Of a DNA stretch of 64,000 nt, positions 1 through 64,000 are shown in pieces. The position numbers and the translations under genes were made by a program. The DNA lies in IMG/VR virus record IMGVR_UViG_3300049048_000052, positions 1-64,000 of that record; one strand, given 5' to 3'. How positions within the stretch are numbered: position 1 is the stretch's first letter; each line of letters opens with the position of its first letter. The notes beneath the pieces were generated by a model. That model was not told the origin of the DNA. It ran no database searches and worked only from the letters and a program-made list of their open reading frames with translations.

Positions 1-639
1 GAATGGAGCATCACTCGTTGGAGCTGAGGATAGTACTCTCTCGATATTGGGGTTCTGTAGGTTGTTCTTGAAGGTTTGTAAGCTCTTAGGTACATAAGTA
101 ATACCTTCAGCAACACCTTCCCAACGTACAGCAGCAACCCTTCTACCAGGCATAATACCTAGGGAGACAGAGTCAACCTTACAACGCTGCAGTTCATACC
201 TGCCTTGAACCTGAGGGTTCTTGAGACCAGCCTGACCAGTCTGAGCTTGGGTAACAACGTTAGCATTACCGTAGTTAGCAAAGGGAGAGATCTGTCTAGA
301 ACCTAGTCTATACTTTTGGCCTTCGCTCTGAGCATAGTTAGTATCTAGGTCATTAGCATTCGCGTCGAATGCAATCTGAAACCTAGGACCTCGGGTAATC
401 ACCTGGTCCCTGGCAATCCTTCTAAGACCAAAGGTACGCATGACAAAGCTCATATCAACTAAGCCTTGTTCAAGCACCCAGGCAATCTGGATTTCACCGT
501 TTAGATAGATAGGAACTCTTTGTCCTAGTTCCAAGTAGGTTTCCGTAGCATCTCTAATAGAGAGGGTAAGAGACTGGAATCTACCGAAGAAGGCAACGTT
601 ACCCTCAACAGAATCTTGTGCCCATACTTCAAAGTCAAA
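1..639 (-). CDS. Tail tube protein, exon 2 (runs off window start)
   Basis: Not in the ORF track. Open frame of 213 codons, FDFEVWAQDSVEGNVAFFGRFQSLTLSIRDATETYLELGQRVPIYLNGEIQIAWVLEQGLVD.... Joined to exon 1 it gives DPLQG|FDFEVW, the DPxxxFxF start typical of gp19-like tubes. Lies downstream of the sheath gene. Confidence 0.8.
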
Positions 640-877
640 CTAGTTGTTAACGTAGAGGCTCTTTATCCTCTACTTCTCATAGTTTCCTATGAGTCCAGAC
701 TATATCATAGTAACCTAATGGTTACCGCCCCCGCTCGTGCCAACTTATCCTGTTCTAGGTATTGTTGGTAGTCGTTGAACCTTACTCCCATCCCGGAGAG
801 TCTTGGCTGCTGATTGCCATATCTATGTAGACTTAGGGTCCCAGCAGTTCAAGGGCTTTATACAGAGCCTTAACTTA
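640..877 (-). mobile_element. Group I intron (no internal ORF) in tail tube gene
   Basis: Minus strand has P (GAACTGCTGGGA), Q (AATCAGCAGCC), R (GTTCAACGACTA) and S (GATATAGTC) elements in order. Exon 1 ends in U and pairs with the guide GCTCTGTA (U.G at the splice site). The intron ends in G, and its removal restores the frame. Confidence 0.92.
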
Positions 878-937
878 ACCCTGTAGTGGATCGATACCCA
901 CGTTGTTGACCGGAGCCTTATACAGGTCTAAAGCCAT
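878..937 (-). CDS. Tail tube protein, exon 1 (MALDLYKAPVNNVGIDPLQG)
   Basis: ATG at 937 after AAGGAA SD-like sequence; 20 codons, then an in-frame TAA inside the intron. Confidence 0.85.
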
Positions 938-1031
938 TTTAAATGTTCCTTTTAATAAAGTTAACTATTATATACCAGGGGTATTAGGTATTAGTGTAGA
1001 TAGAACTAGACCTATAACTCTAAATCAATAA

Positions 1032-1841
1032 ATGACATATATACAATCTATAACAATAAGGGCATGCCCCTCCTGCAATAGCGAGGATACCGTATTAAAA
1101 GGTAGAACCCCTGATGATAGACAGATCTTTAAATGTAAAGCCTGTGGTAAGAAAACTACTGAGAATAAGAGAGTCAGAGGTAGTAGGGTATTCAATCTAT
1201 CAGAGTTGCTACCCTTACACCTTAAACTTCATACTAACCTGAATAATGGGGAGCTATATAGCTTAGGCGTCTTAATAGCTGATGGGTCTATATCCAAGAC
1301 AGGCCAAATGAGTATAACCCTCCAAGAAAGGGACCAGGATATATTAACTACTATAAGAAAATGTCTGTGTATAGATAACCAGGTTAGGAGTGTGGACTGT
1401 TACTACTCCTATAAAGGAAAGAAGATAACTAAGAGCTATAAGAGATTAACCTGGGCCAATAGATACTCCACTAAATTCTGGGAGTACTTTGGTCTCATAA
1501 ATGGTAAGACTGGTAATGAGCAGTGGTTACCTTATATGAATAACACACACTTTGTTAGAGGCTTTTTAGATGGGGATGGGGGTATGTGTATAAGTAGAGG
1601 GTATATAAGACTATACTTCTCATGCCCCTGCTTAAACTTTATAGGTAAGTTACGTCTATATATAAACGAGCTTATTAAGAATATGGGTAGTATGACCTTC
1701 TCTAAAGGCTGCTATAACCTTCAGTATCATGGTGAGCATGCTTTAAATTTAGCCTCAATCCTTTACAAAGGTAGTGAAGGTATTAGATCAGACCGTAAAT
1801 ATGAAATCTATTATGATTACCTCATAGGTAACTACAAATAA
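1032..1841 (+). CDS. Free-standing LAGLIDADG homing endonuclease with N-terminal Zn ribbon
   Basis: Two LAGLIDADG helices (YSLGVLIADGSI, FVRGFLDGDGGM) plus CPSC..CKAC InsA-like zinc ribbon. Confidence 0.88.
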   Translation: MTYIQSITIRACPSCNSEDTVLKGRTPDDRQIFKCKACGKKTTENKRVRGSRVFNLSELLPLHLKLHTNLNNGELYSLGVLIADGSISKTGQMSITLQERDQDILTTIRKCLCIDNQVRSVDCYYSYKGKKITKSYKRLTWANRYSTKFWEYFGLINGKTGNEQWLPYMNNTHFVRGFLDGDGGMCISRGYIRLYFSCPCLNFIGKLRLYINELIKNMGSMTFSKGCYNLQYHGEHALNLASILYKGSEGIRSDRKYEIYYDYLIGNYK

Positions 1842-1866
1842 AAAAGAGGGTCCATATGGACCCTCT
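1840..1866 (-). terminator. Intrinsic terminator after sheath gene
   Basis: AGAGGGTCC-ATAT-GGACCCTCT followed by a T run on the minus strand. Confidence 0.75.
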
Positions 1867-1888
1867 GTCTGATTAACTTAGTTAAGGA

Positions 1889-4384
1889 CTAGTCCCCGAT
1901 CTGTATACCGCCAGTACTATTACGTACTAGGGTGATATAGATATAATCTGCAGCATATACAGGTAGGAAGCTAATTTGCACATTCAGTCTACCTGCTAGG
2001 TAATCTTCCTGCGTATTGTTAGAACTATCAATAACAGCAGGTAGGTAATTGGCCAGCTGACCGCCTCTAGTTAGAGAGCTTAGATAAGCATTGATAGAGG
2101 TAGCAATCTGAGACCTTAGCAAGGGAGTATTGGTCTCACTCTTATATTGCTGTAGGTTCTGGAATAAGTCCTGACGGATCAGGTCATATATTCTTCTAAT
2201 AGCCACCTTCTCAAAAGCGGTACCTGAGGATAACGTTCTACCGTTAATAAAGTAGAAGCCAGCCTGAGTTTGATCAAGGGCAAGGATTTCTAGTCTTGCA
2301 TCCGTATACAGTTGGAGGCTCGCCTTAGAGTTAAAGCGGGTATCTACTTCAAATATAGACTGGACAGGACCTGCAGTGGTTCTAGCATTGGGACCTACTT
2401 GTACAGGTATAACTGCTAGCTTACCTGCGTATAGACCATCAGGGGCCATACCAAATCTAGTAGCGTTAACCTGACCTGCATAGGTAGACCAACCTGTAAT
2501 CATAACACCTCTCTTAGAGTCAAAGCCAGAGGTTTCTTGTCTAGCTACATTAGGTGACAATCCAGGTCTTGTATTAGTAATAGCAATCCTTAGACCTTCT
2601 AGTTCATGGGACTTATCTGCCTGATTTATAAGTCTCTGCTTGACAGCCCTAGACTTATACTGACCTGCAGCTAGTATGATATGAACTGGATACTCAGCCA
2701 TAGTGTCTATAGCTTTAATGTAATCAGCATCAGTAATATCTGGACCGTCAAATCCATTCTCAAGAGTTATCTCTCTTAGGTAATCAGGGCCGTAGTAGTT
2801 AGGATGTGCTGGATCTGTGGGATCCGTAATAGTGGTGTCAGGAGGCGCTATCCTTTGGGGCGAGCTGTATAGTAACTGAGCATTATAACCATCAGGGTTA
2901 AAGTACTTAGGTACAAATACGCCTCTTATTAGAACTGAAGTAGATAAAGCATTAATGAAACCATTTTCATCAATGGCCCTATCCTCAGCTAAATCTATAA
3001 CATAGTTCTCAGGTAGTTGAGCAGGGTTATACTTATCCCCATTAGTATCCTCAACAGTTAGACTGAAAGAGCTAGCAGTTAAAGGATATACACTAACCTT
3101 TAATGAGTTACCCCAACCTCCTACAGAGGCTGCGGCTAACCTAAGAATAGGTAGACCGTTCATATTATAGAACTCTCTAAAGGCAGTTCTAGGGCCATCC
3201 TCACCACCACTCATAAAAGTAGTGTTAGCGGATGTGAATGAGGTAACCGATAGACCTGAAGAATTAGAGAAACTGAATGTAGCTGTACCAGAGCCTGCGC
3301 CGCTATCAAGGGACTTATTAAGGGTGATAACCCCAGTGCTAGTATTAACAGACTGCACTAAAGTATTACTCTGTAGAACACCACTAATGTTAGTGGTTAC
3401 AATAGCACCTGGGCTAATGTAACCTGCATTACTAGTAGGTGTAACGGTTATAGTGGTAGTAGAATTAGAGTAGTTATAAGAAGCACTAGAGCCCACGGCC
3501 CCATCAGGAACCTGAAGCTCAAAGTAATATGAGAAGTTGTTACCAGCATTACCTACATAGGCTTCCTCAAGATAGAAGCTTATCCCAGTGTCGTCATCCC
3601 TTCTCACAATATCACCAAAGGGTGAATTGCCTGATAGAGTATTCATTAAGGCGGTACTAACTTGGCTAGTGGTAGCGTCCTTAAATATAGGCGTTTGGAA
3701 CAAGAAGCTCTGTACCCTAACGGACCACTCTTGATTTAACACTAAGGCTATATCAGATGTTTGTGTGATAGTACCGAAGATCAAGGATATACCCTGGGAT
3801 ATAGCCTTAGCCACACCCTTATCCGTGGATAAGCCTACACTAATAGAAGTGCTGACCGCAGACCAATCAATATTGGGATCTCCAAAGACATCAGGAATGT
3901 CTAGCAAGCTAATAAACTGATACTTAACAGTAGCAGTAGTAGAGTTTATAGCGGTAACCTTGAAGTAGTATCTACCTGCATCAGTACCAGTATAGCTGCC
4001 TGTGGTAAATATAGGGGTTTTAAGTACTGTACCGTATCTTGGGTAGGCCTGGCCAACATACTTGACATTGGTGGTTAGGTTGTTAGGCTTAGAGGCGACA
4101 CCTGCAAATACAACGGAGCCAAAAGCTTCCTTGGCTAAGCCCATAACTCTGACTATGCCAAAGTCTACTGCACCTTGATCAAAGGCTGCTTGGACTGCCA
4201 TGGATCCCTTAGCTAGATCGCTACCGAATCTATGGGCAAAATCCATAAAGTCGTTTACATAGTTGAATTGGTTAGCGGGCCCCTTAGTGAATTCTCCCAC
4301 CACCCCAATCCTATTCCTAAGTCCGAACCTGATTGGGTTGGTTCCGACATTCTGTTCGTTAAATATGATATCGGGGATTAACAT
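1889..4384 (-). CDS. Tail sheath protein
   Basis: N-terminal GVVGEFTKGP..DF..RFG and C-terminal IRRIYD..NTPLLR..IDSSNNT.ED..GRLNVQI sheath signatures. Confidence 0.93.
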   Translation of the reverse strand: MLIPDIIFNEQNVGTNPIRFGLRNRIGVVGEFTKGPANQFNYVNDFMDFAHRFGSDLAKGSMAVQAAFDQGAVDFGIVRVMGLAKEAFGSVVFAGVASKPNNLTTNVKYVGQAYPRYGTVLKTPIFTTGSYTGTDAGRYYFKVTAINSTTATVKYQFISLLDIPDVFGDPNIDWSAVSTSISVGLSTDKGVAKAISQGISLIFGTITQTSDIALVLNQEWSVRVQSFLFQTPIFKDATTSQVSTALMNTLSGNSPFGDIVRRDDDTGISFYLEEAYVGNAGNNFSYYFELQVPDGAVGSSASYNYSNSTTTITVTPTSNAGYISPGAIVTTNISGVLQSNTLVQSVNTSTGVITLNKSLDSGAGSGTATFSFSNSSGLSVTSFTSANTTFMSGGEDGPRTAFREFYNMNGLPILRLAAASVGGWGNSLKVSVYPLTASSFSLTVEDTNGDKYNPAQLPENYVIDLAEDRAIDENGFINALSTSVLIRGVFVPKYFNPDGYNAQLLYSSPQRIAPPDTTITDPTDPAHPNYYGPDYLREITLENGFDGPDITDADYIKAIDTMAEYPVHIILAAGQYKSRAVKQRLINQADKSHELEGLRIAITNTRPGLSPNVARQETSGFDSKRGVMITGWSTYAGQVNATRFGMAPDGLYAGKLAVIPVQVGPNARTTAGPVQSIFEVDTRFNSKASLQLYTDARLEILALDQTQAGFYFINGRTLSSGTAFEKVAIRRIYDLIRQDLFQNLQQYKSETNTPLLRSQIATSINAYLSSLTRGGQLANYLPAVIDSSNNTQEDYLAGRLNVQISFLPVYAADYIYITLVRNSTGGIQIGD

Positions 4385-4401
4385 TATTTCTCCGTAATTA
4401 C

Positions 4402-5121
4402 TTATTCATTAATGGTCAGGTTGGCTTCTATGTTGGTGACAGGAACATCAAACCTATCCCTCCAACCTCTACTGATATACCCATCTAGCCTTACCAGTAG
4501 CTCAGCCTCGTGGAAGTAGACATTCTTGTCCTTCTCCCATCTACCAGCTTTTAGGTTGGCATATAGGGCCTCAAAGGAGTTGCAGCGTATGGGCATAAAT
4601 CTCTTATAGACAGGATCGCTAACAACTAGTCTTAGTATCTCCAGATACTCGCCTAGTATGTTCACTGATGGATTAATGATTAATGGTACCTCTTTTCTTG
4701 CGTTGGATGTAAGCAAGACTTGTGAGTAATCAAGAGGGGCCTCGGCCCAAGTACTGACAGTTTTACCATCATCTACAGGTACCATAACACTATTATGCTG
4801 TAATCCTATGACTATGTTATAGACAACATGGTCCTCATTACGAGTCTGTCCTATATTGTAAACCTCATACATAGCACTGACCCTATTGGTACCAGGAGCT
4901 AAGGGGGCGCCATCTGAGGAGTAGTATCCAAAGACAGAACATAGAAGACCCTCATCAAAGTAAAGGCCTGGGAATGTCTTATACCTATCTATAAACACTT
5001 GTTCCCCAGTCTCTGGATGGTAGACTGGGGGGTTAATAATAAGAGGGTGGTTAGCTATATAATCAACCAATGCCCTACAGAGATAGGGTATGGACGGAAC
5101 TGGAGGTCCTATGTCTACCAA
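4402..5121 (-). CDS. Probable tail terminator/completion protein
   Basis: Position directly before sheath; size; no motif recognised. Confidence 0.45.
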   Translation of the reverse strand: MVDIGPPVPSIPYLCRALVDYIANHPLIINPPVYHPETGEQVFIDRYKTFPGLYFDEGLLCSVFGYYSSDGAPLAPGTNRVSAMYEVYNIGQTRNEDHVVYNIVIGLQHNSVMVPVDDGKTVSTWAEAPLDYSQVLLTSNARKEVPLIINPSVNILGEYLEILRLVVSDPVYKRFMPIRCNSFEALYANLKAGRWEKDKNVYFHEAELLVRLDGYISRGWRDRFDVPVTNIEANLTINE

Positions 5122-7196
5122 GGGGGTATCCTCCTCTTCTCTATAGTATTAAGGAAGTCCATCTTGTCATAAACATGTTGCAGTCCCGATGACTTCTTAT
5201 GTTTAGTTAAGGAGGCACTACCACTGAACTTAGTTAATAGTTCCTCAGTCTGGTCCGTAGGAGATTGAGTAGTAGTCCTGGCCACCTTAGCATCCACCGA
5301 TACCGATCTGGGCTTATTCTTATAGGGAGTCTTCTCTTCTATGGGGGTGCCAGTGGCTATCTCTAAACCAGCAGGTACTTGGGTAATATCTACTACCACC
5401 CTCACTTCCTCTTTAGTAGTCTGGAATGCGACTATCTCTACAGCATGAGGATAAACAAGGACACCTAAGGTATCACTAGCCTGACTTACTGTATACAAAG
5501 AGTTAAGGAATGCTAAGGCTACGTCCTCAGCAGAGGCATCAACTAGATCTATACTCCAAGGTGCAACCACTGTCGAATTACTAGAGGATACCCTAGCACT
5601 AAGAGTGCCTGTTACAGGTGCTCCTGTAAGTCTAAAGTAGAAGGTGTTAGGGATAGGTATATCCTTCTCCTTAACTGCAGGATCTGTAGTAGATCCTGAG
5701 CCAACCCTACTACCTGTTGTAGTCTTAACAGTACCCTTCTCTACCCCTATGATTAAAGAGTGAGGACCCCTCCTATCTAAGAAGGTATAGTTAGGTAATA
5801 GACCATATAAAATACCATCCACATAATCCTTACTAGTCGGTAGGGACCTATAGTTAATCAAGTCATTATGACTGTTATATAGAACCTTCCATACTGTGTT
5901 ATTAGTGTAGGGATTGGCGCCGCCAGAACTAACCGTATTAGCACAATAATAATCTAGGCCATCATAGGTAACTATAGATTTAGCTGCATAGGAGGTAGCT
6001 GAGCTCCATATACCCTGATAGCTACTACCCGTTGTATTAAATCTGCTATTAGCTATGGCAGTCTTACTAACAGTAAAGAATCTAACTATTATTAGCTCTG
6101 TACTGATAATGGCTGACATCCTCCTAGCATCAAAACGCAGGGAGCATAAGTTGGTCAGCATTCTGAAGCTAGCTACCTTCTTATCGTAGATACCTGTAGG
6201 ATCTGAACTATCAGAATCATACAGCTTCCTCTTAATCATAGAGATAGATGTTAAGCTAGTCGGCTCCACGTTAGGAGAGACTAATACATTAGAGTCATAA
6301 AATGTGACAGCCTCGTTAAGGGCATCTGAGAGGAGCTCTATGATGTCCTCAGCAGTTGAACCATCAGGTATACCGAAGGCTCCCTCAACAGGCTGCAGAA
6401 GCTCACTGGAACCTATCTGTGTGGATATATTAGTGGTGCTACCTGTAACTATAGTGTTAGTGGTGTCTAGTGTATTAGTAGTACTGGTAGTAGCCTTAAA
6501 TCCTCCCTCATCTGCATGGGTAACATAATACCAACAGAGAGCTATCTCACTGGGATCTATATTAAGACTATCTAATAACTTAACGTTAGAGTTAGGGTAT
6601 ACCTCCTCAATCCTAACTATTTGATCAGGAGGATTCAAATTAAAGTATGTAGCTGGTAAGCTAGTGGAGTCTATACCCAAGGATATATATAAGGTGGAGG
6701 CACTAGTACCACCTGCACTCAGTATAGCGGCAGCAGGCGCCTTGGTTTGTGTATATAACTTAGTTATCTCTGCTAAGTCATTAAGTGCTCCCTCTTCTAT
6801 CTGTTTAGCTGAGGTGACATTCTTAATATCATCGTCTAATGGTATAGATCTAATAAGTATAGCTGCGGTGAGTGCTGCCGCCACCCTAGTGATACCTTCA
6901 GAGAAAGGACTATCAGTTGATATCATCAACGTGATAACCCTCTGGTATAGGGCTACTATATCCGTAGGGTTAGTAGGATCTGAAAATAGATATGTGTTAT
7001 CCAGGTTCTTAGCCGCAGAAAGAATCAAGCCTATCCTAGGATAGGCTTGAGTTTGTGCTGTATTTATTATCTGGAGGTCCTTTGATGCTCTTAGTAGAAC
7101 ACTATAGGACCTAACCATATCAATGAAATCAGCCTGCTGCGCCTGGAGGAAGCTCTTAATATCAGGATTACTGCTGAACCCTCCAAAGCTATTCAT
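5115..7196 (-). CDS. Neck/head-tail adaptor-like protein with a carbohydrate-binding-like module
   Basis: N-terminal region resembles Mu gp36-like adaptors (ITRVAAALTAAILI..KQIEEGALNDLAEI). Internal WSSATSYAAKSIVTYDGLDYYC..NP..W resembles CBM5/12. Confidence 0.5.
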   Translation of the reverse strand: MNSFGGFSSNPDIKSFLQAQQADFIDMVRSYSVLLRASKDLQIINTAQTQAYPRIGLILSAAKNLDNTYLFSDPTNPTDIVALYQRVITLMISTDSPFSEGITRVAAALTAAILIRSIPLDDDIKNVTSAKQIEEGALNDLAEITKLYTQTKAPAAAILSAGGTSASTLYISLGIDSTSLPATYFNLNPPDQIVRIEEVYPNSNVKLLDSLNIDPSEIALCWYYVTHADEGGFKATTSTTNTLDTTNTIVTGSTTNISTQIGSSELLQPVEGAFGIPDGSTAEDIIELLSDALNEAVTFYDSNVLVSPNVEPTSLTSISMIKRKLYDSDSSDPTGIYDKKVASFRMLTNLCSLRFDARRMSAIISTELIIVRFFTVSKTAIANSRFNTTGSSYQGIWSSATSYAAKSIVTYDGLDYYCANTVSSGGANPYTNNTVWKVLYNSHNDLINYRSLPTSKDYVDGILYGLLPNYTFLDRRGPHSLIIGVEKGTVKTTTGSRVGSGSTTDPAVKEKDIPIPNTFYFRLTGAPVTGTLSARVSSSNSTVVAPWSIDLVDASAEDVALAFLNSLYTVSQASDTLGVLVYPHAVEIVAFQTTKEEVRVVVDITQVPAGLEIATGTPIEEKTPYKNKPRSVSVDAKVARTTTQSPTDQTEELLTKFSGSASLTKHKKSSGLQHVYDKMDFLNTIEKRRIPPW

Positions 7197-7199
7197 ATC

Positions 7200-7781
7200 T
7201 TAAAACTCCATGATAAGTATGGACTCGATAGTCTCTTCTTTATTGGTGTAATCAATACCGTATTCCTGGGCCAGGTCTTTTATCTTCCTCACAGAAAGAG
7301 CGGATAGTTCCTTGGCTCTCTTGGCTATAGCCTCAATCTTCTCATCAGCTACCTCTTCAAGCTTAACTTCCTCTACAGGCTCATCTGCAGGTAGTGCACG
7401 CTCAAGATCAGTAGCCTCGATCTTATCAGGTATGGATATCTCAACCCTATCAACAAAGGTATTGATAGGAGGATCCTGTGGAGGGACAATAAAGCTGTCC
7501 TCAGGCAGAGAAGTAGGATGTTCAATAACTTCTTCATATTGCTCCCCTACCGGAGTAAAACCATTCTCATCACTTACTTCTTTAAGCAAGGCGAGGCCTA
7601 CTTGGTCCTCATCTATGTAGATGAAATCTCGGTAGGGGAATAAGTTAGATAGTAAGTATTTGAGCTCCTCTCTTTCCTCAGACTTATTAATGTCTAGGTA
7701 GTAATCCTCATGGGCTGTAAGCCATATGTCCTTACTTCTAAACTGAAGTCTGAAAGGTGTTCCAACTTGTATTCTAATCAT
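7200..7781 (-). CDS. Virion-module protein with C-terminal HeH/Rho-N-like motif
   Basis: ELSALSVRKIKDLAQEYGIDYTNKEETIESIL after an acidic linker. Confidence 0.5.
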   Translation of the reverse strand: MIRIQVGTPFRLQFRSKDIWLTAHEDYYLDINKSEEREELKYLLSNLFPYRDFIYIDEDQVGLALLKEVSDENGFTPVGEQYEEVIEHPTSLPEDSFIVPPQDPPINTFVDRVEISIPDKIEATDLERALPADEPVEEVKLEEVADEKIEAIAKRAKELSALSVRKIKDLAQEYGIDYTNKEETIESILIMEF

Positions 7782-7818
7782 AATTCCCCTTGTTTGTGCT
7801 AAAGGTTAGTATAACCTA

Positions 7819-8970
7819 TTAACCACCGATCAGCATATCATAGACATCCGAGACCTTGGTCAGAGCTGAGACAGCACCACCACTTAGGGCAACGTTAACT
7901 CTAACTAGAGCAACTGGATCACCATACAGAGTTAAGGCTGGCTTAGGATTAGGAGACATTGCAGTCCTAGCTATATTGAATGGGTTATCCAAGTAGATAG
8001 GATTGATTCTACCTAGTGCAGAGCTCTGCTCTTTAGCCAGGAACTTATACTGACCCACTTCTCTACCAACATGACCCTCAGGCATAAAGGTTGGGAAGTA
8101 GTACTCGTTGACGGCAACATAGGAAGTACCAGAAGCATTGAAAGGAGCCCCGGTCAGAGGTACAACAACACCATTAAGATCTACTAGAGCATCTTGCTTA
8201 GCGGTGGAGTATCTCTTAGCGGACTGAACCTTCCACAGCTTGCTGTTATAAGCAGTAGCCGCAGCAGACTCTAACATGATCTTCCTTTGAACAGGAATCT
8301 CACCTTGGGTAGCCTTCAACAGGTTAAATGCAGTCTGATCAAAACCAGGCTTAGCCATAACATCAGGTACACCAGAGTTATCTTGGTCATACACTTCAGC
8401 TAGAACAAACTCATAACCAATAGGGGATAGGAGTTTACCAGTGAATCTAGGATCAGATAGCTTCTGGATTTCTTCACTGTAGTAGTTATACACAGTGATA
8501 TCAGAAGTGGTAGCAGTACCCATGAAGATTCTCTTCTGTAGTTCCTGTACACCACCTACGCCAGCAACAGCTGCTTCTACATCAGAAGGTAGGAAGTAGG
8601 ATAGAAGAGCCTCATTGGTGGAGCTCATACCAATCGTATAGTTAACAGGAGGTGTAAGAGCCTCAGCTGCACTTCTGGAAGTGGGTTCTAGATACTTAGG
8701 AACTAGAGATACGATGTAGTCTCTACCGCTTGTTAACAGAGTAACAACAGTAGCAAAATCAAAGGTGTTGGGCTTATGGCTGGTACCGTTGATGGCATAT
8801 TTGGTGCCTTCAATCTCAACGGATCCGCTGGTGCCTAGAGAGAGAACACTACCACTAACAGAGCTGGTAGGCTTGTCCAATAGACCAGCTAATGCATAAG
8901 TCTTAGAACCTACATAATTACCAGGCTTTCTAGCACCTGGTAGAATTTGATGTGAATTAAGTAATCCCAT
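7819..8970 (-). CDS. Probable capsid decoration/cement protein
   Basis: Follows the major capsid gene; biased high-expression codons; no motif recognised. Confidence 0.45.
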   Translation of the reverse strand: MGLLNSHQILPGARKPGNYVGSKTYALAGLLDKPTSSVSGSVLSLGTSGSVEIEGTKYAINGTSHKPNTFDFATVVTLLTSGRDYIVSLVPKYLEPTSRSAAEALTPPVNYTIGMSSTNEALLSYFLPSDVEAAVAGVGGVQELQKRIFMGTATTSDITVYNYYSEEIQKLSDPRFTGKLLSPIGYEFVLAEVYDQDNSGVPDVMAKPGFDQTAFNLLKATQGEIPVQRKIMLESAAATAYNSKLWKVQSAKRYSTAKQDALVDLNGVVVPLTGAPFNASGTSYVAVNEYYFPTFMPEGHVGREVGQYKFLAKEQSSALGRINPIYLDNPFNIARTAMSPNPKPALTLYGDPVALVRVNVALSGGAVSALTKVSDVYDMLIGG

Positions 8971-9157
8971 TATTATTTTCCTTATGGACTAATTGAGGTT
9001 GGTTATCTTCTACTTCAAGTACCCAGACCAACCAACGTAGGATACCCTCATCTACTTCCTGGACCTCATGGTCTCTTTAGTGGGAAGTTATATAAGTAAT
9101 ACTATAAACAGTAAAGTACATAGTAGGATGACCAGCACCCTACTATGTACTCACAGA

Positions 9158-10486
9158 TTAGAATGTGCCGAACTGGATATCACCCAGTACGCCCAGTCTG
9201 GTGTTGATGTCATCAACAGTAGCAACGGTCATATGAGCAACACGGTAAGGATACTTCAGGTAAGGCATACCTGCATTCCCCATCTGCATGTACATACCAG
9301 GAGCCGCAGGGATCTGAGTTTGATCTTGGGTTCTAGTCCATAGACCAGGTGCTCCACCAGATTCTTCAGATACGCAGAACTGCGTTCTACCGATAGGCTC
9401 AGAACCACCATTAACATCAGTGGTAGCAACGAACACGACCTTGTTCTTAGGCCATACTCTCTTATAGATACCATCAACTGGATCTCTGTACATCGTTTCA
9501 ACGGTGTAGATAGGAATACCAGCAAGGGCAATAACGCCATCAGGACCGATACCGATGGCACCAACCATCATACGATCTAGGACATTACCATCAACCATGT
9601 AGCCGCCCCCACCAAGGCCAGCTTCATAGACTTTCTTATCACCAGTAACAGCACCCATCTTAGCAATCAGACCACCCGTTTGTAGTTTGATTTCATTGTT
9701 GGTAGCAATTACTTCTCTAAGTTCAGGGGACATATACATGCCAGTGATCTTAGCTTTGTTGGTCTCTTTAAACCAACGAGCGAACTTCTGTACACAACCT
9801 ACGATATCAGCATCAGGATCCGTCCAGGGAATACCTGCGGTGCTAGGTTGAGGTGTGTTGTAATCAATCAAACCTCTAAACAGGTTAGATTCATTTCTAC
9901 CTCTATAGCCACTGGTAACACCATAATGCCATACGTTATGTGCAGGGATGTTAGCAGCTACTCTTGCGGGAACGCCTGTTCTAGGATCCGTATATTGGAT
10001 ACCACCCAACAGCATCATAGCCCTGAATACGTCCCAGGTAAGATTGTGCTCACGCACCATGCCTTGGGTGATCATAGCGATCTGTTCTTGGGGAGACCAC
10101 TTATCGTTCAGGGTACCTGGTTTCAGTTTGGTGTTGATTTCACCATAGCTAATGAAGGTAGATCTACGAATGTAGAGGGGCTGAACGAAGAAGCTTCTGG
10201 TCGTACCATAGTTGTGACCAAGCACAACGTCAGGCTTACCCATTTCAACCAAGGGAAATATCGTATCTCCGGCTTGGAACTTCTGTTCGATCTTTACAAT
10301 CCTCTCAGAGATTTCTTCATCAGGGAAGAGCTCAGATAGAGGGGTTCTGCCTTCTAGGGGCATGAATGACTTAGCTAGCTCAGTGTAGATAGGCTCACCT
10401 GGGTTAGCATCATTAGATGTGGTTAACCAGGGGCTTACATAGCCACCGAAGTTAGGATTAGGAAGGTCGTTTAATAGTCCTGGCAT
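9158..10486 (-). CDS. Major capsid protein (lambda gpE / Phage_cap_E-like)
   Basis: WDVFRAMMLLGGIQY motif and overall pattern of cap_E capsids; follows protease gene; terminator hairpin AGTACATAGTAGG..CCTACTATGTACT downstream. Confidence 0.85.
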   Translation of the reverse strand: MPGLLNDLPNPNFGGYVSPWLTTSNDANPGEPIYTELAKSFMPLEGRTPLSELFPDEEISERIVKIEQKFQAGDTIFPLVEMGKPDVVLGHNYGTTRSFFVQPLYIRRSTFISYGEINTKLKPGTLNDKWSPQEQIAMITQGMVREHNLTWDVFRAMMLLGGIQYTDPRTGVPARVAANIPAHNVWHYGVTSGYRGRNESNLFRGLIDYNTPQPSTAGIPWTDPDADIVGCVQKFARWFKETNKAKITGMYMSPELREVIATNNEIKLQTGGLIAKMGAVTGDKKVYEAGLGGGGYMVDGNVLDRMMVGAIGIGPDGVIALAGIPIYTVETMYRDPVDGIYKRVWPKNKVVFVATTDVNGGSEPIGRTQFCVSEESGGAPGLWTRTQDQTQIPAAPGMYMQMGNAGMPYLKYPYRVAHMTVATVDDINTRLGVLGDIQFGTF

Positions 10487-10524
10487 ATTTTATATCTCTT
10501 TGTATATTAGTAAATCAGCGAGTC

Positions 10525-11862
10525 TTACTTAACGACTCTCTTTTGAGCTTTCTCAGCATTCCTGCTTATAATCTCTTGGAGACCTGCAGTGACACTGTCA
10601 GTAGCAGCTCTACTGGAGGTCATGCCGAACTGTTGATTATAGGAGATAGCTTCACCCTTAACTAGGTCTACTACTAGATCTGCTAGAGCTTGCACTAGAT
10701 CAACACTGGACTCAGCACCTTCACTATTGGAAAGCTTAATAACAGTGTTAGATAGTTGGGCGGATTCCAGGGCAGTCTTAATCTGACTGAACTTCTGGAT
10801 CTGTACAGGGGCTACACCAGCTTCACTCATAGATCTGAATAAAGCGGTCTCGTTAGCCTTACTTACATTAGTAGAGAAAGCCTGAGCGACTACGTCATGC
10901 TCAGCTATCTTACTCTTTAAGGATTCCAACTCGGCGGTTAGAGTAGCAATAACAGACTGAGCACCCTCTAGCTTCTCTGCATATAGAGACTTTAGGGATT
11001 CAACTTGGTCCATTATAGCTTTCATTACTTCTGTCTGATTTGGTTCATTCATACTGGTTGTGACTGGTGTGGGGGTTTCTATTGCGGGTACCTGAGCGGT
11101 CTCGGCCTGTACAACGGAGGCTACTACTTCAGCTGGTGTTGCAGAGGCTTCAATAGTAGAAGATAGAGCTACCTCTACTTCTTCTACTTGAGGGGCTTCT
11201 GCTTCAACCACCGGAGACTCTACTACCTCTACTGGCTCAACTTCAGCAGGAGCTGCAGCCGTAGGCTCTAAGCCCTCAGTCACAGCATCTTTGTCTTCGT
11301 TTGGCATTTCTTCTAATTCCTGTTTAGGTGTTTCTATTACCGTTGCTGTAGATAAACTAATCACAAAAGGCACAACGTTTTGTGAGCAGTCCTCTACTGC
11401 GGTAGATAGGGCTTGGACTTTCTCACCAAAGGGTATAAAGGGGGCATTGGTAAGGGCTACCCTCAAGAAGGCAGTACCTCTAACCTCTCCTGTATCCTTG
11501 TCTTTGAAGTTACGTACAAATTCTCCACTGGAGTATTCATACTGTCCTTCACTTACCTTATGGTAGGTGTCGTCCTTAACCTCAAAGTCTCCATAAAGGG
11601 TATCACCCTCTACAAAGATATCTTTAGCATTACCTCTTTTACGATGAGAGTCCGTAGACTTGGGATCCTCATCTATATGACCATAAGTGATATAGGGTTC
11701 AAACCCTAACTTATTGTGCCGATGATTGTCAATAATAGTATTAAAGTCTGTGTCCGTAAATGAGACAGTACCATAGTGGTCATGGAACCAGGTACCTTTC
11801 TTAGCTAAGGGCACTCTAACTATATTACCCCCAATTAGCTGGGCACTGTTAGTATTATCCAT
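10525..11862 (-). CDS. Mu-like prohead protease fused to scaffold
   Basis: GTW..GTVSFT..YGH..YEYSSGEF..VALTNAPFI protease core, then Glu/Ala/Pro-rich linker and coiled coil. Confidence 0.85.
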   Translation of the reverse strand: MDNTNSAQLIGGNIVRVPLAKKGTWFHDHYGTVSFTDTDFNTIIDNHRHNKLGFEPYITYGHIDEDPKSTDSHRKRGNAKDIFVEGDTLYGDFEVKDDTYHKVSEGQYEYSSGEFVRNFKDKDTGEVRGTAFLRVALTNAPFIPFGEKVQALSTAVEDCSQNVVPFVISLSTATVIETPKQELEEMPNEDKDAVTEGLEPTAAAPAEVEPVEVVESPVVEAEAPQVEEVEVALSSTIEASATPAEVVASVVQAETAQVPAIETPTPVTTSMNEPNQTEVMKAIMDQVESLKSLYAEKLEGAQSVIATLTAELESLKSKIAEHDVVAQAFSTNVSKANETALFRSMSEAGVAPVQIQKFSQIKTALESAQLSNTVIKLSNSEGAESSVDLVQALADLVVDLVKGEAISYNQQFGMTSSRAATDSVTAGLQEIISRNAEKAQKRVVK

Positions 11863-11865
11863 CTT

Positions 11866-11988
11866 TTAATAGCCGGTTAATCCGTACTTACCAGTATCCT
11901 TATTCTGCATTCTAAGGGGATAGGCTTTCATAGCTTTCTTAGTTGAAGATGCCTTGGGTTTGGCCCTTCTCTTAGACTTTACCTTCAT
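11866..11988 (-). CDS. Small basic protein, 40 aa (MKVKSKRRAKPKASSTKKAMK...)
   Basis: Open frame below the ORF-track size cut-off; stop directly before the protease start. Confidence 0.5.
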   Translation of the reverse strand: MKVKSKRRAKPKASSTKKAMKAYPLRMQNKDTGKYGLTGY

Positions 11989-12117
11989 AGGTGTCTTAGG
12001 ATCTGATATTATTGAGTTCAAAATACAGCTTGCTGAGGCCTATAATGTAGGCTTTTTGCATACCTTTATTAGAGGGGTGGGCTGTATATACTTAGTGTAT
12101 CAGATGAAGGACTTAGC

Positions 12118-12693
12118 ATGATTCCATTAAATATAGGTAGAGACTCTAGAGGCTTACCAACATACCCTACTAGAGAGGGCACTAAACCAGAGGATAGGGC
12201 CAGAATAATAGAGGTTGTAAGACCTGACTTAGCTAGTTGCCTTGATATGGTTGGTATATCCAAGCAGGCTCATTGGAACGTTAAAGGTTATAACTTTATA
12301 GCAATACACAAACTATTTGATGAGATATATGACTATATTGCTGGCACCTCTGATGTATTGGCTGAGAGGATTACTGCATTAGGCGGTACTGCCCAAGGTG
12401 GTGCCCGTTTTGTGGTGGCTAATAGTTATATACCCATGTATCCCGATCAGGCTGTAGGATGCTGTGAACACCTAATGGCTATGGCGGATAGACTGGCTAT
12501 ACTCTCCAATACTATGGCCATGTCCATAGATAAACTAGATCAGATAGGATCAAAGGTTACTAGTAATATATATCAGGATATAGTCCATCAATTGGATAAG
12601 TATCTATGGTTCGTTGAGGCCCATATACAAGCTCCAGAACATAGTGAAGAAAGCTATGAATTGACTGATACTCTAAAATATGACCAGTCGTGA
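12118..12693 (+). CDS. dps: Dps / ferritin-like DNA protection protein
   Basis: KQAHWNVKGYNFIAIHKLFDEI...DVLAERITALGG and DKYLWFVEAH ferroxidase signatures. Confidence 0.93.
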   Translation: MIPLNIGRDSRGLPTYPTREGTKPEDRARIIEVVRPDLASCLDMVGISKQAHWNVKGYNFIAIHKLFDEIYDYIAGTSDVLAERITALGGTAQGGARFVVANSYIPMYPDQAVGCCEHLMAMADRLAILSNTMAMSIDKLDQIGSKVTSNIYQDIVHQLDKYLWFVEAHIQAPEHSEESYELTDTLKYDQS

Positions 12694-12902
12694 ATAAGTC
12701 ACATTCAAGGAAGACATATCCAGCTAATAAAGCTGTACCAGTCGAGGAACTAGAGAAGTATAGGAAAGAGATATTCCGTAGGGATGGGGATACATATATA
12801 AAAACATCTCCTACTCCTGAAATACGTAAATGGATTAAGAAGTTTCATATACGTAAGTCAAGGAGATATTATAGGTATGAAGAAGCCCAAGCTGAATATT
12901 AA
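12690..12902 (+). CDS. Small basic hypothetical protein
   Basis: ORF overlapping the dps stop by 4 nt. Confidence 0.55.
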   Translation: MNKSHSRKTYPANKAVPVEELEKYRKEIFRRDGDTYIKTSPTPEIRKWIKKFHIRKSRRYYRYEEAQAEY

Positions 12903-12910
12903 GAAGCTCT

Positions 12911-13558
12911 ATGATTGAACTTAGTTGTTGTATATGTGGGGCAGCTTATAAAGTTAAACCATACAGAGCTAATAACTCAAAGACCTGTTCCAAGATATGT
13001 AGAGATAAATACCTAGGGCTTATATTTAAGGGTTCTGGTGGGCCCTCCTGGAAGGGAGGTAGTTCTAATCGAACTAAAGAGCATAAACGTTGGTCTGCTG
13101 CAGTAATAGAAAGGGACGGCCGCTGTATAGAATGTGGTGCTAATTCCTTATTACAGGCGCATCATGTAGAACATTTCTCTAAATCTATATCGGCTAGAAC
13201 CGATATTAATAATGGCATAACTGTTTGTGTGAGGTGCCACGCTGATAAACACCCCGAATTACCTCGTGCCTTTGTGTTAAGGGAGGGTGGTAAGTCTATC
13301 AAACTATGCCCTCGGTGTGGAAAGCAGTTTGTAGGTGCAAAGGCTAAACAAGTGTATTGCAGTATCAATTGTAGAAGGGAATCTACAAAGACTGGCCATC
13401 TTATAAGATGTGTTATATGTAATAAAGAAGTCTATAAACAAGCTAGGCACAAAGACTTAGGCAAATGTTGCTCTAGAGTCTGTGCTGGGCAATTAGGTAG
13501 GCTTATCAGATATGGCAAGGAAAAAGAAGGAACTGAACATATCCAAAGCGATCCGTAG
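12911..13558 (+). CDS. HNH endonuclease with CxxC zinc-binding repeats
   Basis: RDGRCIECG..LQAHHVEH..DINNGITVCVRCHADKH, flanked by C..C..CS..C repeats. Confidence 0.85.
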   Translation: MIELSCCICGAAYKVKPYRANNSKTCSKICRDKYLGLIFKGSGGPSWKGGSSNRTKEHKRWSAAVIERDGRCIECGANSLLQAHHVEHFSKSISARTDINNGITVCVRCHADKHPELPRAFVLREGGKSIKLCPRCGKQFVGAKAKQVYCSINCRRESTKTGHLIRCVICNKEVYKQARHKDLGKCCSRVCAGQLGRLIRYGKEKEGTEHIQSDP

Positions 13559-13694
13559 GCCGGGGGCGCTAACTAGAAAGGCTAAGGCTGCTGGTATGTC
13601 TATATCAGAGTATGCCTCTAAACATAGAAAGGATAAAGGGTTGACAGGGCAACAAGCCAGATTCTACTTCACACTTAGAAAGATTAATAAATGA
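13512..13694 (+). CDS. Small very basic protein
   Basis: MARKKKELNISKAIRRPGALTRKAKAAG...; K/R-rich. Confidence 0.6.
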   Translation: MARKKKELNISKAIRRPGALTRKAKAAGMSISEYASKHRKDKGLTGQQARFYFTLRKINK

Positions 13695-13722
13695 CATTAG
13701 GGGCGTAGGCCCCTTTACTTTT

Positions 13723-14136
13723 ATGTATACCTTAGAAGAGTTTTTACTGTTAGATATAGTCAATAGGATAGAGTTGGCTAAGGTTATTAATATAGAGATA
13801 TTGGCTGATGATAAAAGCGAATTATATCTAACCTGGCAAGATAAGCAAGGTAAGGTATATAAGCATGCGATCAAAACTAAGATACTTGGTAATATCGTAC
13901 ATACCTTTGAGACATATGTAGCCACAGAGATGTTAAGACAGGGATATGTTCTAGTACCTATAGAGGGAGGCTTTGAGGTCTATGGAGGTACTGAGATATA
14001 TCAGGTTATGAAAGAAGAATGCACTTGCCCCTATTACATCTACAAGAGGAACAAGTGCATTCACTTGATATTTAAGGATTGGCATATGCAGTATAGACAG
14101 GAGGCCTCTGCATTAAAGAGGAAGTATCACGGCTAA
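13723..14136 (+). CDS. SWIM zinc-finger protein
   Basis: CTCPYYIYKRNKCIHL (CxC-x(n)-CxH). Confidence 0.7.
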   Translation: MYTLEEFLLLDIVNRIELAKVINIEILADDKSELYLTWQDKQGKVYKHAIKTKILGNIVHTFETYVATEMLRQGYVLVPIEGGFEVYGGTEIYQVMKEECTCPYYIYKRNKCIHLIFKDWHMQYRQEASALKRKYHG

Positions 14137-15629
14137 GCAGTCTCTTTAGACTTAGTAGGCCTGGACTTAGACTTAGCTTTAGGGGCAGCACTAACTGGCT
14201 TAGCCGTAGCCGCCTCTTTGATCTTTTTAATATTGGCCTTATCTGCAGCTGTCATTTCCCTTTGAGGTGCAGAGATGATATCTCTATAGTATTGATAATC
14301 TACTTCCTCTTCTAGGTTGAGGCCACCAACTGCTTCTGCTTGGGTTAACACACCTGAGATAGTGGCGACATCAGAGTATCTAAAGGGCTTAGCCGTTATA
14401 GTACCTGAGTCATAAGCTGAGAAGTTATCTCTAGCATCAAAGTTATACTGAATAAGTTGAGCTACGCACTGCTCTAGGAATGAATTGATAACTACCTCAA
14501 AGATAGAGTCAACAAACATATGGAACAGTTCTACTTGTCTTTCAGAGGCGCCCCCAGTACCTAGTCCTTGACTACCATCCTTCATAATGAGGTTGGGTAT
14601 GCTCATACCTCTCATCATATTCTCATCGCACAACTCAATAGCCTGTTGGAATGAGTCAGCGAAGTTATTACCAGTGGTAAGTGCTTCTAGTTTAACCGGG
14701 TGGTCCTTATCTATCTGAGTGAATACAATACCTGTCTCACTCCTCATGTTCTCTAGCTCACGGGCGGCCATCTCGTGTAGAGTGAGATACCTAGTGGTAC
14801 CGTCTAGGTCCTGCATTATCTCATCTGTATTCTGAGGAGGTACTACAGCCCATATAAGAGGCGTACCATATCTATCTAGTGCTATGGCCATCATATCTCT
14901 GAAGGCCTCCTTGAATAGATGATACTTAAGGATGGGAACAAGCACAGAGGTACCGTAAGGGTTATTACCCTCACCACCCAATGAGCAATGGATAACTTTA
15001 GACTTGGGTAGTCTAACCATAGAACCTGTAAAGTTAGGACCTACAGGCCTCTCCTTTGTATAGTAAAGAGGCACAGGTACCCACACACCAGTCAAGTAAT
15101 TGGATGTAGGGATAGCCTCGCCATGGGTTAACCTACCATGTAGATTAAGTTTAAGATCTACTTGACTAGGATGATAACTAATAACGTCCTCTATCCATGT
15201 TTGGTCTATACCATTAGGTCCCTTCTTCTTACCCCATATAATCTCTTGTGTAGAGAAGCCTGACCAGAGACAGTTAACTGTGGCATCATATATCCACTTA
15301 CTAACTCCCTTTAGATTAGCCTGTACAAACTTAGTTATATTCTTATCTGTATGAGAATACTTACCGATCTTAGCTTTAACGGATAGGGCTATCTTACGTA
15401 TCCCATCAAAGATGATAGGCTCGCTGCGTCTAGCATTATCCCAAGCTGCTAACTGATAATAGTGGGGTTTAACTACTGGAGTGAAATATTCACCAGTAGA
15501 GTTATATGCTGTAGCACGTCCCATCTGTCCGAACTCTGCAGGCCTTTTTCTATAGAGGGCTGAGGTTCTTATTGGAGGGGACGTGCTAATGTCTGATGTC
15601 TTTCCCAGGGTTGGGTGTAGGTCTACCAT
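14133..15629 (-). CDS. Portal protein (Mu gp29 / DUF935-like)
   Basis: LPKSKVIH..NPYGTSVL..KYHLFK..MAIALDRYGTP portal signature. Confidence 0.85.
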   Translation of the reverse strand: MVDLHPTLGKTSDISTSPPIRTSALYRKRPAEFGQMGRATAYNSTGEYFTPVVKPHYYQLAAWDNARRSEPIIFDGIRKIALSVKAKIGKYSHTDKNITKFVQANLKGVSKWIYDATVNCLWSGFSTQEIIWGKKKGPNGIDQTWIEDVISYHPSQVDLKLNLHGRLTHGEAIPTSNYLTGVWVPVPLYYTKERPVGPNFTGSMVRLPKSKVIHCSLGGEGNNPYGTSVLVPILKYHLFKEAFRDMMAIALDRYGTPLIWAVVPPQNTDEIMQDLDGTTRYLTLHEMAARELENMRSETGIVFTQIDKDHPVKLEALTTGNNFADSFQQAIELCDENMMRGMSIPNLIMKDGSQGLGTGGASERQVELFHMFVDSIFEVVINSFLEQCVAQLIQYNFDARDNFSAYDSGTITAKPFRYSDVATISGVLTQAEAVGGLNLEEEVDYQYYRDIISAPQREMTAADKANIKKIKEAATAKPVSAAPKAKSKSRPTKSKETA

Positions 15630-15631
15630 TT

Positions 15632-16141
15632 CTAGTACTGTGTGAAGGAAGGTCTAGGTGTACCAGCTAAGAGACTTTGGGCAGGCTTGAGTTCCTCTAT
15701 CTTTCTGTTCATGCCTTCCATGACCTCTTTCTGAGCATCGTTCTGATCCTTAACAAAGGAGTTGATAGCTTGGGTTAGTGCTTCCACCCAAAAGGGGTCC
15801 ATGCTTAAATAGTCCATACCTAAAGGTATATGAGACACATGTGCAGCCCTAACCCAATCGTCTAACCTTGCTTCCTCTCTAAGGTTGGTAGCAACACTCT
15901 CTACCCATTGTCTATATAAAAGAGGAAGATCAGGATCTATAGGTTGTTTAATAAATCTATAGTCAACGAACTCAGTTCTGTTCTCCCAATAGGAGATTAC
16001 ATCTCGGTAATATACAGGAGTGGCAGTCCTACCTTGTAGGAGAAATAAACAACTAGCTAGACACCAGTCCCTTAGTTCTGCACTTGCTTCCCAGATCTCT
16101 TCACTTGTGCAGGCCCGGTAGGTGTTTCTCCCATCATCAGC
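15632..16141 (-). CDS. -1 frameshift extension of tail assembly chaperone (GT-like product)
   Basis: The -1 frame is open from the slippery A AAA AAG (16147-16141) to 15632 and includes ORF 15632-15838. Confidence 0.8.
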   Translation of the reverse strand, partial: ADDGRNTYRACTSEEIWEASAELRDWCLASCLFLLQGRTATPVYYRDVISYWENRTEFVDYRFIKQPIDPDLPLLYRQWVESVATNLREEARLDDWVRAAHVSHIPLGMDYLSMDPFWVEALTQAINSFVKDQNDAQKEVMEGMNRKIEELKPAQSLLAGTPRPSFTQY

Positions 16142-16452
16142 TTTTTTGCTGCTGCCTGTGCGGCTTCCTTAACCTTGTCATCAGGGAAGAAAGCAGACAT
16201 GAAGAACTCAATGAAGTATTGGGTGTCCGTGGTAGACCAATCAGCCATACGCATAATAGGTTCCATTTCCCAATCTCCAGGTACTGGTGCCCCATCAACT
16301 GCGACTAAAGCCTTAGCTGCCATTAGTTCCTCAATAGCATAACCTACTTCTCTTTGTACGGATCTGAATTCTTTAACAGCATTCATTCTATCCATAAAGG
16401 TAGGAGGCTGTACCGCAATGGTTCTACCGGAGGGTAAGGTAACTTCAAACAT
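16072..16452 (-). CDS. Tail assembly chaperone (G-like)
   Basis: Size, acidic-helical pattern (VTLPSG..PPTFMD) and an internal slippery heptamer with an open -1 frame. Confidence 0.75.
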   Translation of the reverse strand: MFEVTLPSGRTIAVQPPTFMDRMNAVKEFRSVQREVGYAIEELMAAKALVAVDGAPVPGDWEMEPIMRMADWSTTDTQYFIEFFMSAFFPDDKVKEAAQAAAKKLMMGETPTGPAQVKRSGKQVQN

Positions 16453-16632
16453 AAATGTTAATCTGTAATGTTCTATATGATTAGTTTAGCCTGTTTGGCT
16501 ATTTATAAGCATAGACGTAAAGTGCTTATGTGAAAAGGGGGTAACTTAGGCATTAATAGTTATTAGCACACAATATAGAATGAAACTATTGTCTTAATGG
16601 TACAAAGAGCAGGATAAGAGGGGAAACCTACT

Positions 16633-19600
16633 TTGTTTTCTGAAGAAGAAGAGAAGCGATCTAGTTTAGAGTTATTGATGGGTAGGCTTAGAGGGGAGGA
16701 ATCATCTGATGATGCCCTAAGTCTAGCGGTAAGGCACCACATCTATTATGGAGGTGGTAGTGATAGCTTCATGGCTAGATACAATAGAATGGCGGATGAG
16801 AACCCCTCAGATGAGCCTAGACTCTTTGGAGATCTAAGCACACTTAGCGGTGAATTTGAACTAGATGAGAACTCTCTGAATCAGAGTATAAGAGAAGTAA
16901 CAGCGTACTCTGCATTCTCATCCTTTGATAAGGATATGCAGAATGTATTAGGTAATGGTGCTAATGCTTTAAAGAGATTACATGGTAGGTTCTACTTTGG
17001 TAGTAAGACCCAGGATGCCACCTTTGCATCTAAGAATGTCTACGACACGATATATCGTCCATTCTCTATAGATGCAGATAAAGAAGGATGGACTATAGCC
17101 CCTGAGAGTCCCTTGCATGGTATGCGGGAACATGTCCTCCAAACTATAGTTGATGCTGATGTTAATAGCGGTAGGGGTAACTTCGTTAATATAAGAAGTG
17201 AACTCAATCGTATGGTCCGGGGTAATCTATCTATTAATAAGAAGAACCTGGCACTTATAGATAAAAATACAGACGAAAGAATAGCAGGTATGATAGGTCA
17301 AAAGACCTATGTTAATAGACCCGGCATAGCGCCCTTCTTATCTATGATTCAGGGTGCTGATACTGAGATTGTTATAGATACTTACCAGTTCCAGAATAAA
17401 GCTATATCAGACTATTTATATAACTGGGTAACTAGAAAGGCCTTAGCAGGTGAGACCCCTAGACTGACGATCAGATTAGCTATGCCTAGGGATAAAGGTG
17501 TTGATAGCGCTACTAGCTATGACATTCTTGGACCTAACCTAATACAAATACTCAAGTTCAAACAATTAAAAGAGCAGTTAAATAATGACTTCCCTGATAG
17601 GGATTGGGATGACCTTATTAAGGTAGAGGTTGAGTCTGATGTACACCACTCTAAAATGTACTTCACTGATAGGGCTGCAGCTATAGGCTCCATCAACCTT
17701 ACTAGTCCTGTAGGATATAATCCTAATCAGGCAGGCTCCAACTATGAAATGATGAGAATATTTCATAGTGTAGCCCCTCAAGCTAGTATGGGGGACCTTA
17801 GGTCTGCTCTTACGGATCTTAAGATAAGACATACCTTAGGACTTAATAAGGAACAGTTAAGAGAAGAGTTCCTTTATAGACAGGTAAAAGATCTTAGGGA
17901 GCAAATGGAGAACCGTGTGAGAGGTTCCTCTATGAACTTCACTAATAGGAGAGGCCAACTAGGAATGGGTGGCGACATCTTTGAGCATCTAGAGAAGACA
18001 GTAGAGATGCTGGATGATCCTAGATTTATTGGTAGTAGATTAGGAGACATAATAGCAGGGGGCACTAAGTCTGATAAGTCTAGGGCTCGGTTTGCTAATA
18101 GGTCTGGTAGACTTGAACTCCATATGATACTAGACCAAGTAATGCTATTGCAGCATGCGGATGGTCTATTCAACACTATGGTGGAAGGTGAATTTGGTAG
18201 GTTCTCAGATGATCAGCTATCTAGGATGGATAGTACTGGAGCTAGGAGGGCAAGATATAAGAGGGTACAAAGTAAAGTATTACGTGCCCTTGCTGATAAT
18301 AGAGCGTTTATTGTAGCTGATGCTAGAAATCTAAGAGAGGGTGTTATAGATCCTCTTATGTTTGGTGCCTATGATGAGAGAACTGGTACTAATAGAGGAC
18401 CCCTAATAGCTAGAGAGGTATGGGAGCAGCACGACTATGACATAGCTAAGCTAGCTAGGAAGGCTACAGGATCAAGTGTTGATGAGAGGGTGTTATCCCT
18501 TAGTAACCAGTTCGGATTCTCTAATGAGACTTCACTCCAAGTACTGGCATTGGCTAGTGGAAATATTAGGGCTGCAGGTGTTCCTAGACAGCACGTTAAA
18601 GCTTATAGCCTGATGGCTAGATTGGATGATAGGAAGGGGGCCCCTAATCTAGTAGCACTAAGCTCCTATATGGGTAGCTCCAACTTGGGTCTATATTCAT
18701 CCCCTATGAGGGGTATTGATGACCTAGGCTCCTCTATGGACTCTGATCATCTTAGCCATGAAATTGGTCTAACTATGATGATGGGTCAGGTTAGATCCAT
18801 GATGGACTTCAATACTACTAGTGAGTATGCACTCAGCAGTAGTCAAGAATATGTTGAGATGCAGAGGTACTTCCTACCTAATTGGAGCTTAGCTATGAGT
18901 CAATTAGGGGTGTCAGCTATAGAGAATAAGAACTTCATGGAGGTCCGTAGCAGGAGTCTATGGGAGGGTAACGTTGATAGTAAATCTCTAGTAGGACTGA
19001 GAGATGGCATCCATAATATGATGCGCTCTATGAAGATAGACGAATCTGTATACAGTATAGGTACTGTAACAGATGGATCTAGCCAAAAGGTTATAGGTCT
19101 AGAACTTAGTTTAGATGCTAGGGCCTTAGCTGGCTTTGGTAAAGGCTTTGAAGGTCTACATGGTGAGAGCCGTAGGATAAGTTATAGATTCACTACCCTT
19201 AAAGGGGCGGGTGCTGATCCTATGGTCTATGCAATAGATCAAGGTAAGATTATTGGCAGATCTTTATTTGTTAATAATAGTGATGTAGAACTACCTATTC
19301 TAGATAGGACTATACAAAGTAAGTCCAGTACAGTACTTAACTCTATAGATAATACTTTAGCCTTCATAGCTACCCTAGCTGCGGAGGTAACACATAGAGC
19401 GCTTATAGATAAACCTCGTAAGACATTTGAATCCTTAGATGGCAAGGCGCAGAGAGTAGCCATAGGAGATTACCTAGCTCGTCTTGCGGGTATTAGAGGC
19501 GGTCAATTAGAGGGTCTTTATAATACTGATGTCCTAACTGATGAACATGCTCTCAAGTTAGCGGAGGAGATTAATAAACGTCTGCTCTATGGTAATGAGA

Positions 19601-22600
19601 GTATGAAGCGTGCAGCAGCATTGGCTGGTATAGATTATTCTCAGCAGGCTAGAGCAAAAGATGTTAATACATTAGTTGCTAGTATACAAAGTCTAGCTAA
19701 GGAAGCTGAAGCTATTGCAGTACACAGGAAATTAGATAAGAGTGGATATCGTAGGGCACAGCTGATAGGTTCAGGTGGTACCTCAATCATAGATCAGATG
19801 ATGTCCATGATTACAGAGAAGGGATATGCTGATCTACTCTTAGACGTAGTTAGTCATACTAATGGTATGGACTATTACAGTTCTATGTCTGCTGATATAG
19901 AAAAGGTTAAGAAAATGCTTATGGAGCCTTTTCTTACTTTTGGTCAGCATAATATATATGGTTCCTCTCAGTCTTACTTTAGATTGGGAGTAAGGGGTGT
20001 GTCTAATGCACCTCAATATAGGGATGCTATAAGTATGGCTAGGGAGGGTAATCCTATGGCCGCCTATGCACTACCTTCCTTAGCACTAACTTATGGACCT
20101 ACTACCAATCTAAGGGCTAATGGGCTTATTAGAAGTATTGCTGATAAGTCATCTATTAACTTTGGAGTGGGAGAGGGCCTAAGCTTCTTTAACACTCCTA
20201 CTCAAGTCGTGGGTGATGTAACCAGTGCTGAGATATTATCGTTCCTCTCTGTAGGTAGTCTTGTAAGAAGAGAGGAAATAGAGAACTATATTAAGTCTGT
20301 AGATCCTAAGGCTAATACTCAGGCTCTACTTAGTAAGGCATTTGGGGATAGTCAGGAGATGTTCTCCTTCACCTTTGATACGGTTAAGAAGGTAGCACAG
20401 GTACCTCAGAGACTTAAGAATGCTGTAGGTGCTAGACCCTTATACGATATAAGTGAGAATGCTCAGAGGGTATTAGAAGATCCTATGAGTGGTGAGGCAG
20501 CTACCTTAGGTAGAGATTATGTATGGAAGCTAAGGGAAGAGCTAAAGCTTCACTTCCGTAGACAGATAAATATAGACCTTGTAACTGATGAGGTAACTAG
20601 AGCAGCCCTTGAGAGGGAGATGGAAAACAAGATAGATGCTCTAGTACAACCTGATATGGATATCGGGGCTTACTTTGGTGGTCAGATAAGAAGGATACTG
20701 TCTCAACCTTTAGCTGAACTCGTTAAGAGGGAGAGAGATGAGATAGAACAGCTCTTAGGTACTGAGGTTAATACTAGTACTATAGGATCTGAATTACTTA
20801 GAGTAAGAATGCTAAGGGCTGATATGTATGGCAGCTCTTATAGAGGTGTTATAGGAGGATCTAGAAGGCATGGTGCCCCAGTGGCCCTCGTACAGCTAAC
20901 AGGCGGTTACTCTGATTACTTCTATGCTAACCCCATGTTTGGGGGGTCCCAAGGTATGAGACAAGGTCTCTTAGAGAGAGCAGAGAAGAGAGTCAAGGCT
21001 TCTATGTTATCTACTGATTGGCAGGAGAAGACAGGTGTTCTTATTCAGCCTGGTTATACTATTAGACTAGATAAGAAGACTGGTACTGCATCAGTATTTG
21101 ATGAGAGGGGTAATTGGGTAAGGGCTATAGATAGCAGGGATCAGATGGATGCTATTGAGAAAGTAGTAGAGAATACTGATATTAATGGCTTACCCTCCTT
21201 TGCCAACGTACAGGCTACATCTAGTAACAGATTGGGTGAGGATAGTGTTGAACTAATATTAAGATTCGAACAACAGAGTCCTGCCTCTGTTGATAAATAT
21301 CAGATGAACTTCGAAGCCACCTATGTAAGAAGTATTAAACCTGGGGGTGGTCGAAGGGTTGAAGGTAACTGGGCCGGTGCGCTGGTTAAGGGCGTAGCTG
21401 TCTTTACTAGACATGATAATGAGTACTCCTTCTTTGGTGGAATACTGGATCAATTGAATCAAATGCCTACCACAACGTTTGGTGGTCAGTTGGACATAAG
21501 GAATGTATTCGGTCTACTTAGCCCTGCTAACCTTAAGTCCTTTGTTTATGGACATGGTGCTGAACTGCTAACTGATAACCGTAAGAGAACTGGCTTGCTT
21601 AATGCCTATAATGATGCTGCGGTTACCAGTGGGAGTGCTGAAGCTGAGAGAGTAAGTAAGAGATTAGCAGCTGCTATACTCTTAGGTTTTGGTACCTCTA
21701 TGATAGAGAGTAGTGCCGAGGCCAATGCTATTAAGCAGAATCTATATAGGGCCGCAGCTCAGGGGGAATTGGGTGAGTACTTCCAAGGTGTGGCAGCAGC
21801 TACGGGACTGCTAGAGTTTAAGGATGAACGTGGTCAGGTTATGGATGCGGCTAGTGTATTTACTAGTGAGGCGTCCTTCAAGGTTGCTCAGACACCTCTA
21901 CTAGCTGCCATTACATCTGAGGATATAATGCAGGCCATTAATGGATCTGGGGGTAGACTGTTTGATAAGTTAAGCACTGCTATTACTAATGCAGCTAAGG
22001 AGGCTGAGGGTACTGGCTATATGGTAGCTGGAGACTTCAGACATCAACAAGCAGGCATATTACTTACAGCGTTAGATATATTTGATCAGCTATCCGTACA
22101 GGTTGATAGGAAGAGAGGACGTAACCTTGTTACTCTGCCTACTGACTTTAATGTTAAGAATGCATCTGTTAGAGCTCAGCTAGCGGCTATAGTAGGTATG
22201 GGCCTTAATGATATGGAGGATGAGACTAAGGTAGAGAATATACTGGGTAGTATGCTTAGTAAGGCACCAGTGTTAAGACTATTCATGGATCTATCTTTCT
22301 CTCACTCTAAGGAACCTGTAAGTACTAAGATGACCGGTAAGCTTGAAATGCAGCACCTCATTAAGCCCCTACAGATGTTAGCGGGTGAGTTTGCTGATAA
22401 TAAGAGCTTGGATAAGATGAGGGTCACCATAGCCAACATGTTCGCTGCTATTAGCCACGGCTCTCTGTATCAATATGTAGCCGCAGGGGACTTACCTAGT
22501 AAGAATACAATTGTAGATATAACTGATCCCTTTGTCAGGACTCCAATGTTCAAACAGAGAATGTTGGGTATATATGGCACAGGGCTACATACGGATAAGT

Positions 22601-25600
22601 TCGAGCAGCTTAGGAAGGAGTACGGACAATATACTGAGGAACTACAAGTCCTCATAAGAGATAAGACAGTATCAGCTGATAGACATGAGGTCAAGGTCAT
22701 AATGACTAAGCTGGCTACTGTACAGGGTCAACTTTTAGAGCTGGCTAGATATTACCAACTGTTTGAGGATAAACCTGCCTCGGTTGGTATATCTAATGCA
22801 GTAGTAGGGGCCATGAATAATCCTAGATTTGGATTCTTTGTGCCCTACATGGAACCTATCATGTCTGAACATGGCGTCATCCTTAAGGTAGATAAGACTA
22901 GAGGTTTCTATAGCTTTATGCCATCTGGAGATGACATAAGACTAATGGGGGCCCAGTTTGGTAATTATATAGACCGTATAGTTCAAGCAACTATAGTGCT
23001 GCAATCAGGCTTTGCTCCTGGAGGACCCCTAGATGATATGTTTACTCGCATGTCTAAGATTAGGGGAAGTACCCATATAGCTATGAGTAATGAAGAATGG
23101 CAGCATCTGGATAGATTCTATAAGACAGCCCTTGAGATGCCTGCCCTATTAGCTGATGCTGCCTCAGGTACTAGGTTACAAAGAGCAACTGGTGCTGCCA
23201 TACCCTTTAGAGGTGGAGTGAGTACCCCTGCGGCCTCTGGTTTAGTACCTCCTGAAATGGTGGTGCTTGCTAGTGAGACATTAGCTAAACATGGCCTTAG
23301 AGTATCTGAGACTAAATGGAGAATGTTAGAGGATACTGATGCAGAGATGTCCAGAACTCATAGCACTCTCCAGAGTCTTGCTTATGAGTCTATGTCTCAG
23401 GCCGATAAGAACATAATAGAGAATAAGAGAAAGTTCCTAACAGGTCAGAGATTCGCATTAACTGAGGGTTTATCTGAACAGGGTACCAAGGGTCTACTAG
23501 ATAGGGCCCTAAAGGAAAGCCGTGAGCTAGCAGAAGACTATAGCAATGCGATGACCTTTACTGACCTGAAAGAAAGACAGAGACATCTAGGTAAGGTCTT
23601 TGGTAGGGCCGATCGTATGGCTAGACGTTTCAGCACTACTGTCTATGATCTGAATAAGAGAGGGGACTCCTTCGCTCAGCTGGCCGCCATCAGTGAGATG
23701 GAAATATGGAAGTCGCAGGCTAGAATATCTAGTCTAGAGGCACAGAACCAGGTAACTCCATTATCAAGTAAGGCTGCTGAAATACTAGATGCTGAAAGGA
23801 ATCAGCTCCGTATGTTTAAGGAGCTACCCTTCTATGTAACCAACTTTACCTTGGGTAGTGCTAACTCTGCCAGGAAAACTATGGAGGTTAGCCACCTAGC
23901 ACTTGAGGGTAAGCTAAGAGGTAATATTGTTAGAAGCATAATGTCTGCTGATATTACTAAGGAGATATTCGAGCTGGATGCAGATCACAGGACAGACTTC
24001 CTTGATTATAAGTTAACTACTCTAATAGATCATCTGGAGACTGCTAATGCTAAGAGGGATAATCCTGGTCCTCATGTGAAAGAAAGTGTTAGAGCTATGA
24101 GGAGTAGCCGTCTAGGAGGTGAGGCGGATTATAATAATCGTTTAGCTAGTAGGCTCGTAGATATTAGGGATAGGGTTAGAAGGGGTGGTACTAAGACGGC
24201 TGATGTCCTGGCTGAGATCAATGCTGCTTATGCTATGTATGACGTAAGTGGCGTATCATCTGCTATAGGCTTCCGTTCTCCTCCCTTTGGTTCTACTGAG
24301 CCCCAATTACAGATACTAGATGTCCTAAGGGATATAGCGGTAGTGAATGAGTATGCCCAAGGTATTGATGGGGGTAGTGGTAGATTAATCCAATACAGTG
24401 GGGCTGATGAGAGAAATGCATCATTGACCCTACTAAGTCCTATATCTATCCTAACTATGAACTTGGGTGACTTTGATGGTGACCCTTATACATTCATATT
24501 CTCTGAGCTACAAGGGTTAGAGCATAAGGTGATGGAGAAGAAGGATAATATTAAGATGCTCCAGTTTAGAAGGTCTAAGTGGAGTAAGGAACTATCACGC
24601 TTAGAACCAGATACCTTGGATTACGAAGATCTGAAGACTAGGGTTGATAATACTGAGAAACAGATCCTAAAGAATGAGGAGGAGATACCAAGGATCAGAT
24701 TAAAGATTAAGGAGATGGATGAACATCTACAAAGAGATATTATAGATAAGGGTGTGGCCCATAAACAGGTCGCGGCCTATATGGGTATCAATGCTAAATA
24801 CTTATTAACTGAGAGTCAGGGTGGTTATCTGGCTGACTCTGATAAATTAGATGCTAATGTCTTGTTCACCTTTATTGAACAGGGTAGAGGTTTGTATCCT
24901 GGTATAGATGATAAATATAAGAGTATCGATACACTCTACAAAGCCTTAGATCGACTCATAGAACCTACCTCCATGAGTGGGCCTATGAACCTTAATATGC
25001 ACCTATCTAGTATAGAAGCCCTAAAGAGTAGGGCCGCTGAGCTAGCTCAGGATATGAGTGATAACAGTGGTGGGGTATACGAACGTATTATCAATAACAA
25101 TGAGGTAGCTAGCGCGGTATTTGCGGAGTTACAGAACTTTGTTAATACTTATGAGGATTCAACCTCAGTTGAGATTGAGGACTACAAGTCAGGCTTAGCA
25201 GATCAGACTGTCAGCATGTACTATAAGATGCTTGGCACTAATGAGTTCCAGAAGATGATGAAGAGGGCTGGGGGAACTCAGATGGAGCTCTCCACGTATG
25301 ACATGCTAACAAAGGTCTTGGGTAAGGCGGGTGGTGATATCCTTGGTAAGACCTATAACTCTATAGTAGGTACTCTATTCGCTGATAGTCCTATGTTGGC
25401 AGTGGGTCATGTACTGACTAGGAGTGATGAGGTTAGCTCTGGGGTTGAGCAATATATAGATAATCTTATAAATACAGGTAAGTTAAGCGGAGATGAATGG
25501 TCTACCGGGGCCGACTTTATAGAGAATATAAAGACTAGTATGTCTAATGCAGAGCAGCTACAGGGATTCATGAAAGATATCCAGCAGCTACTCAGAGATA

Positions 25601-27786
25601 GTATTAAGTTAAAGGGTGGTACTAATATTCTTAGTGCTTTGAGAGATAAGGCTCAACAATATGAGGATCCCAACCTAGACGATGCAGGTAGAACAAGGGT
25701 TCTAAATGACATTGTTAAGGATATAGGTCCAGGACCTGGTCTCAAGTCATTAATGAGGCTTGATAGCTTTGTTAATAATATTAATGGTAGTATCTCTGAC
25801 TTTGAGTTAGCAGATGAGTTTGGAGTGTCCAAACTCGGGGATGAGTACGCATATATAACAGGAACTCTACAGGCAGCTGATCTTATTAATGAATCAGACC
25901 CCACTAAGGCTTATAGGACTAATAAAATGGTAGCCGCCTATAAGACTGTTAGAGATATCCAGCATATGGTTACTGCTTTTAACTTCGAGAGAGGTAGCAG
26001 TAGCAAGCAGTTCATGGATAACTTTATAAGGGTAGAGGAGAGAAGGGGCCAAAAGGATGTAATACTAGATAAGTTTAGAAATAGGAGTAATGCTGAGTTT
26101 GGTGAGTATAGTAGAGCATTAGCATCTTACAACGATGATGATCTTACTCCTAAGCCTAATGATAGCTATGATGATAGATTAACTGCTTTTGAGCAGAAGT
26201 ATGGAGAGTCTGGGCTGCTATTGTTCGCACATATGTATGAACAAAGCAAGGCTGGAACTAGAGGAGTCTTTGGAGAGTTCGGTCAGAACTTACTAGCCTT
26301 TGCACATAAGGATAGTATCAGGAAGACTCTAACTAATGTTATGGAAGGAAGATCAGAGACTATAGCAATGCCTGCCACTATGGATCAGGATATATTCACC
26401 TCTGATATAACCTTAACCCTAATGAACCTGGCCTCTACTAATAAGCTGGATCCTTCAGCCGCAGCCTTATTCTATCAGAGTATGGAAGGTCTCCTTAAGG
26501 TAGGGGGTATAGCATCAGATCCTAAAGATGTGTTGATGAATATCCTATCCTCTACCACTAGGAACAATAATGGTAATGAGGCTGCTACTAAAATAAGTGC
26601 TCAGATAGGGGCTCTTAATATGTTAGAACAAGAGGGCAGTGAGTTTAGACTTACCTTTAGTCAAGGTGGGCAGGAACATACTGCTATCTATAGCAGCCTC
26701 TTGGATTATCTACAGCAGTCCCTTACTGAAACAAGGGCAGGTCTAGAGAGTAAGATGATCCAAAGCTTCGTGAAGACTATTATTAATGATGGAGTATCTA
26801 GTGGTAGAAAGCCTAAGAATGCTAGAGAGTTCGCTACCTATATTCTTAAACCTAAGGGTTCGGATTCAGATACTGAGCCTGATGAGGCTATGATTACTAA
26901 GATAGTTGAGAATATAGAATCTATGTCCGAAGTAGATTCTATATTTAAGGAGAATGTTAGTACTAAACCTGTTCTAGAAGGCAAATATGCTGAGGTAGCC
27001 CGTAAGAGTATTAGTCGTATGGCTAGTGAGGATAAAGCCAATACTATGGACCTAATACTACCGGCATTCTTAAGTATTATGGGTCAAGCCATTGCTAGTG
27101 GATCTGTTGAACCTGAGGCTTTTCAAGATGTTGTTGGTTCTACGTTAGTGGCCGCAGCATACAGTAGACCTAACTTTGGTTCTAGGACTGCTACTGGTTT
27201 TATGGCTAATGTAGGTATAGGAAGTGCATTCAAATTCAGGATGGCAATTAATGAGGCGGGTGGGGATCCTGGTGAAGGCATAACCAGACTTATAGCTAGA
27301 GAACTAACCTTTAACGCAATAAGCGCTTGGGCTGCACCTAAGCTCACTAACCTAATGACTCAAAAGCTATTCGGAGCTAGACCTCAAACCCTAGATAGGG
27401 ATTACCATGAGGGTAGTAGGAACGTAGCAGGTATGATGAGTGGTGCAGTACTATCAGCCGCACTAGGAGTACTAGGAGGTAACGTAGCCTCTGGTGTTGT
27501 AGGAATGATGAGCACTGTACCTACTGCTAATCTAGTGGATACTGCGCTTGATTATATAGCAGTTAAAGCCAGAGCTATAGGAGCTCAAACGTTCCTAGAG
27601 GAATCTGATGCTATTAATATATTTAATGAGGAAGATGGAGAGTCTGTAGATGCAATATACTCAGATGAACCTATATCTTTCTATGGATCTAATCCTCAAT
27701 CCTTAGCAGAGGCTGTATATACGGATAACACTATGGATACTATTGTGGTGGAGCCCGTCAATTTGTTTGAGGATTATGATTCTTAG
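16633..27786 (+). CDS. Giant 3717-aa protein: tandem PLD domains plus two-barrel RNA polymerase centre (candidate virion RNAP)
   Basis: H339xK341xxxxD346..GSIN and H654xK656..GSSN PLD motifs; FRSPP about 65 aa before MNLGDFDGDP (D2613-D2617, nt 24469-24483); TTG start with GAGGGG SD. Confidence 0.75.
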   Translation: MFSEEEEKRSSLELLMGRLRGEESSDDALSLAVRHHIYYGGGSDSFMARYNRMADENPSDEPRLFGDLSTLSGEFELDENSLNQSIREVTAYSAFSSFDKDMQNVLGNGANALKRLHGRFYFGSKTQDATFASKNVYDTIYRPFSIDADKEGWTIAPESPLHGMREHVLQTIVDADVNSGRGNFVNIRSELNRMVRGNLSINKKNLALIDKNTDERIAGMIGQKTYVNRPGIAPFLSMIQGADTEIVIDTYQFQNKAISDYLYNWVTRKALAGETPRLTIRLAMPRDKGVDSATSYDILGPNLIQILKFKQLKEQLNNDFPDRDWDDLIKVEVESDVHHSKMYFTDRAAAIGSINLTSPVGYNPNQAGSNYEMMRIFHSVAPQASMGDLRSALTDLKIRHTLGLNKEQLREEFLYRQVKDLREQMENRVRGSSMNFTNRRGQLGMGGDIFEHLEKTVEMLDDPRFIGSRLGDIIAGGTKSDKSRARFANRSGRLELHMILDQVMLLQHADGLFNTMVEGEFGRFSDDQLSRMDSTGARRARYKRVQSKVLRALADNRAFIVADARNLREGVIDPLMFGAYDERTGTNRGPLIAREVWEQHDYDIAKLARKATGSSVDERVLSLSNQFGFSNETSLQVLALASGNIRAAGVPRQHVKAYSLMARLDDRKGAPNLVALSSYMGSSNLGLYSSPMRGIDDLGSSMDSDHLSHEIGLTMMMGQVRSMMDFNTTSEYALSSSQEYVEMQRYFLPNWSLAMSQLGVSAIENKNFMEVRSRSLWEGNVDSKSLVGLRDGIHNMMRSMKIDESVYSIGTVTDGSSQKVIGLELSLDARALAGFGKGFEGLHGESRRISYRFTTLKGAGADPMVYAIDQGKIIGRSLFVNNSDVELPILDRTIQSKSSTVLNSIDNTLAFIATLAAEVTHRALIDKPRKTFESLDGKAQRVAIGDYLARLAGIRGGQLEGLYNTDVLTDEHALKLAEEINKRLLYGNESMKRAAALAGIDYSQQARAKDVNTLVASIQSLAKEAEAIAVHRKLDKSGYRRAQLIGSGGTSIIDQMMSMITEKGYADLLLDVVSHTNGMDYYSSMSADIEKVKKMLMEPFLTFGQHNIYGSSQSYFRLGVRGVSNAPQYRDAISMAREGNPMAAYALPSLALTYGPTTNLRANGLIRSIADKSSINFGVGEGLSFFNTPTQVVGDVTSAEILSFLSVGSLVRREEIENYIKSVDPKANTQALLSKAFGDSQEMFSFTFDTVKKVAQVPQRLKNAVGARPLYDISENAQRVLEDPMSGEAATLGRDYVWKLREELKLHFRRQINIDLVTDEVTRAALEREMENKIDALVQPDMDIGAYFGGQIRRILSQPLAELVKRERDEIEQLLGTEVNTSTIGSELLRVRMLRADMYGSSYRGVIGGSRRHGAPVALVQLTGGYSDYFYANPMFGGSQGMRQGLLERAEKRVKASMLSTDWQEKTGVLIQPGYTIRLDKKTGTASVFDERGNWVRAIDSRDQMDAIEKVVENTDINGLPSFANVQATSSNRLGEDSVELILRFEQQSPASVDKYQMNFEATYVRSIKPGGGRRVEGNWAGALVKGVAVFTRHDNEYSFFGGILDQLNQMPTTTFGGQLDIRNVFGLLSPANLKSFVYGHGAELLTDNRKRTGLLNAYNDAAVTSGSAEAERVSKRLAAAILLGFGTSMIESSAEANAIKQNLYRAAAQGELGEYFQGVAAATGLLEFKDERGQVMDAASVFTSEASFKVAQTPLLAAITSEDIMQAINGSGGRLFDKLSTAITNAAKEAEGTGYMVAGDFRHQQAGILLTALDIFDQLSVQVDRKRGRNLVTLPTDFNVKNASVRAQLAAIVGMGLNDMEDETKVENILGSMLSKAPVLRLFMDLSFSHSKEPVSTKMTGKLEMQHLIKPLQMLAGEFADNKSLDKMRVTIANMFAAISHGSLYQYVAAGDLPSKNTIVDITDPFVRTPMFKQRMLGIYGTGLHTDKFEQLRKEYGQYTEELQVLIRDKTVSADRHEVKVIMTKLATVQGQLLELARYYQLFEDKPASVGISNAVVGAMNNPRFGFFVPYMEPIMSEHGVILKVDKTRGFYSFMPSGDDIRLMGAQFGNYIDRIVQATIVLQSGFAPGGPLDDMFTRMSKIRGSTHIAMSNEEWQHLDRFYKTALEMPALLADAASGTRLQRATGAAIPFRGGVSTPAASGLVPPEMVVLASETLAKHGLRVSETKWRMLEDTDAEMSRTHSTLQSLAYESMSQADKNIIENKRKFLTGQRFALTEGLSEQGTKGLLDRALKESRELAEDYSNAMTFTDLKERQRHLGKVFGRADRMARRFSTTVYDLNKRGDSFAQLAAISEMEIWKSQARISSLEAQNQVTPLSSKAAEILDAERNQLRMFKELPFYVTNFTLGSANSARKTMEVSHLALEGKLRGNIVRSIMSADITKEIFELDADHRTDFLDYKLTTLIDHLETANAKRDNPGPHVKESVRAMRSSRLGGEADYNNRLASRLVDIRDRVRRGGTKTADVLAEINAAYAMYDVSGVSSAIGFRSPPFGSTEPQLQILDVLRDIAVVNEYAQGIDGGSGRLIQYSGADERNASLTLLSPISILTMNLGDFDGDPYTFIFSELQGLEHKVMEKKDNIKMLQFRRSKWSKELSRLEPDTLDYEDLKTRVDNTEKQILKNEEEIPRIRLKIKEMDEHLQRDIIDKGVAHKQVAAYMGINAKYLLTESQGGYLADSDKLDANVLFTFIEQGRGLYPGIDDKYKSIDTLYKALDRLIEPTSMSGPMNLNMHLSSIEALKSRAAELAQDMSDNSGGVYERIINNNEVASAVFAELQNFVNTYEDSTSVEIEDYKSGLADQTVSMYYKMLGTNEFQKMMKRAGGTQMELSTYDMLTKVLGKAGGDILGKTYNSIVGTLFADSPMLAVGHVLTRSDEVSSGVEQYIDNLINTGKLSGDEWSTGADFIENIKTSMSNAEQLQGFMKDIQQLLRDSIKLKGGTNILSALRDKAQQYEDPNLDDAGRTRVLNDIVKDIGPGPGLKSLMRLDSFVNNINGSISDFELADEFGVSKLGDEYAYITGTLQAADLINESDPTKAYRTNKMVAAYKTVRDIQHMVTAFNFERGSSSKQFMDNFIRVEERRGQKDVILDKFRNRSNAEFGEYSRALASYNDDDLTPKPNDSYDDRLTAFEQKYGESGLLLFAHMYEQSKAGTRGVFGEFGQNLLAFAHKDSIRKTLTNVMEGRSETIAMPATMDQDIFTSDITLTLMNLASTNKLDPSAAALFYQSMEGLLKVGGIASDPKDVLMNILSSTTRNNNGNEAATKISAQIGALNMLEQEGSEFRLTFSQGGQEHTAIYSSLLDYLQQSLTETRAGLESKMIQSFVKTIINDGVSSGRKPKNAREFATYILKPKGSDSDTEPDEAMITKIVENIESMSEVDSIFKENVSTKPVLEGKYAEVARKSISRMASEDKANTMDLILPAFLSIMGQAIASGSVEPEAFQDVVGSTLVAAAYSRPNFGSRTATGFMANVGIGSAFKFRMAINEAGGDPGEGITRLIARELTFNAISAWAAPKLTNLMTQKLFGARPQTLDRDYHEGSRNVAGMMSGAVLSAALGVLGGNVASGVVGMMSTVPTANLVDTALDYIAVKARAIGAQTFLEESDAINIFNEEDGESVDAIYSDEPISFYGSNPQSLAEAVYTDNTMDTIVVEPVNLFEDYDS

Positions 27787-28082
27787 AGCTTTAACTTAGT
27801 CAATAAAGTCTTTATCATCTTGAGGGGTACTATATTAAGACTGGCTACTATAGTAGAAGGATAACCCGGTACCGTGTTTGAGCTTAATTCAAGTAGCTTA
27901 CCTTCCTTGTCATATAGAGAGAATCTGCATTCTACTGTACTCCCTATAGTCTCTTGGGGGAGTTCAAAGTCCTTGAACTCTAGAGGCTCGTTTGCCTTAA
28001 CTAATTGTGCAAACAGTATAGTAGGTAAAATGGTAACTTCGTAGATTAGAATGTAATCTTCTAAGGGATTGGGCCTACTCAT
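27783..28082 (-). CDS. Hypothetical protein
   Basis: Overlapping-operon ORF. Confidence 0.55.
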   Translation of the reverse strand: MSRPNPLEDYILIYEVTILPTILFAQLVKANEPLEFKDFELPQETIGSTVECRFSLYDKEGKLLELSSNTVPGYPSTIVASLNIVPLKMIKTLLTKLKL

Positions 28083-28350
28083 ATATTGACTGACTATCCT
28101 TGTATGTAAAAGAGAATGAGGTTATACCTTTCTGTAATAGTATAGAGGATATTATCGAGGCTATGTCCAAAACATCATGCCAGTCCTCATACTCTATGAG
28201 TAGAACAAAGTACTCCTCATAGTTCTCTTTTACCTCTACTGCTATGTAGGTATCTATATTATTTAGTACCTCTTCTAAAGCAATGGGTAGATCACCAGTA
28301 GACTGAATGTCCTCTACTGTGATATAGGCTTTATCAAATAAATTACTCAT
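28075..28350 (-). CDS. Hypothetical acidic protein
   Basis: Overlapping-operon ORF. Confidence 0.55.
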   Translation of the reverse strand: MSNLFDKAYITVEDIQSTGDLPIALEEVLNNIDTYIAVEVKENYEEYFVLLIEYEDWHDVLDIASIISSILLQKGITSFSFTYKDSQSIYE

Positions 28351-28373
28351 TGTGTATTCGTTTGGTTGTTGTG

Positions 28374-28637
28374 TTATTTGGTGTACCCAATCTTCTTTAG
28401 AATGGAACCTATTAATAATTGTAGTACATATAAGTTAGCGGCCCAGTTATAGCCCACGCCTTTCCTAGTTCTACGTATAAGGGATGTGCGAAAGGTTCTA
28501 AGGTGTATAGATTCCTCTAGATAGAAGAGATCTATAAGGAATTGTATTGTCTCCCTAGGGGTCATTCCTAGTTCACTGGATATACTATCTAGTTTGTCCT
28601 TATATGTATCGGTAAGTGAGATTCTTGTTCTATACAT
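28374..28637 (-). CDS. Possible ribbon-helix-helix (CopG-like) DNA-binding protein
   Basis: RTRISLTDTYKDKLDSISSELGMTPRETIQFLI pattern. Confidence 0.5.
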   Translation of the reverse strand: MYRTRISLTDTYKDKLDSISSELGMTPRETIQFLIDLFYLEESIHLRTFRTSLIRRTRKGVGYNWAANLYVLQLLIGSILKKIGYTK

Positions 28638-28639
28638 AT

Positions 28640-29734
28640 TTATGTGAGGGAGAAGTTTTGACCTTCCCTACCATTATAGTTTTCCATGTACTTAGGAGGT
28701 ACTCCTGTATTCCAGAAGTTGGACATGAGACCTGATTGACCTGGAGGTAACCATAGGGCACTCCCTGTTACCGTAGCAGGATGAACTAATATCTCAGGCT
28801 CTTGATCCATTTCTGCAGGTTGCACTACCCTAGAGACTTCCTTACCAAAGAATTCTACCTTTGCATTGGTAGGGGCAGTAGAAGTAGGTCCGGGCCAGGT
28901 GATTTGTAGGTAGGGCTTATGTAGAGTTATTAGGCCACTAACAGGAACCCCATTAGTGTCAGTTGGGGAGGACTTCATTAGTATGGTAAATGGGTGATCA
29001 GATGTCACCTGGGCCGCTACCGCTTTACCGCCAAATACTTGTATGGAATAGGGCACAGGTAAATTACCCCATTGTTTACATGTAATAGTAAGGGTGTCAT
29101 TAGCAGGGTTACGATTGAAACCTCCAGGAGGTGGTGGACCCGGTGGATCAGCCTCTGGTGTAACTACAGTACTTCCTACTTGAAACCCAGGAGGTCTACC
29201 TGTAGTAAGAGGATCAATACCAGGATCCACGGCTGGCATAGCTATAGGGCAACTAGGATTAGTAGAACGTAATCCGCTAACTTGAAGGATATCATAAGGC
29301 CTGTCCCATCTGACCTCCCCTATCTTCTCACCTGTAAATGAGATGGCTAAGTAGAAACGATTACGGCTATACTCCCACTTGCGGAAGTAGTCATGCGTCT
29401 CAGTATTACTAGAGTAGAACTCATGTTCAGTAAACTTAGTCAGCAGTTGGTAATAATTCGTACCAGCATACTCCTCTTCAAACCTACCTAGATCAACTAG
29501 ATCTAAACGATCGTCATCGTTATTGGTAAACTCAAGGGATGAGAATGTACGTGCATAAGGCGTACCGTCCTGTAGGGCTAATTGGCTGGATACTTCCCAG
29601 TCTGACTTTAGCTGTCCTACATGCACATTAAAGGCGGCCCTGGTCATAGTACTGGGACCACTAGAACTAAAGGAAGGCATCCCAGGTAAACTGGGTTCGT
29701 CTACCTGGGGTAAGCTGAATTTATCTAAGGTCAT
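28640..29734 (-). CDS. Probable baseplate-associated protein
   Basis: Follows PAAR gene; Pro-rich linker and beta-rich C-terminus. Confidence 0.4.
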   Translation of the reverse strand: MTLDKFSLPQVDEPSLPGMPSFSSSGPSTMTRAAFNVHVGQLKSDWEVSSQLALQDGTPYARTFSSLEFTNNDDDRLDLVDLGRFEEEYAGTNYYQLLTKFTEHEFYSSNTETHDYFRKWEYSRNRFYLAISFTGEKIGEVRWDRPYDILQVSGLRSTNPSCPIAMPAVDPGIDPLTTGRPPGFQVGSTVVTPEADPPGPPPPGGFNRNPANDTLTITCKQWGNLPVPYSIQVFGGKAVAAQVTSDHPFTILMKSSPTDTNGVPVSGLITLHKPYLQITWPGPTSTAPTNAKVEFFGKEVSRVVQPAEMDQEPEILVHPATVTGSALWLPPGQSGLMSNFWNTGVPPKYMENYNGREGQNFSLT

Positions 29735-29736
29735 GA

Positions 29737-30006
29737 TTAATCATCTATAAATGTATCTTTTGAGGATGTCATTATCTTACCGCATACCACCTTATCCTTC
29801 CGACGTACTATTGGTCTGCTATCACAGAACCTCCTCTTACTCCCAGTTATAATGGGGCCTGGTACAGTCTTATCTAGAAGACGTGCTAGACCCCTGCTGT
29901 TAACAAAGGTAGTACGAGAGGCAGTGAGCACGGGACCTGATGGTACAAGGGGCTCACATATAGATTGCACCTTATCTAAGAGACGTACAGCACCTAAACC
30001 GAACAT
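29737..30006 (-). CDS. PAAR-repeat tail spike tip protein
   Basis: Three repeats AVRLLD / LARLLD / IVRRKD with GPVLTAS..VN, GPIITGS..CD, GKIMTSS..ID. Confidence 0.8.
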   Translation of the reverse strand: MFGLGAVRLLDKVQSICEPLVPSGPVLTASRTTFVNSRGLARLLDKTVPGPIITGSKRRFCDSRPIVRRKDKVVCGKIMTSSKDTFIDD

Positions 30007-30332
30007 GACTGATCTCCTCTAAGTATAGAGTCAGCCTGCTCCTGCATACTGAGTTGGTCTAGATATTGATCAAGGGTGCCCTCTTGTTTATGGAGGGTAC
30101 AGTCCTCGATGAAAGAAGGATCACAGTTATCAAAGGTAAGAGAACTGTCCATTACTAGGTTACGTGCAGCCTTTATATGGATGTCCCCATTAGCCATTAA
30201 TGAGATGCTGGAGCCCCCTGCCTTTAAGGTAAAGGATAGTTCTTCTGTCCCATCCACTAATATCATCCTCTCTATATGAATAAGCTTGCTTAATATAGTT
30301 AGTAAGTCTAACTGCTGTTGATCTTCTTTCAT
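29994..30332 (-). CDS. Spike/gp5 C-terminal-like beta protein
   Basis: LSFTLKAGGSSISLMANGDIHIKAA resembles VgrG/gp5 beta-helix strands; adjacent to PAAR. Confidence 0.55.
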   Translation of the reverse strand: MKEDQQQLDLLTILSKLIHIERMILVDGTEELSFTLKAGGSSISLMANGDIHIKAARNLVMDSSLTFDNCDPSFIEDCTLHKQEGTLDQYLDQLSMQEQADSILRGDQSCSV

Positions 30333-30376
30333 ATGTACGCTTAATCCCTTTGATGAATGCTTTCCTCTTGTCCATA

Positions 30377-30826
30377 CTAGCCTATGTTGACTATATCTCT
30401 ATGTAAATCGGTTAAGGTCTTATAAGAAGATATGGAGGCTCCCTTGAGGGTAAGACTAGACACACTAGGACTACTGTCGGCGCTAATGGTAAAGCTCTGG
30501 GTCATATTATGTAGCTTGATGACTACATACTTGTTATCCAGGGTTCCAATAAGGAAAGGCTTCTGGTGAGACTCAGGAACTACTAGGGAACCCTGATGAG
30601 GTCCAGGTCCCTTGTTGATAAGACCGTTGGTAAGGATGATAGTGAAGTCCTTAAGATCAAGGATATCTAATACTGAATCATAAGTACTATCCTCATGCTT
30701 AATTAGTAGTGAGGATATAGGTGCATCCCCTTCAAACTGAAAGGAGACAAGCGATATGGGATCCATGTAGAAATGGGGATTCAACATGGGAAATACAGAT
30801 AGGCTTAGGTCAAATGTTTGAGTCAT
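30377..30826 (-). CDS. Hypothetical protein (baseplate module)
   Basis: First ORF of the minus-strand operon. Confidence 0.55.
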   Translation of the reverse strand: MTQTFDLSLSVFPMLNPHFYMDPISLVSFQFEGDAPISSLLIKHEDSTYDSVLDILDLKDFTIILTNGLINKGPGPHQGSLVVPESHQKPFLIGTLDNKYVVIKLHNMTQSFTISADSSPSVSSLTLKGASISSYKTLTDLHRDIVNIG

Positions 30827-31241
30827 AAGATTAAGTGTCTTATATAAAAGGTTTATACTTATTAGATAATATGGATAGAGGGGTATATGTTGGGCCCTTC
30901 TAGCTTCATATTACTGTAAAAATTATATGGTATTTTTATAGATCGTTATTGAGAGGTTTTCTCTATTGGTATAGCCAATAGGGATATAAGGTTTAGCTCT
31001 TGTTTATCTAGGGTAAGTCTTATGTATACCTGAGCTTCTAAAAAGGGGAATTTTTGTTAGGATTCTCTTAGGTATTATGTGGGGGTAGGTACTCCCCCCT
31101 GGGGGGTCGGCCTGATTCATTTATTAGGATAGAGGAATTCGATGGATTCCTTGTATATCCTGATTAATGATTGGGTCAGCATATGAGTAATGGGTCCTCA
31201 CGGGCCCTTTACTTGTAGTGTAACCCTAGGAGGGTACGAAC

Positions 31242-31661
31242 ATGAAGCGTTACCAAGTGACACAAGCACAACTACTCAACCAAGTCTCCCAAGACCTGGC
31301 TGACTGGTGTTGGCTTGAGCCTGGTGCCGACTACCACCAAGGTGAGATCGTCTGGCTGCCAGACACTCACCCTCTGGTAGGTACTGTGGGTAGCTGTCTC
31401 ACTGAAGTTGCTGACCGGGAGCCTGTCTCCTGTGACAGCTTCAGTGACAAGGTGTTCTACTTCGGCATGACCGGAGTAGCACTGGCAGTGGCTGTGCTTG
31501 GTGGTGTAGTTGTACTACACGGCTTGCTCTCCTCTGTACCTACTAACGTAGGGCAGAGCCTGGGCAAGCGTAGCCACTTCTACGCCTCCTTCGTTGACGG
31601 TCAACCAGCCTGTGAGCTGCTTGATCTCAACGGGGATAATATCCCTGACATCTGCGACTAG
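31242..31661 (+). CDS. Membrane protein with C-terminal DxDGD-type calcium-binding loop
   Basis: Hydrophobic GVALAVAVLGGVVVLHGLL segment; DLNGDNIPDICD terminus. Confidence 0.55.
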   Translation: MKRYQVTQAQLLNQVSQDLADWCWLEPGADYHQGEIVWLPDTHPLVGTVGSCLTEVADREPVSCDSFSDKVFYFGMTGVALAVAVLGGVVVLHGLLSSVPTNVGQSLGKRSHFYASFVDGQPACELLDLNGDNIPDICD

Positions 31662-31721
31662 TAGGTGTCATAAGAAAAGGCCTATATGGCCCTTTTCTTA
31701 TGTTTATAGAGGAATACTCTC

Positions 31722-31877
31722 ATGGCTACTCACATCCGTTTCTGCCTGTACGCATTGGTGATTGTGTATAGTACACCTGTGGCTCTGGTCCGTGTGTACT
31801 ATACACACACCTGCTTGGTACAGGTCCAAGTACAAGAATACATCTGCCAAGAGGTAGATGAAGATATGCCTTATTAA
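31722..31877 (+). CDS. Small hydrophobic protein, 51 aa
   Basis: MATHIRFCLYALVIVYSTPVALVRV... with GAGGA SD, between two modules. Confidence 0.55.
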   Translation: MATHIRFCLYALVIVYSTPVALVRVYYTHTCLVQVQVQEYICQEVDEDMPY

Positions 31878-31946
31878 CCCCTCCTAGGACAAAGGGCTCT
31901 CCACAGGGCCCTTTTCTTGTACCTTTTGTCCTAGGAGGGCAAGAAT

Positions 31947-32162
31947 ATGTTTAAGTTTCCTGGTAAGTCTGATAAGTCTTCTCAGTTCAAAGAGGACATG
32001 GTCAAGGTGACCATGGCTGCCGAATTGGCCAACTTAGAGGGGCAGGCAGGGGAGGATTACCTCTTGTTCTGTACTCCAGAGCCTGAGGTTACCTCCGCTG
32101 ATCACCTGCTTGATGCAGGTGCTCCGCCTGCTAAACCTACCGGGTGGAATCCCATAGTCTAG
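31947..32162 (+). CDS. Hypothetical early protein
   Basis: AGGAGG SD, module-flanked. Confidence 0.65.
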   Translation: MFKFPGKSDKSSQFKEDMVKVTMAAELANLEGQAGEDYLLFCTPEPEVTSADHLLDAGAPPAKPTGWNPIV

Positions 32163-32225
32163 GTTAAGTAACAAAAGGGTCAGCAATGGCCCTTTTGTTA
32201 TCTTTAGTCCTAGGAGGACATCACA

Positions 32226-32504
32226 ATGGGTTACATTATCTCTTTGTTCCTTGGTGCTCTGTTGGGTGGTGGGTCTGCTGCTAGCGTTCTCATCATCCGT
32301 CATCGTGCTTCTATGGAACGTATGGGTCTTATGGTAGCGGATACCCGTGCTCAGCTCCGCGCTGAGATCAAATACCGGGGTCTCCTGGTAGAAGAGTCTC
32401 GACACTATAAGCAGTTGGAATACCTTGTGGATAAGCATCTAAATGATGCTGACTCCACTAAGGAGGACCTACATGATGCTTATCGTGAGCGTCTGGGTCT
32501 CTAA
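32226..32504 (+). CDS. N-terminally anchored coiled-coil protein
   Basis: MGYIISLFLGALLGGG.. hydrophobic start, similar to the start of 33057. Confidence 0.65.
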   Translation: MGYIISLFLGALLGGGSAASVLIIRHRASMERMGLMVADTRAQLRAEIKYRGLLVEESRHYKQLEYLVDKHLNDADSTKEDLHDAYRERLGL

Positions 32505-32654
32505 TTAAACTAAAAGGGCCTTCATTGGCCCTTTCTTTATCTTAAATAGCAACAATAAGGGGCTTGTTCCCTTTGAGCTATTCCCTAGGAACATTAACAC
32601 AAAGATAGGCCTAATGGCCTTTTTCTTAGTTGTTAGTCCTAGGAGGACACAGTT

Positions 32655-32993
32655 ATGCCTACGACCTACCTGACCGTAGCTCGCCTTTGCTCTTGGTATC
32701 ATCTCGCCTACCTCCTTGAGGAGCGGGAACAGATCAAGAGTGAGATTGATACAATCAATGGACTCTATAAGAGTCTACATTGTGTTAATGCCCGTAAGGC
32801 GGGTAAGCGATATCAGAGGGAAGTACACCATACTCTGCGCATTGTGGATCGTAAGATCCGCCGTGAGTTAGAAGAATTGGAGTGCTTCTTACTCCACGGT
32901 CGGCTACCAGCACCGCCACCAAAAGGTGTGAATGTGCTGGGTGCTATGAGATTATATATGGATCAGTGTGTAAGCACCTCCGTTAATCCATAG
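32655..32993 (+). CDS. Hypothetical early protein
   Basis: SD, module-flanked. Confidence 0.65.
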   Translation: MPTTYLTVARLCSWYHLAYLLEEREQIKSEIDTINGLYKSLHCVNARKAGKRYQREVHHTLRIVDRKIRRELEELECFLLHGRLPAPPPKGVNVLGAMRLYMDQCVSTSVNP

Positions 32994-33056
32994 TAGATAA
33001 CAAGAGAGGGCCTTCATCGGCCCTTTTCTTGTTCTATAGCCTAGGAGGCTAAGTAT

Positions 33057-33440
33057 ATGATCGGCTACATCATCTCCGCTCTATTGTCCGCTGGCACGGT
33101 GTTAGGGGTAACCCTAACAGTAATCCAGGCTAAGGATGATAAGATTGAGCAGCTACAAAGCATGCTCAATCATGAGGTAAAGATGAAAACCCTAGCTGAC
33201 CAGTTTGCTGAGGTTTGTCTCGATGGTCGAGATCAGGCCCAGCAATGCTCTGATAAGTACTGGGAAGATCTTCAGAGAGCTAACACTCTCCTGAAGAAGT
33301 ACCAGGAGCTTAACGGTGCTAATGGTCGGTTAGAGTCAGCCCTAAGAGAGCGTATTGCTCTCTTGGAGGAACAGCTAGAAACACTAAAGAGTATTCATGA
33401 ATTGGATACTCTCCATGTGAGAAGGCTGGACCTGAACTAA
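33057..33440 (+). CDS. N-terminally anchored coiled-coil protein
   Basis: MIGYIISALLSAG.. TM segment then heptads. Confidence 0.65.
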   Translation: MIGYIISALLSAGTVLGVTLTVIQAKDDKIEQLQSMLNHEVKMKTLADQFAEVCLDGRDQAQQCSDKYWEDLQRANTLLKKYQELNGANGRLESALRERIALLEEQLETLKSIHELDTLHVRRLDLN

Positions 33441-33541
33441 CACAATAAAAGGATTGTTGAGGTGGATCGCTACAGGCTATTCCACTCTCTACAGGAATAG
33501 GACCTCAATGGTCCTTTTATTGTTCTATTGGAGATACTCCT

Positions 33542-33733
33542 ATGTCTATTATTCACCATCCGCCGACTAACACTTTCTTTCTACATGCAAATGGACAGCT
33601 AACTCCACTAACATATCAGGATCTAATCCTGCTCTGTGTTATGTATGGGGTTAGTTGGATTCGGTTGCTCTCTATATATAAGTTGGCAGATGGATTAACT
33701 AATACTAGGTTGCGGTCCAAATACGGACTGTAA
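33542..33733 (+). CDS. Hypothetical early protein
   Basis: GGAG SD, module-flanked. Confidence 0.55.
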   Translation: MSIIHHPPTNTFFLHANGQLTPLTYQDLILLCVMYGVSWIRLLSIYKLADGLTNTRLRSKYGL

Positions 33734-33786
33734 TCTAGATGAGGGCCTAAGGGCCCTCTTATTAGTTGTTAGTCCTAGGAGGACCT

Positions 33787-34086
33787 ATGCAATATAAGAT
33801 CGCCAACATCGACCTGTTCCGCTCCATGACCTCTTGGATGTGCCTGCAGCATCCTTGGGATGGTGGTGAACTGGTGGAGCTGACTGGAGACGAGTTTGAT
33901 CTACTGGTCTACTCTCTAGATCTCACATGGGGTCTAAAAGAGGAGGATGATACCTTCGCTATCTTCCTGGAGGAGATAGATGAGATGATTGCATCTCAAG
34001 AGAAGTATCGCTCTTGTCCTAAGATGCGTGACCATATCCCAGAGCCTATCGACTGGGATGACCTGGATAGCTTGTTAGACTTCTAG
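33787..34086 (+). CDS. Acidic hypothetical early protein
   Basis: ATG after AGGAGG; ends DWDDLDSLLDF. Confidence 0.65.
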   Translation: MQYKIANIDLFRSMTSWMCLQHPWDGGELVELTGDEFDLLVYSLDLTWGLKEEDDTFAIFLEEIDEMIASQEKYRSCPKMRDHIPEPIDWDDLDSLLDF

Positions 34087-34147
34087 GTAGACTAATAATA
34101 GGGCTAGCAATGGCCCTATTATTAGTTGTTAACCCTAGGAGGGTAGT

Positions 34148-34321
34148 ATGGATTACGTTATGATCTGTGATGCTAACGGCATGGTAGATTCTATCCCGGA
34201 TGATGAGACACTTGATAAGACAGTTGATGCCTTGATCAACCCTCTCGAATGGGGTGAGGAGTCTGCCATTAACCGCAACACCATTGCGGCATACCCTCTA
34301 GTTATCAATACTGCTAACTAG
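34148..34321 (+). CDS. Small acidic protein, 57 aa (MDYVMICDANG...)
   Basis: Below the ORF-track cut-off; AGGAGG SD, module-flanked. Confidence 0.6.
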   Translation: MDYVMICDANGMVDSIPDDETLDKTVDALINPLEWGEESAINRNTIAAYPLVINTAN

Positions 34322-34382
34322 GATAAGACATAAGGAGGGCTTTGGCCCTTTTTATGTTCTATTGTCCTAGGAGGACTTCGAT

Positions 34383-34829
34383 ATGTCTACCAAACTCGCT
34401 AAGCTTTACAATGTACAAGCCAAGCTGATGGAGGAACTCAATGAGCTGCAAGGCTTCTTGGGTTGCTTCCATAGCGTGGCTATGCTGCGTAGGCTAGATG
34501 AGCGTGAGGATCTTCTTATAAGTCTGCTCAGGTTAGTCGAGGATAATATCCAGACTGAACTGAACATATTAGATAATATAGATAACCTTGCGGGTATCGG
34601 TGGCAAGGGCGGTAGGATCCACTTCTACGTTAAAGCAGAGGTGGATACTAACGTTGGTGAGATTGAGTATGATGGAGGATTCTTCGGAGACCTCTCTCAG
34701 GATCGTACTCAGTGGTCCCGCTCTAAGCAGGCTAGGCTTCATGGAGGACACAAGTGCCTCAAGAAGTGGAAGCGCTCAGGGCGCTATGCTCGCCGTATGA
34801 CTAACCGTATTGACAAGTACGCCTGTTAG
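34383..34829 (+). CDS. Hypothetical early protein
   Basis: SD, module-flanked. Confidence 0.65.
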   Translation: MSTKLAKLYNVQAKLMEELNELQGFLGCFHSVAMLRRLDEREDLLISLLRLVEDNIQTELNILDNIDNLAGIGGKGGRIHFYVKAEVDTNVGEIEYDGGFFGDLSQDRTQWSRSKQARLHGGHKCLKKWKRSGRYARRMTNRIDKYAC

Positions 34830-34943
34830 TCAACACTAATAAAAGGGTTGTAGTGATCACCACTACAGACTAAGTCCAATTCACCTCAGGACTAGGGCCA
34901 ACTATGGCCCTTTTATTAGTTTACAGTCTAGGAGAGTACTAGT

Positions 34944-35201
34944 ATGCATTGCGATATCCGGAGCTACCAGCAATTACTTTGGGAGAAATCCTATTGTCAT
35001 CGTAAGGCACTGCTATTTTTAAACCTCTGGCACTTTAGGCGTTATGAGGAGGATAGAATAGCGGCAATGAATTACTGCATAATGTGGGGTGAGACACTTT
35101 CTCATATGCAGGAGAAGGGTATGTTAGTAGAACCAACTGACATTGCGATTGATAGTTATAGTATCGATTGCCTGCTCCAATATTGGAGGGAGGAGCAATA
35201 A
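34944..35201 (+). CDS. Hypothetical early protein
   Basis: Module-flanked. Confidence 0.55.
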   Translation: MHCDIRSYQQLLWEKSYCHRKALLFLNLWHFRRYEEDRIAAMNYCIMWGETLSHMQEKGMLVEPTDIAIDSYSIDCLLQYWREEQ

Positions 35202-35281
35202 CTTAATAAAAGGGCTCTATCAGGGGCCCTTTTATTAAGGAGATAGCCCAATACACTACATTCAATGGGCTCAATCATGCC

Positions 35282-35899
35282 ATGTCTATTTCTACTTCTT
35301 TGACTATCAAAGGTGCAGTTGTCGTGGGTAGCGGTGCCCAAGCAGTAACCTTCCTACATCCTAAGACAGGATACCTAGTTAAGGTAGCTAGACCAATTGA
35401 GTGGATGGAGGATCAAGACATCCTAAGGGAGGCCTTACTACAGCTATTAGCCTCTGTAGATGGTATAGCACCTAAGGTATATACTTGGAACAATGATGCC
35501 TTAGAGATAGAGATGGAGTATGTACCCTATAAGTTCATTGAGACAGTGGACAGCTACCTGGCTAATGATAACTGGGGTGCCGTACGCTCTCTATATTATT
35601 GGGCAGGTGTACAACTAGGTAAACTCCATAAGTTGGGGCTAGTCCACCTAGATAGCCATCCTAAGAACTGGATGGTCAACGAGGAAGGTATGCCTATTCT
35701 CATTGACTATGGGTTTGCCCAGGAGACAGATGATGCAACTCTGAGGGTTGTAGATTACACTACCTGTCTCTATGGGGATACCACCAGAGGTAAAGCCTAT
35801 GTAGGTCTACTAGGTATAGTTAATGATTTGGACCAAGAGGATAAGGATGACCTAGAGCAATGTTTTGCTAAGGGTTACCTCTTAGGTAAGGAGGGTTAA
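35282..35899 (+). CDS. Protein kinase-like (Bud32/RIO-type minimal kinase)
   Basis: VGSGAQA Gly loop, VKV lysine, EMEYV hinge, HLDSHPKN catalytic loop, IDYG. Confidence 0.88.
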   Translation: MSISTSLTIKGAVVVGSGAQAVTFLHPKTGYLVKVARPIEWMEDQDILREALLQLLASVDGIAPKVYTWNNDALEIEMEYVPYKFIETVDSYLANDNWGAVRSLYYWAGVQLGKLHKLGLVHLDSHPKNWMVNEEGMPILIDYGFAQETDDATLRVVDYTTCLYGDTTRGKAYVGLLGIVNDLDQEDKDDLEQCFAKGYLLGKEG

Positions 35900-35988
35900 T
35901 GTAAGGGCCTTTGCATGTTACCGTAGGACACATGCTTAATGCCTGACCCTTTTATAATTAATCGTATATATACGAATGGAATGACCAT

Positions 35989-36168
35989 ATGAAGATAAGC
36001 AGACAGGTGTTGGCCTTCCTTAGGATCATTGAGGATCTAAGAGCTAAGGGTATGCCCAGCGAGACTCTAATCGGATATTGCCAACATAAACTGGATAATG
36101 GTGCCCTAACTGAATTAGAGGTAGCTGAGATAAAAGCAAAGATGAGGATGTTAAAAGTAGAGGCCTAA
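35989..36168 (+). CDS. Small hypothetical protein, 59 aa
   Basis: Open frame MKISRQVLAFLRIIEDLRAKG... ending in the next module hairpin. Confidence 0.45.
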   Translation: MKISRQVLAFLRIIEDLRAKGMPSETLIGYCQHKLDNGALTELEVAEIKAKMRMLKVEA

Positions 36169-36226
36169 GGGCCCTTTTCTTATCCTAGATGCAAACAATC
36201 ATCAGTTCTAGGGTAGGAGATGCACT

Positions 36227-37471
36227 ATGAAGACCCTCAAGCAAGCACTGCTCAATGTACTAAGCAATGGTGTTAGCACTCAACAGTGGCAGGCATTGGA
36301 GGACAGGGGTATGAAAGGTTACCAAGAATTTGACAATATCCAGGCCTTGTCTGATAAGGTATCGATCAAGCAGGTAGCAGACATGGTCAAGTTGATAGCC
36401 CAGTCCATTGCCCTAACTTACCTCGTTGAAGGTAAGGGACGTAACATAGTTATCCTGGGTAGAGATCTATGGCCAGTGTACCCACTCTTAAAGAAGAATC
36501 CTTATTGCAGAAATAAGGTGCAGTACTTCTTATTCTCCAGACTACAATTGGGGGATAAGGGTACTCGGGAGCAATGGCTTAAAGAGGTGCCCCCAAACTC
36601 CATTGTGATTGATACAGGGTATGCTGGCAGCATATTCAAGGCTATCAAAGAGTTTGATCCCACTATTGAAGGATGGCTTGTATCTAGTAGGTCCTCTGAG
36701 TTCAAACAAATTAATCTCTTCAAGGCTACGTTGGGTCACCAAGAGATAGTAGAGATTATTGAGAGGGCACCTAAGATCATTGGCCGCTGTGTGGCTATAG
36801 ATCAGGATGGTAAGGCTCGTTGTCCTCAGGATACTAGAGACAACGATGAAAATGGACAATTCTCTGTTAGAGAGGCAGCCCTATGGAATAGAGGGTTAAT
36901 GCTTCACTTAGGACTTGATGCTCGTTGGGGTACATTCAGTGGTATTGTGCCTGAGGATCGGGTGCCTAATAAGTTACATAGCCACTACCTTAAGGTTAGA
37001 TATCTAAGATCTAAGCTTACAGACGTTAATACTAGCCGGGCTCCATTCAGAGCTAAGCTAGATAAGAAATGGCTTGAGCAGTTCATCAGAGCATACCTTG
37101 TACCCTTAGGTATTAAGGACTGTAAGCTAGATGACAAAGCCCAAGCCTCCGTGGGTTATTACAGCTTCGTTGGTAATAATGGAGATGTATTCGACCTAGA
37201 CCTTTGCCCGATAGTAGGTTCCTGGCGACTAATGAAAGGGGGCCATACCACTATATTGAGGTGGAATGAGTTCGATGGTCTAGTGGTGAGGACTCGCCGC
37301 TTTGAAAGTAAGGGGTTCGCCAAAGCATGTGAAATGTTTGGATCCTTAGCTCAGTACACAAAGGAGCTCTACTATAATCCTGACTCCGCAGATGTATACG
37401 ATGATTATGGTCCATATGATGACACCTATGATTATAGTGAGGACTCGGGTGGTGGTAATCTAGAGTTCTAA
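36227..37471 (+). CDS. PRTase-like fold protein
   Basis: ILGRDLWP and IVIDTGYAGSI motifs resemble PRPP-binding-loop proteins. Confidence 0.45.
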   Translation: MKTLKQALLNVLSNGVSTQQWQALEDRGMKGYQEFDNIQALSDKVSIKQVADMVKLIAQSIALTYLVEGKGRNIVILGRDLWPVYPLLKKNPYCRNKVQYFLFSRLQLGDKGTREQWLKEVPPNSIVIDTGYAGSIFKAIKEFDPTIEGWLVSSRSSEFKQINLFKATLGHQEIVEIIERAPKIIGRCVAIDQDGKARCPQDTRDNDENGQFSVREAALWNRGLMLHLGLDARWGTFSGIVPEDRVPNKLHSHYLKVRYLRSKLTDVNTSRAPFRAKLDKKWLEQFIRAYLVPLGIKDCKLDDKAQASVGYYSFVGNNGDVFDLDLCPIVGSWRLMKGGHTTILRWNEFDGLVVRTRRFESKGFAKACEMFGSLAQYTKELYYNPDSADVYDDYGPYDDTYDYSEDSGGGNLEF

Positions 37472-37551
37472 GATGTGGTTAAGAGGGCCCAGTCGGGCCC
37501 TTTTCTTATCCTAGGTAATAATCTATCTGTCCTAGGTTAGGAGATACACTC

Positions 37552-38001
37552 ATGTCCGTATACTATATCATCAACCAAGACAACTCTATCGTTCTGTCTG
37601 TAGGCGACGATGCTCGTTGCGGTGCAATCTACGACCAACAACAAGCAGAAGAGATTGCTGAAGGTTGCTATGATTGGGAAGTTATCTCTTTCCCTGCCTC
37701 ACCTATTCAGGTAACAGAACGGAAGTGGAAGGTTAATATTGTCCTACAGTTTGTAGGCGGTACTGACCGCAAAGAGTTCTTTGTGATGGGTACTTCTGCT
37801 CTAACTGTAGCCGAGCAGTTCAAAACTATTATCTTGAGCCGCTACCATGATTACATCTGGGCTGAGCAAGCACGTACTGCTAAGCCCTACCTTATTGGGG
37901 ATACACATGCACATTTCGAATTGGATTCCAATCGTAAGACCATTACAGTCAATGAGTATAGGGAGCCAGAGTTTAAGTCTGTGCGTGATATCAACTTCTA
38001 G
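37552..38001 (+). CDS. Hypothetical early protein
   Basis: GGAGATACACT leader. Confidence 0.65.
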   Translation: MSVYYIINQDNSIVLSVGDDARCGAIYDQQQAEEIAEGCYDWEVISFPASPIQVTERKWKVNIVLQFVGGTDRKEFFVMGTSALTVAEQFKTIILSRYHDYIWAEQARTAKPYLIGDTHAHFELDSNRKTITVNEYREPEFKSVRDINF

Positions 38002-38083
38002 ATTTGAATGAGTAGATGAGGGCCAGATATCTGGCCCTTTTCTTGTCCTAACACTTACTTTACCTAGGACAAGGAGATACACT

Positions 38084-39277
38084 ATGTCTATTTGTCAGTC
38101 TTGCGTATTCTACTTCAATCAAGACAACCATGGAGTGAAAACAATGTTATGTTCAGGTGGTTTGACTCTAGGAGTAGACAGTTGCTCTGGCTACGATGAG
38201 GGGGAGCCTAATATTCAGGACTCTTACCTTAACAAAGAAGTGATGGCTACTCTCGTGAACCCTGAGCCATCTATCCCAATAAGAGTAGTATCGATATCTG
38301 AGTCTCAAGCTTATGAGCGCCTGCTCTTTAGTTATAATGAGAATGGTTATGAGTGGACACCTATAGATGTCTACAATAACCGCATCGTCATTATTACCAA
38401 CTGTGGTGCCTATGCATGGTACTACCGTAGAGGGGTGGATAATGTATGGACCTTCCAGAGTTATGATGGAGGGGACACATTTGATGCCGTAGGTGATACA
38501 CCTCTACTAGCCTATCTCAGATATGACGGCTTCTGGGACTTTGAGCATGTCAGCTTAGAAAGAGAAACCAATGCCATTGCTATCAGCAGTGAGTTTGCTA
38601 TTGTAGGGTCTCCAGTAGGTTATTTCATTGGGCACCTAGTATTACAAGAGAACCTTACGACCCGTATCTGGGGTCTCATGCCTAAGTGCTTCAGGACTGA
38701 AGATGATGCGTATCGATATCTCCTGGATGACGCGAACAATATTACTGTCAGCAAGATCGAACTGGGCAACTCCTGTGACTCAGACCTGGGTCACTGGGTT
38801 AGAGATCTCCAGTCAATGGAAGATATGGATGATGTAACCATATATCCTATGGGTGATCTATTGGTCGTAGCCAAATGCTTTGCGCCTGATATGGACTGGC
38901 ATGTCATGACTAAGGCCTTTCAGATCGTGTGGAGTATCTCTAACTTCTTCGAGGAGGGATACTACCTCAGCCTGGAGGAGGTAGTGACCATGTACAAACA
39001 AGAGTCCCTACTTATACCTTGTCCATCTGTAGATTGTCCAGAGTATATGAAGGAGTTAGGGACTCTGTTCCCTAACCTTGAGTTTACATTCGAGGATGTA
39101 ACTGGGGATGGTCAGATCTATGCTACTTACAGCACAGATGAGACTATATTCTCTATTACTTCTCATGAACCAGGGATGTACTATGCCAGATTACATACTC
39201 CTGACGGTAATGAGGATCTTGAGAGTGATAGTCTGACAACTATTGCTGAGCACTACCTTGCTTACTTTCTGAGTTAG
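38084..39277 (+). CDS. Acidic hypothetical protein with N-terminal Cys cluster
   Basis: MSICQSCVFY..C..C; GGAGATACACT leader. Confidence 0.65.
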   Translation: MSICQSCVFYFNQDNHGVKTMLCSGGLTLGVDSCSGYDEGEPNIQDSYLNKEVMATLVNPEPSIPIRVVSISESQAYERLLFSYNENGYEWTPIDVYNNRIVIITNCGAYAWYYRRGVDNVWTFQSYDGGDTFDAVGDTPLLAYLRYDGFWDFEHVSLERETNAIAISSEFAIVGSPVGYFIGHLVLQENLTTRIWGLMPKCFRTEDDAYRYLLDDANNITVSKIELGNSCDSDLGHWVRDLQSMEDMDDVTIYPMGDLLVVAKCFAPDMDWHVMTKAFQIVWSISNFFEEGYYLSLEEVVTMYKQESLLIPCPSVDCPEYMKELGTLFPNLEFTFEDVTGDGQIYATYSTDETIFSITSHEPGMYYARLHTPDGNEDLESDSLTTIAEHYLAYFLS

Positions 39278-39570
39278 CAAGGTGTCCTTAGTTAATCCCT
39301 GAGAACACAGGGCTAATGCCAACAGGGGGCCTTCGGGCCCTCTTATTATGTAATGAATATATACTTGCCCTTCTATTGAGTCATGGGGCTAATGGGGAGA
39401 TACATTCTCCCCTTCTTATTCTTATCTAAGTTATATATCTGTCCTTTGACTAGGGACATTATAGGGAGCACAACTCCCTTCCTTATTTTAATTGTTGTAT
39501 CTCCGTACGGCTCATAGGGCCCTTTTATTATCCTAGGCACTATTTCTAATCCTAGGTTAGGAGATACACT

Positions 39571-40122
39571 ATGTCTAACTGCATCAACTGTGTTCATTTC
39601 ATTGAGCGGGCTACTTCAACTGGTAATGTCTTAAGGATGTGTAGGGTTAATGCCACCTTACATGATATTAACTGCACTAAAAAGGTTACAGGACCAGTGA
39701 AACCCATAAAGGGCCCAAGTCAGAAAGCGCTAGCAGCTACTGTATTGGAGTCTCTTCTGGGTTGGAAGGGAAGTAGCCTAGCTGCCAATCCTGCATCTAC
39801 GGACTCTAAAGTTAAAAGTAGTAGTGAGGCTAGAGTCCTGGCTAAGAAGCAGTACTATGCTAGTAAGGCTATGACTTTTAATACCTTTGATAGTCTAGGC
39901 ACCTTTACCAAACTTCTAAAACCTATCTTCCGAAGTCTAGGTGGTGATTGGCAATGTGGCTGCAGCAAGGATGGTACTGGCTACTACGCTAGGGCTGGTA
40001 ATATAATCATCTCCTATACTATAGCTAGTTATCAACCATGGCTCTACCTAGTGGAGGGGAGCGGTATCGCTGAGTCTTTTGAGACTTTTATACAACTCAA
40101 GCAGCGTGTATTGGGTTACTAG
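39571..40122 (+). CDS. Hypothetical protein with N-terminal Cys cluster
   Basis: MSNCINCVHF..C..C, same pattern as 38084. Confidence 0.65.
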   Translation: MSNCINCVHFIERATSTGNVLRMCRVNATLHDINCTKKVTGPVKPIKGPSQKALAATVLESLLGWKGSSLAANPASTDSKVKSSSEARVLAKKQYYASKAMTFNTFDSLGTFTKLLKPIFRSLGGDWQCGCSKDGTGYYARAGNIIISYTIASYQPWLYLVEGSGIAESFETFIQLKQRVLGY

Positions 40123-40246
40123 TCCCTAAGTTGTAAGTGGGGCCCGAGAAGGCCCCACTTACAACTACTGTATCTCCTGGCCCATTGGCCCTTTTATTAT
40201 CCTAGGTAACACTTTACCTATCCTAGGTTAATGGAGATACACTATC

Positions 40247-40966
40247 ATGGCTAACAACTCTACCTCTTCCTCTATCGTTCGCGCATTCTCTGCTAAGTTG
40301 AACATCTGCCAACGTCGTGCTACGGGTGCTAAGGGCGGTAACCTGGGTACTGTTACCAAGGGCTACATCCGTACCTCTCCTGTTTCCACCTGGATTCAAT
40401 GGTCTCCTATGGAGGGCAACCTGTTCCTGGGTGAGCAAGAGGTAACCCCTCAGCAACTGCATGAACTGTTCCGTTTCCCTAATGGGGTACAGCTGATTTT
40501 CAAGCTTGATCTGAAGAATGTGACGCTCATGCAGGACGGGGCTGTTATCATGCCGCTTGGTTCTGATATTGAGGACCAGAAGGCCAATATGATTGATATG
40601 TTGGATGATACTAGCGTGCAGTCTATTACTGTGCGTTGGACATCTAAGCTTATCTTCAGCCGTAAGCAAGAGGCTTACATCGGGAGTGCTGGTGATCTCC
40701 GCTTGCCTCAGGTAGTTTACATTGAGCAGGCTACTATTGAGCTCAACTCTGAACGTGTAGAGATTGGAGGGGATGCTGTAGAGCATGTGGAACTCATTGA
40801 AGCTATCGCTGCCCTGCAATCTAAGAAGCCTACTCGTAAGGGTTTGGCACGTGTGCAGGAGCGTATGGTGAACATGGATCCAGGAGTTATTACTCCCTCT
40901 AACGTGAGCAGCTTTGCTGAAGGCATGCCTTCCGAATCCCCAGAGGACATCATGAATATGATGTAA
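40247..40966 (+). CDS. Hypothetical protein, paralogue A upstream of RNAP
   Basis: AKLNICQR..G.KGG..WIQW shared with 41030; ends EDIMNMM. Confidence 0.75.
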   Translation: MANNSTSSSIVRAFSAKLNICQRRATGAKGGNLGTVTKGYIRTSPVSTWIQWSPMEGNLFLGEQEVTPQQLHELFRFPNGVQLIFKLDLKNVTLMQDGAVIMPLGSDIEDQKANMIDMLDDTSVQSITVRWTSKLIFSRKQEAYIGSAGDLRLPQVVYIEQATIELNSERVEIGGDAVEHVELIEAIAALQSKKPTRKGLARVQERMVNMDPGVITPSNVSSFAEGMPSESPEDIMNMM

Positions 40967-41029
40967 TCCTTACTTAATAAAAGGGCCATATGGCCCTTTT
41001 ATTGTCCCGTACCTAGTTATTCAACGGGA

Positions 41030-41743
41030 TTGGAGATTCAAATGTACATTGCAACACTCAATATCTGTCAGCGTGGTAAATGGGGATTGAAGGGCGGCAA
41101 GCGTGCCGTCATCACTAATGGTGCCATTATGCGTGGTGAGCCTCGTTGGTGGATTCAGTTCATTCCCACTGATGGCTTCATCTATAAGGATGAGTATCTA
41201 ATCAGTCCTGTAACTGATTGGATGCATACGCTATTAGCTGATGATGAGCTGAGTCTTATGTTCCGGGTTGGTGCCGATAGCGCTGACTTTATTACCCCTG
41301 ATGGTAAGAAGCATATGCTATATAGTCGTGAGGACCAAGAGAACTTCATGCTTGAGGTTCTTGAGGATCCTAGCATCACGGCGATGCGTATCGAGTGGAA
41401 CTGTAAGCTGTTGTTCAATAGCAATACAGACATTACCACTAATGGTCATGAATCCATGGTGGCCGAGATCTGTGAGGCTACTGTATATCTTCTTGAGGCC
41501 ACTCGCTTTGAGAATGATAAGACTGAGGTAGCACCTGAGGAACTGGATGATGCGACTAAGCCATTCTTAGTTCCTAAGGGTGAATCCAAGGGTCTGTCTG
41601 GGGTACAGAATAATCTCAGTCGTGCTAAGCGTAAACGCGCCGAGAGAAAAGAGAGACACCGGGCAGTTAAGGCTGGTACGGTACTGGACGATGATATTGC
41701 TAGTGTAGCTGAGGCTGCAGAGAGCATCATCGATATGATGTAA
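41030..41743 (+). CDS. Hypothetical protein, paralogue B upstream of RNAP
   Basis: ATLNICQR..GLKGG..WIQF; ends ESIIDMM. Confidence 0.75.
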   Translation: MEIQMYIATLNICQRGKWGLKGGKRAVITNGAIMRGEPRWWIQFIPTDGFIYKDEYLISPVTDWMHTLLADDELSLMFRVGADSADFITPDGKKHMLYSREDQENFMLEVLEDPSITAMRIEWNCKLLFNSNTDITTNGHESMVAEICEATVYLLEATRFENDKTEVAPEELDDATKPFLVPKGESKGLSGVQNNLSRAKRKRAERKERHRAVKAGTVLDDDIASVAEAAESIIDMM

Positions 41744-41818
41744 TACCTATATACAAAATAGGACAATAAGGGGGCCATCGGCCCTTTTATTGTACACTCC
41801 CTTTATTGGAGAACCACT

Positions 41819-44800
41819 ATGTCTGCTATTGACTTCTCTCGTTTGACCGTGCCCGCTACTGCTAGCCAGGAACAGATCAGTGACCTGATCGATTGTCTGG
41901 GTGAGTTAGGTTACCAGGTGGTACCTGGACCTGACTTTAGAGTGGATGCGTCTGATGTCTTTATGCCCTTTAAGGGTGTGGAGACGGATGACGTAGCCTT
42001 GCTGGCTTACGCTCTAAGTACAGTGCTCAGCGGTCTCGGTATTGGTCTGCCTGAAACGGCAGCTGATGAATACGAGGCTGCCGCTGATGTTGATGGCCTG
42101 GTCCAGTATGTCCGGGCTATGTTCGATAACCCTAGTCAAGAGGAAACAATGGAAGAAGTCATTGAAGTTCAGGATCCAACTCCCTCCGTTAAGGTTGTTG
42201 GTTCTACTAAGGAAAACTTGCTCCCTCCAATTGTGTGGGAGAATCGCCCCATCGCTGAGATGAATGATATCATCTGTCGCTCTATGGGCACCAACTGGGA
42301 TAAACCTCTACCTTCTTGGGTACGCCTTGCTACTGCCTTTACGCATATTGGCCGTACTATTCTACCTACTGAATGGTTAGAAGGGGGCCGTATCGACCGC
42401 AGTCATAACTATGTCCGTACTGATGGCCGTTCCATTCTGAAGGCTATGTACAAGTTGGGTGTACCTCTCGTTGGTACCTCTACCAAGGTTAAGTTCTCTG
42501 AAGGTCAACCCATTGAGACTGTGGAACCCTGCCGTTTCAATGTTACCTTCACCACTCGGGATAACACCTACTTCGTTATCCCTGAGATTGAATCTGTTGT
42601 GGATGAAATGCCTCCACTCTTTGATGCAGAGCGTATGTCTCATGGCATGGTTAATTATGTCCATGAGGTAGTAAGTGCACTGGATGATGAGACCCTCCTG
42701 CAATTCTGGGCTAAGTTCATTCCTAACTCTAGTCTCAATGGTCGTGAGCTCACCTTCAGCCCTAGCGGTGTCTCTCAATACACCAATGTAATTGTTCGCT
42801 TGCCTGAGGCTGAGGACGAGCTGATTAGTGTTAGTACTGGTCGCACTCGCTATGTCAATCCTGTAATGGATGTTAGTGGTATTGTTGTATCTGGCCGCAC
42901 CATCCTGACCATGATGCTCATGAGTCTCGTAAATGAGGCCGAGTATTTGATTACTCAATCACGTGTAGATGGATACCTGAACCTGCTCTCTAATATGTGG
43001 GTACCCGCTGAGAATTATGGGGCCTTCAAGAAGAGTGGTGAGGCCATCCATAAAATCTACAACAATAGGGAGCTCCCAGTGGGCATGTATTGCACTCTGG
43101 GTATCCGTTATCCCTTCATTCACTTAGTGAATGTTAGTGCTGCCGCTAATAACGGTATCACTTCCTCTCGTCATATGGTAGAGGAATTCATCAAGAAGGG
43201 TATTGCTGCACTGCCTCACAAATATGGCACCTTTGGCAAGGCTGTCGTATTTGGTGCAGGGGTAAACGCCATGGGTATGGCGATCGCCCGTAATGAATAT
43301 GGCAACTATGTTGTCAATAACCTGGAGACTGATGAAGCATGGCAGCGCATGATCATGCGTACTGTCCTGGATGCATCTAAGCCTTCCAAGTTCTTCAACC
43401 GTCCCTGGACGTTCTTTGGTTCTGTCTTTGCTGATGGTACTGAGGACTTCCCGCTTGAGAAGTCTAAGCTCCATATGATGACCTATCATCCTGTGGATAA
43501 GGAAGGTACCGAGTTTATCAATGAGGCGGTCTATGTTCGCGGTGTGCGTCGTAAGATCTGTTATACCAATAGCCTCCTGACTCATGGCTCTGGTGTTGCT
43601 TCTGTTAACCCCAGCCGCCAAGCCATCCGTTATTCCGTTGGTAAGTCTGAGGCTGATATGATTAATGATTACAGCATCCCTCCTACATTCCGTAAGGTAT
43701 TTGAGAAGGATGCTGAGACTCGTAATGGGGCAGGTATGAACTCTGACTGGCTGCAGATTGTAGCTGAGAAGCTTCAAGAGAAGGCTGATCGTATTGTCGA
43801 TGAGGCCAAGGCCACCGGTAAGGTATTTCATGATGGGGATGTCGTAATGACTCTCTTTGCTGATCTGCCTGATTATAAGCGTGATCTGGTTGTGGTTACT
43901 GCACCTAACCAGGATATCTATCTGGAACGTGCTGAAGTAGTACGTGTGGCAACTACTAATGCTGTACGTGTGCGCTTCTTTACTCGCTTTGAGGGTGAGG
44001 ATTATATCCTTAAGCTGCGGGGTCCCGGTGTTAAGTTCACTACTCAGTTGGATGATATCACTTTCCTGAGTGGTTTCAGTGATTGGGATCTGTTCCTCAA
44101 CATGGAGTGCACTAAGGGCGAACTCGCTCAACTGTACATGTATGCTGAGGCCGTCGGTGAATGTATCTACTATCCTGATACCGGTTTATTGGAGCATGTT
44201 GCTACTGGTAAGGTAGAAGATTTGAAGGATGTTGGCGCTCCTTTCTACAAGTGGGTTGCAGACAATACCGCTAAGGAGGTTATTGAGCGTAAGGTATCCA
44301 AGGAGTACTTGGAATACATTGCCGAATGCCATCCTGGTCTGGTTGCCTTTACTGAGGACGATGTTACCAATAAGTCTGATATTGTTGTCAAGGCTGATCT
44401 GGGTCATGACTATCTTGTCCATGAGACCATCCAATGTCTTGTGGGTGATATGCTCTTCATGGTGGAGATCTCCACTCCTCGTGAGAATACTAGCCCTGCT
44501 GGTCTTACTCTGGAGCAGCTTGCCCTACTCGAGGGTGTCTATGCTGACTTGGCACTGGCATTCATTCACCTGTCTAAGGAGTTCCACTCCGGTATCCAAG
44601 GTATGGCTAAGCTGATCTTGGGTAAGTTGCCCTCTCAGGATCAAGTACCCTACCTTAACCTCATTGAGGCTGGGGATGTAGTAAACCGCGTCTCCCGGAC
44701 CGATAAGGGTATCCTCATGGGACGTCGCCTGATGCAGGCGCTTAAGAAGGAGTTTCCTAAGGGCTTTGTGCTCTTCAGCACTGACAGCTTTGGAGTCTAC

Positions 44801-46660
44801 TATGACTTTGATTCCATGTCCCGCTTTATGGCATTCTCTGGTGAGAGTGGTGCCTCTGGGGCTGCTGCTGATATCTCTCAGCTCTTTCATCAACTGGGTA
44901 TGCCTGCTGATAAGCGTTCTGCTCGTTACTGGCCTGCATCTATCCATGCACTTAACGTCAGTGCTCAGAATCTGATCACCGCTTGGGTTACCCAGATGGG
45001 TGGTGAGGAAGGTAAGGGCAGCAAGGTGCTCTCCCGTTTAGGCCGTACTGCTAAGATTGGCAGCAACCTGAAAGTTAAGACTGTCCATGTTATGGGGGGT
45101 GTTAGCGAAGGTAAGTTCATCACTCGTCCTGCTTATATGCAGGGACTTCCTGTGATGGGCTTGAATCCTAATTGTGCCAGTGTTAAGCGTCTGGGTATTA
45201 AGGCGGGTGATGTAGTCATGGCGGGTCGTACTCCTATGGGCTTCCCTGTCTTCTGCTATGCAGACGTACATCCTTGCTATGCTATTGCACATGGTTACCT
45301 CTTGGCTAACGTCTGGGCCTGGTGTAACGAGGGTGACGGTGATGGTGATCCTATGGCTATCTTCAATGTGACTGGTATCATTACTGAGGATAATCAGTGG
45401 CGTTACAATCGTAAGATTGAGCTGCGTGAGCTGAGCATCAAGGCGGCTGAGTCTGGTGACTTTACCAAGGCTAAGTCTTTAAGCACTCAAGCTGAATCTA
45501 TCAAGGCTCTGCCTCTGCCTACCTATGAGAAGATGGCTGCCCTGAATAAGGGTTATCTCTCTCTCGGTGGTTATGCTGCTATCTATGGTAGCCCTCGTAA
45601 GCATCCCTTTGCTGAGTTCTGTTCTCCTGCTGATAAGTGGTCTAAGAAGCTGCTTAATCTGGATGTGGATAAGATGATGCCTGGGCATTATCCTGCTGAC
45701 GAGAAGGCAATGAAGAAGGCTACTCGTAAGTCTCTGATCACTGATATCCCTGTGATGGACTATCTCAATGCCAATGATGCAGTAGCTAATCACTATCGTA
45801 TCAATGTTGGTATTGGCTACGGGGTTGCCTCTGCTCTGGCATTCCTGTTGGCGGATCGTCGTCGTAAGGCTATCATTGAAGCCAGTAAGAAGGCTATTGC
45901 TGAGGGCCATGATGTAGAGATCTACAATGGCGGTATGCAGCTGTATATTAATAGCGATGAGGCTGATAACTTCATCCGTCTTCAACTGGCTAAGAATGAG
46001 GAGCTGGTTAACCTTACCCGTGGTACGGTATTGGCCTGGCGTATGCTGTATGAAGGCTATGGTCTGGCTGGTGTCTCTGATGAGGCAACCATGGCATTCC
46101 GTATCCTCGATGTAGCGGCTCGTTCTAATGACCGGCGTATTGCTGTAGTTACTGTGGATGGTCAACCGCGCGTTGAGTATCCTAACTTCAAGCCTGAAGC
46201 AGGTACTGTGGCTACTCAGCCTGTGCTGAAGAATGGGGCTGCCTATCTAACTAGCTTCATCTTTGAGAAGTCTCCTGAGCTCCGTCATTCTATGCTCGGT
46301 GGGGTGAATGAGCTTATTCGTGCTCGCTCTCTGACGGTAGCCATCCGCGACATGGAACGTGGTCGTGAGCCTCGTACTATGCGCCATACCACCTTTTCTG
46401 ATGTGGTAATTGCAGGTGCGTCACGTCGTCTGGGTCAGGGTCAGTTTGGTGTGCAAGAGCAGACCGACTTCTCTGATGAGGGGGACAATGAAGCACACTC
46501 CATGTTTGAGCTGTTGGAAGGTATCCGTTGTGCTAATGGTGGTGCTTATCCCGTTCATAGCAACGTGGTTAAGTACTATCTGAGTATTGGTGCCTCCATC
46601 ATGTACAGCATGGAGATGCACGCTAAGACCAAGCGTGCTGAGATGAATCAGGGCTACTAA
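41819..46660 (+). CDS. Single-subunit two-barrel RNA polymerase (YonO/crAss-like, non-virion)
   Basis: GRTP (R1137), then CNEGDGDGDPMAIF (D1173-D1177) matching beta' RxP..NADFDGDQMAVH; K732..K739 in LKLRGPGVKF resembles the beta lysine pair. Confidence 0.85.
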   Translation: MSAIDFSRLTVPATASQEQISDLIDCLGELGYQVVPGPDFRVDASDVFMPFKGVETDDVALLAYALSTVLSGLGIGLPETAADEYEAAADVDGLVQYVRAMFDNPSQEETMEEVIEVQDPTPSVKVVGSTKENLLPPIVWENRPIAEMNDIICRSMGTNWDKPLPSWVRLATAFTHIGRTILPTEWLEGGRIDRSHNYVRTDGRSILKAMYKLGVPLVGTSTKVKFSEGQPIETVEPCRFNVTFTTRDNTYFVIPEIESVVDEMPPLFDAERMSHGMVNYVHEVVSALDDETLLQFWAKFIPNSSLNGRELTFSPSGVSQYTNVIVRLPEAEDELISVSTGRTRYVNPVMDVSGIVVSGRTILTMMLMSLVNEAEYLITQSRVDGYLNLLSNMWVPAENYGAFKKSGEAIHKIYNNRELPVGMYCTLGIRYPFIHLVNVSAAANNGITSSRHMVEEFIKKGIAALPHKYGTFGKAVVFGAGVNAMGMAIARNEYGNYVVNNLETDEAWQRMIMRTVLDASKPSKFFNRPWTFFGSVFADGTEDFPLEKSKLHMMTYHPVDKEGTEFINEAVYVRGVRRKICYTNSLLTHGSGVASVNPSRQAIRYSVGKSEADMINDYSIPPTFRKVFEKDAETRNGAGMNSDWLQIVAEKLQEKADRIVDEAKATGKVFHDGDVVMTLFADLPDYKRDLVVVTAPNQDIYLERAEVVRVATTNAVRVRFFTRFEGEDYILKLRGPGVKFTTQLDDITFLSGFSDWDLFLNMECTKGELAQLYMYAEAVGECIYYPDTGLLEHVATGKVEDLKDVGAPFYKWVADNTAKEVIERKVSKEYLEYIAECHPGLVAFTEDDVTNKSDIVVKADLGHDYLVHETIQCLVGDMLFMVEISTPRENTSPAGLTLEQLALLEGVYADLALAFIHLSKEFHSGIQGMAKLILGKLPSQDQVPYLNLIEAGDVVNRVSRTDKGILMGRRLMQALKKEFPKGFVLFSTDSFGVYYDFDSMSRFMAFSGESGASGAAADISQLFHQLGMPADKRSARYWPASIHALNVSAQNLITAWVTQMGGEEGKGSKVLSRLGRTAKIGSNLKVKTVHVMGGVSEGKFITRPAYMQGLPVMGLNPNCASVKRLGIKAGDVVMAGRTPMGFPVFCYADVHPCYAIAHGYLLANVWAWCNEGDGDGDPMAIFNVTGIITEDNQWRYNRKIELRELSIKAAESGDFTKAKSLSTQAESIKALPLPTYEKMAALNKGYLSLGGYAAIYGSPRKHPFAEFCSPADKWSKKLLNLDVDKMMPGHYPADEKAMKKATRKSLITDIPVMDYLNANDAVANHYRINVGIGYGVASALAFLLADRRRKAIIEASKKAIAEGHDVEIYNGGMQLYINSDEADNFIRLQLAKNEELVNLTRGTVLAWRMLYEGYGLAGVSDEATMAFRILDVAARSNDRRIAVVTVDGQPRVEYPNFKPEAGTVATQPVLKNGAAYLTSFIFEKSPELRHSMLGGVNELIRARSLTVAIRDMERGREPRTMRHTTFSDVVIAGASRRLGQGQFGVQEQTDFSDEGDNEAHSMFELLEGIRCANGGAYPVHSNVVKYYLSIGASIMYSMEMHAKTKRAEMNQGY

Positions 46661-46704
46661 TCTGATCTAGTAAGGGGGCCTACGGGCCCTTTTACTAGTG
46701 TTTG

Positions 46705-46881
46705 ATAGGGCAGCGAAAGCCATATAACATGAAGGAGCGGTAATCCTCTAGTGAGTGTCGGTTAAAGGTTATAGAACCGAAGGAGCGGTCCCGTAAGGGA
46801 TGCAGCGAAAGGTGACTAGGCTGAAGGAGCGGCTTACTATGATTATGCAGCGAAAGTGTTATAGGTGAAGGAGCGCCTATT
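46705..46881 (+). ncRNA. Candidate structured RNA with tandem bipartite motif GCAGCGAAAG..TGAAGGAGCG
   Basis: Motif A at 46710, 46802, 46847; motif B at 46730, 46779, 46822, 46866; GTAA tetraloop hairpin; ends can pair. Confidence 0.55.
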
Positions 46882-47014
46882 ATTCATTACTCCCTATCTT
46901 TTTGGCCAGCCGGTTTGATATGGTGTTATGGATTATCTTGTACTATCTACTTTCACCTACTTAGATGACTATCTAGGTCTATCCACTTTGACTAAGTAGG
47001 ATTGTAGGGGGTTT

Positions 47015-47299
47015 ATGCCTGAAGATAACTCACTTCTTAACCAGTGTGGCGTAGAATGGCGTTCATTCGTTATTGGATGCTATGCTAGCGATTCCTATGT
47101 TCTTGATATCTGTCTCTATCCTATAGGGGACATTATGATGATCCAGATTGATTATGACTTAGGTCTTATCTGGATAGTAATGGAGTCACCAACCACTTTT
47201 GTGTGGAAGGAGGTGGTGTATCAGGAGGATATAAGAGGGACATCCCCTTTGGTAGCCTATGAGCACTATCTAGAGTACAGATCTACTCTCACTAGATAA
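47015..47299 (+). CDS. Hypothetical protein
   Basis: ORF with GGGG SD-like sequence. Confidence 0.5.
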   Translation: MPEDNSLLNQCGVEWRSFVIGCYASDSYVLDICLYPIGDIMMIQIDYDLGLIWIVMESPTTFVWKEVVYQEDIRGTSPLVAYEHYLEYRSTLTR

Positions 47300-47429
47300 G
47301 TGAATCTCACACCTGGTTATCTGTTTATAGATGCCAGACTGGGAGATTCAGCTATCTCCTCAGCGTGGGTGGGGTCCAAACCCCTCACCTGTTCATGTTC
47401 CGATAACATTGTTTAGGACATTAATTACC

Positions 47430-48272
47430 ATGACTCAAGCACAAGAAAAGGCACCTACCTCTGCTAATGCGGCCCAAGAGGTCATTGGCATGTACGAAAA
47501 GATGATCGGTGAGATTAAGGATAAGCCTGAGGTGAAAGATCGGGGCATTATCATCTTAGAGCGCAACGTGTCGTCTCAAAGTCGCCTCTCCAACAGTGGC
47601 TCCGCTGCTCAGCGGAGCTTCATTTATCAGGCGGGTATGAACCGTCCTGGGGTAACCCCTGAAGATCAACGTCCCCAGATTATTGGGACGTGTATGGGCA
47701 ACAGCAAGTTGTATTTGTCCACTATGGATAAAGATTTCAACTTGGGCGATGACGTCGTTGAAGTAGATGAACTGCGGCCCCTATCTGTTTCTGTGGACCT
47801 GGCCCCTGAGCAGGCCGATAAGCTCAACGAGTATGTCGAAGAGCATAAAGGTGCTCGGGCCCTGCGCATCATCATGCACGTGAGCATGTATGCACGGATG
47901 GTAAGACTAACGCGGCAGCAACTGAGCATGTTCCTGTCTCAGTATGCACCCGATAGTGAGGCCTTCAAGAAGGCCAAGGGTGAGTTGGAAAACTTGGTGG
48001 TAAGTATCCCTGATGCTTATATTATCGACATCGAGCCAGCGCGGGGTTTCTCAGATACCTCCTTTGCTGGAGTCAGCAAAGCGGATATGCTGAAGCAAGC
48101 CCGTTCCTCTTGGGCAACTGGTCTGAATGCCTCTCGTGAGCGGACTAAGATCTTCGCCCAACAACAGAACGAAATGGCGCTGGCTCAGGGTAGCGATACC
48201 GACCAGGACAACCTGGGCACTGATGGTACCCCTGCTGTGCAGTCAGTTGAAGATGTTGCTAACATGATGTAA
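47430..48272 (+). CDS. Possible SSB/OB-fold-like protein with acidic tail
   Basis: Likely start at ATG 47430; high-expression codons; tail DTDQDNLG..VEDVANMM. Confidence 0.5.
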   Translation: MTQAQEKAPTSANAAQEVIGMYEKMIGEIKDKPEVKDRGIIILERNVSSQSRLSNSGSAAQRSFIYQAGMNRPGVTPEDQRPQIIGTCMGNSKLYLSTMDKDFNLGDDVVEVDELRPLSVSVDLAPEQADKLNEYVEEHKGARALRIIMHVSMYARMVRLTRQQLSMFLSQYAPDSEAFKKAKGELENLVVSIPDAYIIDIEPARGFSDTSFAGVSKADMLKQARSSWATGLNASRERTKIFAQQQNEMALAQGSDTDQDNLGTDGTPAVQSVEDVANMM

Positions 48273-48285
48273 TGGTCTGTTAGCT

Positions 48286-48807
48286 TTGAGGGCTCCTTTG
48301 GGGGCCCTCCCTCTCTTCATATTGATTGTATTAACAAGCAGGATCGCTATCATGTCTAATGGTTGGGGTAAATTGTTGAGTCTATCCACTGAACTGAAGG
48401 CTATAGAGCTAGACAGGAGGATAGTACTGTTCGGGGCCTACTTTGTTGCCATCCTTAAGGATGGAGGTAGAACAAAGGAGGAGGCTATGGAAGTTCTGGC
48501 TAAGTTCATGGTTGTAGCCAGAAGGGACGGTTTTATCAAGACAGTTCATAGATCTGTCGCCTATGAGATGGGCATCCTATATTTAACTTTAGATCACCCT
48601 CTATGGGAGGATCCTATTTGTAAAAAGGCTATGCGGATGTGCGCCCTGTTCATGTTGGACGGGAAGACAGCTATCCAACTACCTGAACTAGTATTGGTTC
48701 GGGCTCAGACTATAGCCAAGCAGAAGTATATGACCCGACTATGGGCACTCCTGCCGATTGTTGAACATCCCGTCTCATCTGAGAATGTTTTGACTGTGGA
48801 TGAATAG
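48286..48807 (+). CDS. Hypothetical protein (start may be 48352)
   Basis: ORF track; AGGA before ATG 48352. Confidence 0.55.
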   Translation: MRAPLGALPLFILIVLTSRIAIMSNGWGKLLSLSTELKAIELDRRIVLFGAYFVAILKDGGRTKEEAMEVLAKFMVVARRDGFIKTVHRSVAYEMGILYLTLDHPLWEDPICKKAMRMCALFMLDGKTAIQLPELVLVRAQTIAKQKYMTRLWALLPIVEHPVSSENVLTVDE

Positions 48808-48809
48808 AT

Positions 48810-49262
48810 TTGAATCTCCAGGGCTCAGCGGACATTAGATCTGTGGGAGCCCTTTCATATTTGTATAATAGCCCTGTCTCTGTTAAGGCAGGGCTATTCA
48901 TTTCATTATATTTGATCGTTATGTTAAATCTGATTGATAAACTCCAAGAGATTGATACCACCCAGGATAGGATGGATATCTTAAGGAGAGGTGCATTCTG
49001 GGTCCATTGGGCCAATAGTCTTAGTCTTGGTGAAACCGAGATAGTCACTATGATCATCGAGGGAGCGCAGGAAGAGGGTGTGGATATCCACAGGTACCTT
49101 ATTGAACATCCTGAACTCATTGATGAACAGAGGGACTCCTTCCTTATTAATGGAACACCAGGGATGGTGCCCATGCATGAGGTAGAGAAGATTGCTATAG
49201 AACACTTCGTAGTGAAGAGTCTATACAGAAGGTATCTTGATTACTTATATAGTAAAAGTTAG
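48810..49262 (+). CDS. Hypothetical protein (true start probably downstream)
   Basis: The 5' part overlaps a hairpin. Confidence 0.5.
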   Translation: MNLQGSADIRSVGALSYLYNSPVSVKAGLFISLYLIVMLNLIDKLQEIDTTQDRMDILRRGAFWVHWANSLSLGETEIVTMIIEGAQEEGVDIHRYLIEHPELIDEQRDSFLINGTPGMVPMHEVEKIAIEHFVVKSLYRRYLDYLYSKS

Positions 49263-49317
49263 AGATAATGGGGACCCTATGGTCCCCTATTCCATCTTCG
49301 TTAACCTAGGAGGGTTT

Positions 49318-50211
49318 ATGCCAAGATCCAAGAGCAGTGTTCAAAAAGCTAGCAGATCTAAAGTTGCCACAGAGAAGCACAATATTCTCTTTGGTAAGCC
49401 GCATAAGTATAAGCCGATATTCGTGGGTTTGGAGCGTAGGCTTATCAATGGCGTGGAATGTATGGTGGGATATCATGAGTCTGCTACTGGTAGACTTGTG
49501 TTGAACTACTGGGCAGTACATGCGGATCGAGGTATGAGGATGGAGCCTGGTTGGATTCCCTTACCTAATAAGGATGCCCGATGGTCTGACTTGAAGTATG
49601 AAGGGCGTACAAGGGTGCTACTGCAGATTGAACAATGGAAGACTGAGGGTGTGATAGAACCAGAAGAATGGTCTGATGGTCAATCTACAGTAGTCAGACG
49701 TGAGAAGGATGCCAGCGATAGAATTACCATCTGGGATCCCGCTGTTATGGTAGCTCTAGATAGTAGAGATCTATTGAATGAGTTCATCAAAAGCTGCAGC
49801 ATGTGTACCCTGGTAGAGGGAGCATATCTTATCTTTGCCGATTGGATGACTCAGAAGCAATTGAAAGAGTTTGATCTTAGAAGGATGTCCTGGCTGAAGG
49901 ATAACATGGACGGGATCAAAGAGGGCGTCTTTAGGTTTGCAGAGCAGTGTGCCTCTTATGTGGCAGAGGAAGGATATGGGGATAAGATCGTAGCCTCAGT
50001 AAGGGATACCTTTGCTGAGTACTTCCTTAGTCAACTGGAGACTTATCACTTACCTTATATTGAACCAAGTCTTGAAGAAGAAGGGTTCAATCAGGATGTG
50101 AAGAGTATCCTGCAAACTAAAGGACTGGATTACTTTGCTAGGTACTATCCAACCACTCTACACTTAGGCCCAGATATGACTCATATAGATTGTTCATCTA
50201 TGTACAAGTAG
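49318..50211 (+). CDS. Hypothetical protein
   Basis: ATG after CCTAGGAGGG. Confidence 0.65.
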   Translation: MPRSKSSVQKASRSKVATEKHNILFGKPHKYKPIFVGLERRLINGVECMVGYHESATGRLVLNYWAVHADRGMRMEPGWIPLPNKDARWSDLKYEGRTRVLLQIEQWKTEGVIEPEEWSDGQSTVVRREKDASDRITIWDPAVMVALDSRDLLNEFIKSCSMCTLVEGAYLIFADWMTQKQLKEFDLRRMSWLKDNMDGIKEGVFRFAEQCASYVAEEGYGDKIVASVRDTFAEYFLSQLETYHLPYIEPSLEEEGFNQDVKSILQTKGLDYFARYYPTTLHLGPDMTHIDCSSMYK

Positions 50212-50257
50212 TATCTCCCAACCGTCCCTTCTATTAATGGAGGGCGGCCTGAGGGAT

Positions 50258-50460
50258 ACAAGGGGAATGAATACTCTACGGAGGAAGTACCCTATATCCA
50301 CTGCTGGTAGACCAGGTATAGTCTACAAGGGATAAGGTGCGTATGGCACTAGCTATTATGTATAGCACTCTACGGAGGGTGCCGTAGGTAAGGTCCTGAT
50401 TCCCGCCAACTAACCATTGATACCTATGCTAGGTGGTTAGGGTAATGAGCATAGGAAAGG
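50258..50460 (+). ncRNA. Candidate structured RNA with H-type pseudoknot upstream of tRNA-like gene
   Basis: Two cTACGg tetraloop hairpins; 8-bp stems 50409-16/50432-39 and 50422-29/50447-54 cross. Confidence 0.55.
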
Positions 50461-50462
50461 TA

Positions 50463-50548
50463 GCAACCACGGTCCAAACGGTAGGGACACTTAGGGAGGT
50501 ACTATGTACTGACTCTAGGAGATCTGGGTTCGATTCCCAGTGGTTGCA
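50463..50548 (+). tRNA. tRNA-like gene with 20-nt expanded anticodon loop
   Basis: GCAACCA/TGGTTGC acceptor, GTCC/GGAC D stem, CTGGG-TTCGATT-CCCAG T arm; anticodon not assignable. Confidence 0.7.
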
Positions 50549-50569
50549 TTATTAAACCTAGGAGGGTTT

Positions 50570-50791
50570 ATGACATATCAGTTCAAGGATGTTCATGGTG
50601 GGGACATTGCACGTATTGGGTGCTTCAAGGGTTTGAAGCAGGTTGGTTACTACCGTCAGACTGTACTAGGTGATAAACCTTGGGTCGCAGTGTTGTACGG
50701 TCCCATAAGTAACCAATTCTCAGATAGTCAGGACTTCCTTACTGAGGAGGAAGCTCAGAATTGGTTGAAGGAACGGTCTAAGTATTACTAG
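50570..50791 (+). CDS. Hypothetical protein
   Basis: ATG after CCTAGGAGGG. Confidence 0.6.
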   Translation: MTYQFKDVHGGDIARIGCFKGLKQVGYYRQTVLGDKPWVAVLYGPISNQFSDSQDFLTEEEAQNWLKERSKYY

Positions 50792-50857
50792 GAGAGGGTA
50801 GATATTAGTTAGTATCTCCCAACTCTCCCTCTCTTAGTAGAGGGGAGCCTGGGGTAT

Positions 50858-50929
50858 ACAGGATTAGTTCAGTGTTAGCAGAACATCCCCTCTAAAGGGA
50901 CAAGATAGGTTCAATTCCTATGTTCTGTT
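50858..50929 (+). tRNA. tRNA with CUA (amber) anticodon, atypical
   Basis: TCCC-CTCTAAA-GGGA anticodon arm (4 bp), ATAGG-TTCAATT-CCTAT T arm; D loop lacks GG. Confidence 0.65.
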
Positions 50930-50940
50930 ATACCCTACTC

Positions 50941-51009
50941 ACAGACCTAACTCAAGTGGAAGAGTACCCACATTGTCGGGTAGTATGGGTTCGAATCCCA
51001 TGGTCTATA
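50941..51009 (+). tRNA. Degenerate tRNA-like gene
   Basis: ACTC/GAGT D arm and ATGGG-TTCGAAT-CCCAT T arm intact; anticodon arm irregular. Confidence 0.6.
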
Positions 51010-51042
51010 ATTGTCCACTTAAATTGATTAAAGGAGTCTGTC

Positions 51043-51501
51043 ATGGTTACTACTCAAGAATTAGAGGCCGCAGGAGTGCAGGTTCACACTGCAGAGGCTA
51101 AAGTCCTCAATACCTGCCCTCATAATATCAACATCTTCCCTGAAGATGCCTTCATTAACCTGAAGCAGATCAACCCAACAACCTGGGTGGCCGATGGGGT
51201 TAAGGAAGAAGCACCGCTGTTGGCTTTCTATCCTTCAAGTGGTTCCAGTCTGCGCATTGGAGTAGAGTCCAAACCTATCGGCTCCATTGCTGGTGTTCCC
51301 TGTTACCGGGCAGTATATGGTGAGCTCTCTGGTCTCCCTGAGGAAGAGTATGACGTGATTATCACATCTCTTCCTGCGGTCAGCAATGCTAAGCTCAAGG
51401 GTCTGGCGATCGCTGAGAAGCTATGCTCACCTCATCAAGTGGTGCGTCTCTCAACTGATACCAGTGTCATCCTCGGCTGTACTGGGTTACAGTTCCAGTA
51501 A
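51043..51501 (+). CDS. Conserved-looking phage protein (NTCPHNINI..GLP..VR..ILGCTGL)
   Basis: AGGAG SD; the pattern recalls a widespread uncharacterised phage family. Confidence 0.65.
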   Translation: MVTTQELEAAGVQVHTAEAKVLNTCPHNINIFPEDAFINLKQINPTTWVADGVKEEAPLLAFYPSSGSSLRIGVESKPIGSIAGVPCYRAVYGELSGLPEEEYDVIITSLPAVSNAKLKGLAIAEKLCSPHQVVRLSTDTSVILGCTGLQFQ

Positions 51502-51519
51502 TTAGCCCTTAAGTGGGTA

Positions 51520-51591
51520 GCAGATATAGCTCAAAGGTAGAGCATATGGACGTTTGTTCATAAGATGTAGGTTCGACCCCTACTATCTGCT
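51520..51591 (+). tRNA. tRNA-like gene with 8-nt anticodon loop (Asn GTT-derived?)
   Basis: GCAGATA/TATCTGC acceptor, GCTC-AAAGGTA-GAGC D arm, loop ACGTTTGT, GTAGG-TTCGACC-CCTAC T arm. Confidence 0.7.
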
Positions 51592-51623
51592 TTGTTAAAC
51601 ATATTGATTGAAGGGAGTCCGTT

Positions 51624-51941
51624 ATGAAGGTTGATTGTTTACCTGGGTTCACATTAAGGGATGCTGTAGCTGGAGAGGATCAGTCCTTTAGCGTAGAGCA
51701 AGCTATGAAGGTGCTACATCCTCGTATATTTGAGCTATTGGTACAGAGTGTAGAACACACAAGGAAGAGGGCCCTGGAGAATGAGGTGAACTGGGCAGGC
51801 CTAAGCCCGTATGTGAGAGTGGAGATGCTTAAGGGTTTCCTTGCCTCACGTATCTCTGTCCTATTAGATATGGGAGTGGATCCTAGTGGGGCCCTGCCTA
51901 TCATCTGCTTCGTTGTGGCCTGGGTTGAGGATGTGGAGTAA
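51624..51941 (+). CDS. Hypothetical protein
   Basis: GGGAG SD. Confidence 0.6.
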   Translation: MKVDCLPGFTLRDAVAGEDQSFSVEQAMKVLHPRIFELLVQSVEHTRKRALENEVNWAGLSPYVRVEMLKGFLASRISVLLDMGVDPSGALPIICFVVAWVEDVE

Positions 51942-51979
51942 TCCACCTATTGTTAATAGCTATATACAAGGAGATGACC

Positions 51980-52222
51980 ATGAACCTAGAAGCACGATAT
52001 CCACAACACTGCCCTCATGATGGGGCAGTGATTGATCCTGATGGATCAAAATGTTATCAGGGTGAGGAGATCTGGGATATCTTCCCAGCTGATAATCCTA
52101 TGGCTGACTCATTGTACCAAGCGTCCTCCGCCTGGTGTGTAAGGAATAATGTGGCCATGCTGGTGGCTGATGATTATTCAAGTCCTGAGGACTATGGGTA
52201 TCCTGATTCTGACCTTCGTTGA
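51980..52222 (+). CDS. Hypothetical acidic protein
   Basis: AGGAG SD. Confidence 0.6.
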   Translation: MNLEARYPQHCPHDGAVIDPDGSKCYQGEEIWDIFPADNPMADSLYQASSAWCVRNNVAMLVADDYSSPEDYGYPDSDLR

Positions 52223-52230
52223 GGTATAGT

Positions 52231-52422
52231 ATGCCAACGTTTGAGGAATTCAAAGCAATGGTGAGGGCCCACTTGAAACAGGAGGGTCTATGGTCTGAGG
52301 ATATGGAGGCTGGCTTCAGTGAAGATAGTCAGGATGTAGGCTACCGGTGCTACCAACTAAGGTGGGGTAATATCAATTTGGCCTATAACCAAGTCTCCGA
52401 TAAGATAGACTTTGTGGAGTAG
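52231..52422 (+). CDS. Small acidic protein, paralogue 1
   Basis: FEEFKAMVR..EGLWSEDME..FSE shared with 52425. Confidence 0.65.
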   Translation: MPTFEEFKAMVRAHLKQEGLWSEDMEAGFSEDSQDVGYRCYQLRWGNINLAYNQVSDKIDFVE

Positions 52423-52424
52423 CC

Positions 52425-52631
52425 ATGCTTAGCTACGAGGACTTTCAGTCTATTGTCCGTCAGGATATGATGGACCAGGGTAGATGGAGTGAGGATCTAG
52501 AGTCTTGTTTCAGCGATCTCAGTGATATGGTAGGGCATCCATCCTATCAGTTCTATGCGCCCAATGTAGCATCAGCTATGTATGGGTATGACCGAGGTAT
52601 ATGGTTGTATGGTGAACCTGGAGGAGATTGA
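52425..52631 (+). CDS. Small acidic protein, paralogue 2
   Basis: YEDFQSIVR..QGRWSEDLE..FSD. Confidence 0.65.
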   Translation: MLSYEDFQSIVRQDMMDQGRWSEDLESCFSDLSDMVGHPSYQFYAPNVASAMYGYDRGIWLYGEPGGD

Positions 52632-52996
52632 TTATGCGTTTGTTCCTTTGTTTAGTGTTGGGTGCCCTGTGTGCTCCTATGTTACCTGTTGCACCTACAT
52701 TAGCCGGTGCCTTCCCCTGTGAGACTAACAAGACCCTAAAGCAGTTCAACTATGTGTGGGTGGGTCTGGGTACTAGTAAATGGGAGAGGGTAGAGGCTGC
52801 GGTGATGAAGGCCTTTGATAGACGCTTCCCTGATGCCACTAACCGACCCAGTGTGGCCTACTGTTCTCGTACAGTAGACGGACTAGCATTCTATAACTTT
52901 GCCAGTGCAGCAGAGCGAGTAGAATGGGAGTCCATTGCTCATCGGGCTGCTAATAGTGTTGAGCAGGGTACACCTGTTCTCAACATTCGTCATTAG
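52628..52996 (+). CDS. Secreted/signal-peptide protein
   Basis: MRLFLCLVLGALCAPMLPVAPTLA signal-like N-terminus. Confidence 0.6.
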   Translation: MIMRLFLCLVLGALCAPMLPVAPTLAGAFPCETNKTLKQFNYVWVGLGTSKWERVEAAVMKAFDRRFPDATNRPSVAYCSRTVDGLAFYNFASAAERVEWESIAHRAANSVEQGTPVLNIRH

Positions 52997-53053
52997 TTTG
53001 GGGGGAGGCCCCTTGGTCTCCTTATTCATATTAGATATACATAGGGGAAACTA

Positions 53054-53350
53054 ATGGAAAGTCCAGCAAGTATTACTGTCTCTGCCTCCTGGCTCTTCAG
53101 GAGCAAAGCTGTCAGCATGTGGAGTACTGACTTCGAAGAGACTGCTGAGTATGTCATGCTTAGCTCTAGTAAGGGGGTATTCCAGTTACTCAAAGATGGT
53201 AAGATCTGCGATGTAGAAGAAGTATTCAATAGCCGTCCTGGAACTGCCCTGTATAAGGGTAGTGTCTATAAGATTAAGTCTGGGTACTTCTTTGTTGGAG
53301 TTGCAGAGGGGGAGGGTATTGAGACCCCTGTTCTATTGATTGTGGAGTAA
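53054..53350 (+). CDS. Hypothetical protein
   Basis: ORF with GGGG SD-like sequence. Confidence 0.55.
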   Translation: MESPASITVSASWLFRSKAVSMWSTDFEETAEYVMLSSSKGVFQLLKDGKICDVEEVFNSRPGTALYKGSVYKIKSGYFFVGVAEGEGIETPVLLIVE

Positions 53351-53357
53351 TCCACGG

Positions 53358-53432
53358 GCCCACCATGCATATATGGATAATGCACTACCTCTGAACAAGG
53401 TAGGTTTTCAGGTTCGAATCCTGAGGTGGGCA
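53358..53432 (+). tRNA. tRNA-Phe(GAA)-like, atypical (C37, 6-bp anticodon stem)
   Basis: GCCCACC/GGTGGGC acceptor, CTACCT-CTGAACA-AGGTAG, TCAGG-TTCGAAT-CCTGA. Confidence 0.75.
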
Positions 53433-53980
53433 TAGACTGATAGGGAGGAACGGGCCTTGAGCCAACGTATTCCTATTAGTTGAGGGTGGTAAGGACCCTA
53501 CGATGGTTCTTATTGCTCAAGCCTAGGTCGTAGTGACGTACTTCCTAGCTAGGCCCAGTAAAGTTTGCTAGGTTTGATAAATGGGTCGAAGTACAAACCT
53601 AACTGCAGGGATATGCCGCCCTGTTAGTCTTTGACGGGGGAAACCCGCATTGAGTAGTACAACCAAGTAGGGAGCACCACCCCCTAGGAGGAATAGGCAA
53701 GGTATACGTCTGCTCATATCTATTGTGGTGATAGGTATGGGCGCATGGTCCCTACGTTAAGGGGTACCACTCTCTTGATGAAGAGACGTTTCCTAGTTCG
53801 TAAACTAGGTGGTGGAGTGCCTTCCGTGGGGACGCTGTTCTCATTGGCTAGTGCCCCTCAGGTCTACTATGGGAAACCATAGGGTAGCTATAACCTTGAC
53901 GATACTCGAAAGAGTTGGGGCAGGGCTATGGACTTATTAGCTACAAGTACAGAGGGGAAGGGGTCATAGCCTTCCCCTAT
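53433..53980 (+). ncRNA. Candidate large structured ncRNA (about 550 nt) downstream of tRNA
   Basis: ORF-free, GC-richer; about a dozen hairpins including GAAA-capped stems and a terminal AGGGGAAGG/CCTTCCCCT stem. Confidence 0.65.
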
Positions 53981-54110
53981 AATTAAAACTTATAAATAAT
54001 TAGAAAGTCTTTGTCTTGACCCTATAGGAAAAAGTTGCCTTTATCTCTTAAATGAGGTAAATCATAGGTAACTATACCTAATAAATGAGCTCCATCAATA
54101 AGTAGAGCTT

Positions 54111-54467
54111 ATGGATATGAAGGATAGAGACAATGATAGGGTGAGTCAGGAATGGGCCACAAGGTTAGTACTATTGAGAGATGGTATTAGTATTAGGCCC
54201 ATAGATGTATTAACCGGACCCAATAGGGAATGGAATCCTGCTGTATGGAGAGCACTGGAGAATAGGATAGATGGTAGTGGTGTGGTCCTAATGGACTGTG
54301 TCGTATCGTTTATGGATGCCTGGTGTGAGAAGTATAGTGAGGATGAGGTGGCTAACCTAAGAGCTATGGGGACTGTGATGACCCCTACTTTAGGTGAAGG
54401 ATGGTATGAGTGCCAACTATGGTGCCATCTCATCTTGAAGGCGGGTGATGTATTTAAGTTCCTATAG
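54111..54467 (+). CDS. Hypothetical protein
   Basis: ORF track. Confidence 0.55.
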   Translation: MDMKDRDNDRVSQEWATRLVLLRDGISIRPIDVLTGPNREWNPAVWRALENRIDGSGVVLMDCVVSFMDAWCEKYSEDEVANLRAMGTVMTPTLGEGWYECQLWCHLILKAGDVFKFL

Positions 54468-54597
54468 ATAGAGAGGGATTGGTTGAGATAGTGTATCTTA
54501 TTTAGGATGATGGGGTGTATCCCTCCACTTCATCATCCTAATTCTTCTTTAAATTGAACTTTACCCTTTTAACCTATTGATTGATGGAGAAGTACGT

Positions 54598-54855
54598 ATG
54601 AGCAGTAAGACTCAGAGTGCAAAACTAGACGCTAGTAACTATGAGCTAGTAATGAACTCTTGGGTGCCAGGGCAGCCTGCCACTCGTGTATGGAAGGGAC
54701 CCGATGGTACTGAGGTAGAGATTCAGCAACAACTGAATCAGGTCCAGGTGAAAGTTAATGGTAATAAACTCAGTATCCCTACTCGTGTGACGACTGAGTT
54801 ACCAGAGCTTATGAGATCTTACAAAGCAGCATTTGAGAATGCCCTGGGGGATTAA
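54598..54855 (+). CDS. Hypothetical protein
   Basis: ATG after GGAG. Confidence 0.55.
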   Translation: MSSKTQSAKLDASNYELVMNSWVPGQPATRVWKGPDGTEVEIQQQLNQVQVKVNGNKLSIPTRVTTELPELMRSYKAAFENALGD

Positions 54856-54941
54856 TGGTGGTAGCAAGACCAGTTCTAAGGGGGCGGCCCCCTGATCATA
54901 CTCCTGAGCCCCCTCGTATTTTACAGGGGTTCAGTAGAGAT

Positions 54942-55451
54942 ATGAACCTATTTACTAGTATCTTCATTGATGCTGGTAATATGTTTCATGCTCAGCAGAA
55001 GCAGGGATGGTTCTTCGATCCTAAGAAGATCATTAAGTACGCTGTACCTGACGAACATTATCTAGTGAATGCTTGGTGGCATACTGCCATTAAGGATGAA
55101 CAGGATAACATTCTGTTCAGGGATGCTTTAACCTCCATGGGTTATAGTGTTATGACTAGACCCCTTAAGGAGTACTATGACCCTCGTCGTGGTATCACTA
55201 CCCAACACGGCAATTGCGATGTGGATATCGTAATTGATATGGTGAATACATGGGGGCAATATCAACATGCGGTGGTCTTTACAGGTGATGGTGACTTCCT
55301 TTATGCATTTGAGCAGATGCATGAGAGGAACATAAAGGTAACGGTGGTAGGTGCAGAGGGTATGATATCTAGGGACCTACGGAGTGTGCCCTGGATTAAC
55401 ATTGTATACCTGGACCAAATAAAGGAGCATATTATCAAGATTCGGTACTAA
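54942..55451 (+). CDS. NYN-domain (LabA/DUF88-like) protein
   Basis: IFIDAGNM, CDVDIVIDM, VVFTGDGDF, VTVVGAEGMISRDLR motifs; WFFDP..LKEYYD is typical of cyanobacterial LabA-family proteins. Confidence 0.88.
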   Translation: MNLFTSIFIDAGNMFHAQQKQGWFFDPKKIIKYAVPDEHYLVNAWWHTAIKDEQDNILFRDALTSMGYSVMTRPLKEYYDPRRGITTQHGNCDVDIVIDMVNTWGQYQHAVVFTGDGDFLYAFEQMHERNIKVTVVGAEGMISRDLRSVPWINIVYLDQIKEHIIKIRY

Positions 55452-55659
55452 GGCTGGAGGGGGTAGTTACCCCCTTCATACTTGTTGTCTACTTAATTGA
55501 ATAACCATGGTGGTAGGTAAACCACCTAAGAGAAAGCTTCCTGGGGGTCTCTGCCTCATTAGTGGTGATCATAGTCACCATAAGCTCTTAGCCGGTGTGT
55601 TGAGAGGTTAACAGAGGGCAACTCAAACAAACCCTAGTCAATTAAAAGAGGACAAGACA

Positions 55660-56289
55660 ATGACGAACCAAATGCCTGCACAACAAGCTGTACAGAACGT
55701 TGGCTACACCAACGAGTTCGATAGCCTGGACAACTATGCCCCCGGTCAGATCTTCCGTGTGGATGCCTATCTGATTGATACCAAAGGTGATGCTGCGAGC
55801 AACAGTATCCTGCGGATGTATCCTGTGGCTCCCTCGCACATCGATCCCCGGTTGGTCCTGTCCGTTGTGCCTATCTACATCACCTGCACCGTTGAAGAAT
55901 GGCGTCAACGCAATAACTATGAGGACGGGGATACTATCTCCCTCTTCGTACGTAAGGGCACCATCAATGCCCGTGTTGACCTGGCTTCTCCTGCTGCCGT
56001 CCAGAAGGAAATGAAGCGTCTGGGTTACACCGACGTCAATCAGTTCCCCTACTACCCCGTGCGTATCAAACCTCAGAATGAGGAGACCAAAGGCATGACC
56101 GAGGAAGAACTGAAGGTCCGTGCTTACACTGCGGTGAACGGTAACACTGTTCGTACTGCTCAGCGGCAGGGTCTGAAGGGTGAACAACTGGTGGCTGCGG
56201 TGGCTCAGCGGGATACTGTGGCTGCCCAAGAGAAGGGTGTCAAGGCTGCACTGCTTGGTGTGATGAACCTCGCTAAGTCGATGTTCTAA
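55660..56289 (+). CDS. Highly expressed hypothetical protein, possibly OB-fold
   Basis: Extreme host-like codon bias; beta-rich core; GAGGA SD. Confidence 0.7.
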   Translation: MTNQMPAQQAVQNVGYTNEFDSLDNYAPGQIFRVDAYLIDTKGDAASNSILRMYPVAPSHIDPRLVLSVVPIYITCTVEEWRQRNNYEDGDTISLFVRKGTINARVDLASPAAVQKEMKRLGYTDVNQFPYYPVRIKPQNEETKGMTEEELKVRAYTAVNGNTVRTAQRQGLKGEQLVAAVAQRDTVAAQEKGVKAALLGVMNLAKSMF

Positions 56290-56354
56290 CGGTTAGGTAA
56301 ATAGATGGGGGCCCTTCAGCCTCCATCTATTTATTCTAATTAACTGGATTGACA

Positions 56355-56723
56355 ACAATGATTGACGTAAGAAACGTAGAGACCACTGGCACGATTAAAG
56401 AAGAGTATGAGTACTACGTAAGATGTAGACTCTTATTTCCTGTACTCAGGTCAATGGTTGAGGATTGGGAGGCCCTACAGGATGAGATGGTAATCATCAT
56501 GGAGAGCCAGGGTATATATGGATTAATTATAGAAATGAGTAGGCCCACTAGGGCTGAGATCTCCAAACACAGGGAGGTATGTAAGTTATTAGTAAATTAT
56601 ATACAAGCTGGTGACCCTACCTTAGAGGTCCTATTAGATGATGATCTAGTAGAAGAGGCAGAATCATTTGCCTCCACTCTAATGGTAGATCGTTTGGAGA
56701 GACTCCTACAAAAGAACATATAG
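56355..56723 (+). CDS. Hypothetical protein
   Basis: ORF track. Confidence 0.55.
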   Translation, partial: TMIDVRNVETTGTIKEEYEYYVRCRLLFPVLRSMVEDWEALQDEMVIIMESQGIYGLIIEMSRPTRAEISKHREVCKLLVNYIQAGDPTLEVLLDDDLVEEAESFASTLMVDRLERLLQKNI

Positions 56724-56755
56724 TTCAAAACTGCATTGAAGGGAGTTCCTGTACT

Positions 56756-57475
56756 ATGAACGAGATACCATTGGGTACGGATGCTAAGGGGGTGTATTAC
56801 TGGTTAGTTCAGACTAAACAGGGTGTTAAGGTTATGGCTAGAGACCGTAAGGGTAATGTGAAGGGGGCTGAGCATGTGCCCACTGAGTTACTCAGTGGAG
56901 GCTTAAGGCTACAGGATCTAACTACTAGGGCACAAACTCTGTGTGACTCTCTCTATGAGAGTGACGACTTCTATAGCATGGCCAAGGAGGTCCTAAAACT
57001 AGATACAGCAATCCGTGCTGAGCTAGGGTTAGATCGTGCACCTAATATCAGGGATACCTATAAAGCGGCCCTTGAGAAGGTACGAACTGTAGCCATGCAC
57101 CTTCTGGGTATTGCTATCACTAAGGGTATTGCTAATGAGACGGGCTGCGGGGATATGGAGAAGATGCTGAGGTGTCATAAGAGTCTATTGGCACTCACAG
57201 ATAATCTAAAGGGCTTCTCTCCTCCCTTAGACCCAGATTTGATTCAAAAGTATCTGGCATTCTTATCCGGTATTCGGGATAAGATTATCGACTGGGTTGA
57301 CATACCTCTGTCCCCAGATGAGAAAGTACAGATAAGGGAGATACTGAAGCAGTACATCAGACTGGTAGGTGTCCTTGCCCAAAGGAACAATGCGGTGAAT
57401 CAACACCAGGTTGAGTACCGTTGGGTTAAGGAATACATAGAGAACGGTGGGGATATTAACCAGATCCCCTTGTAA
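56756..57475 (+). CDS. Hypothetical helical protein
   Basis: GGGAG SD. Confidence 0.6.
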   Translation: MNEIPLGTDAKGVYYWLVQTKQGVKVMARDRKGNVKGAEHVPTELLSGGLRLQDLTTRAQTLCDSLYESDDFYSMAKEVLKLDTAIRAELGLDRAPNIRDTYKAALEKVRTVAMHLLGIAITKGIANETGCGDMEKMLRCHKSLLALTDNLKGFSPPLDPDLIQKYLAFLSGIRDKIIDWVDIPLSPDEKVQIREILKQYIRLVGVLAQRNNAVNQHQVEYRWVKEYIENGGDINQIPL

Positions 57476-57587
57476 TCAGAATAGTGGAGCTTTAAGGAGC
57501 CCTTGGTATGAGAAGTGATGCTCTTATACCATAAAGTGAGTAGAAGGGTTTAGCATCAACTCTTCTTCTACCTCTTAATGAGGTATA

Positions 57588-57661
57588 GCTATAGTGGTGT
57601 TTGGAGAACACATGGGTCCGAATGTGGACTCAGGAAGCGGGTGCGACTCCCGTCTATGGTT
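57588..57661 (+). tRNA. tRNA-like gene with 7-bp anticodon stem and 6-nt loop
   Basis: GCTATAG/CTATGGT acceptor, TGGGTCC-GAATGT-GGACTCA, GCGGG-TGCGACT-CCCGT. Confidence 0.55.
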
Positions 57662-57751
57662 ATTGACCCAAACGTACCCTCCTAGGACTAAAGGCCAGGG
57701 TCCCTTCGGGGACCTAATATTTATCTGTGGTTTAATTGATTAAGGGAGTTA

Positions 57752-57946
57752 GTGATGGCACTAGATAAGATTGCTGAGGCTGAGAGTCTATTAGCACGGG
57801 CTAATGAATTGCAGGTACATGCTAATGCTTTACCTGATAGAGTGAGAAACCTGAAGGCGCATGCTTTAAAGATTCTAGAGACGGAGTATGTAGCTCTGGG
57901 TTTACAGATTGAAGCTCTGAGAAAGCAGTTGGGTAAGGATGGGTAA
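57752..57946 (+). CDS. Small coiled-coil protein
   Basis: GGGAG SD. Confidence 0.55.
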   Translation: MMALDKIAEAESLLARANELQVHANALPDRVRNLKAHALKILETEYVALGLQIEALRKQLGKDG

Positions 57947-57970
57947 CACCGTTCTAACTGATTGATACAA

Positions 57971-58043
57971 CCAAGGTTGGCCGAGCGGTTGAGGCAGCAA
58001 ACTCATAATTTGCCCTAGGCAGGTTCAACTCCTGCACCTTGGA
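57971..58043 (+). tRNA. tRNA-CAU (Ile2 or Met), canonical
   Basis: CCAAGGT/ACCTTGG, GCAAA-CTCATAA-TTTGC, GCAGG-TTCAACT-CCTGC; no encoded CCA. Confidence 0.92.
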
Positions 58044-58071
58044 TTCATTGATTGTCTAGTAAGGTAGATAA

Positions 58072-58464
58072 ATGGATACGAATGAGTTAAGGGTGGGCCT
58101 CATTGGGGCCCTTAATAGGTTAAATAAGCAGGAACTATATAGAAGGTTAGCTATCTTCTATGGCGTTTTTGTAAGAACAGCAGAGGATATGAGAGGGGCC
58201 TATCTAGCGGTCTCTGAGATTGAGGAGATGGCCTATAGTATCAATGATCCTACCTTAGGAATCATGGTACTAATAGGTATCATGGATGGCACTATGCCCA
58301 TACCAAGCTACATGAAGGATAACAAGGATGCCCTATTAGAGGGTATTGTCTATATCGTATATGGGGACCCTCTATATGAGGCATTAGTCCCTGAGGACGA
58401 CAGAGAGAGAGCCAAGATTAAATCTATGGAGCTCTTCATGGATGACATGAATGCTAAGCTATAG
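58072..58464 (+). CDS. Hypothetical protein
   Basis: ORF track. Confidence 0.6.
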   Translation: MDTNELRVGLIGALNRLNKQELYRRLAIFYGVFVRTAEDMRGAYLAVSEIEEMAYSINDPTLGIMVLIGIMDGTMPIPSYMKDNKDALLEGIVYIVYGDPLYEALVPEDDRERAKIKSMELFMDDMNAKL

Positions 58465-58580
58465 CACATTATACTAAAGTCTTATTTCTTATTTATATAC
58501 ATTGGTTCGATTGGTTGGTTATATATATAGTTAATTAATATACAAACTACTAGTAATGCAGCACTTTAGGGATAAAGGAA

Positions 58581-59153
58581 ATGAAAGGACGCTGGTTACT
58601 GGGCTCGTGTGTCTTACTGGGGTTACTATGGGCTAGTCCTAAACCCCAGGCAAAGACATTGAAGGATTACTGTGGTCCTAAGAATGGGGCCTATCTGGTC
58701 AAGGGTGAAGTACGAGAGGTTAAGGTAGGTAGCAGTAATAGGGCACAGGTTACGGTCGTTAACAAGGATCAGACCAGGTGCCCTATTACTGTGTTCCTGA
58801 GGATAGATGATGTTAAGTTCAGGGTTGGTGATGTAGTCCAATTCCAAGTGGATAAGTCTGGCCTTAACTGGACTAACATAAGGGGCCTCAAGGTTAATCC
58901 TGTAGGTGGTACCGGGCTAGATGGTAAGGATAGCGGTAATTGGCTTACCTCCCGTATGAGTACTAGGGACCTAGTTGATTCCTTGGATCCTGAGTACTAT
59001 ATGGTGGATATGACCTGGGATGCCTATGGCTACCGTTACACCACCTTACTTATACCTAAGGGCATGGCATGGAAGATGGAGAAGGAGGCAGTCTATAAAC
59101 TCTACTTTGGTGGAGATAAGATTGTCACTACTATTGAGAAGGAGGGGAGCTAA
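58581..59153 (+). CDS. Signal-peptide protein with OB-fold-like beta core
   Basis: MKGRWLLGSCVLLGLLWA leader; coupled (TAATG) to the next gene. Confidence 0.6.
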   Translation: MKGRWLLGSCVLLGLLWASPKPQAKTLKDYCGPKNGAYLVKGEVREVKVGSSNRAQVTVVNKDQTRCPITVFLRIDDVKFRVGDVVQFQVDKSGLNWTNIRGLKVNPVGGTGLDGKDSGNWLTSRMSTRDLVDSLDPEYYMVDMTWDAYGYRYTTLLIPKGMAWKMEKEAVYKLYFGGDKIVTTIEKEGS

Positions 59154-60334
59154 TGTTTACTATTGGTTTATTAGTAGGGGCGGCCATGGGTGTTATCCAT
59201 GGTTACTTCCCTACTATTGGTGTTACCTTTACCCTAGTAGGTCTCTACATTGGTACCATGAATCTAGATATGGGTCTAGGTTACCTGGTAGCTGAGAGTA
59301 CAGTCTCTGGTATTGGGAAGGTAATTGGAGAAGGAGTGGGTGGCCTCAATGCTGTCCATAATCCATACTTTGCTAGTAGGGGACTCCAAGGTTCACTAGA
59401 GCAAAGAGTAGAGGGTGCCAAGGATGGTCTCTATCAGTACATGATTAGTAAGGGTGTTGCCGTAATGGGTGGTATCGGGCTTGTCATGTTTGGTCTACCT
59501 TATATGACAGTAAAACCAGGGGAGGCCATTGTGCTCTGCTCAGGTGGTGTAGGAGTACTCCTCATTAGCTGGCTAGTCTTCACGGTTAAGGATAAGCTGG
59601 CCTTCTTTGTAATCGTAGGTAGTACGGTGGGTGCCGCCATTATCACTATTAAGGCTGGTGGTATTGCCCCTATGTATTCCTTATTCACTGCCATCTTTAG
59701 TATTGGTGGCCTCCTAGTAGATAGGAGTAAGACAATAGTAAAGGGTAAGAAGTGGGTTATGGTTACTAAGGAGAAGGAGCCCCTTGATGCTAGTTGGGCT
59801 ATGTTCGCTGGCGCCTGTTCTGCATTCCTCATTGGTATACCCAATACTATTATGCTGAGCCTTAGTGCTACTGATGAAGTAGCTAAGACAGAGAGGACAC
59901 TCTATGTTGAGGGCTGTATTAGTGCGGGGGTAAGTGAGGGTATGGGCCTCGTACTCTTCTTAGTAGCATTTGGTAGTAGAGATGCACTCTCTTCTACTAT
60001 GAGTCTACTAGTGGACGGTCTTGATGTTGGTCAGAGTCTGGTAATTCTGGCTGCCTCATTGATCCTCATGTGGTTCACCTTCATGAACCTAAGTGAGAAA
60101 TGGATATACCATCATCTACTAGGTAAGATGACAGGTGAGAATAAGTGGGTCAAGAGGATAAGCATAGCGGTAAGCTTTGCCACTATGGTCCTCATCAGTG
60201 GTCCCTGGCTTAGCATACTATTGGTAATCATGGGTGTATTCCTACAGAAGGCGGTGATACGTCACTATGTACCTGAGGAGACTATCCTTGCTATGCTCTG
60301 TGTCCTACCCTTCATTCTATTCTGGATGGGGTAA
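59153..60334 (+). CDS. Multi-pass membrane protein (possibly TctA/DUF112-like)
   Basis: Roughly ten hydrophobic segments; GAAMGVIHGYFPTIG and FLIGIP resemble TctA GxxPG loops (weak). Confidence 0.55.
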   Translation: MFTIGLLVGAAMGVIHGYFPTIGVTFTLVGLYIGTMNLDMGLGYLVAESTVSGIGKVIGEGVGGLNAVHNPYFASRGLQGSLEQRVEGAKDGLYQYMISKGVAVMGGIGLVMFGLPYMTVKPGEAIVLCSGGVGVLLISWLVFTVKDKLAFFVIVGSTVGAAIITIKAGGIAPMYSLFTAIFSIGGLLVDRSKTIVKGKKWVMVTKEKEPLDASWAMFAGACSAFLIGIPNTIMLSLSATDEVAKTERTLYVEGCISAGVSEGMGLVLFLVAFGSRDALSSTMSLLVDGLDVGQSLVILAASLILMWFTFMNLSEKWIYHHLLGKMTGENKWVKRISIAVSFATMVLISGPWLSILLVIMGVFLQKAVIRHYVPEETILAMLCVLPFILFWMG

Positions 60335-61100
60335 TTTGGTAGTACATCTGCTCTATCTGGAGACTAACAATAGTAACTTTGGTAGTACATTTGTACAATG
60401 TGGAGACAACTATTTGTTTAACAGGGGGAACCCTGTTTTATTTGAAAGGGGGTTTTAATAGGACAGCATATACTCAGACAGCCCCAGGGATCCCTAGGAT
60501 TCCTTTTATTAGATAGACAGCATACTTTTAAACACATAGGACAGCATACAGTATATAAGGGTATACTTTTGGACCCATACGAAGACAAGGGTTGTACAAA
60601 AGGGGGACCAAGGGGTTTACATTTGTTTACAAAAGGAGTCCTTTTGGCCAATTATTAAGGAAATATTAAATGCTCTGAATTGGCCCTAAAATGAGCTACA
60701 ACGAACGAAGGGTATTCCACGTATGATTCCTCATACATAGGGTATACAAAGGTGTTCCAAGGGCAAACAAGGCCTCCAAACAGGTGACCAAAAAGGAGCC
60801 TTTTGGGGCTCTTTTTTCACATTATAGATATGGACTTCCATTTCTTACACTCTCATATACGAAGGGGAATCCTTATGTATACAGGGGGGGGCATACATAT
60901 ATACGTACCTCTTATAATTAATTAGTAAGTAAGACAGTAGGGCTTAAGCTGAGCAAGGATAATCCTTACCCCATACTTACTAAGGCATGATTAATAATTA
61001 TCTTAACTACTTAATAGGGGCGGCCCTACTATGGATGTTAGCCTCATTATTCGTCATCATCTTTTTATTGATTGGTCTTGACTTATCAAATTAAACAAGG
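60335..61100. repeat. Non-coding region with direct repeats (possible origin or packaging/terminus region)
   Basis: TTTGGTAGTACAT at 60335 and 60378; GACAGCATA at 60462, 60516, 60540; several inverted repeats. Confidence 0.5.
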
Positions 61101-61103
61101 ACT

Positions 61104-61781
61104 GTGAGTTCAATGACTGCATGTATATTGTATGGACGGCAAGTATCTAGAATTATATGTGTACAAGAGATAGAGAGTAGGGCGGCCCGTGAGGGGGTTC
61201 CTGCTTCCTCTTTGCTTCCTCGGTTTGGCAGTATTCACTTCATTGTGAACTACGTACAAATTGGGGGCACCATATATAGTCTAGACAAGTTTAGTGGTGC
61301 GCCTTTAGCCTCCCAACTAAGAGGCGAGAGCATCAGTTCTGAGCGTCTTATCCTAGAGGTATCTACCATTATAGATACGGATAAGGTTACTGTCCGAGGA
61401 CTTAAGTCCTATAATGTTGACACCTGTCCTCTTATTGAGGCGCACCAACATATCAATGGTCTTAACTCTAATGGGACTCTATATGCCCTTACCTTATCTG
61501 AGATGCCTATTCTACGTAGGGGTCATATCAGCAAGGTAGTGAGCCAGGTGAATGATGAAACTAATAAGAGGGAGCGTATCCTTTCTTATTTCATTAAGAC
61601 CATAGCTGATAATGTAAGTGTAGAGGCCATGGATGGGGCCGATGAGTTAGATATCAGCCAAAGTGTTAAAGAAGGTTATATACCTTCTAGGGTGGTGCGC
61701 CTTCTTGCTTCTCCTTTCTCTCGTCTATTAGATGAGGTAACTGGGGAGACAACAAAGTCTATATCTTTAACTTCTAACTAA
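61104..61781 (+). CDS. Hypothetical protein
   Basis: ORF track. Confidence 0.55.
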   Translation: MSSMTACILYGRQVSRIICVQEIESRAAREGVPASSLLPRFGSIHFIVNYVQIGGTIYSLDKFSGAPLASQLRGESISSERLILEVSTIIDTDKVTVRGLKSYNVDTCPLIEAHQHINGLNSNGTLYALTLSEMPILRRGHISKVVSQVNDETNKRERILSYFIKTIADNVSVEAMDGADELDISQSVKEGYIPSRVVRLLASPFSRLLDEVTGETTKSISLTSN

Positions 61782-61842
61782 TTTCATAAGTCAATATTCT
61801 CTATGTAATATGGGGGCGCCCTTGGCCCCCTTGAGGTAATCA

Positions 61843-62193
61843 ATGGACATAATGAGAGCAGTCTCTCAAATGGTTAAAGTAGATGACATAACCAGAGTAA
61901 TGAGACTGAATGGCTACAAGGACTATGAAATAATGCGCTACCTAATAGTAGATAGGGGGCTCCTTAGGGGGTCCTATGGTCTAATAGAGGGTAGCATATA
62001 CCACTACTACCTATCAGATAGGGAGCCTGAATTCATCTACATAGTAAATGAGAAGAACAAGAGTAGCGTTGGTCTACATATACCTACGCTATCTAGAATC
62101 ATGGGTTCCTTATCTGAATTCTATTGCTTAGATTACATGGAATCTTCCATAGAACCACTACTAAAAAGGTGGCAAGCAATGATCAAAAAGTAG
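61843..62193 (+). CDS. Hypothetical protein
   Basis: GAGG SD. Confidence 0.6.
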   Translation: MDIMRAVSQMVKVDDITRVMRLNGYKDYEIMRYLIVDRGLLRGSYGLIEGSIYHYYLSDREPEFIYIVNEKNKSSVGLHIPTLSRIMGSLSEFYCLDYMESSIEPLLKRWQAMIKK

Positions 62194-62243
62194 AATTGCA
62201 GGGTTGGACATTAGGGTTGCATTAAATAGGCACAGAATGACAT

Positions 62244-62534
62244 ATGAAATGGCGGCAGGATAGGGAGGGTGAGTGGAGGGCAGACCTAATGTCTGGTACT
62301 CTAAGTCAGATCCTACAATGTAAATCTATTACCATTAAAGTAAGGAGAAAGTCTCCCTTATTACATGGGACAGCATATTGGGTTGGTCTGTATGCTCATG
62401 AGCTTATATATGGTTATGAGTATATAGATGGCAATGATATGAATGCTAGGGTTACTGCGGTGGACCTTGTTAGACGTTATGTTAAACACTTGCTCACTAG
62501 TGTTGAGCAACTAATATCTGTAGTAGAGGATTAA
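62244..62534 (+). CDS. Hypothetical protein
   Basis: ORF track. Confidence 0.55.
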   Translation: MKWRQDREGEWRADLMSGTLSQILQCKSITIKVRRKSPLLHGTAYWVGLYAHELIYGYEYIDGNDMNARVTAVDLVRRYVKHLLTSVEQLISVVED

Positions 62535-62576
62535 ACAAGGGGCCAATAGGCCCCACTCAAAACAAAGGAGGGAGTT

Positions 62577-63338
62577 ATGAGTGACTTCGGTATAGGGCCA
62601 GCTAGCCTTATAAAGGATGTCGATTGGTGCAAGAATATACTGGCTATGCCAGGGATAGACTTTGATCTATGGGCCAAGTGGAACGGGGCGGAGGCATCAA
62701 TAGATGGCCAAGGTAGAACAGTAACCACTGAGAGTTATATGCCTACTCTAACCGTCAAGACCTCGCCCTTTAGTATTGCCTATGAGGCCCATCCTAACCA
62801 TTACCGGAAGCTGAACGTACTATCTGTGACCAGTGAGGTTATAGGTCTAGTAGATTATCAGCTACAGCCGAGGGGCGGTATTGAGAAAAAGTATAAGAGG
62901 AGTAAAGTTTACTACCTTATCACACCAGCTGGTGTCATTGCTTACTTGTTATGTTTACCAGGCCCTAAGGGAGATACTCTAAGGAGTATGCTTAGCCCTA
63001 AGGGTAATCTTACCTCTGATGAGAGGTGGGAGTTATTGGGTATAAGTGCGGAGCCTCCAGTTGTGAGGACTACGCCTAAGAAAGAGAAGCCGACACAGGC
63101 TAAGGCTGCATTAGTTGAGACCGCACCCCTTAAACCTCACAGTAATCCTATTATCGCAGGGTTAATGGCGGAGAGACAAAGGATCGTTGAGTTGGAAGCA
63201 GGTCTGAATCATCAGGTTGGTTTATTAGAGGACAGACTGACCCTATTAAAGAGTCAGGTTGCCCATGCAGCAGAGAAGAAAGAGGCCTTAGATAATCAAA
63301 TAACTGAGGCACTCATAATGTTGGGTGAGCTTACTTAG
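62577..63338 (+). CDS. Antirepressor/Bro-like DNA-binding protein with C-terminal coiled coil
   Basis: YYLITPAGVIAYLLCLPGPKGDTLR resembles the Bro-N/Ant terminal helix pattern. Confidence 0.45.
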   Translation: MSDFGIGPASLIKDVDWCKNILAMPGIDFDLWAKWNGAEASIDGQGRTVTTESYMPTLTVKTSPFSIAYEAHPNHYRKLNVLSVTSEVIGLVDYQLQPRGGIEKKYKRSKVYYLITPAGVIAYLLCLPGPKGDTLRSMLSPKGNLTSDERWELLGISAEPPVVRTTPKKEKPTQAKAALVETAPLKPHSNPIIAGLMAERQRIVELEAGLNHQVGLLEDRLTLLKSQVAHAAEKKEALDNQITEALIMLGELT

Positions 63339-63532
63339 GTAAGATGGGGTATCCACTACTGGTTACACCCTTAATCTTAGGGATGCCAGGTGTAGTCCTA
63401 GCAGGATCCCCCTTCTTACCTTTATTGCTCTTACGGGGCATGCCCGAGTAACCACCTATGTATGACATGACGACTTATTAATGTAGATATCGTCTACACA
63501 CTAACACACCTAGGAAGGGAAGGAATAGGATC

Positions 63533-64000
63533 ATGAACGCAGTAAGAAATCCTCTGTCAGAGATCATCAAGAATCAACAGAGCTGCATGCAGATGTTGGC
63601 AGCCATTAACTTCACCGCATGGGTGGGGTGGGATGGTAAGAAGGTAGTAACTATGCGGGAGGCAGAGGCGGTCACCAGTGGCACCTACCTCAATGTGTTG
63701 GCAGAAATAAAGATGCCCTCTGTCTACACTAGGAAGACCATTGCCTACTATGCAAATCACTATAAGGAAGTGGGTCTGATCTATGTGAACCTAGAGGTAG
63801 CTAAGCAGGTCTATAATCAGACCAAGCCCAAAGATGCTGAGGCTAGACCGCTTCGGTCTGACCACAACCATTTCATTCTGAGGCCCTCGGCCCTAATAGC
63901 CTTTATGCTATCGGCGCCGGGTAGTAAGGCTGATGCACTCAGAAAGTCCTTGGGTATCGCAGAGAAACTAGAGTCTGCAGATAAGTGGGATATGTTGGGG
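63533..64000 (+). CDS. Paralogue of 62577 (truncated by window end)
   Basis: NHYKEVGLIYV..FILRPSALIAFMLSAPGSKADALR..DKWDMLG aligns with NHYRKLNVLSV..YLITPAGVIAYLLCLPGPKGDTLR..ERWELLG. Confidence 0.7.
   Translation, partial: MNAVRNPLSEIIKNQQSCMQMLAAINFTAWVGWDGKKVVTMREAEAVTSGTYLNVLAEIKMPSVYTRKTIAYYANHYKEVGLIYVNLEVAKQVYNQTKPKDAEARPLRSDHNHFILRPSALIAFMLSAPGSKADALRKSLGIAEKLESADKWDMLG

What the first reader, a model, noticed from the sequence alone, without database searches (positions are those of the whole stretch)
46705..46881. Tandem array of a bipartite motif (GCAGCGAAAG..TGAAGGAGCG) right after the RNAP gene
Seen: three full units and one partial unit with a 44-48 nt period, fixed 9-10 nt variable spacers between the halves, a GNRA hairpin linker and pairing ends. 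The halves resemble the paired T-loop strands of RNase P (GCAACAGAGAG / GGUGAAAGGGUGCGG) that clamp the tRNA elbow. Inference: an RNA with multiple T-loop modules (tRNA or protein sponge), or DNA iterons. Too short and irregular for CRISPR.
Basis: partly seen in the sequence, partly recalled or inferred. Interest (0 to 1): 0.7.

Follow-up and report, generated by a model that had tools for sequence, protein, structure and literature searches.

The report
Phage RNA hairpin with repeated kink-turn-like loops
The "tandem motif" is best read as a roughly 190-nt structured RNA just downstream of a jumbo phage's RNA polymerase gene: a long hairpin whose conserved half-motifs face each other across the helix to form three or four identical internal loops that fit the kink-turn sequence rules. 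This looks like a new, so far very rare, phage non-coding RNA, and its function is not known.

Summary
GCAGCGAAAG occurs 3 times and GAAGGAGCG 4 times within 170 nt, and nowhere else in the 252-kb phage genome.

The main result is that the "variable spacers" are complementary to each other. The + strand folds into one long hairpin (46696-46889) in which every A half lies opposite a B half. This gives four 7x6 purine-rich internal loops, one of them degenerate, separated by helices of arbitrary sequence.

Supporting evidence:
- The fold is strand-specific: 10 G-U pairs, -58.5 kcal/mol on the + strand against -33 on the - strand.
- It is far more stable than versions with only the spacers shuffled (0 of 300).
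- The only close relative found (polymerase 49% identical) has the same element at the same place, with identical loops and different but still pairing helices.

By published sequence rules each loop reads as a standard Kt-7-type kink-turn, and the loops are arranged in dyad pairs one helical turn apart. The upstream gene is a two-barrel RNA polymerase.

The T-loop/tRNA-sponge and DNA-iteron readings are not supported. There is no Rfam match and no transcription data. The function, probably a multivalent protein-binding or architectural RNA linked to the polymerase or the early region, is inferred.

The parts
41819..46660 (+). Upstream gene: 1613-aa two-barrel (YonO/QDE-1/P23-45-like) RNA polymerase
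   Evidence: DGDGD Mg-site motif at residues 1173-1177. Invariant K732, K739, K766 and DxDGD across 40 homologues. AF2 model of residues 640-1500 has pLDDT 90. The best PDB fold match is the P23-45 gp96 RNAP, followed by E. coli beta', Pol I and QDE-1. ESM Atlas features score 0.95 to PF05183 RdRP clusters. There is no Pfam hit by sequence.
46667..46698 (+). 14-bp GC-rich hairpin followed by a U-rich stretch; looks like an intrinsic terminator
   Evidence: I1. The equivalent hairpin is present in L139 (10127-10161) and in L204.
46696..46709 (+). P1, 5' strand of the basal helix; pairs with 46876-46889
   Evidence: MFE. L139 has the same 14-step helix with two double-sided compensatory changes (worked out by hand).
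46710..46719 (+). A1 half, the bulged strand of loop I; lies opposite B4
46719..46730 (+). P2, 5' strand (spacer 1); pairs with spacer 4 (46856-46866) to give 11 bp plus one bulge, closed at both ends by G-U
46730..46739 (+). B1 half, the non-bulged strand of loop II; lies opposite A4
46740..46758 (+). P3, 5' strand (linker 1); pairs with linker 3 (46832-46846)
46759..46768 (+). Degenerate A2 half (loop III, opposite B3). The G at the first G-A position is U, so the kink-turn signature is lost. The equivalent loop is intact in L139.
46767..46778 (+). P4, 5' strand (spacer 2); pairs with spacer 3 (46811-46822)
46778..46787 (+). B2 half (loop IV, opposite A3). It starts with C instead of U, which keeps the closing pair as C-G.
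46788..46801 (+). Apical hairpin GUCCC-GUAA-GGGAU, the C helix of loop IV
   Evidence: In L139 it is GUCUCUC-UUU-GAGAGAU.
46802..46811 (+). A3 half (loop IV)
46811..46822 (+). P4, 3' strand (spacer 3)
46822..46831 (+). B3 half (loop III)
46832..46846 (+). P3, 3' strand (linker 3)
46847..46856 (+). A4 half (loop II)
46856..46866 (+). P2, 3' strand (spacer 4)
46866..46875 (+). B4 half (loop I)
46876..46889 (+). P1, 3' strand
46886..46896 (+). Conserved 3' tail AUUACUCCCUA, followed by a U run. Its first four bases close P1.
   Evidence: Identical 11-mer in L139 at 10370-10380. UACUCCCUAAG is present in L204 and Ma-LMM01, and UAAUCCCUAAG in L203. It is not a dispersed motif in this genome.
47015..47299 (+). 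First downstream ORF (94 aa, no known family). It is not conserved in the relative.

Best explanation
The element is a structured RNA of about 190 nt, read from the + strand (the sense strand of the flanking genes). It lies between the terminator-like hairpin of a phage two-barrel RNA polymerase gene and a block of small, unconserved genes.

It folds into one long hairpin. The helices are built from the 'variable' spacers and linkers. Each conserved A half (bulged strand) lies opposite a conserved B half (non-bulged strand), which produces the same internal loop repeatedly.

Read by the published rules, each loop is a standard simple kink-turn of the Kt-7 type:
- C helix ending in G-C and C-G;
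- three-nucleotide bulge AGC;
- tandem G.A and A.G pairs;
- A.G at position 3b:3n.

The loops come in dyad pairs. Their non-canonical sides face each other across an 11-12-bp helix.

The most likely mode of action is a multivalent, shape-defined RNA. The repeated identical loops would be docking sites for several copies (or dimers) of one protein, phage or host. Alternatively they would bend the hairpin into a compact body. Its action would be tied to the polymerase gene or to the start of the early-type gene block.

Shown: the repeats, the strand-specific fold, its conservation in a second phage, the fit to the kink-turn sequence rules, and the polymerase identity.

Inferred: that it is transcribed, that the loops really kink, that a protein binds, and what the biological effect is.
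For: Structure in the window:
- The spacers pair with each other and every A half faces a B half in the MFE fold.
- Shuffling only the variable segments gives -43.5 +/- 4.1 kcal/mol against -58.5 for the real sequence; 0 of 300 shuffles reach it.
- The - strand folds to only -33 kcal/mol, with z -0.45 against -2.69 for the + strand. Ten of the pairs are G-U.

Conservation:
- The only close relative of the polymerase (49% identity) carries the element at the same position.
- Its loops are identical: A/B loops at 10187/10351, 10239/10306 and 10286/10259.
- Its helices are different but still pair, with z -6.1. The spacer-only shuffle gives z -5.0, 0 of 300.
- The closing pairs change in a pair-preserving way: C-G to U.G, U.G to U-A, and U.G to C-G.

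Kink-turn rules:
- The definition and rules are taken from PMC5061560 and PMC8191799.
- -1b:-1n = C:G, 1b:1n = G.A, 2b:2n = A.G and 3b:3n = A:G are met in 6 of 7 loops.

Other points:
- The element is single-copy in the genome.
- It is linked to the polymerase gene rather than to the downstream genes, which differ between the two phages.
- There is no Rfam match in either phage.
- Precedent for a bacterial non-coding RNA kink-turn recognised by a dedicated non-L7Ae protein: OLE RNA and OapC (PMC9723947, listed).
Against: - Only two sequences exist. Column-wise covariation on the alignable apical domain is therefore weak: 84% of cells pair against 30-50% when the partners are slid, but there are only 2 double-sided changes, and 131 of 500 shuffles do as well.
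- There is no RNA-seq evidence. No RNA run was listed, and the DNA runs are soil metagenomes.
- A terminator-like hairpin lies immediately upstream and no convincing promoter was found, so it is unknown how, or whether, the element is transcribed.
- The loop has two extra purines on the non-bulged strand and an A.A at 4b:4n, which is not textbook kink-turn.
- No L7Ae, fibrillarin or CsrA gene is present in the phage, and no partner protein was identified.
- The complex prediction was not run by the tool.
- More distant relatives lack the A/B loops.
Confidence: 0.55

Rival explanations
1. A cis-acting mRNA element rather than a protein-binding RNA. It could be a compact, nuclease-resistant 3' end or second terminator for the polymerase transcript. 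Or it could be a 5' leader of the downstream gene block, whose four Shine-Dalgarno-like AAGGAG sequences and CUCCC tail attract or sequester 30S subunits or mask the next gene's ribosome site.
For: - Each B half contains AAGGAG.
- The conserved tail CUCCCUA is complementary to UAGGGGG just before the ATG at 47015 (read by eye).
- A U run follows the hairpin, and a terminator-like call overlaps its 3' end at 46861-46880.
- In Ma-LMM01 the genes after the homologous polymerase-like gene are the early class (PMC5780444).
Against: - Simply exposing a Shine-Dalgarno sequence would not need the opposite strand (GCAGCGAAAG) to be invariant in six loops across two phages.
- The downstream genes and their start regions are not conserved between the two phages.
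- The tail is not clearly complementary to the ribosome site in L139 or L204.
Confidence: 0.2
2. A DNA-level repeat array: iterons of a replication origin, or tandem promoters or sequence-specific terminators recognised as double-stranded DNA by the phage polymerase or another phage protein.
For: - Repeat-rich intergenic DNA after the polymerase-like gene is common in the wider family: 6.7 perfect 42-bp repeats plus two copies of CAGCGAAT...TAGCGG in Ma-LMM01, and triplicated motifs in L203, L204 and L208.
- YAGCGAA recurs in Ma-LMM01 and L206.
- P23-45 has a conserved 26-nt motif at the terminators of its virion polymerase (PMC10770324).
Against: - The halves are direct repeats but the spacers are inverted complements, which a double-stranded DNA site does not need.
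- The pairing holds on one strand only, because of 10-12 G-U pairs.
- The motif occurs once per genome, unlike a promoter or terminator consensus.
- Helix lengths are kept while the sequence is not.
Confidence: 0.12
3. One reading: each bipartite unit is a pair of T-loop strands like those of RNase P, the T-box or the L1 stalk, and the RNA clamps tRNA elbows as a tRNA sponge.
For: There is only a recalled sequence resemblance. A tRNA gene cluster lies 4 kb downstream, so tRNA biology matters to this phage.
Against: - The two halves of one unit do not face each other. Each A half pairs off with the B half of a different unit.
- The U of the B half is in a closing base pair and changes to C while keeping the pair. 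Position 5 of the putative T-loop is G.
- There is no hit to RNase P, T-box or any other Rfam model.
Confidence: 0.04

Closest known systems
Standard simple kink-turn, H. marismortui Kt-7 type (Huang & Lilley, PMC5061560; rules in PMC8191799)
   Same: Watson-Crick C helix ending in C:G at -1b:-1n, a three-nucleotide bulge, G.A then A.G immediately 3' of it, and A:G at 3b:3n. The non-bulged strand reads GGAGC, as I recall Kt-7 does. The rules predict folding in Mg2+ alone and the N3 conformation.
   Different: 4b:4n would be A.A. The non-bulged strand carries two further unpaired purines before the closing G-U. Kinking has not been shown. No L7Ae-family protein is encoded by the phage.
Archaeal box C/D sRNA (C/D kink-turn plus C'/D' kink-loop)
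   Same: The order along the strand is the same: bulged half, fixed-length spacer, non-bulged half, loop, bulged half, spacer, non-bulged half. This gives two kink-turn-type motifs with their non-canonical sides facing each other across a spacer of fixed length (own knowledge of box C/D architecture).
   Different: There are no RUGAUGA or CUGA boxes. The spacers pair with each other instead of serving as free guides. There is no L7Ae or fibrillarin in the genome and no Rfam snoRNA hit. The context is a bacterial virus.
OLE RNA kink-turn bound by OapC (PMC9723947), and kink-turns found in bacterial intergenic RNA motifs (drum, HOLDH, RAGATH-18, Actinomyces-1; PMC8191799)
   Same: Bacterial or phage-context non-coding RNAs of unknown function in which a kink-turn was recognised from sequence and serves as a protein site or architectural element.
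   Different: Those RNAs carry one kink-turn each. This one has three or four identical copies in dyad pairs, and there is no sequence similarity to any of them.
Multi-site protein-sponge RNAs (CsrB/RsmZ type) and 6S RNA
   Same: A small RNA carrying many copies of one short motif (GGA-containing). It is a rod-like RNA of about 185 nt next to transcription machinery.
   Different: The motifs are two-stranded internal loops, not hairpin-loop GGA. There is no CsrA in the phage, no large central bubble, and no Rfam 6S or CsrB hit.

Membership tests
Kink-turn (standard, simple) | Duplex with a bulge of (usually) three nucleotides whose 5' side is a Watson-Crick C helix | tested here: met
   In the MFE folds of both phages the pairs G1-C8 and C2-G7 (plus U.G or U-A beyond them) precede the unpaired A3 G4 C5. 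The definition comes from PMC5061560. This is a predicted secondary structure only.
Kink-turn (standard, simple) | G.A and A.G pairs at 1b:1n and 2b:2n, immediately 3' of the bulge | tested here: met
   G6 and A7 on the A strand face A6 and G5 on the B strand in 6 of 7 loops. The degenerate loop III of the window has U at 1b. This shows sequence compatibility only; the sheared geometry was not observed.
Kink-turn (standard, simple) | Folding rules: -1b:-1n = C:G and 3b:3n not Watson-Crick (A:G is the best folder) | tested here: met
   -1b:-1n is C:G in four of the six intact loops and U:G in two L139 loops. 3b:3n is A8:G4. The rules come from PMC8191799.
Kink-turn (standard, simple) | Tightly kinked axis (about 50 degrees included angle), or binding by an L7Ae-class protein | not testable with these tools
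   The complex-prediction job with A. fulgidus L7Ae was accepted but not folded. No 3D RNA tool is available.
   U0 of the B half pairs with G10 of an A half from another unit, and changes to C while keeping the pair. Position 5 is G. The definition is from my own knowledge.
Box C/D sRNA | C (RUGAUGA) and D (CUGA) boxes, unpaired 10-12-nt guides, and L7Ae/Nop5/fibrillarin partners | tested here: not met
   There are no such boxes and no Rfam hit. The spacers are self-paired. PF01248 and PF01269 are absent from the phage genome.
Iterons / double-stranded DNA repeat array | Whole units repeated in one orientation, with no need for complementarity between units and no strand bias | tested here: not met
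   The spacers are inverted complements while the halves are direct repeats. The folding energy is -58.5 on the + strand against -33 on the - strand.
Rfam families (all 4227) | Covariance-model score at or near the gathering threshold | tested here: not met
   Over the element itself the window gives no hit at E <= 10, and L139 gives only an 11-bit ZEB2_AS1_2 chance hit (E 6.3; gathering score 70). The only other hits lie beside the element: OmrA-B at 14.5 bits (window 46905-46985) and two miRNA models below 19 bits (L139 10423-10477).
Two-barrel RNA polymerase (for the upstream gene) | Two double-psi beta-barrels, invariant lysines in one and DxDGD in the other; fold match to known enzymes | tested here: met
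   The Foldseek global TM-scores are low (0.13), but the top hits are RNAPs (8h2m at E 1.5e-4). Atlas features point to PF05183.
Intrinsic terminator (hairpin 46667-46698) | GC-rich stem followed by a U tract | tested here: met
   Consensus scan only.

The most novel reading that the evidence does not exclude
A bacterial-virus counterpart of the box C/D design: an RNA built from dyad pairs of kink-turns held one helical turn apart. It would recruit dimers of a so far unrecognised phage (or host) kink-turn-binding protein, forming a new ribonucleoprotein. That particle would control the phage's own two-barrel RNA polymerase or the switch to early gene expression. More distant relatives would carry lineage-specific versions of the same idea, such as the repeated GAAA/GAUUA loops of L204.
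Probability: 0.15. Interest if true: 0.85.

Novelty: new variant of a known kind. Interest (0 to 1): 0.62.

Why it matters
If it is real, this is a previously undescribed phage non-coding RNA. It has no Rfam match. Searches of IMG/VR, one genome per prokaryote species, part of the JGI metagenome set and 5.8 billion proteins turned up only two examples.

Its architecture would be unusual for bacteria: several identical kink-turn-type loops in symmetric pairs. To my knowledge, arrays of kink-turns with fixed spacing are otherwise known from archaeal and eukaryotic box C/D particles.

It sits beside a poorly known class of phage single-chain two-barrel RNA polymerases, shared with Ma-LMM01-like cyanophages. 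In Ma-LMM01 the equivalent spot is the border of the early gene cluster. The RNA is therefore a concrete handle on how these phages organise early transcription or host takeover.

It is also a natural test case for the kink-turn folding rules, and a possible part for RNA nano-design.

Tried and rejected
- Tandem Repeats Finder finds nothing, because the array is not a simple tandem repeat.
- Rfam gives no family in either phage.
- Exact and relaxed DNA pattern scans gave only single, chance matches, mostly inside coding sequence. I checked them for clustering of halves. The scans covered IMG/VR, metagenome contigs (cut off at 120 hits, so not exhaustive) and GTDB genomes.
- Protein-guided locus searches in IMG/VR found nothing.
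- blastn against phage records gave no match.
- A covariance model of the apical domain found nothing in seven more distant relatives or in Ma-LMM01.
- Sequencing runs are soil DNA only, with identical sequence, so there are no variants and no RNA.
- L7Ae, fibrillarin and CsrA are absent from the phage genome.
It then accepted the window RNA with archaeal L7Ae but did not fold it, so this gives no evidence either way.
- The structure prediction of the conserved ~240-aa neighbour family failed. Pfam, PHROGs, a homologue search and the Atlas give nothing for it.
- I considered a resemblance of the loop strands to the ribosomal protein L1 binding site (recalled from memory). I could not verify the reference sequence from the paper I read, so I dropped it as untested.
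- Hammerhead, CRISPR, small-ORF and sarcin-ricin (loop E) readings were rejected by inspecting the sequence.

Full report
WHAT IS THERE

The window is the first 64 kb of a 251,780-bp IMG/VR virus record, a jumbo phage held by soil metagenome runs.

The finding lies in a 354-nt gap between two + strand ORFs: 41819-46660 (1613 aa) and 47015-47299 (94 aa).

- GCAGCGAAAG ("A") is exact at 46710, 46802 and 46847. A degenerate copy lies at 46759.
- GAAGGAGCG ("B", usually preceded by U) is exact at 46731, 46779, 46823 and 46867.
- The spacers are 9-10 nt, and a GUAA-capped hairpin sits in the middle.

Neither the bipartite pattern nor the A core occurs elsewhere on this strand in the whole genome. 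This is therefore a single-copy element, not a dispersed promoter or terminator consensus.

THE KEY POINT: THE SPACERS PAIR

- Spacer 1 pairs with spacer 4.
- Linker 1 pairs with linker 3.
- Spacer 2 pairs with spacer 3.
- The stretch between B2 and A3 is a hairpin.

The + strand therefore folds into one long hairpin, 46696-46889. In it each A half lies opposite the B half of a different unit: A1/B4, B1/A4, A2/B3 and B2/A3. The conserved halves are direct repeats, while everything between them is an inverted repeat. That arrangement points to a single-stranded fold with non-Watson-Crick internal loops. It is not expected for double-stranded DNA binding sites.

Two controls support the fold.
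- Shuffling only the variable segments, with the eight halves held in place, gives -43.5 +/- 4.1 kcal/mol against -58.5 for the real sequence. None of 300 shuffles reaches it.
- The complementary strand reaches only -33 kcal/mol, with z -0.45 against -2.69. Ten of the pairs are G-U and would be A/C mismatches on the other strand.

The folded strand is the sense strand of both neighbouring genes.

A SECOND EXAMPLE

Among 5.8 billion proteins the polymerase has one close full-length relative, P0002 (49% identity). It lies on a 27.9-kb Logan contig (L139).

Directly after its stop codon L139 has the same layout:
- a terminator-like hairpin;
- a long hairpin with three A/B loops (A at 10187, 10239 and 10286, opposite B at 10351, 10306 and 10259);
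- the same 11-nt tail, AUUACUCCCUA.

The loop nucleotides are identical to the window's. The helices have different sequences and partly different lengths, but they still pair. The fold has z -6.1, and the spacer-only shuffle gives z -5.0 with 0 of 300.

Changes in the closing pairs preserve pairing:
- C2-G7 becomes U.G;
- U.G9 becomes U-A9;
- U0.G10 is C-G in one window loop.

The number of loops is not fixed. L139 has a plain helix where the window has loop II. The window has a decayed loop III (U in place of the first G of the G.A pair) where L139 has an intact one. The loops therefore behave as modules.

With only two sequences, column-wise covariation is weak. 84% of cells pair against 30-50% for slid partners, but there are only two double-sided changes and 131 of 500 shuffles do as well. 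The case rests mainly on the two independent thermodynamic tests and on the placement of the loops.

WHAT THE LOOPS LOOK LIKE

Number the A strand G1 C2 A3 G4 C5 G6 A7 A8 A9 G10, and the B strand U0 G1 A2 A3 G4 G5 A6 G7 C8 G9.
- G1-C8 and C2-G7 pair, with a U.G9 or U-A9 pair beyond them.
- G10 pairs with U0.
- This leaves a 7x6 purine-rich loop.

Read against the definition of a standard simple kink-turn (PMC5061560), the fit is:
- C helix ending in C:G at -1b:-1n;
- bulge A3 G4 C5;
- G6.A6 at 1b:1n;
- A7.G5 at 2b:2n;
- A8.G4 at 3b:3n.

The published rules (PMC8191799) state that -1b:-1n = C:G and 3b:3n = A:G favour folding in metal ions alone and the N3 conformation.

The fit is not perfect. 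4b:4n would be A.A, and two more purines of the B strand (G1, A2) have no partner before the closing G-U. I could not test the three-dimensional shape; the complex-prediction job was not folded.

The loops occur in dyad pairs (I+II and III+IV in the window; III'+IV' in L139). Their non-canonical sides face each other across a helix of 11-12 positions in all three cases. From my own knowledge, this strand order is the same as in box C/D sRNAs (bulged half, spacer, non-bulged half, loop). Here, however, the spacers pair with each other. The boxes are absent, and the phage has no L7Ae or fibrillarin.

THE T-LOOP IDEA

In the fold the two halves of one unit do not interact. The U of the B half is in a base pair that tolerates U-to-C, and the would-be fifth position is G. 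No RNase P, T-box or other Rfam model matches. I regard this reading as not supported.

CONTEXT

The upstream gene is a two-barrel RNA polymerase.
- It has DGDGD at residues 1173-1177.
- A profile search found 146 representative homologues.
- In a 40-sequence alignment three lysines and DxDGD are invariant.
- An AlphaFold model of residues 640-1500 has pLDDT 90.
- Its best PDB match is the P23-45 gp96 polymerase, followed by bacterial beta', Pol I and QDE-1.
- Language-model features point to PF05183.

Ma-LMM01 gp064 is a 25%-identical homologue. It too is followed by terminator hairpins, two copies of a CAGCGAAU...UAGCGG unit, the motif UACUCCCUAAG and 6.7 perfect 42-bp repeats. The genes that follow, gp063 to gp054, are the phage's early class by RNA-seq (PMC5780444).

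Other distant relatives also have long, repeat-rich or structured intergenic regions after this gene. A covariance model of the apical domain finds no A/B loops in them.

One of them, L204, has a + strand-specific fold: z -5.6 against -1.0 for the - strand. It carries its own repeated internal loop, GAAA opposite GAUUA, twice.

Between the window and L139, the two ~240-aa paralogous genes upstream of the polymerase are conserved. L139 has a third paralogue right after the RNA. The other downstream genes are not shared. The RNA therefore travels with the polymerase module.

HOW IT MOST LIKELY WORKS

Six loops are identical across two phages whose neighbouring protein has diverged to 49%. The helices between them are free to change, the spacing is kept, and the number of modules varies. 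This pattern is what one expects from repeated docking sites for one protein, with the dyad arrangement suggesting dimers. It also fits an RNA whose shape is set by repeated sharp bends.

I therefore commit to a multivalent, kink-turn-type architectural or protein-binding RNA attached to the polymerase/early-region module (confidence about 0.55 for the whole statement). Within that:
- that it is a structured RNA element: about 0.8;
- that the loops are true kink-turns: about 0.45;
- that a protein binds them: about 0.4.

Transcription, the partner and the biological effect are inferred, not shown. No RNA run holds the sequence. A terminator-like hairpin sits just upstream, and no convincing promoter was seen.

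RIVALS

- A purely cis-acting mRNA element: a 3'-end stabiliser or second terminator, or a leader using its four AAGGAG sequences and CUCCC tail (0.2).
- A DNA-level array (0.12).
- The T-loop/tRNA sponge (0.04).

NOVELTY

There is no Rfam family and no described phage RNA of this design that I could find. Kink-turns in bacterial non-coding RNAs are known singly: OLE with OapC (PMC9723947), and drum, HOLDH and RAGATH-18 (PMC8191799). I rate this a new variant of a known kind, of moderate to high interest. The rating is limited by there being only two examples and no expression data.

Noticed in passing
window 50858-58043: ARAGORN calls five tRNA-like genes on the + strand, 4-11 kb downstream. 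One has a CUA anticodon (it would read UAG; labelled Pyl) and two are odd calls with a two-base 'tt' anticodon. This may hint at stop-codon suppression or recoding in this jumbo phage.
   Followed up: no
window 40247-40966 and 41030-41743; L139 2096-2818, 3564-4325 and 10541-11269: A family of ~240-aa paralogues with no known domain flanks the polymerase gene in both phages. L139 has a third copy immediately after the RNA element. They are candidate partners of the polymerase or the RNA. No homologues were found outside these two phages, and the structure prediction failed.
   Followed up: partly
L140 (Ma-LMM01) 7290-7756: After the homologous gp064 there are two ~33-nt direct repeats (GACAGCGAAUG..UAGCGGCGG), the motif GUACUCCCUAAGG, and 6.7 perfect 42-bp repeats each containing CCACUCCCC. 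The next genes (gp063-gp054) are the early cluster by published RNA-seq. This stretch shows no significant fold (z about 0).
   Followed up: partly
L204 5618-5800: A distant relative has a + strand-specific structured region after its polymerase-like gene (z -5.6 against -1.0). It contains a different repeated internal loop (GAAA opposite GAUUA, twice, plus a third similar one) and ends in GUACUCCCUAAG. This suggests lineage-specific versions of a repeated-loop RNA.
   Followed up: partly
window 46886-46896; L139 10370-10380; L204 ~5781; L140 ~7382; L203 ~4826: The motif UA(C/A)UCCCUA(AG) marks the 3' edge of the structured region in five phages of this family. It resembles the 3' end of 16S rRNA (anti-Shine-Dalgarno). 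In the window it is complementary to UAGGGGG just before the ATG at 47015. Its role is unknown.
   Followed up: partly
window 46700-46710 and 46913-46923: A direct repeat, GTTTGATAGGG / GTTTGATATGG, brackets the hairpin and its tail at a distance of 213 nt. It could be a trace of duplication or insertion, or chance.
   Followed up: no
window 46956-47000: The inverted repeat CCTACTTAG ... CTAAGTAGG (9 bp, 27-nt loop) lies just upstream of the ribosome site of ORF 47015.
   Followed up: no
window 16633-27786: A 3717-aa ORF matches only phrog_31006 (unknown function). Giant proteins fused to virion polymerases are known in other phages (PMC10770324). I did not examine whether this one carries a polymerase or tape-measure part.
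   Followed up: no
L205 2043-4148: A very close relative of the polymerase (P0003, 629 bits over 334 profile positions) sits on a 4.1-kb ENA contig. The gene appears split into two ORFs there, and the contig ends before the 3' flank, so a third copy of the RNA could not be checked.
   Followed up: partly

Follow-up and report, generated by a model that had tools for sequence, protein, structure and literature searches.

The IMG/VR record is a virus of 251,780 bp (~252 kb) that CheckV rates as complete, and the window analyzed here is its first 64 kb. Its gene content and origin indicate that the phage is a jumbo cyanophage without close relatives from a soil metagenome, because its protein counterparts are found only in cyanophages, it carries a cyanobacterial-type tmRNA and the sequencing runs that hold it are soil metagenomes. 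A 1613-aa ORF (41819-46660) and the ORF at 51043-51501 have counterparts of 25-33% identity in cyanophages alone: the group around Microcystis phage Ma-LMM01 and phages of Cylindrospermopsis. The tmRNA is permuted, lies apart from the locus at genome 132326-132562 directly after a tRNA-Met, and scores 43.1 bits with cyano_tmRNA (E 1e-9) and 45 bits with tmRNA_permuted, both under the gathering scores; ARAGORN reads its tag as ATNNIVPFSRVSSIVV. Only two sequencing runs hold the region, both of them DNA from soil metagenomes, one probably that from which the record derives, and neither with variants, and the read search returned assembled DNA contigs only, identical to the window. An alternative genetic code was ruled out: the standard code is in use, TAG terminates 67 of 197 long ORFs, and both ORFs flanking the locus end in TAG. 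This standard-code phage with many TAG-ended ORFs also encodes a tRNA with the anticodon CUA at 50858-50929 (+), which is of the amber-suppressor type and is labeled Pyl by ARAGORN.

Long ORFs take up ~88% of the genome, and the ~23 tRNA-type genes found by ARAGORN and Rfam combined all lie on the + strand. The locus is a gap of 358 nt (50212-50569) between a 324-aa ORF (49237-50211) and a 73-aa ORF, and it holds no ORF >40 aa. Its region has a G+C content of 47-54%, against 42.6% for the genome. Neither a promoter nor an intrinsic terminator was found when the gap was searched, and no function could be assigned to the flanking proteins from Pfam, PHROGs or the ESM Atlas. The features of the locus are collected in Table 1.

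Table 1. Features at and around the gap 50212-50569
Feature	Position	Strand	Description
Boundary hairpin	50209-50262	+	Begins on the TAG stop of ORF 49237-50211; 17 pairs, bulged T
Leader 5' third	50262-50328	+	First cUACGg hairpin; mutually exclusive short stems at 50292-50326
Three-way-junction domain	50329-50404	+	Closing stem; 9-bp stem 50342-50350/50378-50386; hairpin 50352-50366; second cUACGg hairpin
Candidate H-type pseudoknot	50410-50455	+	S1 50410-50417/50433-50440; S2 50423-50430/50448-50455
Linker	50456-50462	+	7 nt from S2 to the tRNA-like element; predicted RNase P leader
tRNA-shaped element	50463-50548	+	86 nt; RF00005 40.6 bits, cut-off 29, E 9e-7 locally; acceptor stem 50463-50469/50541-50547; D arm 50472-50488; anticodon stem 50490-50494/50515-50519 (5 bp); T arm 50524-50540
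20-nt "anticodon loop"	50495-50514	+	Replaces the 7-nt loop; 7-bp + 5-bp hairpin, UAU triloop
Spacer	50549-50572	+	Ribosome-binding site 50560-50565; start codon 50570 of the 73-aa ORF 50570-50791
Boundary hairpin, second copy	50810-50863	+	Also begins on a TAG stop codon

The gap opens with an irregular hairpin that runs 52 nt past the stop codon and folds at -23.8 kcal/mol (z -2.6). Exactly two copies exist in the whole genome. The last bases of the second copy are the first bases of tRNA(CUA), and that tRNA occupies the position at which, in the first copy, the 200-nt RNA starts. Between the copies, two neighboring pairs carry compensatory changes and a third pair is altered on one side only, and the helix is kept. 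Because of these compensatory changes, the hairpin appears to be selected as a helix and to mark the transition from ORF to RNA gene. By analogy with the second copy, an RNA gene would start near 50258-50262, which matches the start given in the initial annotation of this DNA. The hairpin is not followed by a U-run, and the promoter search was empty; we predict a processing or stabilizing site.

The two C-TACG-G (UNCG) hairpins that the initial annotation placed in the following 200 nt are present, as exact copies of the 12-mer ACTCTACGGAGG at 50273-50284 and 50367-50378. The 12-mer has no further occurrence in the 251.8-kb genome, and its repetition 94 bp apart is beyond chance (an estimated 0.001 or so per 200-nt stretch). 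The annotation had also listed further short stems, and here the leader divides in two. The three-way-junction domain is well folded and beyond chance, at -33.4 kcal/mol with z -3.0 and none of 200 shuffles as good, and its minimum free energy structure makes up 67% of the ensemble, so that one fold dominates. The 5' third, by comparison, is indistinguishable from shuffles (z -0.1). Taken whole, the 200-nt leader reaches only z -0.6 to -1.6, a low rank among the ORF-free gaps of this phage, some of which stand at z -6 to -7. Its predicted fold is also not unique, since duplicated segments give alternative pairings: TACAAGGG is present twice, with a single partner for both copies, and the 5' strand of S2 can likewise be claimed by either of two similar segments. 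Decayed tRNA remnants within the 200 nt were considered and rejected, as the stretch has no tRNA-model match and no T-loop motif.

Mutually exclusive helices of this kind could belong to a cis-acting 5' UTR of the 73-aa ORF, in which alternative pairings and the tRNA-like fold control translation or stability. In favor of such a leader, 11 nt lie between the tRNA-like element and the ribosome-binding site, and three GGAGG motifs are present. However, no riboswitch or leader family of Rfam matched, neither a terminator nor a helix sequestering the ribosome-binding site was found, and a complete tRNA fold would be cut off the mRNA by RNase P and RNase Z. We regard a cis-acting leader as quite improbable.

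The leader ends in a candidate H-type pseudoknot with loops of 5, 2 and 7 nt. The initial annotation had described it as perfect, with two 8-bp stems, and as ending 8 nt before the tRNA-like fold. Both stems are there and the two elements do adjoin, but S1 includes one G-U among its eight pairs, against eight Watson-Crick pairs in S2, so "perfect" slightly overstates the case, and we count 7 nt between them. Taken singly, the stems each contribute -8 to -10 kcal/mol, and the 5' strand of S2 can pair instead with 50383-50390. Equally good compact H-type candidates number 15 in the genome (2 x 251.8 kb strands), or about 1 per 34 kb strand, which gives an expectation of 0.006 in 200 nt and of ~4 per 64-kb window. 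The pseudoknot is thus only weakly beyond chance. Because ~4 of its kind are expected in a window of this length, it is a reasonable candidate by position, not by statistics.

A compact double-stem pseudoknot that adjoins a tRNA-shaped gene in a phage raises the question whether the adjacent tRNA-like RNA is processed by a ribozyme that cleaves itself, be it a theta/HDV-like variant or one of a new class; UNCG-capped helices are, moreover, typical of structured RNAs. The initial annotation had proposed a novel ribozyme or a tRNA mimic, and had noted that the layout fits neither theta ribozymes nor tmRNA well. The latter remark is correct, as the defining features of both are missing. The tRNA mimic is supported in a narrow sense, as a full tRNA body that is very unlikely to decode, and the ribozyme has no support. 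Theta ribozymes (PMC10879173) resemble the element here in being small, pseudoknotted and adjacent to a phage tRNA gene, and the interleaving of S1 and S2 resembles that of P1 and P2. However, a theta ribozyme is located on the 3' side of its tRNA and cleaves no more than 5 nt from the end of that tRNA (PMC10879173), whereas the pseudoknot here lies 5' of the element, and directly 3' of the tRNA-like gene is a ribosome-binding site and an ORF, with no theta-type cleavage-site layout. Just 2 nt separate the S2 5' strand from the S1 3' strand, at the place of P3/L3, and 7 nt separate the two 3' strands, at the place of P4 and J4/2; because of these intervals there is no room for P3/L3, P4 or J4/2. 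Counterparts of P1.1 and of the catalytic C of J4/2 are likewise missing, as is the nested double pseudoknot, and S1 begins with C, where HDV-like ribozymes have G1. At E<=10, Rfam yielded no ribozyme family, the HDV type included, and RNase P already explains 5' maturation. We rejected a theta/HDV-like ribozyme, and self-cleavage of any class is highly improbable here.

Rfam was searched over the whole window at the gathering level and over 50150-51700 at E<=10. This comparison, which the initial annotation had itself suggested, matched tRNA as the sole family at the locus, and no other family fitted at 50150-51700. Plastid-ycf2, mascRNA, CRISPR-DR17, SgrS and other weak matches were dismissed as echoes of the tRNA shape or noise.

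The tRNA fold itself is clearly above chance, and the 20-nt anticodon loop that had been reported in it is real. Standard pairs occupy 21 of 21 stem positions and all four stems are intact. The element shares with a canonical tRNA (RF00005) the cloverleaf with its 7-bp acceptor stem, 4-bp D stem, 5-bp anticodon stem and 5-bp T stem, as well as G18G19, the signature bases of the T loop (TTCGA) and the discriminator A (50548). It encodes no CCA, nor does any other tRNA of the phage, and its U-rich 3' trailer starts with TT, as do those of most other phage tRNAs. It differs from a canonical tRNA in that the 7-nt anticodon loop is replaced by 20 nt refolded as a hairpin, the U33/R37 frame is gone and position 8 is C. 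ARAGORN called no tRNA at 50463-50548.

The extra loop bases lengthen the anticodon stem to 7 bp and then form a 5-bp helix, and the resulting arm (50488-50521) folds at -12.0 kcal/mol with z -2.6 and makes up 85% of the ensemble. The loop includes GGAGG followed by ATG-TAC-TGA and holds a near-tandem GTACT..GTACT duplication. We looked for specific pairing between the loop and the upstream leader and found none. Because enumeration shows that removal of any contiguous 13 nt never yields a loop in which position 33 is U and position 37 a purine, decoding by the tRNA-shaped element in its present form is very unlikely.

An intron-containing tRNA was rejected. The insert is 13 nt, Intron_gpI is unmatched at the locus, and the phage genome has no splicing endonuclease (PF01974 above the cut-off) and no RtcB; a CCA-adding enzyme was not found in it either. 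The window contains a group I intron at 676-968 (-), with a full-length model match of 71.8 bits. The phage also has two RNA ligase genes of family PF09414, both outside the window, at genome 84342-84863 and 188585-189046, the second ~170 nt downstream of a tRNA-Met (188342-188415).

Other tRNA genes of this phage are odd as well. Those at 50941-51009, 51520-51591 (+) and genome 135062-135134 have anticodon loops of 6 or 8 nt, and the one at genome 135140-135211 has A at position 33, all with sound stems. The bodies of these four score 37-57 bits, their loops are centered on TT or carry A33, and ARAGORN could not name the anticodon for three of the four. A fifth gene, at genome 112396-112567 outside the window (38.7 bits), has a ~100-nt insert in the variable region that forms a long hairpin; its stems are sound and its anticodon arm is normal, with the loop CTCTCAG and the anticodon CTC. 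The defects are thus concentrated in the anticodon loop or the variable region, with the stems intact, a pattern that looks like selection for shape rather than decay.

These genes bear on a further alternative, in which the element is a tRNA-shaped decoy for a host anticodon nuclease or tRNA-modifying enzyme, or an unconventional tRNA that decodes after loop bases are removed. The phage has at least five tRNA genes with abnormal anticodon loops or inserts on sound stems. To our knowledge, no decoy of this tRNA-shaped kind has been described, and nothing here ties the element to a nuclease. For an unconventional tRNA, the 7-bp extended stem is of interest, since enumeration indicates that removal of 9 nt could leave U33, the anticodon ACU and G37, and one of the two RNA ligase genes sits right beside a tRNA. 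Against it stand the missing splicing endonuclease and RtcB, the size of the insert, which at 13 nt is far below that of a group I intron, and the failure of every contiguous 13-nt removal to give U33 with R37. We judge a decoy or an unconventional tRNA unlikely. Phage tRNAs have been proposed to evade anticodon nucleases through changes in the loop (PMC10264068), a proposal that would favor a role of this kind and that the odd loops seen here may fit. Sound-bodied tRNAs with abnormal anticodon loops bear in general on the idea that host anticodon nucleases shape phage tRNAs.

We searched widely for relatives. With blastn, a 3-kb query, the 205-nt leader and the tRNA-like element were compared with 50,697 phage records, and T-arm matches were all that emerged. 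Scans of IMG/VR with the upstream ORF, ORF 51043-51501, the 1613-aa ORF, the pseudoknot 31-mer, the hairpin pattern and the D-arm 19-mer returned no relevant relatives; ten loci with the two-hairpin pattern were all pentapeptide-repeat genes or tandem repeats and were set aside. None of 185,579 genomes contained a 21-mer taken from the tRNA 3' half, and its occurrences in JGI metagenomes were discounted as an ordinary tRNA-Lys(UUU) on two contigs and, on a third, a T-arm/acceptor fragment without a complete tRNA. Pattern searches found no homologue of the 200-nt RNA in INPHARED, IMG/VR, the JGI metagenomes or the 185,579 genomes. A covariance model of 50329-50462 matched only itself in the phage and three cyanophage genomes. 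In a word search of 5.8 billion proteins, three flanking ORFs matched only themselves, and exhaustive HMMER found one weak relative of the upstream ORF, on a 2.3-kb contig without the RNA gap. Ma-LMM01 and Cr-LKS4 have no RNA genes at the corresponding place. A T-arm match in Planktothrix phage PaV-LD (HQ683709, about 14795-14851) was rejected as a homologue: it is an unannotated fragment resembling a tRNA 3' half, with a T arm and acceptor 3' strand very like those of the element and no recognizable 5' half, and could be a tRNA fragment or an attachment-site remnant.

Compensatory changes are consequently confined to the two pairs of the boundary hairpin, seen against its paralogue. The leader and the tRNA-shaped element are a single sequence, from which novelty as an RNA class cannot be shown.

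Such a locus could also arise if a tRNA gene was recently disabled by a 13-nt insertion or duplication in its anticodon loop and lies beside spacer or regulatory DNA, with the pseudoknot a coincidence and the upstream 200 nt either non-functional or active as DNA, for instance as repeats that bind protein. The near-tandem duplication in the loop speaks for this. The weak z of the whole leader, the chance frequency of comparable pseudoknots (~1 per 34 kb strand) and the failure of any relative to show conservation also agree with it, and the 12-mer repeat, together with other short direct repeats, might be DNA sites or duplication scars. However, a disabled gene does not readily explain why all 21 stem pairs and the signature bases of the T and D loops are intact, why the flanks resemble those of working tRNAs, or why the inserted loop is a stable, well-determined hairpin. 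Nor does it account for a junction domain that folds far above shuffles, for a structure-conserved boundary hairpin that elsewhere leads into a tRNA, or for the upkeep of 358 non-coding nt where long ORFs make up ~88% of the genome. A disabled tRNA is somewhat unlikely in itself, yet nearly as likely as the reading that we prefer.

That reading, which we hold tentatively and would call possible rather than probable, is that 50212-50569 is a small RNA operon in the tRNA region of the phage, in which the tRNA-shaped module serves as a processing handle for RNase P and RNase Z. The boundary hairpin just past the upstream ORF would mark the start of the RNA genes. Next would come an RNA of ~200 nt, which contains a solid three-way junction and probably ends in the pseudoknot, and then the tRNA-shaped module, retained for its shape as a punctuation mark. 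If the gap is transcribed, RNase P, cutting at 50462/50463, would give the upstream RNA its 3' end, and the pseudoknot 7 nt away could cap or protect this new end. RNase Z would cut after 50548 and so release the downstream mRNA, whose leader would measure 11 nt up to the ribosome-binding site. Either product might then have a function, conceivably that of a decoy for anticodon nucleases or tRNA enzymes.

For RNase P and RNase Z, the acceptor stem, the T arm and the flanks are sufficient. The module keeps what they read, including the acceptor stem, the T arm, the contacts between the D and T loops, the discriminator A and the U-rich trailer. A role as a processing handle is suggested because these features are intact and the anticodon loop is lost. 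The RNA operon is further favored by the tRNA score of 40.6 bits, the stable hairpin of the anticodon arm (z -2.6) and the tRNA-like 3' flank; by the odd tRNAs of this phage, whose defects spare the stems; by a boundary hairpin that occurs only twice, each time leading from a stop codon into an RNA gene, with two compensatory pairs; by the junction at z -3.0, the exact 12-mer duplication, the lack of any ORF >40 aa and the raised G+C; and by the precedent of structured RNAs beside phage tRNAs, such as GOLLD and ROOL (PMC5737381). Against it, the sequence is single and no homologues were found, hence there is no covariation. The whole leader folds little better than shuffles, ~4 pseudoknots of this kind are expected per window, and the duplicated segments give a non-unique fold. 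A very recent insertion in a tRNA gene would also leave the stems intact.

In our view, the tRNA-like element is a robust and unusual object, and the "pseudoknotted RNA" of the initial annotation is partly supported, by way of the junction and the hairpin boundary. The region is best described as a phage tRNA-like gene with a putative co-transcribed structured RNA. If the processing handle is real, then phages use tRNA-shaped punctuation to make and stabilize other non-coding RNAs, and the many tRNA genes of large phages that are listed as "pseudo" or "undetermined" would gain a function. As one unreplicated sequence, the locus has value as a lead, not as a finding.

The closest known systems can be set beside the locus. 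tmRNA also combines a tRNA-like part with pseudoknots and is encoded among phage tRNAs. In contrast to tmRNA, however, the acceptor stem here is closed locally, full D and anticodon arms are present and the pseudoknot lies outside the tRNA-like part; neither ARAGORN nor Rfam called a tmRNA at the locus, position 3-70 is A-U and not G-U, and a tmRNA was rejected. The stable small RNAs species 1 and 2 of the phage T4 tRNA cluster provide a likeness of another sort, as non-tRNA stable RNAs that are co-transcribed and co-processed with phage tRNAs.

The mascRNA and MEN-beta modules of MALAT1 and NEAT1 (RF01684) serve as a working analogy only, in that a non-decoding tRNA-like fold follows a compact structure. 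In MALAT1 and NEAT1, a cut by RNase P at the tRNA-like fold gives the longer RNA its protected 3' end. A phage counterpart of MALAT1/mascRNA would be an RNA of ~200 nt whose 3' end is made by RNase P at a non-decoding tRNA handle and is protected by a pseudoknot, with the freed tRNA-shape perhaps acting as a decoy; we put this forward as a speculative and rather unlikely version of the RNA operon. MALAT1 and NEAT1 are eukaryotic nuclear lncRNAs with a triple helix, whereas here the structure is a candidate H-type pseudoknot and the cleavage is predicted. The element is not a member of RF01684, with which it scores 16.9 bits (cut-off 42.5, E 3.3), a score that reflects the T arm and acceptor stem only.

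GOLLD and ROOL are structured non-coding RNAs often found near tRNAs in phages and prophages (PMC5737381). They differ from the RNA proposed here in their 580-800 nt and many junctions (PMC5737381), and neither model matched at the locus. Several other ORF-free gaps of this phage fold strongly. The gap at 30911-31229 (+), 319 nt long, consists of very stable hairpins in series (z -6.0 to -6.8) and looks like stacked terminators or processing sites. Outside the window, the gaps at genome 78826-79379, 101774-102161 and 145966-146154 reach z -4.8 to -7.6. Directly 3' of a tRNA-Phe lies an ORF-free gap of 678 nt, 53433-54110 (+), with no ORF >49 aa and no Rfam family at E<=1 or blastn relative. 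It folds at -250.6 kcal/mol, compared with -207.7 for shuffles (z -5.7 to -6.7), better on the + strand than on the - strand, and contains several GNRA-capped helices. We regard this gap as a candidate for a large structured RNA adjacent to a tRNA, as is known from ROOL and GOLLD. It is a closer size analogue of these RNAs than the region 50258-50548, and the stronger lead in the window.

What the first reader, a model, noticed from the sequence alone, without database searches (positions are those of the whole stretch)
50463..57661. Set of tRNA-like genes with intact elbows and acceptor stems but damaged anticodon arms
Seen: 50463 (20-nt loop), 50941 (irregular), 51520 (8-nt loop), 53358 (C37, 6-bp stem) and 57588 (6-nt loop) keep D/T arms and acceptor pairing, so decay is concentrated in the anticodon arm. 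Established: phage tRNAs counter anticodon nucleases through anticodon-loop changes. Inference: decoys for tRNA-targeting defences, synthetases or uncharged-tRNA sensors rather than decoders.
Basis: partly seen in the sequence, partly recalled or inferred. Interest (0 to 1): 0.7.

Follow-up and report, generated by a model that had tools for sequence, protein, structure and literature searches.

The report
Non-decoding tRNA-shaped genes in a jumbo phage
A 252-kb uncultured phage from soil (probably a cyanophage) carries, among its early genes, five genes that fold like tRNAs but whose anticodon arms are rebuilt so that four of them cannot read codons; they look like tRNA-shaped RNA modules kept for processing or binding, not for translation, and their role is untested.

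Summary
All five elements lie on the coding strand between ORFs. Each has the cloverleaf as its minimum-energy fold. They show 79 of 80 paired positions in acceptor, D and T stems, and all have non-standard anticodon arms. "Damaged" is the wrong word, though. The arms are fully paired and mostly longer than normal (12 bp plus a triloop; 7 bp plus 4 or 6 nt; 6 bp plus 7 nt). That is remodelling, not random decay. 53358 keeps a 7-nt loop with anticodon GAA and may still decode. 57588 is the weakest element (T-loop UGCGACU, no Rfam tRNA hit).

The same genome holds about six more such elements outside the window, including a tRNA-like scaffold with a complete tRNA-Arg nested in its anticodon arm. 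Aberrant and normal tRNAs share a UU trailer after the discriminator, and none encodes CCA.

My best reading (0.4): they are co-transcribed, tRNA-shaped substrates of RNase P and RNase Z. These enzymes would cut the polycistronic RNA and release stable non-decoding tRNA-like RNAs, as with plant-mitochondrial t-elements or T4 rnaC.

A phage Rnl1-plus-kinase cassette hints at tRNA-directed conflict, but known anticodon nucleases read the loop that is missing here.

No relatives and no RNA data exist, so conservation and expression could not be tested.

The parts
50463..50548 (+). tRNA-like gene A. The acceptor, D and T arms are perfect. The anticodon arm is expanded to about 30 nt (7 bp, a bulge, 5 bp, UAU triloop). 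The discriminator is A and the trailer is UUA. The next ORF's RBS and ATG (50571) lie 22 nt downstream.
   Evidence: Rfam tRNA 40.6 bits; fold z -3.5; arm pair counts
50858..50929 (+). Near-canonical amber-suppressor-type tRNA (anticodon CUA, loop CUCUAAA). It is a cluster neighbour, not one of the five.
   Evidence: ARAGORN; Rfam 37.4 bits
50941..51009 (+). tRNA-like gene B. It is 69 nt long, with a C2:A71 mismatch, a 4-bp anticodon stem and the 8-nt loop ACAUUGUC. The D and T arms are perfect.
   Evidence: ARAGORN 'tRNA-???'; Rfam 38.4 bits; folds
51520..51591 (+). tRNA-like gene C. It has the best tRNA scaffold of the five. The anticodon arm is 7 bp + a GUUU tetraloop (or 5 bp + an 8-nt loop). 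The trailer is UUG.
   Evidence: Rfam 56.8 bits; fold z -3.6
53358..53432 (+). tRNA-like gene D. It is Phe(GAA)-like with a 6-bp anticodon stem and the 7-nt loop CUGAACA (C37). It may still decode. It starts 7 nt after the stop of ORF 53054-53350.
   Evidence: ARAGORN Phe; Rfam 38.7 bits in the narrow search; fold z -4.4
53433..54110 (+). A 678-nt stretch with no ORF over 50 aa, directly downstream of D and strongly structured. It is possibly an RNA released by 3' cleavage of D; the link is inferred.
   Evidence: MFE -250.6 against -207.7 +/- 7.6 kcal/mol for shuffles, z -5.7; no gene called; no Rfam family
57588..57661 (+). tRNA-like gene E, the most divergent. It has a 7-bp anticodon stem with the 6-nt loop GAAUGU and the T loop UGCGACU. 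Three of its scaffold pairs are G-U.
   Evidence: Strict frame scan; cloverleaf as minimum-energy fold, z -2.1; no Rfam tRNA hit
57971..58043 (+). Canonical tRNA with anticodon CAU. It is a cluster neighbour.
   Evidence: ARAGORN; Rfam 52.2 bits
54855..55451 (+). ORF with an NYN-domain (PIN-like) predicted ribonuclease, sitting between elements D and E. It is context only; no link has been shown.
   Evidence: Pfam PF01936, E 4e-22; nearest solved structure 2qip, function unknown

Best explanation
These are real genes for tRNA-shaped RNAs that no longer decode (four of five). They keep exactly the parts that tRNA end-processing enzymes read.

Proposed mechanism:
1. They lie on the coding strand, 7-120 nt after one ORF and mostly 20-35 nt before the next ribosome-binding site. 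They are therefore transcribed as part of the polycistronic early-gene RNA (inferred from position).
2. RNase P cuts at their 5' end. RNase Z cuts after the discriminator, where a UU trailer follows. The host CCA-adding enzyme then finishes them. This is inferred. [quoted passage not shown]
3. The cuts divide the mRNA at fixed points and release stable 69-86-nt tRNA-like RNAs. Plant-mitochondrial t-elements work this way (PMC1920247), and phage T4 species 1 RNA is a comparable product.

With no decoding constraint, the anticodon arm is free to change. It stays helical because the L-shape must still fold.

Whether the released RNAs have a further job, such as binding or sponging a host or phage factor, is open.
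For: Shown:
- The scaffolds are intact. In the five elements, the non-anticodon stems have 76 Watson-Crick pairs, 3 G-U pairs and 1 mismatch out of 80 pairs. Across 11 aberrant elements genome-wide the counts are 161/12/3 of 176. That is no worse than the phage's 15 canonical tRNAs (215/13/12 of 240).
- GG is present in every D loop, and TTCRANY is present in 4 of 5 T loops.
- The anticodon arms are fully paired and extended, not mismatched.
- All elements are on the coding strand and intergenic. The - strand has none and shuffled genomes have about none.
- TT directly follows the discriminator in 19 of 26 tRNA and tRNA-like genes, including 8 of 11 aberrant ones. The genome-wide TT frequency is 0.061 (p = 3e-18 and 3e-8). 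None encodes CCA. Both classes therefore carry the same flank signature.
- Sigma-70-like promoter matches are fewer than chance in 48.5-59.5 kb (8 found against 19.9 expected), which is consistent with long transcripts.
- Element D is followed at once by a 678-nt highly structured ORF-free RNA region.
- Outside the window, a tRNA-like scaffold encloses a whole tRNA-Arg in its anticodon arm. That architecture only makes sense if RNase P and RNase Z act on it.

Established elsewhere:
- RNase P cleaves acceptor/T-arm model substrates (PMC11143913).
- t-elements direct RNase P/Z cleavage of mRNAs (PMC1920247).
- tRNA-like modules with tRNase Z processing occur in MHV68 TMERs (PMC4838037).
- T4 rnaC has a perfect T arm and an acceptor-like stem.
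Against: - There are no expression or end-mapping data. No RNA run could be listed.
- No relatives carry these elements, so there is no covariation or conservation test.
- Cleavage by RNase P/Z would follow from the shape whether or not it is the selected function, so 'punctuation' may be a by-product.
- Only 2 of the 5 in-window elements have TT exactly at +1/+2. Two have A then TT, and one has TAG.
- Element E has a U55-to-G change that should weaken the elbow RNase P reads.
- An intact scaffold is also what a freshly inactivated pseudogene looks like.
- Ascertainment favours intact scaffolds.
Confidence: 0.4

Rival explanations
1. Decoys or sponges. After excision, the tRNA-shaped RNAs bind and titrate a host tRNA-directed defence nuclease, a tRNA-binding toxin, a synthetase or another tRNA sensor. 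They are themselves uncleavable because the anticodon loop is closed.
For: - The scaffold is kept while the usual cleavage target is removed or closed into short loops.
- The phage carries an Rnl1-like RNA ligase next to an AAA_33 kinase. In T4 this enzyme pair repairs anticodon-nuclease damage (PMC2610378), so tRNA-directed conflict is likely.
- Phage tRNAs are known to counter tRNA-targeting defences (PMC10264068, PMC11555353).
- The elements sit among small early-region ORFs of unknown function.
Against: - Known anticodon nucleases (PrrC, RloC, colicins D/E5, VapC; PMC10264068) act on the anticodon loop. A decoy without that loop would bind poorly unless the target reads the acceptor, elbow or T arm.
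- The five arms share no common sequence or length, so there is no common 'bait'.
- PMC10264068 does not use the word 'decoy'. I found no precedent for such a decoy, but I did not search for one specifically.
- No partner has been identified.
Confidence: 0.2
2. Recently disabled tRNA pseudogenes with no selected function. Indels or insertions hit the anticodon arm, and the rest has not yet had time to decay.
For: - Elements B and C are one nucleotide away from a 7-nt loop.
- Insertion events do occur in this genome's tRNA genes. There are group I introns in tRNA-Ser and tRNA-Leu, a tRNA-Arg inside another tRNA-like gene, and a roughly 100-nt hairpin in another.
- No relatives are available to show conservation.
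- Ascertainment bias applies: only elements with intact scaffolds can be recognised.
Against: - About 11 of roughly 28 tRNA-shaped genes are aberrant, yet their scaffolds show 3 mismatches in 176 pairs, no more than the working tRNAs.
- Elements A, D and E need several coordinated changes to give longer, fully paired arms (12, 6 and 7 bp). Random decay should break pairs.
- The phage genome is densely packed (88% in ORFs of 100 codons or more).
- A relaxed scan of 48-60 kb found no half-decayed T arms outside the known elements.
- The UU trailer is retained.
Confidence: 0.25
3. Unusual decoders. D is a working tRNA-Phe whose C37 and longer stem make it resistant to a host nuclease. B and C, with 8-nt loops, read four-base codons or promote frameshifting.
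For: - D keeps U33, anticodon GAA, A73, a 7-nt loop and 38.7 Rfam bits.
- A second aberrant tRNA outside the window, Tyr(GUA), also has C37, so this could be a systematic trait.
- Loop substitutions in decoding phage tRNAs are documented (PMC10264068).
- 8-nt loops are the hallmark of frameshift-suppressor tRNAs (PMC4238358).
Against: - B and C lack U33 (they have C33), and the outer loop bases pair to give 4-6-nt loops.
- A and E have no presentable anticodon.
- C37 and a 6-bp anticodon stem are very rare in decoding tRNAs (my own knowledge).
- The genome reads well in the standard code, with no sign of recoding.
Confidence: 0.1

Closest known systems
Phage T4 small stable RNAs: rnaC (species 1) and rnaD (species 2) in the T4 tRNA cluster
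   Same: They are phage-encoded, sit beside real tRNAs, and are co-transcribed and excised with them. rnaC has a perfect T arm (CCGGG-UUCGAAU-CCCGG) and an acceptor-like closing stem, while its other arms are not tRNA-like. Their function is still unknown.
   Different: The T4 RNAs are 119-139 nt and lack a D arm and cloverleaf. The elements here keep the full cloverleaf and differ only in the anticodon arm. There are many more of them, and they are scattered between ORFs rather than placed in one array.
t-elements of plant mitochondria (tRNA-like processing signals)
   Same: They have non-canonical cloverleaves with a conserved GGTTCRANYCC T arm. They lie next to protein genes on the same strand. 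RNase P and RNase Z cut them to make mRNA ends, and they are released as stable RNAs that can receive CCA-type tails (PMC1920247).
   Different: t-elements are organellar, not viral, and their cleavage is shown experimentally. Here cleavage is only inferred.
Phage tRNAs with anticodon-loop substitutions that evade anticodon nucleases (van den Berg et al. 2023, PMC10264068)
   Same: These are also phage tRNA genes whose differences from host tRNAs concentrate in the anticodon loop. Element D (A37 replaced by C, anticodon kept) fits this pattern.
   Different: The published cases keep a 7-nt loop and a working anticodon and remain decoders. Elements A, B, C and E change loop size and stem length and cannot decode.
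MHV68 TMERs (viral tRNA-like elements fused to downstream RNAs)
   Same: A viral tRNA-like module is recognised by tRNase Z, and the cleavage liberates the downstream structured RNA (PMC4838037). This is comparable to element D followed by the 678-nt structured region.
   Different: TMERs belong to a eukaryotic herpesvirus, are Pol III transcripts, and have pre-miRNAs downstream. There is no sequence relationship.

Membership tests
Canonical decoding tRNA (Rfam RF00005) | 7-bp acceptor stem, D arm with G18G19, and T arm with a T-Psi-C-R-A loop | tested here: met
   A, C and D have all pairs Watson-Crick. B has one C:A mismatch. E has 3 G-U pairs and the T loop UGCGACU. GG is present in all D loops.
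Canonical decoding tRNA (Rfam RF00005) | Score above the Rfam gathering threshold (29 bits) | tested here: met
   A 40.6, B 38.4, C 56.8 and D 38.7 bits. E is not met: there is no tRNA hit, only tRNA-Sec at 14.9 bits.
Canonical decoding tRNA (Rfam RF00005) | 5-bp anticodon stem with a 7-nt loop, U33 and a purine at position 37 | tested here: not met
   A: 20 nt between the stem halves. B: 8-nt loop. C: 8-nt loop, or 4-nt as folded. D: 6-bp stem and C37. E: 7-bp stem and 6-nt loop. All 15 canonical tRNAs of this phage have a purine at 37.
t-element-like RNase P/Z processing signals | Non-canonical cloverleaf with a conserved T arm, lying beside protein genes on the same strand | tested here: met
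   All five are intergenic and on the coding strand, 7-120 nt from the upstream stop.
t-element-like RNase P/Z processing signals | Transcript ends coincide with the element borders, and RNase P and RNase Z cleave there | not testable with these tools
   No RNA run could be listed for this DNA. The only indirect hint is the shared UU trailer and the absence of encoded CCA.
Nuclease-evading decoding phage tRNAs (PMC10264068) | Intact anticodon and 7-nt loop, with substitutions at loop positions | tested here: not met
   Only D meets this (CUGAACA, C37). A, B, C and E have changed loop size.
Nuclease-evading decoding phage tRNAs (PMC10264068) | Insensitivity to a host anticodon nuclease | not testable with these tools
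   Host and nuclease are unknown. The phage has an Rnl1-like ligase and a kinase, which is context only.
Frameshift-suppressor or quadruplet-decoding tRNAs | 8-nt anticodon loop that keeps U33 and a purine 3' of the anticodon | tested here: not met
   B (ACAUUGUC) and C (ACGUUUGU) have 8-nt loops but C at position 33. The loop ends pair in the minimum-energy fold.
Intron-containing tRNA (group I intron in the anticodon loop) | A recognisable group I intron between the two tRNA halves | tested here: not met
   Rfam finds group I introns in two tRNAs elsewhere in the genome but none in 49.5-59 kb at E up to 10. The 13 extra nt in A are too few, and they show no bulge-helix-bulge motif.

The most novel reading that the evidence does not exclude
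This phage maintains a whole family of about ten anticodon-less tRNA mimics under selection. They would be a counter-defence or host-takeover device: RNAs that keep the tRNA elbow and acceptor to occupy a host tRNA-directed immune nuclease, toxin or tRNA-handling enzyme, while being immune to anticodon cleavage. The nested tRNA-in-tRNA-like gene and the tRNA-like-plus-678-nt RNA would be further uses of the same scaffold.
Probability: 0.15. Interest if true: 0.8.

Novelty: new member of a known kind. Interest (0 to 1): 0.45.

Why it matters
Why phages carry tRNA genes is an old question. It is usually answered by codon supply or, more recently, by replacing tRNAs destroyed by host defences.

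Here is a phage in which about 40% of the tRNA-shaped genes cannot decode, yet their acceptor, D and T scaffolds are as clean as those of the working tRNAs. That points to a use of the tRNA shape itself. The use could be as a processing signal that structures polycistronic RNA, or as a ligand for tRNA-binding proteins.

If the scaffolds prove to be conserved or the RNAs abundant, these elements would be a simple natural system. It could be used to ask what RNase P, RNase Z, CCA-adding enzyme and tRNA-directed defence nucleases recognise apart from the anticodon.

If they are only young pseudogenes, the finding is ordinary.

Tried and rejected
Searches for relatives, which are needed for any conservation test, all failed:
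- DNA searches of 50.3-58.1 kb against 50,697 phage records, in near and distant modes, gave no match.
- Protein-anchored scans of IMG/VR with ORF 51043-51501 and with the NYN ORF found nothing.
- Both of those proteins find only themselves among 5.8 billion proteins.
- A full HMMER search gave homologues of 47% identity or less. The four I looked up lie on 1-2-kb contigs, and the three contigs scanned (from two of those proteins) carry no tRNAs.
- Capsid-protein relatives (48-64% identity) carry only 0-2 ordinary tRNAs, unrelated to these elements.
- Pattern scans for elements A and C in IMG/VR and for A in metagenomes gave nothing.
- A metagenome scan for D's anticodon arm gave two chance hits in coding DNA.
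- Scans of 185,579 genomes for C's scaffold and for a canonical phage tRNA gave nothing.
- The second run holding this DNA is the same phage at low depth.
- No RNA run could be listed.

Ideas I rejected:
- The odd loops are assembly errors. A second assembly is identical.
- The elements are chance cloverleaves.
- The elements are recent paralogues of each other or of the normal tRNAs. Only T-arm similarity exists.
- The insertions belong to a repeated mobile element. They are unique in the genome.
- 57588 is the 3' half of an intron-split tRNA-Gln, as ARAGORN -i suggests. No group I intron is present and a complete local cloverleaf exists.
- Stop-codon reassignment explains the suppressor tRNA.
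- A T-arm-like patch at 52065-52088 is a decayed element. It is a 12-nt chance repeat inside an ORF.

Neighbouring ORFs gave no tRNA-related annotation apart from the NYN domain.

Full report
WHAT THE WINDOW IS

The window is the first 64 kb of a 251,780-bp virus record that CheckV rates complete. The DNA was found in soil metagenome runs. The genome encodes a tail sheath, a major capsid protein and a Mu-type portal, so it is a large myovirus.

Several hints point to a cyanobacterial host. Distant protein matches go to Microcystis and Cylindrospermopsis phages. Elsewhere in the genome lie a cyanobacterial-type or permuted tmRNA-like RNA and tRNAs with group I introns. No phage in GenBank resembles the region at the DNA level.

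CHECKING THE OBSERVATION

ARAGORN finds five tRNA-type genes in the window. They are a suppressor-type tRNA(CUA) at 50858, two 'tRNA-???' at 50941 and 51519, tRNA-Phe(GAA) at 53358 and tRNA(CAU) at 57971.

- 50463-50548: 40.6 bits
- 50941-51009: 38.4 bits
- 51520-51591: 56.8 bits
- 53358-53432: 38.7 bits

57588-57661 gets no tRNA hit.

Reading the sequence, folding it and counting pairs arm by arm confirms each description:
- A (50463) has perfect acceptor, D and T arms and 20 nt between the halves of a 5-bp anticodon stem.
- B (50941) has a C2:A71 mismatch and a 4-bp stem with an 8-nt loop.
- C (51520) has an 8-nt loop.
- D (53358) has a 6-bp stem and the loop CUGAACA with C37.
- E (57588) has a 7-bp stem with a 6-nt loop.

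The cloverleaf is the minimum-energy fold of all five. The z-scores against shuffles are -3.5, -1.2, -3.6, -4.4 and -2.1.

A strict cloverleaf-frame scan required 7/7 acceptor pairs, 4/4 D pairs, 5/5 T pairs and a T-loop motif. It finds 13 frames on the + strand of the genome, none on the - strand, and one in 20 dinucleotide-shuffled genomes. A second assembly of the DNA is identical over 41-61.5 kb at depth 69. The elements are real and are not artefacts.

First, the anticodon arms are not 'damaged' in the sense of decay. They are fully paired and mostly longer than normal:
- A folds into a 7-bp plus 5-bp helix capped by a UAU triloop.
- C folds into 7 bp plus a GUUU tetraloop.
- D has 6 bp.
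- E has 7 bp.

Random decay should break pairs. Here pairs were added.

Second, E is not fully intact elsewhere. Its T loop is UGCGACU, with position 55 changed to G. Three of its scaffold pairs are G-U.

There is also an ascertainment problem. A tRNA-like gene is recognised through its acceptor, T and D arms, so elements that decayed there would not be seen. A relaxed scan of 48-60 kb found no half-decayed T arms outside the known elements. One similar-looking patch at 52065 is a chance 12-mer inside an ORF.

THE SET IS LARGER THAN THE WINDOW

The whole genome has about 28 tRNA-shaped genes, all on the + strand. Two are tRNAs split by group I introns. About 15 are canonical, each with a 7-nt loop and a purine at position 37.

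About 11 have aberrant anticodon arms. Beyond the five in the window, these include:
- 101265, with a 5-nt loop.
- 135062, with a 6-nt loop.
- A second Tyr(GUA) with C37 and a stem mismatch.
- 112396-112567, with a 6-nt loop plus a roughly 100-nt hairpin.
- 103982-104146, a perfect acceptor/D/T scaffold whose roughly 14-bp anticodon arm encloses a complete tRNA-Arg(CCU).

In acceptor, D and T stems the aberrant class has 161 Watson-Crick pairs, 12 G-U pairs and 3 mismatches out of 176 pairs. The canonical class has 215, 13 and 12 out of 240. So the non-decoders' scaffolds are at least as clean as those of the working tRNAs.

The elements are not recent copies of one another. Their inserted sequences are unique in the genome.

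FLANKS AND CONTEXT

None of the 26 uninterrupted genes encodes CCA. In 19 of them, TT follows the discriminator directly. The genome-wide TT frequency is 0.061, giving a binomial p of 3e-18. Eight of the 11 aberrant elements share this feature, with p of 3e-8.

Among the five in the window, A and C have TT exactly, B and E have A then TT, and D has TAG. A U-rich trailer and absence of CCA are what one expects of precursors matured by RNase Z and the CCA-adding enzyme (my own knowledge of bacterial and cyanobacterial tRNA maturation). The phage has no CCA-adding enzyme of its own.

The elements are wedged between same-strand ORFs:
- A ends 22 nt before the next start codon.
- B ends 33 nt before the next start codon.
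- C starts 18 nt after a stop and ends 32 nt before a start.
- D starts 7 nt after a stop.

Sigma-70-like promoter matches in the region are below chance, while hairpin-plus-U sites are above chance.

D is followed by 678 nt with no ORF over 50 aa. That stretch folds far better than shuffles (z = -5.7) and matches no Rfam family.

An NYN-domain predicted RNase lies between D and E. The other neighbours have no informative matches.

HOW IT MOST LIKELY WORKS

What is shown:
- The shape of the elements.
- Their strand and position.
- Clean scaffolds.
- Remodelled but helical anticodon arms.
- A trailer signature shared with the real tRNAs.

What is established elsewhere:
- tRNA-like t-elements beside plant-mitochondrial genes are cut by RNase P and RNase Z to make mRNA ends, and they accumulate as stable RNAs (PMC1920247).
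- A herpesvirus uses tRNA-like modules so that tRNase Z frees downstream RNAs (PMC4838037).
- T4 keeps two stable non-tRNA RNAs in its tRNA cluster. One of them, rnaC, has a perfect T arm and an acceptor-like stem.

What is inferred: the elements are transcribed within the early polycistronic RNA, and the host tRNA-processing enzymes excise them. This cuts the mRNA at fixed points and yields stable non-decoding tRNA-like RNAs. The anticodon arm is free of decoding constraint but stays helical so that the L-shape folds. I put this at 0.4. Cleavage would follow from the shape even if the selected function lies elsewhere.

RIVAL EXPLANATIONS

It is compatible with everything above and gains some plausibility from an Rnl1-like RNA ligase next to a P-loop kinase at 174.5-176 kb. 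In T4 this enzyme pair repairs anticodon-nuclease damage (PMC2610378). But the nucleases cited act on the anticodon loop (PMC10264068), which these RNAs lack, and the five arms share no common bait.
- Young pseudogenes (0.25). This cannot be excluded without relatives. B and C are one nucleotide from a normal loop. It does not explain why so many elements have spotless scaffolds and lengthened, fully paired arms.
- Unusual decoders (0.1). This is credible only for D, which keeps U33, GAA and A73. B and C lack U33.

WHAT COULD NOT BE DONE

Neither could be tested. No RNA run could be listed. Every route to relatives failed.

VERDICT

The 'decoy' part is untested and mechanistically awkward for anticodon nucleases.

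The elements are best filed as phage tRNA-like stable-RNA or processing modules. That makes them a new member of a known kind, whose closest described relatives in function are T4 rnaC/rnaD and t-elements. Interest is moderate. It would rise sharply if selection on the scaffold or a binding partner were shown.

Noticed in passing
window 53433-54110: A 678-nt stretch with no ORF over 50 aa lies directly after tRNA-like element D. Its predicted fold is -250.6 kcal/mol, against -207.7 +/- 7.6 for shuffles (z = -5.7). It matches no Rfam family. It is a candidate large structured RNA.
   Followed up: partly
window 50858-50929: An amber-suppressor-type tRNA (anticodon CUA, normal 7-nt loop) is present, although the genome uses TAG as an ordinary stop (68 of 183 long ORFs). 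It shows no sign of stop-codon reassignment.
   Followed up: partly
L014:2983-3147 (genome 103982-104146, outside the window): A tRNA-like scaffold with perfect acceptor, D and T arms has a roughly 14-bp anticodon arm that encloses a complete tRNA-Arg(CCU) (60 Rfam bits). It is a tRNA gene nested inside a tRNA-like gene.
   Followed up: partly
L014:11397-11568 (genome 112396-112567): A tRNA-like gene (Rfam 38.7 bits) has a 6-nt anticodon loop plus a roughly 100-nt long hairpin before the T arm. ARAGORN reads it as tRNA-Gly(CCC) with an 85-nt intron.
   Followed up: partly
L015:480-1156 and L015:10488-10729 (genome 120479-121155 and 130487-130728); also window 676-968 (-): Group I introns are present. 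Two lie inside tRNA genes: Ser(GCU) and a tRNA-Leu. One lies in the window on the minus strand near the tail-sheath gene.
   Followed up: no
L015:12327-12563 (genome 132326-132562): There are sub-threshold matches to cyanobacterial tmRNA (43 bits) and permuted tmRNA (45 bits). This may be a phage-borne tmRNA-like gene and hints at a cyanobacterial host.
   Followed up: no
genome 174532-175945 (outside the window): A T4 Rnl1-type RNA ligase (PF09511, E 3e-19) lies next to an AAA_33 P-loop kinase (E 3e-21), which looks like an RNA-repair cassette. There are also two PF09414 ligases at 84342 and 188585. No RtcB and no CCA-adding enzyme were found.
   Followed up: partly
window 51023, 51603, 54576, 57735, 58047 and about 50 more genome-wide: The motif ATTGATT occurs 54 times on the + strand and 20 times on the - strand. 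It mostly lies 0-30 nt upstream of start codons, often directly before the Shine-Dalgarno sequence. It could be a phage promoter element or a translation or processing signal.
   Followed up: partly
all tRNA and tRNA-like genes of the genome: TT directly follows the discriminator base in 19 of 26 genes (p = 3e-18), and none encodes CCA. This is a shared 3'-processing signature.
   Followed up: yes
window 54855-55451: An NYN-domain (PIN-like) predicted ribonuclease sits inside the tRNA-like region. Its nearest solved structure is 2qip, of unknown function.
   Followed up: partly
window 59153-60334: An ORF resembles TctA-family membrane transporter proteins by language-model features (0.90) and by predicted structure (TM 0.63). 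This is unusual phage cargo.
   Followed up: no
window 51932-51946 and 53341-53355; 50209-50229 and 50810-50830: There are repeated short intergenic modules. An identical 15-nt hairpin, TGTGGAGTAATCCAC, closes two ORFs. TAGTATCTCCCAAC follows two ORF stops, upstream of tRNA-type genes.
   Followed up: no
window 16633-27786 and 41819-46660: Two very large ORFs (3717 aa and 1613 aa) of unexamined function lie here.
   Followed up: no

What the first reader, a model, noticed from the sequence alone, without database searches (positions are those of the whole stretch)
53433..53980. About 550-nt ornate non-coding RNA directly downstream of a tRNA
Seen: no ORF; stems CTGATAGGGA/TTCCTATTAG, AGGGT/ACCCT, CTACGA/TCGTAG, TAGGTTTG/CAAACCTA, CGGG-GGAAA-CCCG, CATATCTAT/ATAGGTATG, CTCTT/AAGAG, CCTAGTT-CGTA-AACTAGG, CTATGG-GAAA-CCATAG, ACTC-GAAA-GAGT and a terminal stem. 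Established: GOLLD and ROOL RNAs are large phage RNAs often next to tRNA genes. Inference: a member of those classes or a new large ncRNA.
Basis: partly seen in the sequence, partly recalled or inferred. Interest (0 to 1): 0.75.

Follow-up and report, generated by a model that had tools for sequence, protein, structure and literature searches.

The report
Orphan structured RNA candidate beside phage tRNA-like gene
A 550-base stretch of a giant soil phage genome (a distant relative of cyanophages) has no gene, folds unusually well and directly follows a tRNA-like element, so it is probably a large non-coding RNA; it matches no known RNA family and no relative was found, so it cannot yet be proven.

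Summary
The region is real and non-coding. Window 53434-54110 is the longest stretch of the 251,780-bp phage genome without any ORF of 50 aa or more. It has weak codon periodicity. The + strand folds at -219 kcal/mol (z -4.2 to -5.7, no shuffle as good) into a well-defined ensemble. It directly follows an ARAGORN-called tRNA (GAA). That element is atypical and the Rfam tRNA model does not match it.

A signal found before many genes of this phage (ATTGATTG plus a hairpin) lies just upstream. The tRNA-like element and the RNA therefore look like one expression unit.

It is not ROOL, GOLLD, RNase P, tmRNA or a group I/II intron. No Rfam 15 family matches even at E 10, although the same library finds four group I introns in this genome.

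No homologue was found in any collection searched, so covariation cannot be tested. No RNA run was listed.

The thermodynamic support is moderate. Local 150-nt windows fold no better than neighbouring genes.

Best reading, about 45%: an orphan large structured RNA released from a tRNA-like handle, resembling ROOL/GOLLD in context only. A spacer with no RNA function is the main rival.

The parts
53335..53342 (+). ATTGATTG motif, a 'unit start' signal of this phage (promoter or processing site; function inferred)
   Evidence: 29 copies on + against 7 on - in the genome. It is about 5-fold enriched in intergenic DNA and usually lies 16-35 nt before an ATG.
53342..53355 (+). Hairpin GTGGA-GTAA-TCCAC that starts at the motif's last G. 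Its GNRA loop holds the stop codon of the upstream ORF.
   Evidence: -8.7 kcal/mol. In 18 of 29 motif copies a hairpin starts at the motif's final TG, against 21% in controls (p 2e-6).
53358..53432 (+). tRNA-like element (anticodon GAA) with a 7-bp acceptor stem and a canonical T arm. It also has a 6-bp anticodon stem, C at position 37, A at position 8 and no encoded CCA.
   Evidence: ARAGORN; cloverleaf fold with z -4.65; not matched by Rfam RF00005 at E<=10.
53433..53453 (+). 5' strand of the predicted closing helices, pairing with 53835-53841 and 53933-53943
Evidence: Mean pair probability 0.77-0.86.
53454..53703 (+). Domain 1: a long interrupted rod (53454-53520 paired with 53650-53703) with a branched tip at 53523-53647
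   Evidence: Helix probabilities 0.9-1.0; inverted repeats I1 and I2.
53711..53743 (+). Domain 2: a 14-bp hairpin
   Evidence: P 0.98; z -4.3 together with domain 3.
53748..53833 (+). Domain 3: a 9-bp stem leading to a three-way junction with hairpins 53772-53785 and 53792-53809
   Evidence: P 0.95-1.0 for the outer stem and both hairpins; basis of model R1.
53845..53928 (+). Domain 4: a branched stem with two GAAA-capped hairpins (53867-53882 and 53904-53915)
   Evidence: folded alone, the 150-nt piece 53836-53985 that holds it has a weaker z of -2.2.
53953..53978 (+). 3' terminal 9-bp G+C-rich hairpin followed by TATAATTAAAA (no T run): an end-protecting hairpin or weak terminator
   Evidence: P 0.99; not listed among the terminator-like sites.
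53979..54110 (+). A+T-rich spacer (GC 0.37) before the next ORF
54111..54467 (+). ORF of 118 aa with no homologue; possibly in the same transcript
   Evidence: There is no ATTGATTG motif before it.
54502..54541 (+). Strong terminator-like hairpin with a T-rich tail, the likely end of the unit; the next ATTGATTG follows at 54576
53054..53350 (+). Upstream ORF of 98 aa
   Evidence: It resembles a repeat unit of a 3130-aa protein (16 matched stretches).

Best explanation
The stretch 53433-53985 is a gene for a large (about 550 nt) structured non-coding RNA of a jumbo myophage distantly related to the Microcystis Ma-LMM01 and Microcoleus cyanophages. It would be transcribed on the + strand in a unit that starts at the phage's ATTGATTG-hairpin signal (53335-53355). 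That unit reads first through a tRNA-like element and then through the RNA.

The host's tRNA-processing enzymes (RNase P at the 5' side; RNase Z at the 3' side, since no CCA is encoded) would cut out the tRNA-like element. This would give the large RNA a precise 5' end at 53433. The G+C-rich hairpin at 53953-53978 would protect or define its 3' end.

The RNA is predicted to fold into four domains closed by 5'-3' pairing: a rod, a hairpin, a three-way junction and a branched domain with two GAAA loops. By analogy with ROOL and GOLLD, the other large RNAs of phage tRNA islands, it would act as an RNA-only or RNA-scaffold particle during infection.

Shown: it is non-coding, it folds better than chance, and the gene-start motif and the tRNA-like element sit directly upstream. 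Inferred: transcription, processing, domain architecture and function.
For: It is the longest ORF-free stretch of the genome. It has no protein signal, low period-3 signal, and the genome uses the standard genetic code. MFE z is -4.2 to -5.7 with no shuffle as good. The ensemble is far better defined than in shuffles, and the region ranks second of 41 genome windows. The + strand folds better than the - strand (-219 against -180 kcal/mol). Sub-domain 53708-53836 alone has z -4.3 with 0 of 200 shuffles as good. Two GAAA-capped hairpins put it in the top 6%. The tRNA-like cloverleaf abuts it with no gap. The ATTGATTG+hairpin signal shared with many genes lies 3 nt (two bases) upstream of the tRNA-like element, and none lies inside the RNA. 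An independent assembly (Logan contig, depth 69) reproduces the sequence with no differences. The published context of ROOL and GOLLD is the same: phages, tRNA islands, downstream of a tRNA.
Against: No homologue was found anywhere searched, so not one base pair has covariation support. Searches covered GenBank phages, IMG/VR relatives, pattern scans, and 401 cyanobacterial genomes by BLAST plus 151 by model. No RNA run was listed. Local 150-nt stability is no better than in neighbouring genes, and the hairpin count is ordinary. GC content (0.49) is like that of the surrounding 50-54 kb. The 3' hairpin lacks a T run. The locus lies in a hypervariable region of ORFans where junk DNA is plausible.
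Confidence: 0.45

Rival explanations
1. It is a spacer with no RNA-level function: decayed remains of a gene or mobile element in a hypervariable ORFan and tRNA region. Its good fold would come from chance long-range complementarity and G+U-rich composition.
For: It is a singleton with no relative in any collection searched. Its neighbours are ORFans too. The region is not shared with the closest phages. Local z-scores and hairpin counts are ordinary. One of 40 control windows is as extreme.
Against: The phage is densely coded (88% in long frames), and this is its longest ORF-free stretch. Global z is -4 to -6 and the ensemble is well defined. No trace of a protein remains. The element sits exactly between a gene-start signal plus tRNA-like element and a terminal hairpin.
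Confidence: 0.3
2. It is a long structured 5' leader (cis-regulatory or stabilising) of the mRNA for ORF 54111-54467, left after the tRNA-like element is cut off. It would not be a free-standing RNA.
For: No ATTGATTG signal and no convincing promoter lies between the RNA and the ORF. The first strong terminator-like site on the + strand is at 54502-54541, after the ORF. The 3' hairpin of the RNA has no T run.
Against: A 680-nt leader for a 118-aa ORFan would be very unusual. A strong hairpin and a 130-nt A+T-rich spacer separate the two. No riboswitch or leader family matches.
Confidence: 0.12
3. It is a degenerate or atypical intron (group I or II), or another mobile RNA element, in a genome rich in introns.
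For: The genome holds at least four group I introns. Two of them abut weak tRNA matches, suggesting intron-split tRNA genes.
Against: The group I and II models give nothing here at E<=10, while they score 54-92 bits on the real introns. The tRNA-like element is uninterrupted and the flanks show no split gene. There is no GUGYG start or domain V.
Confidence: 0.05
4. It is a very divergent member of a known large RNA family (ROOL, GOLLD, RNase P, tmRNA) that the covariance models miss.
For: Its size (553 nt against 574 model positions for ROOL) and its context fit.
Against: No local match to any of 4227 families at E<=10 in a 1-kb search with lax filters. ROOL alone matches nothing at E<=10.
Confidence: 0.03
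5. It is a DNA-level element (replication origin or packaging site), or a gene read with a reassigned stop codon.
For: An amber-suppressor-type tRNA (anticodon CTA) lies 2.5 kb upstream. One minus-strand frame of 53433-54110 has 9 TAG and 2 TAA stops and no TGA.
Against: TAG ends 112 of 323 long frames and the standard code gives 88% coverage. That minus frame would need 8 TAG codons in 184. There are no iterons or direct repeats. Cumulative GC skew has no turn here.
Confidence: 0.02

Closest known systems
ROOL RNA (Rfam RF03087)
   Same: It is encoded by phages and prophages, often near tRNA islands. It is about 570-660 nt, has many stems with GNRA loops, and no protein partner is known. The candidate is 553 nt, lies in a phage tRNA island and directly follows a tRNA-like gene.
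   Different: There is no match to the ROOL covariance model at E<=10. ROOL's P1-P19 stems and pseudoknots rest on covariation over more than 1,500 sequences, whereas this RNA has no known relative. The host range differs: ROOL comes mainly from Lactobacillales and rumen samples, and this phage is cyanophage-like from soil.
GOLLD RNA (Rfam)
   Same: It is a phage or prophage RNA near tRNA islands. The example studied by cryo-EM lies downstream of a tRNA-Met, and tRNAs can sit within its linker.
   Different: GOLLD is usually over 800 nt with a universally conserved 3' half. No Rfam family matches here.
Stable RNAs co-transcribed with phage tRNA clusters (T4 species 1 and 2 RNAs, rnaC/rnaD) and tRNA-like processing handles (mascRNA of MALAT1): from my own knowledge, not tested
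   Same: A non-tRNA stable RNA is made from the same precursor as tRNAs, and its ends are set by tRNA-processing enzymes.
   Different: The T4 RNAs are about 140 nt. In MALAT1 the tRNA-like element is at the 3' end. No processing data exist for this locus.
Group I introns of the same genome
   Same: They are structured RNAs of similar size, on the + strand, some next to tRNA sequences.
   Different: Those score 54-92 bits with RF00028 and this scores nothing. It interrupts no gene.

Membership tests
ROOL (RF03087) | Match to the family covariance model (gathering score 99.1 bits) | tested here: not met
   No match at E<=10 in the whole genome or in the 1-kb search of all families. The control genomes did not ring either, so one search is the main test.
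ROOL (RF03087) | Phage or prophage location near a tRNA island; length about 570-660 nt | tested here: met
   The jumbo phage carries five tRNA calls within 50.8-58.1 kb. The RNA is 553 nt and directly follows one of them.
ROOL (RF03087) | Conserved stems P1-P19 and pseudoknots supported by covariation | not testable with these tools
   No homologue was found, so no alignment can be made.
GOLLD | Match to the Rfam model; conserved 3' half; usually more than 800 nt | tested here: not met
   No Rfam family matches at E<=10. Length is 553 nt. GOLLD's profile is in Rfam. I did not search its accession separately.
tRNA (for the element at 53358-53432) | Cloverleaf with 7-bp acceptor stem, D arm with GG, and T arm with a TTCGAAT loop | tested here: met
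   ARAGORN call and cloverleaf MFE with z -4.65.
tRNA (for the element at 53358-53432) | Match to Rfam RF00005; canonical U8, purine 37 and 5-bp anticodon stem | tested here: not met
   It is not among 25 matches at E<=10 in the genome and not listed. The sequence shows A8, C37 and a 6-bp anticodon stem.
Group I / group II introns | Match to RF00028, RF00029 or the D1-D4 models; interrupts a gene | tested here: not met
   Nothing at E<=10 here, while four introns elsewhere score 54-92 bits. RF01998 (a group II D1-D4 model) matches only at 55159-55209, at E 8.6.
RNase P RNA / tmRNA | Match to the Rfam models; a tag reading frame for tmRNA | tested here: not met
   No match. ARAGORN finds no tmRNA here.
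Y RNA-like (YrlA) with tRNA-like module | Ro60 (TROVE) and often RtcB encoded nearby | tested here: not met
   No TROVE or RtcB in the genome.
Functional structured ncRNA (general) | Covariation among homologues; a stable transcript | not testable with these tools
   There are no homologues. The only run holding the sequence is the DNA source sample, and no RNA run was listed.

The most novel reading that the evidence does not exclude
It is the founding member of a new class of large ornate phage RNA, made as a fusion with an aberrant tRNA-like handle that host tRNA-processing enzymes cut off. It would be a cyanophage-lineage counterpart of ROOL/GOLLD with an unrelated fold, possibly also self-assembling.
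Probability: 0.3. Interest if true: 0.7.

Novelty: new variant of a known kind. Interest (0 to 1): 0.4.

Why it matters
ROOL and GOLLD show that phages place large, elaborately folded RNAs of unknown function in their tRNA islands, and that these RNAs can self-assemble into cages. A third, unrelated RNA of the same size and context, from a different phage lineage with a probable cyanobacterial host, would suggest that 'large RNA next to phage tRNAs' is a recurrent solution rather than two isolated families. It would also give a new fold for structural study. The tRNA-like element fused to its 5' end suggests a testable way of making its end. As a singleton without expression data, its present value is that of a lead.

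Tried and rejected
**Known families**
- Rfam 15 at gathering scores and at E<=10, and ROOL searched alone. Nothing matched.
- I wrongly took RF01998 for GOLLD. It is a group II D1-D4 model and gave only E 8.6 noise elsewhere.

**Homologues by DNA similarity**
- blastn against 50,697 GenBank phages.
- BLAST, nhmmer and model R1 against four IMG/VR relatives, Microcoleus phage My-WqHQDG and the phage's own genome.
- BLAST in 401 cyanobacterial genomes and R1 in 151 genomes of the order of a Microcoleus genome.

**Homologues through neighbouring genes**
- The 98-aa, 118-aa, NYN, 152-aa and 1613-aa proteins have no usable relatives in IMG/VR, JGI metagenomes or the 5.8-billion-protein set.

**Pattern scans**
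- tRNA-like T arm and acceptor.
- The repeated GGAGGAA motif.
- Purine/pyrimidine hybrid patterns for domain 3, domain 4 and the tRNA-like element. All were empty.
- A pure R/Y pattern is not accepted by the tool.

**Strain variants**
- Only the source contig was laid in the source sample.

**Other ideas rejected**
- Internal duplication of two halves: the alignment score is no better than shuffles.
- Stop-codon reassignment.
- CTAG enrichment: top 2.4% of windows only, and the genome is CTAG-rich overall.
- Y RNA/Ro60 idea.
- A 1.46-kb apparent gap at 102.5-104 kb as a second large RNA: it holds a chain of small ORFs.
- The 686-nt gap of relative G002: it is an A+T-rich array of repeats, not a homologue.

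Full report
**What the window is.** The window is the first 64 kb of a 251,780-bp IMG/VR virus record that CheckV rates complete. Only one public run holds the target sequence, a soil metagenome that is probably its source. An independent Logan assembly of that run reproduces 51000-56900 without a single difference at depth 69. The sequence is therefore not an assembly artefact. The window encodes tail sheath, major capsid and Mu-type portal proteins. The capsid protein is 46-49% identical to those of Microcoleus phage My-WqHQDG and the Microcystis Ma-LMM01/MaMV group, and 50-64% identical to eight IMG/VR contigs. The host is therefore probably a cyanobacterium; this is an inference. These relatives share only the structural module (0-30 kb) with this phage. 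Nothing from 47-64 kb is shared.

**The observation.** The stretch 53433-53985 has 11-21 stop codons in every frame. Its longest open pieces match nothing in Pfam or PHROGs. With the spacer that follows, it forms the longest part of the genome without an ORF of 50 aa or more on either strand: 53434-54110, 677 nt. The only stretch of equal size holds four tRNA genes. Codon periodicity is in the lowest 6% of genome windows. The genome uses the standard code: TAG ends 112 of 323 long frames. The amber-suppressor-type tRNA 2.5 kb upstream therefore does not rescue a hidden gene.

The + strand folds at -219 kcal/mol, with z -4.2, -5.4 and -5.7, and no shuffle folds as well. Fifteen coding control windows range from +1.3 to -2.9. 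The ensemble is much better defined than in shuffles: diversity 69 against 150+-35, and 42% against 13% low-entropy positions. The region ranks second of 41 evenly spaced genome windows on all three measures.

**Limits of that evidence.** Sliding 150-nt windows inside the region are no more stable than those in the neighbouring genes. The number of local hairpins is ordinary, and two GNRA-capped hairpins put it only in the top 6%. Several other intergenic stretches of this phage have stronger z-scores because of long terminator hairpins. They are replaced by a long interrupted helix, 53454-53520 with 53650-53703 (P 0.9-1.0). The stems from 53711 onward are strongly supported. The predicted architecture has four domains closed by 5'-3' pairing, followed by a terminal hairpin at 53953-78. 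The domains are a rod, a 14-bp hairpin, a three-way junction (53748-53833) and a branched domain with two GAAA loops. Without covariation this architecture remains a prediction.

**The 'tRNA'.** ARAGORN calls tRNA-Phe(GAA) at 53358-53432, and the cloverleaf is thermodynamically strong (z -4.65). The Rfam tRNA model does not match it at E<=10, although it finds 25 other places in this genome. The sequence shows a 6-bp anticodon stem, C at position 37, A at position 8 and no encoded CCA. I therefore call it a tRNA-like element. It may be a functional but aberrant tRNA, or mainly a processing handle.

**A gene-start signal.** Looking for intergenic motifs, I found ATTGATTG 29 times on the + strand against 7 on the - strand. 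It is about 5-fold enriched in intergenic DNA and usually lies 16-35 nt before a start codon. In 18 of 29 copies a hairpin begins exactly at its last TG, against 21% in controls (p 2e-6). One copy, with the strongest hairpin of all (-8.7 kcal/mol, GNRA loop), lies at 53335-53355, immediately before the tRNA-like element. A one-mismatch variant precedes tRNA-Met at 57971. No copy lies inside the RNA or before ORF 54111-54467. The next copy is at 54576, just after a strong terminator-like hairpin at 54502-54541. The likely unit is therefore: signal, tRNA-like element, large RNA, perhaps ORF118, then terminator. This raises the chance that the stretch is transcribed. It also opens the rival reading that it is a long leader.

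**Known families.** No Rfam 15 family reaches its gathering score here. None matches at E<=10 in a 1-kb search with lax filters. ROOL searched alone over the genome gives nothing. The same library finds four group I introns in this genome at 54-92 bits. A group I origin is therefore unlikely. No Ro60 or RtcB gene is present, which excludes a Y-RNA-type system. According to the cryo-EM paper, ROOL and GOLLD are phage and prophage RNAs often found near tRNA islands, and the GOLLD example studied lies downstream of a tRNA-Met. The candidate shares that context and ROOL's size, but not its sequence or modelled structure.

**Search for relatives.** Nothing was found by any of these routes:
- blastn against GenBank phages;
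- BLAST, nhmmer and a covariance model of 53708-53836 (R1) against the phage's own genome, four IMG/VR relatives and My-WqHQDG;
- BLAST in 401 cyanobacterial genomes and R1 in 151;
- the neighbouring proteins, which are themselves without relatives.

No strain variant is present in the source sample, and no RNA run was listed. These searches are far from exhaustive for a diverged RNA, because the collections can only be scanned with exact patterns. 'Not found' here does not mean 'absent'.

**Verdict.** The stretch is truly non-coding and folds better than chance. It is placed like an RNA gene, between a gene-start signal plus tRNA-like element and a terminal hairpin. It is not a member of any described family. 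The most likely reading (about 0.45) is an orphan large structured RNA released from a tRNA-like handle, analogous in context to ROOL and GOLLD. A spacer without RNA function (0.30) and a long leader (0.12) remain serious rivals. Nothing here can establish function. Interest is moderate (0.4). If homologues with covariation or a discrete transcript were found, it would rise substantially.

Noticed in passing
window 53335-53355, and 28 other + strand copies genome-wide (e.g. window 48321, 51603, 54576, 58047, 61067): The motif ATTGATTG is followed in 18 of 29 copies by a hairpin that starts at its last TG. It is strongly + strand biased, enriched in intergenic DNA and lies 16-35 nt before start codons. 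It is a candidate phage promoter or RNA-processing signal. It is also over-represented in the closest relative G002 (10 + 5 copies against 2 expected per strand).
   Followed up: partly
window 676-968 (-); L038:1510-1742; L036:7487-7728; L035:17479-18155: There are four group I introns in one phage genome (Rfam 54-92 bits). Two of them (genome 120479-121155 and 130487-130728) end where weak tRNA matches begin (121148-121218 and 130743-130800), which suggests tRNA genes split by group I introns, as in cyanobacteria.
   Followed up: partly
window 50463-50548, 50858-50929, 50941-51009, 51519-51592: This is a cluster of unusual tRNAs. One has anticodon CTA (amber-suppressor type). ARAGORN gives two an undefined two-base anticodon, although Rfam scores them 38-57 bits. 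One is found only by Rfam (50463-50548, 86 nt). The genome nevertheless uses TAG as a normal stop.
   Followed up: partly
L036:9310-9626 (genome 132310-132626): ARAGORN calls a permuted tmRNA (tag ATNNIVPFSRVSSIVV) directly after tRNA-Met at 132233-132309. Rfam gives no tmRNA match at gathering score. This is a second case of a structured stretch abutting a tRNA.
   Followed up: no
L035:9396-9567 (genome 112396-112567): An Rfam tRNA match spans 172 nt, i.e. a tRNA gene with an insertion of about 100 nt (a possible small intron).
   Followed up: no
L026:10296-10565 (relative G004): A HEARO RNA (the IsrB-type omega RNA, by my own knowledge) at 123.7 bits in a related IMG/VR phage contig.
   Followed up: no
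L014:14009-14694 (relative G002): A 686-nt A+T-rich ORF-free stretch with about five tandem copies of a roughly 45-nt unit and very strong folding on the - strand (z -13). It is a candidate replication origin or regulatory array and is not related to the target.
   Followed up: partly
window 54855-55451: A NYN-domain (PIN-like ribonuclease) protein lies 0.9 kb downstream of the RNA (Pfam E 4e-22). It has no close relative in 5.8 billion proteins.
   Followed up: partly
window 53054-53350: The 98-aa ORF upstream of the tRNA-like element resembles a repeat unit found 16 times in a 3130-aa protein (E 2e-17).
   Followed up: no
window 55660-56289: An ORF of 209 aa with GC 0.53-0.56 in a genome of 0.426, with a fully overlapping 195-aa ORF on the other strand. 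It has no Pfam or PHROG match and may be a recent acquisition.
   Followed up: no
window 16633-27786: A giant ORF of 3717 aa, conserved at about 24-27% identity in all four related contigs.
   Followed up: no
whole genome: There is strong CpG depletion (observed/expected 0.38; CGCG 0.14 per kb), while CTAG is not depleted (6 per kb).
   Followed up: no
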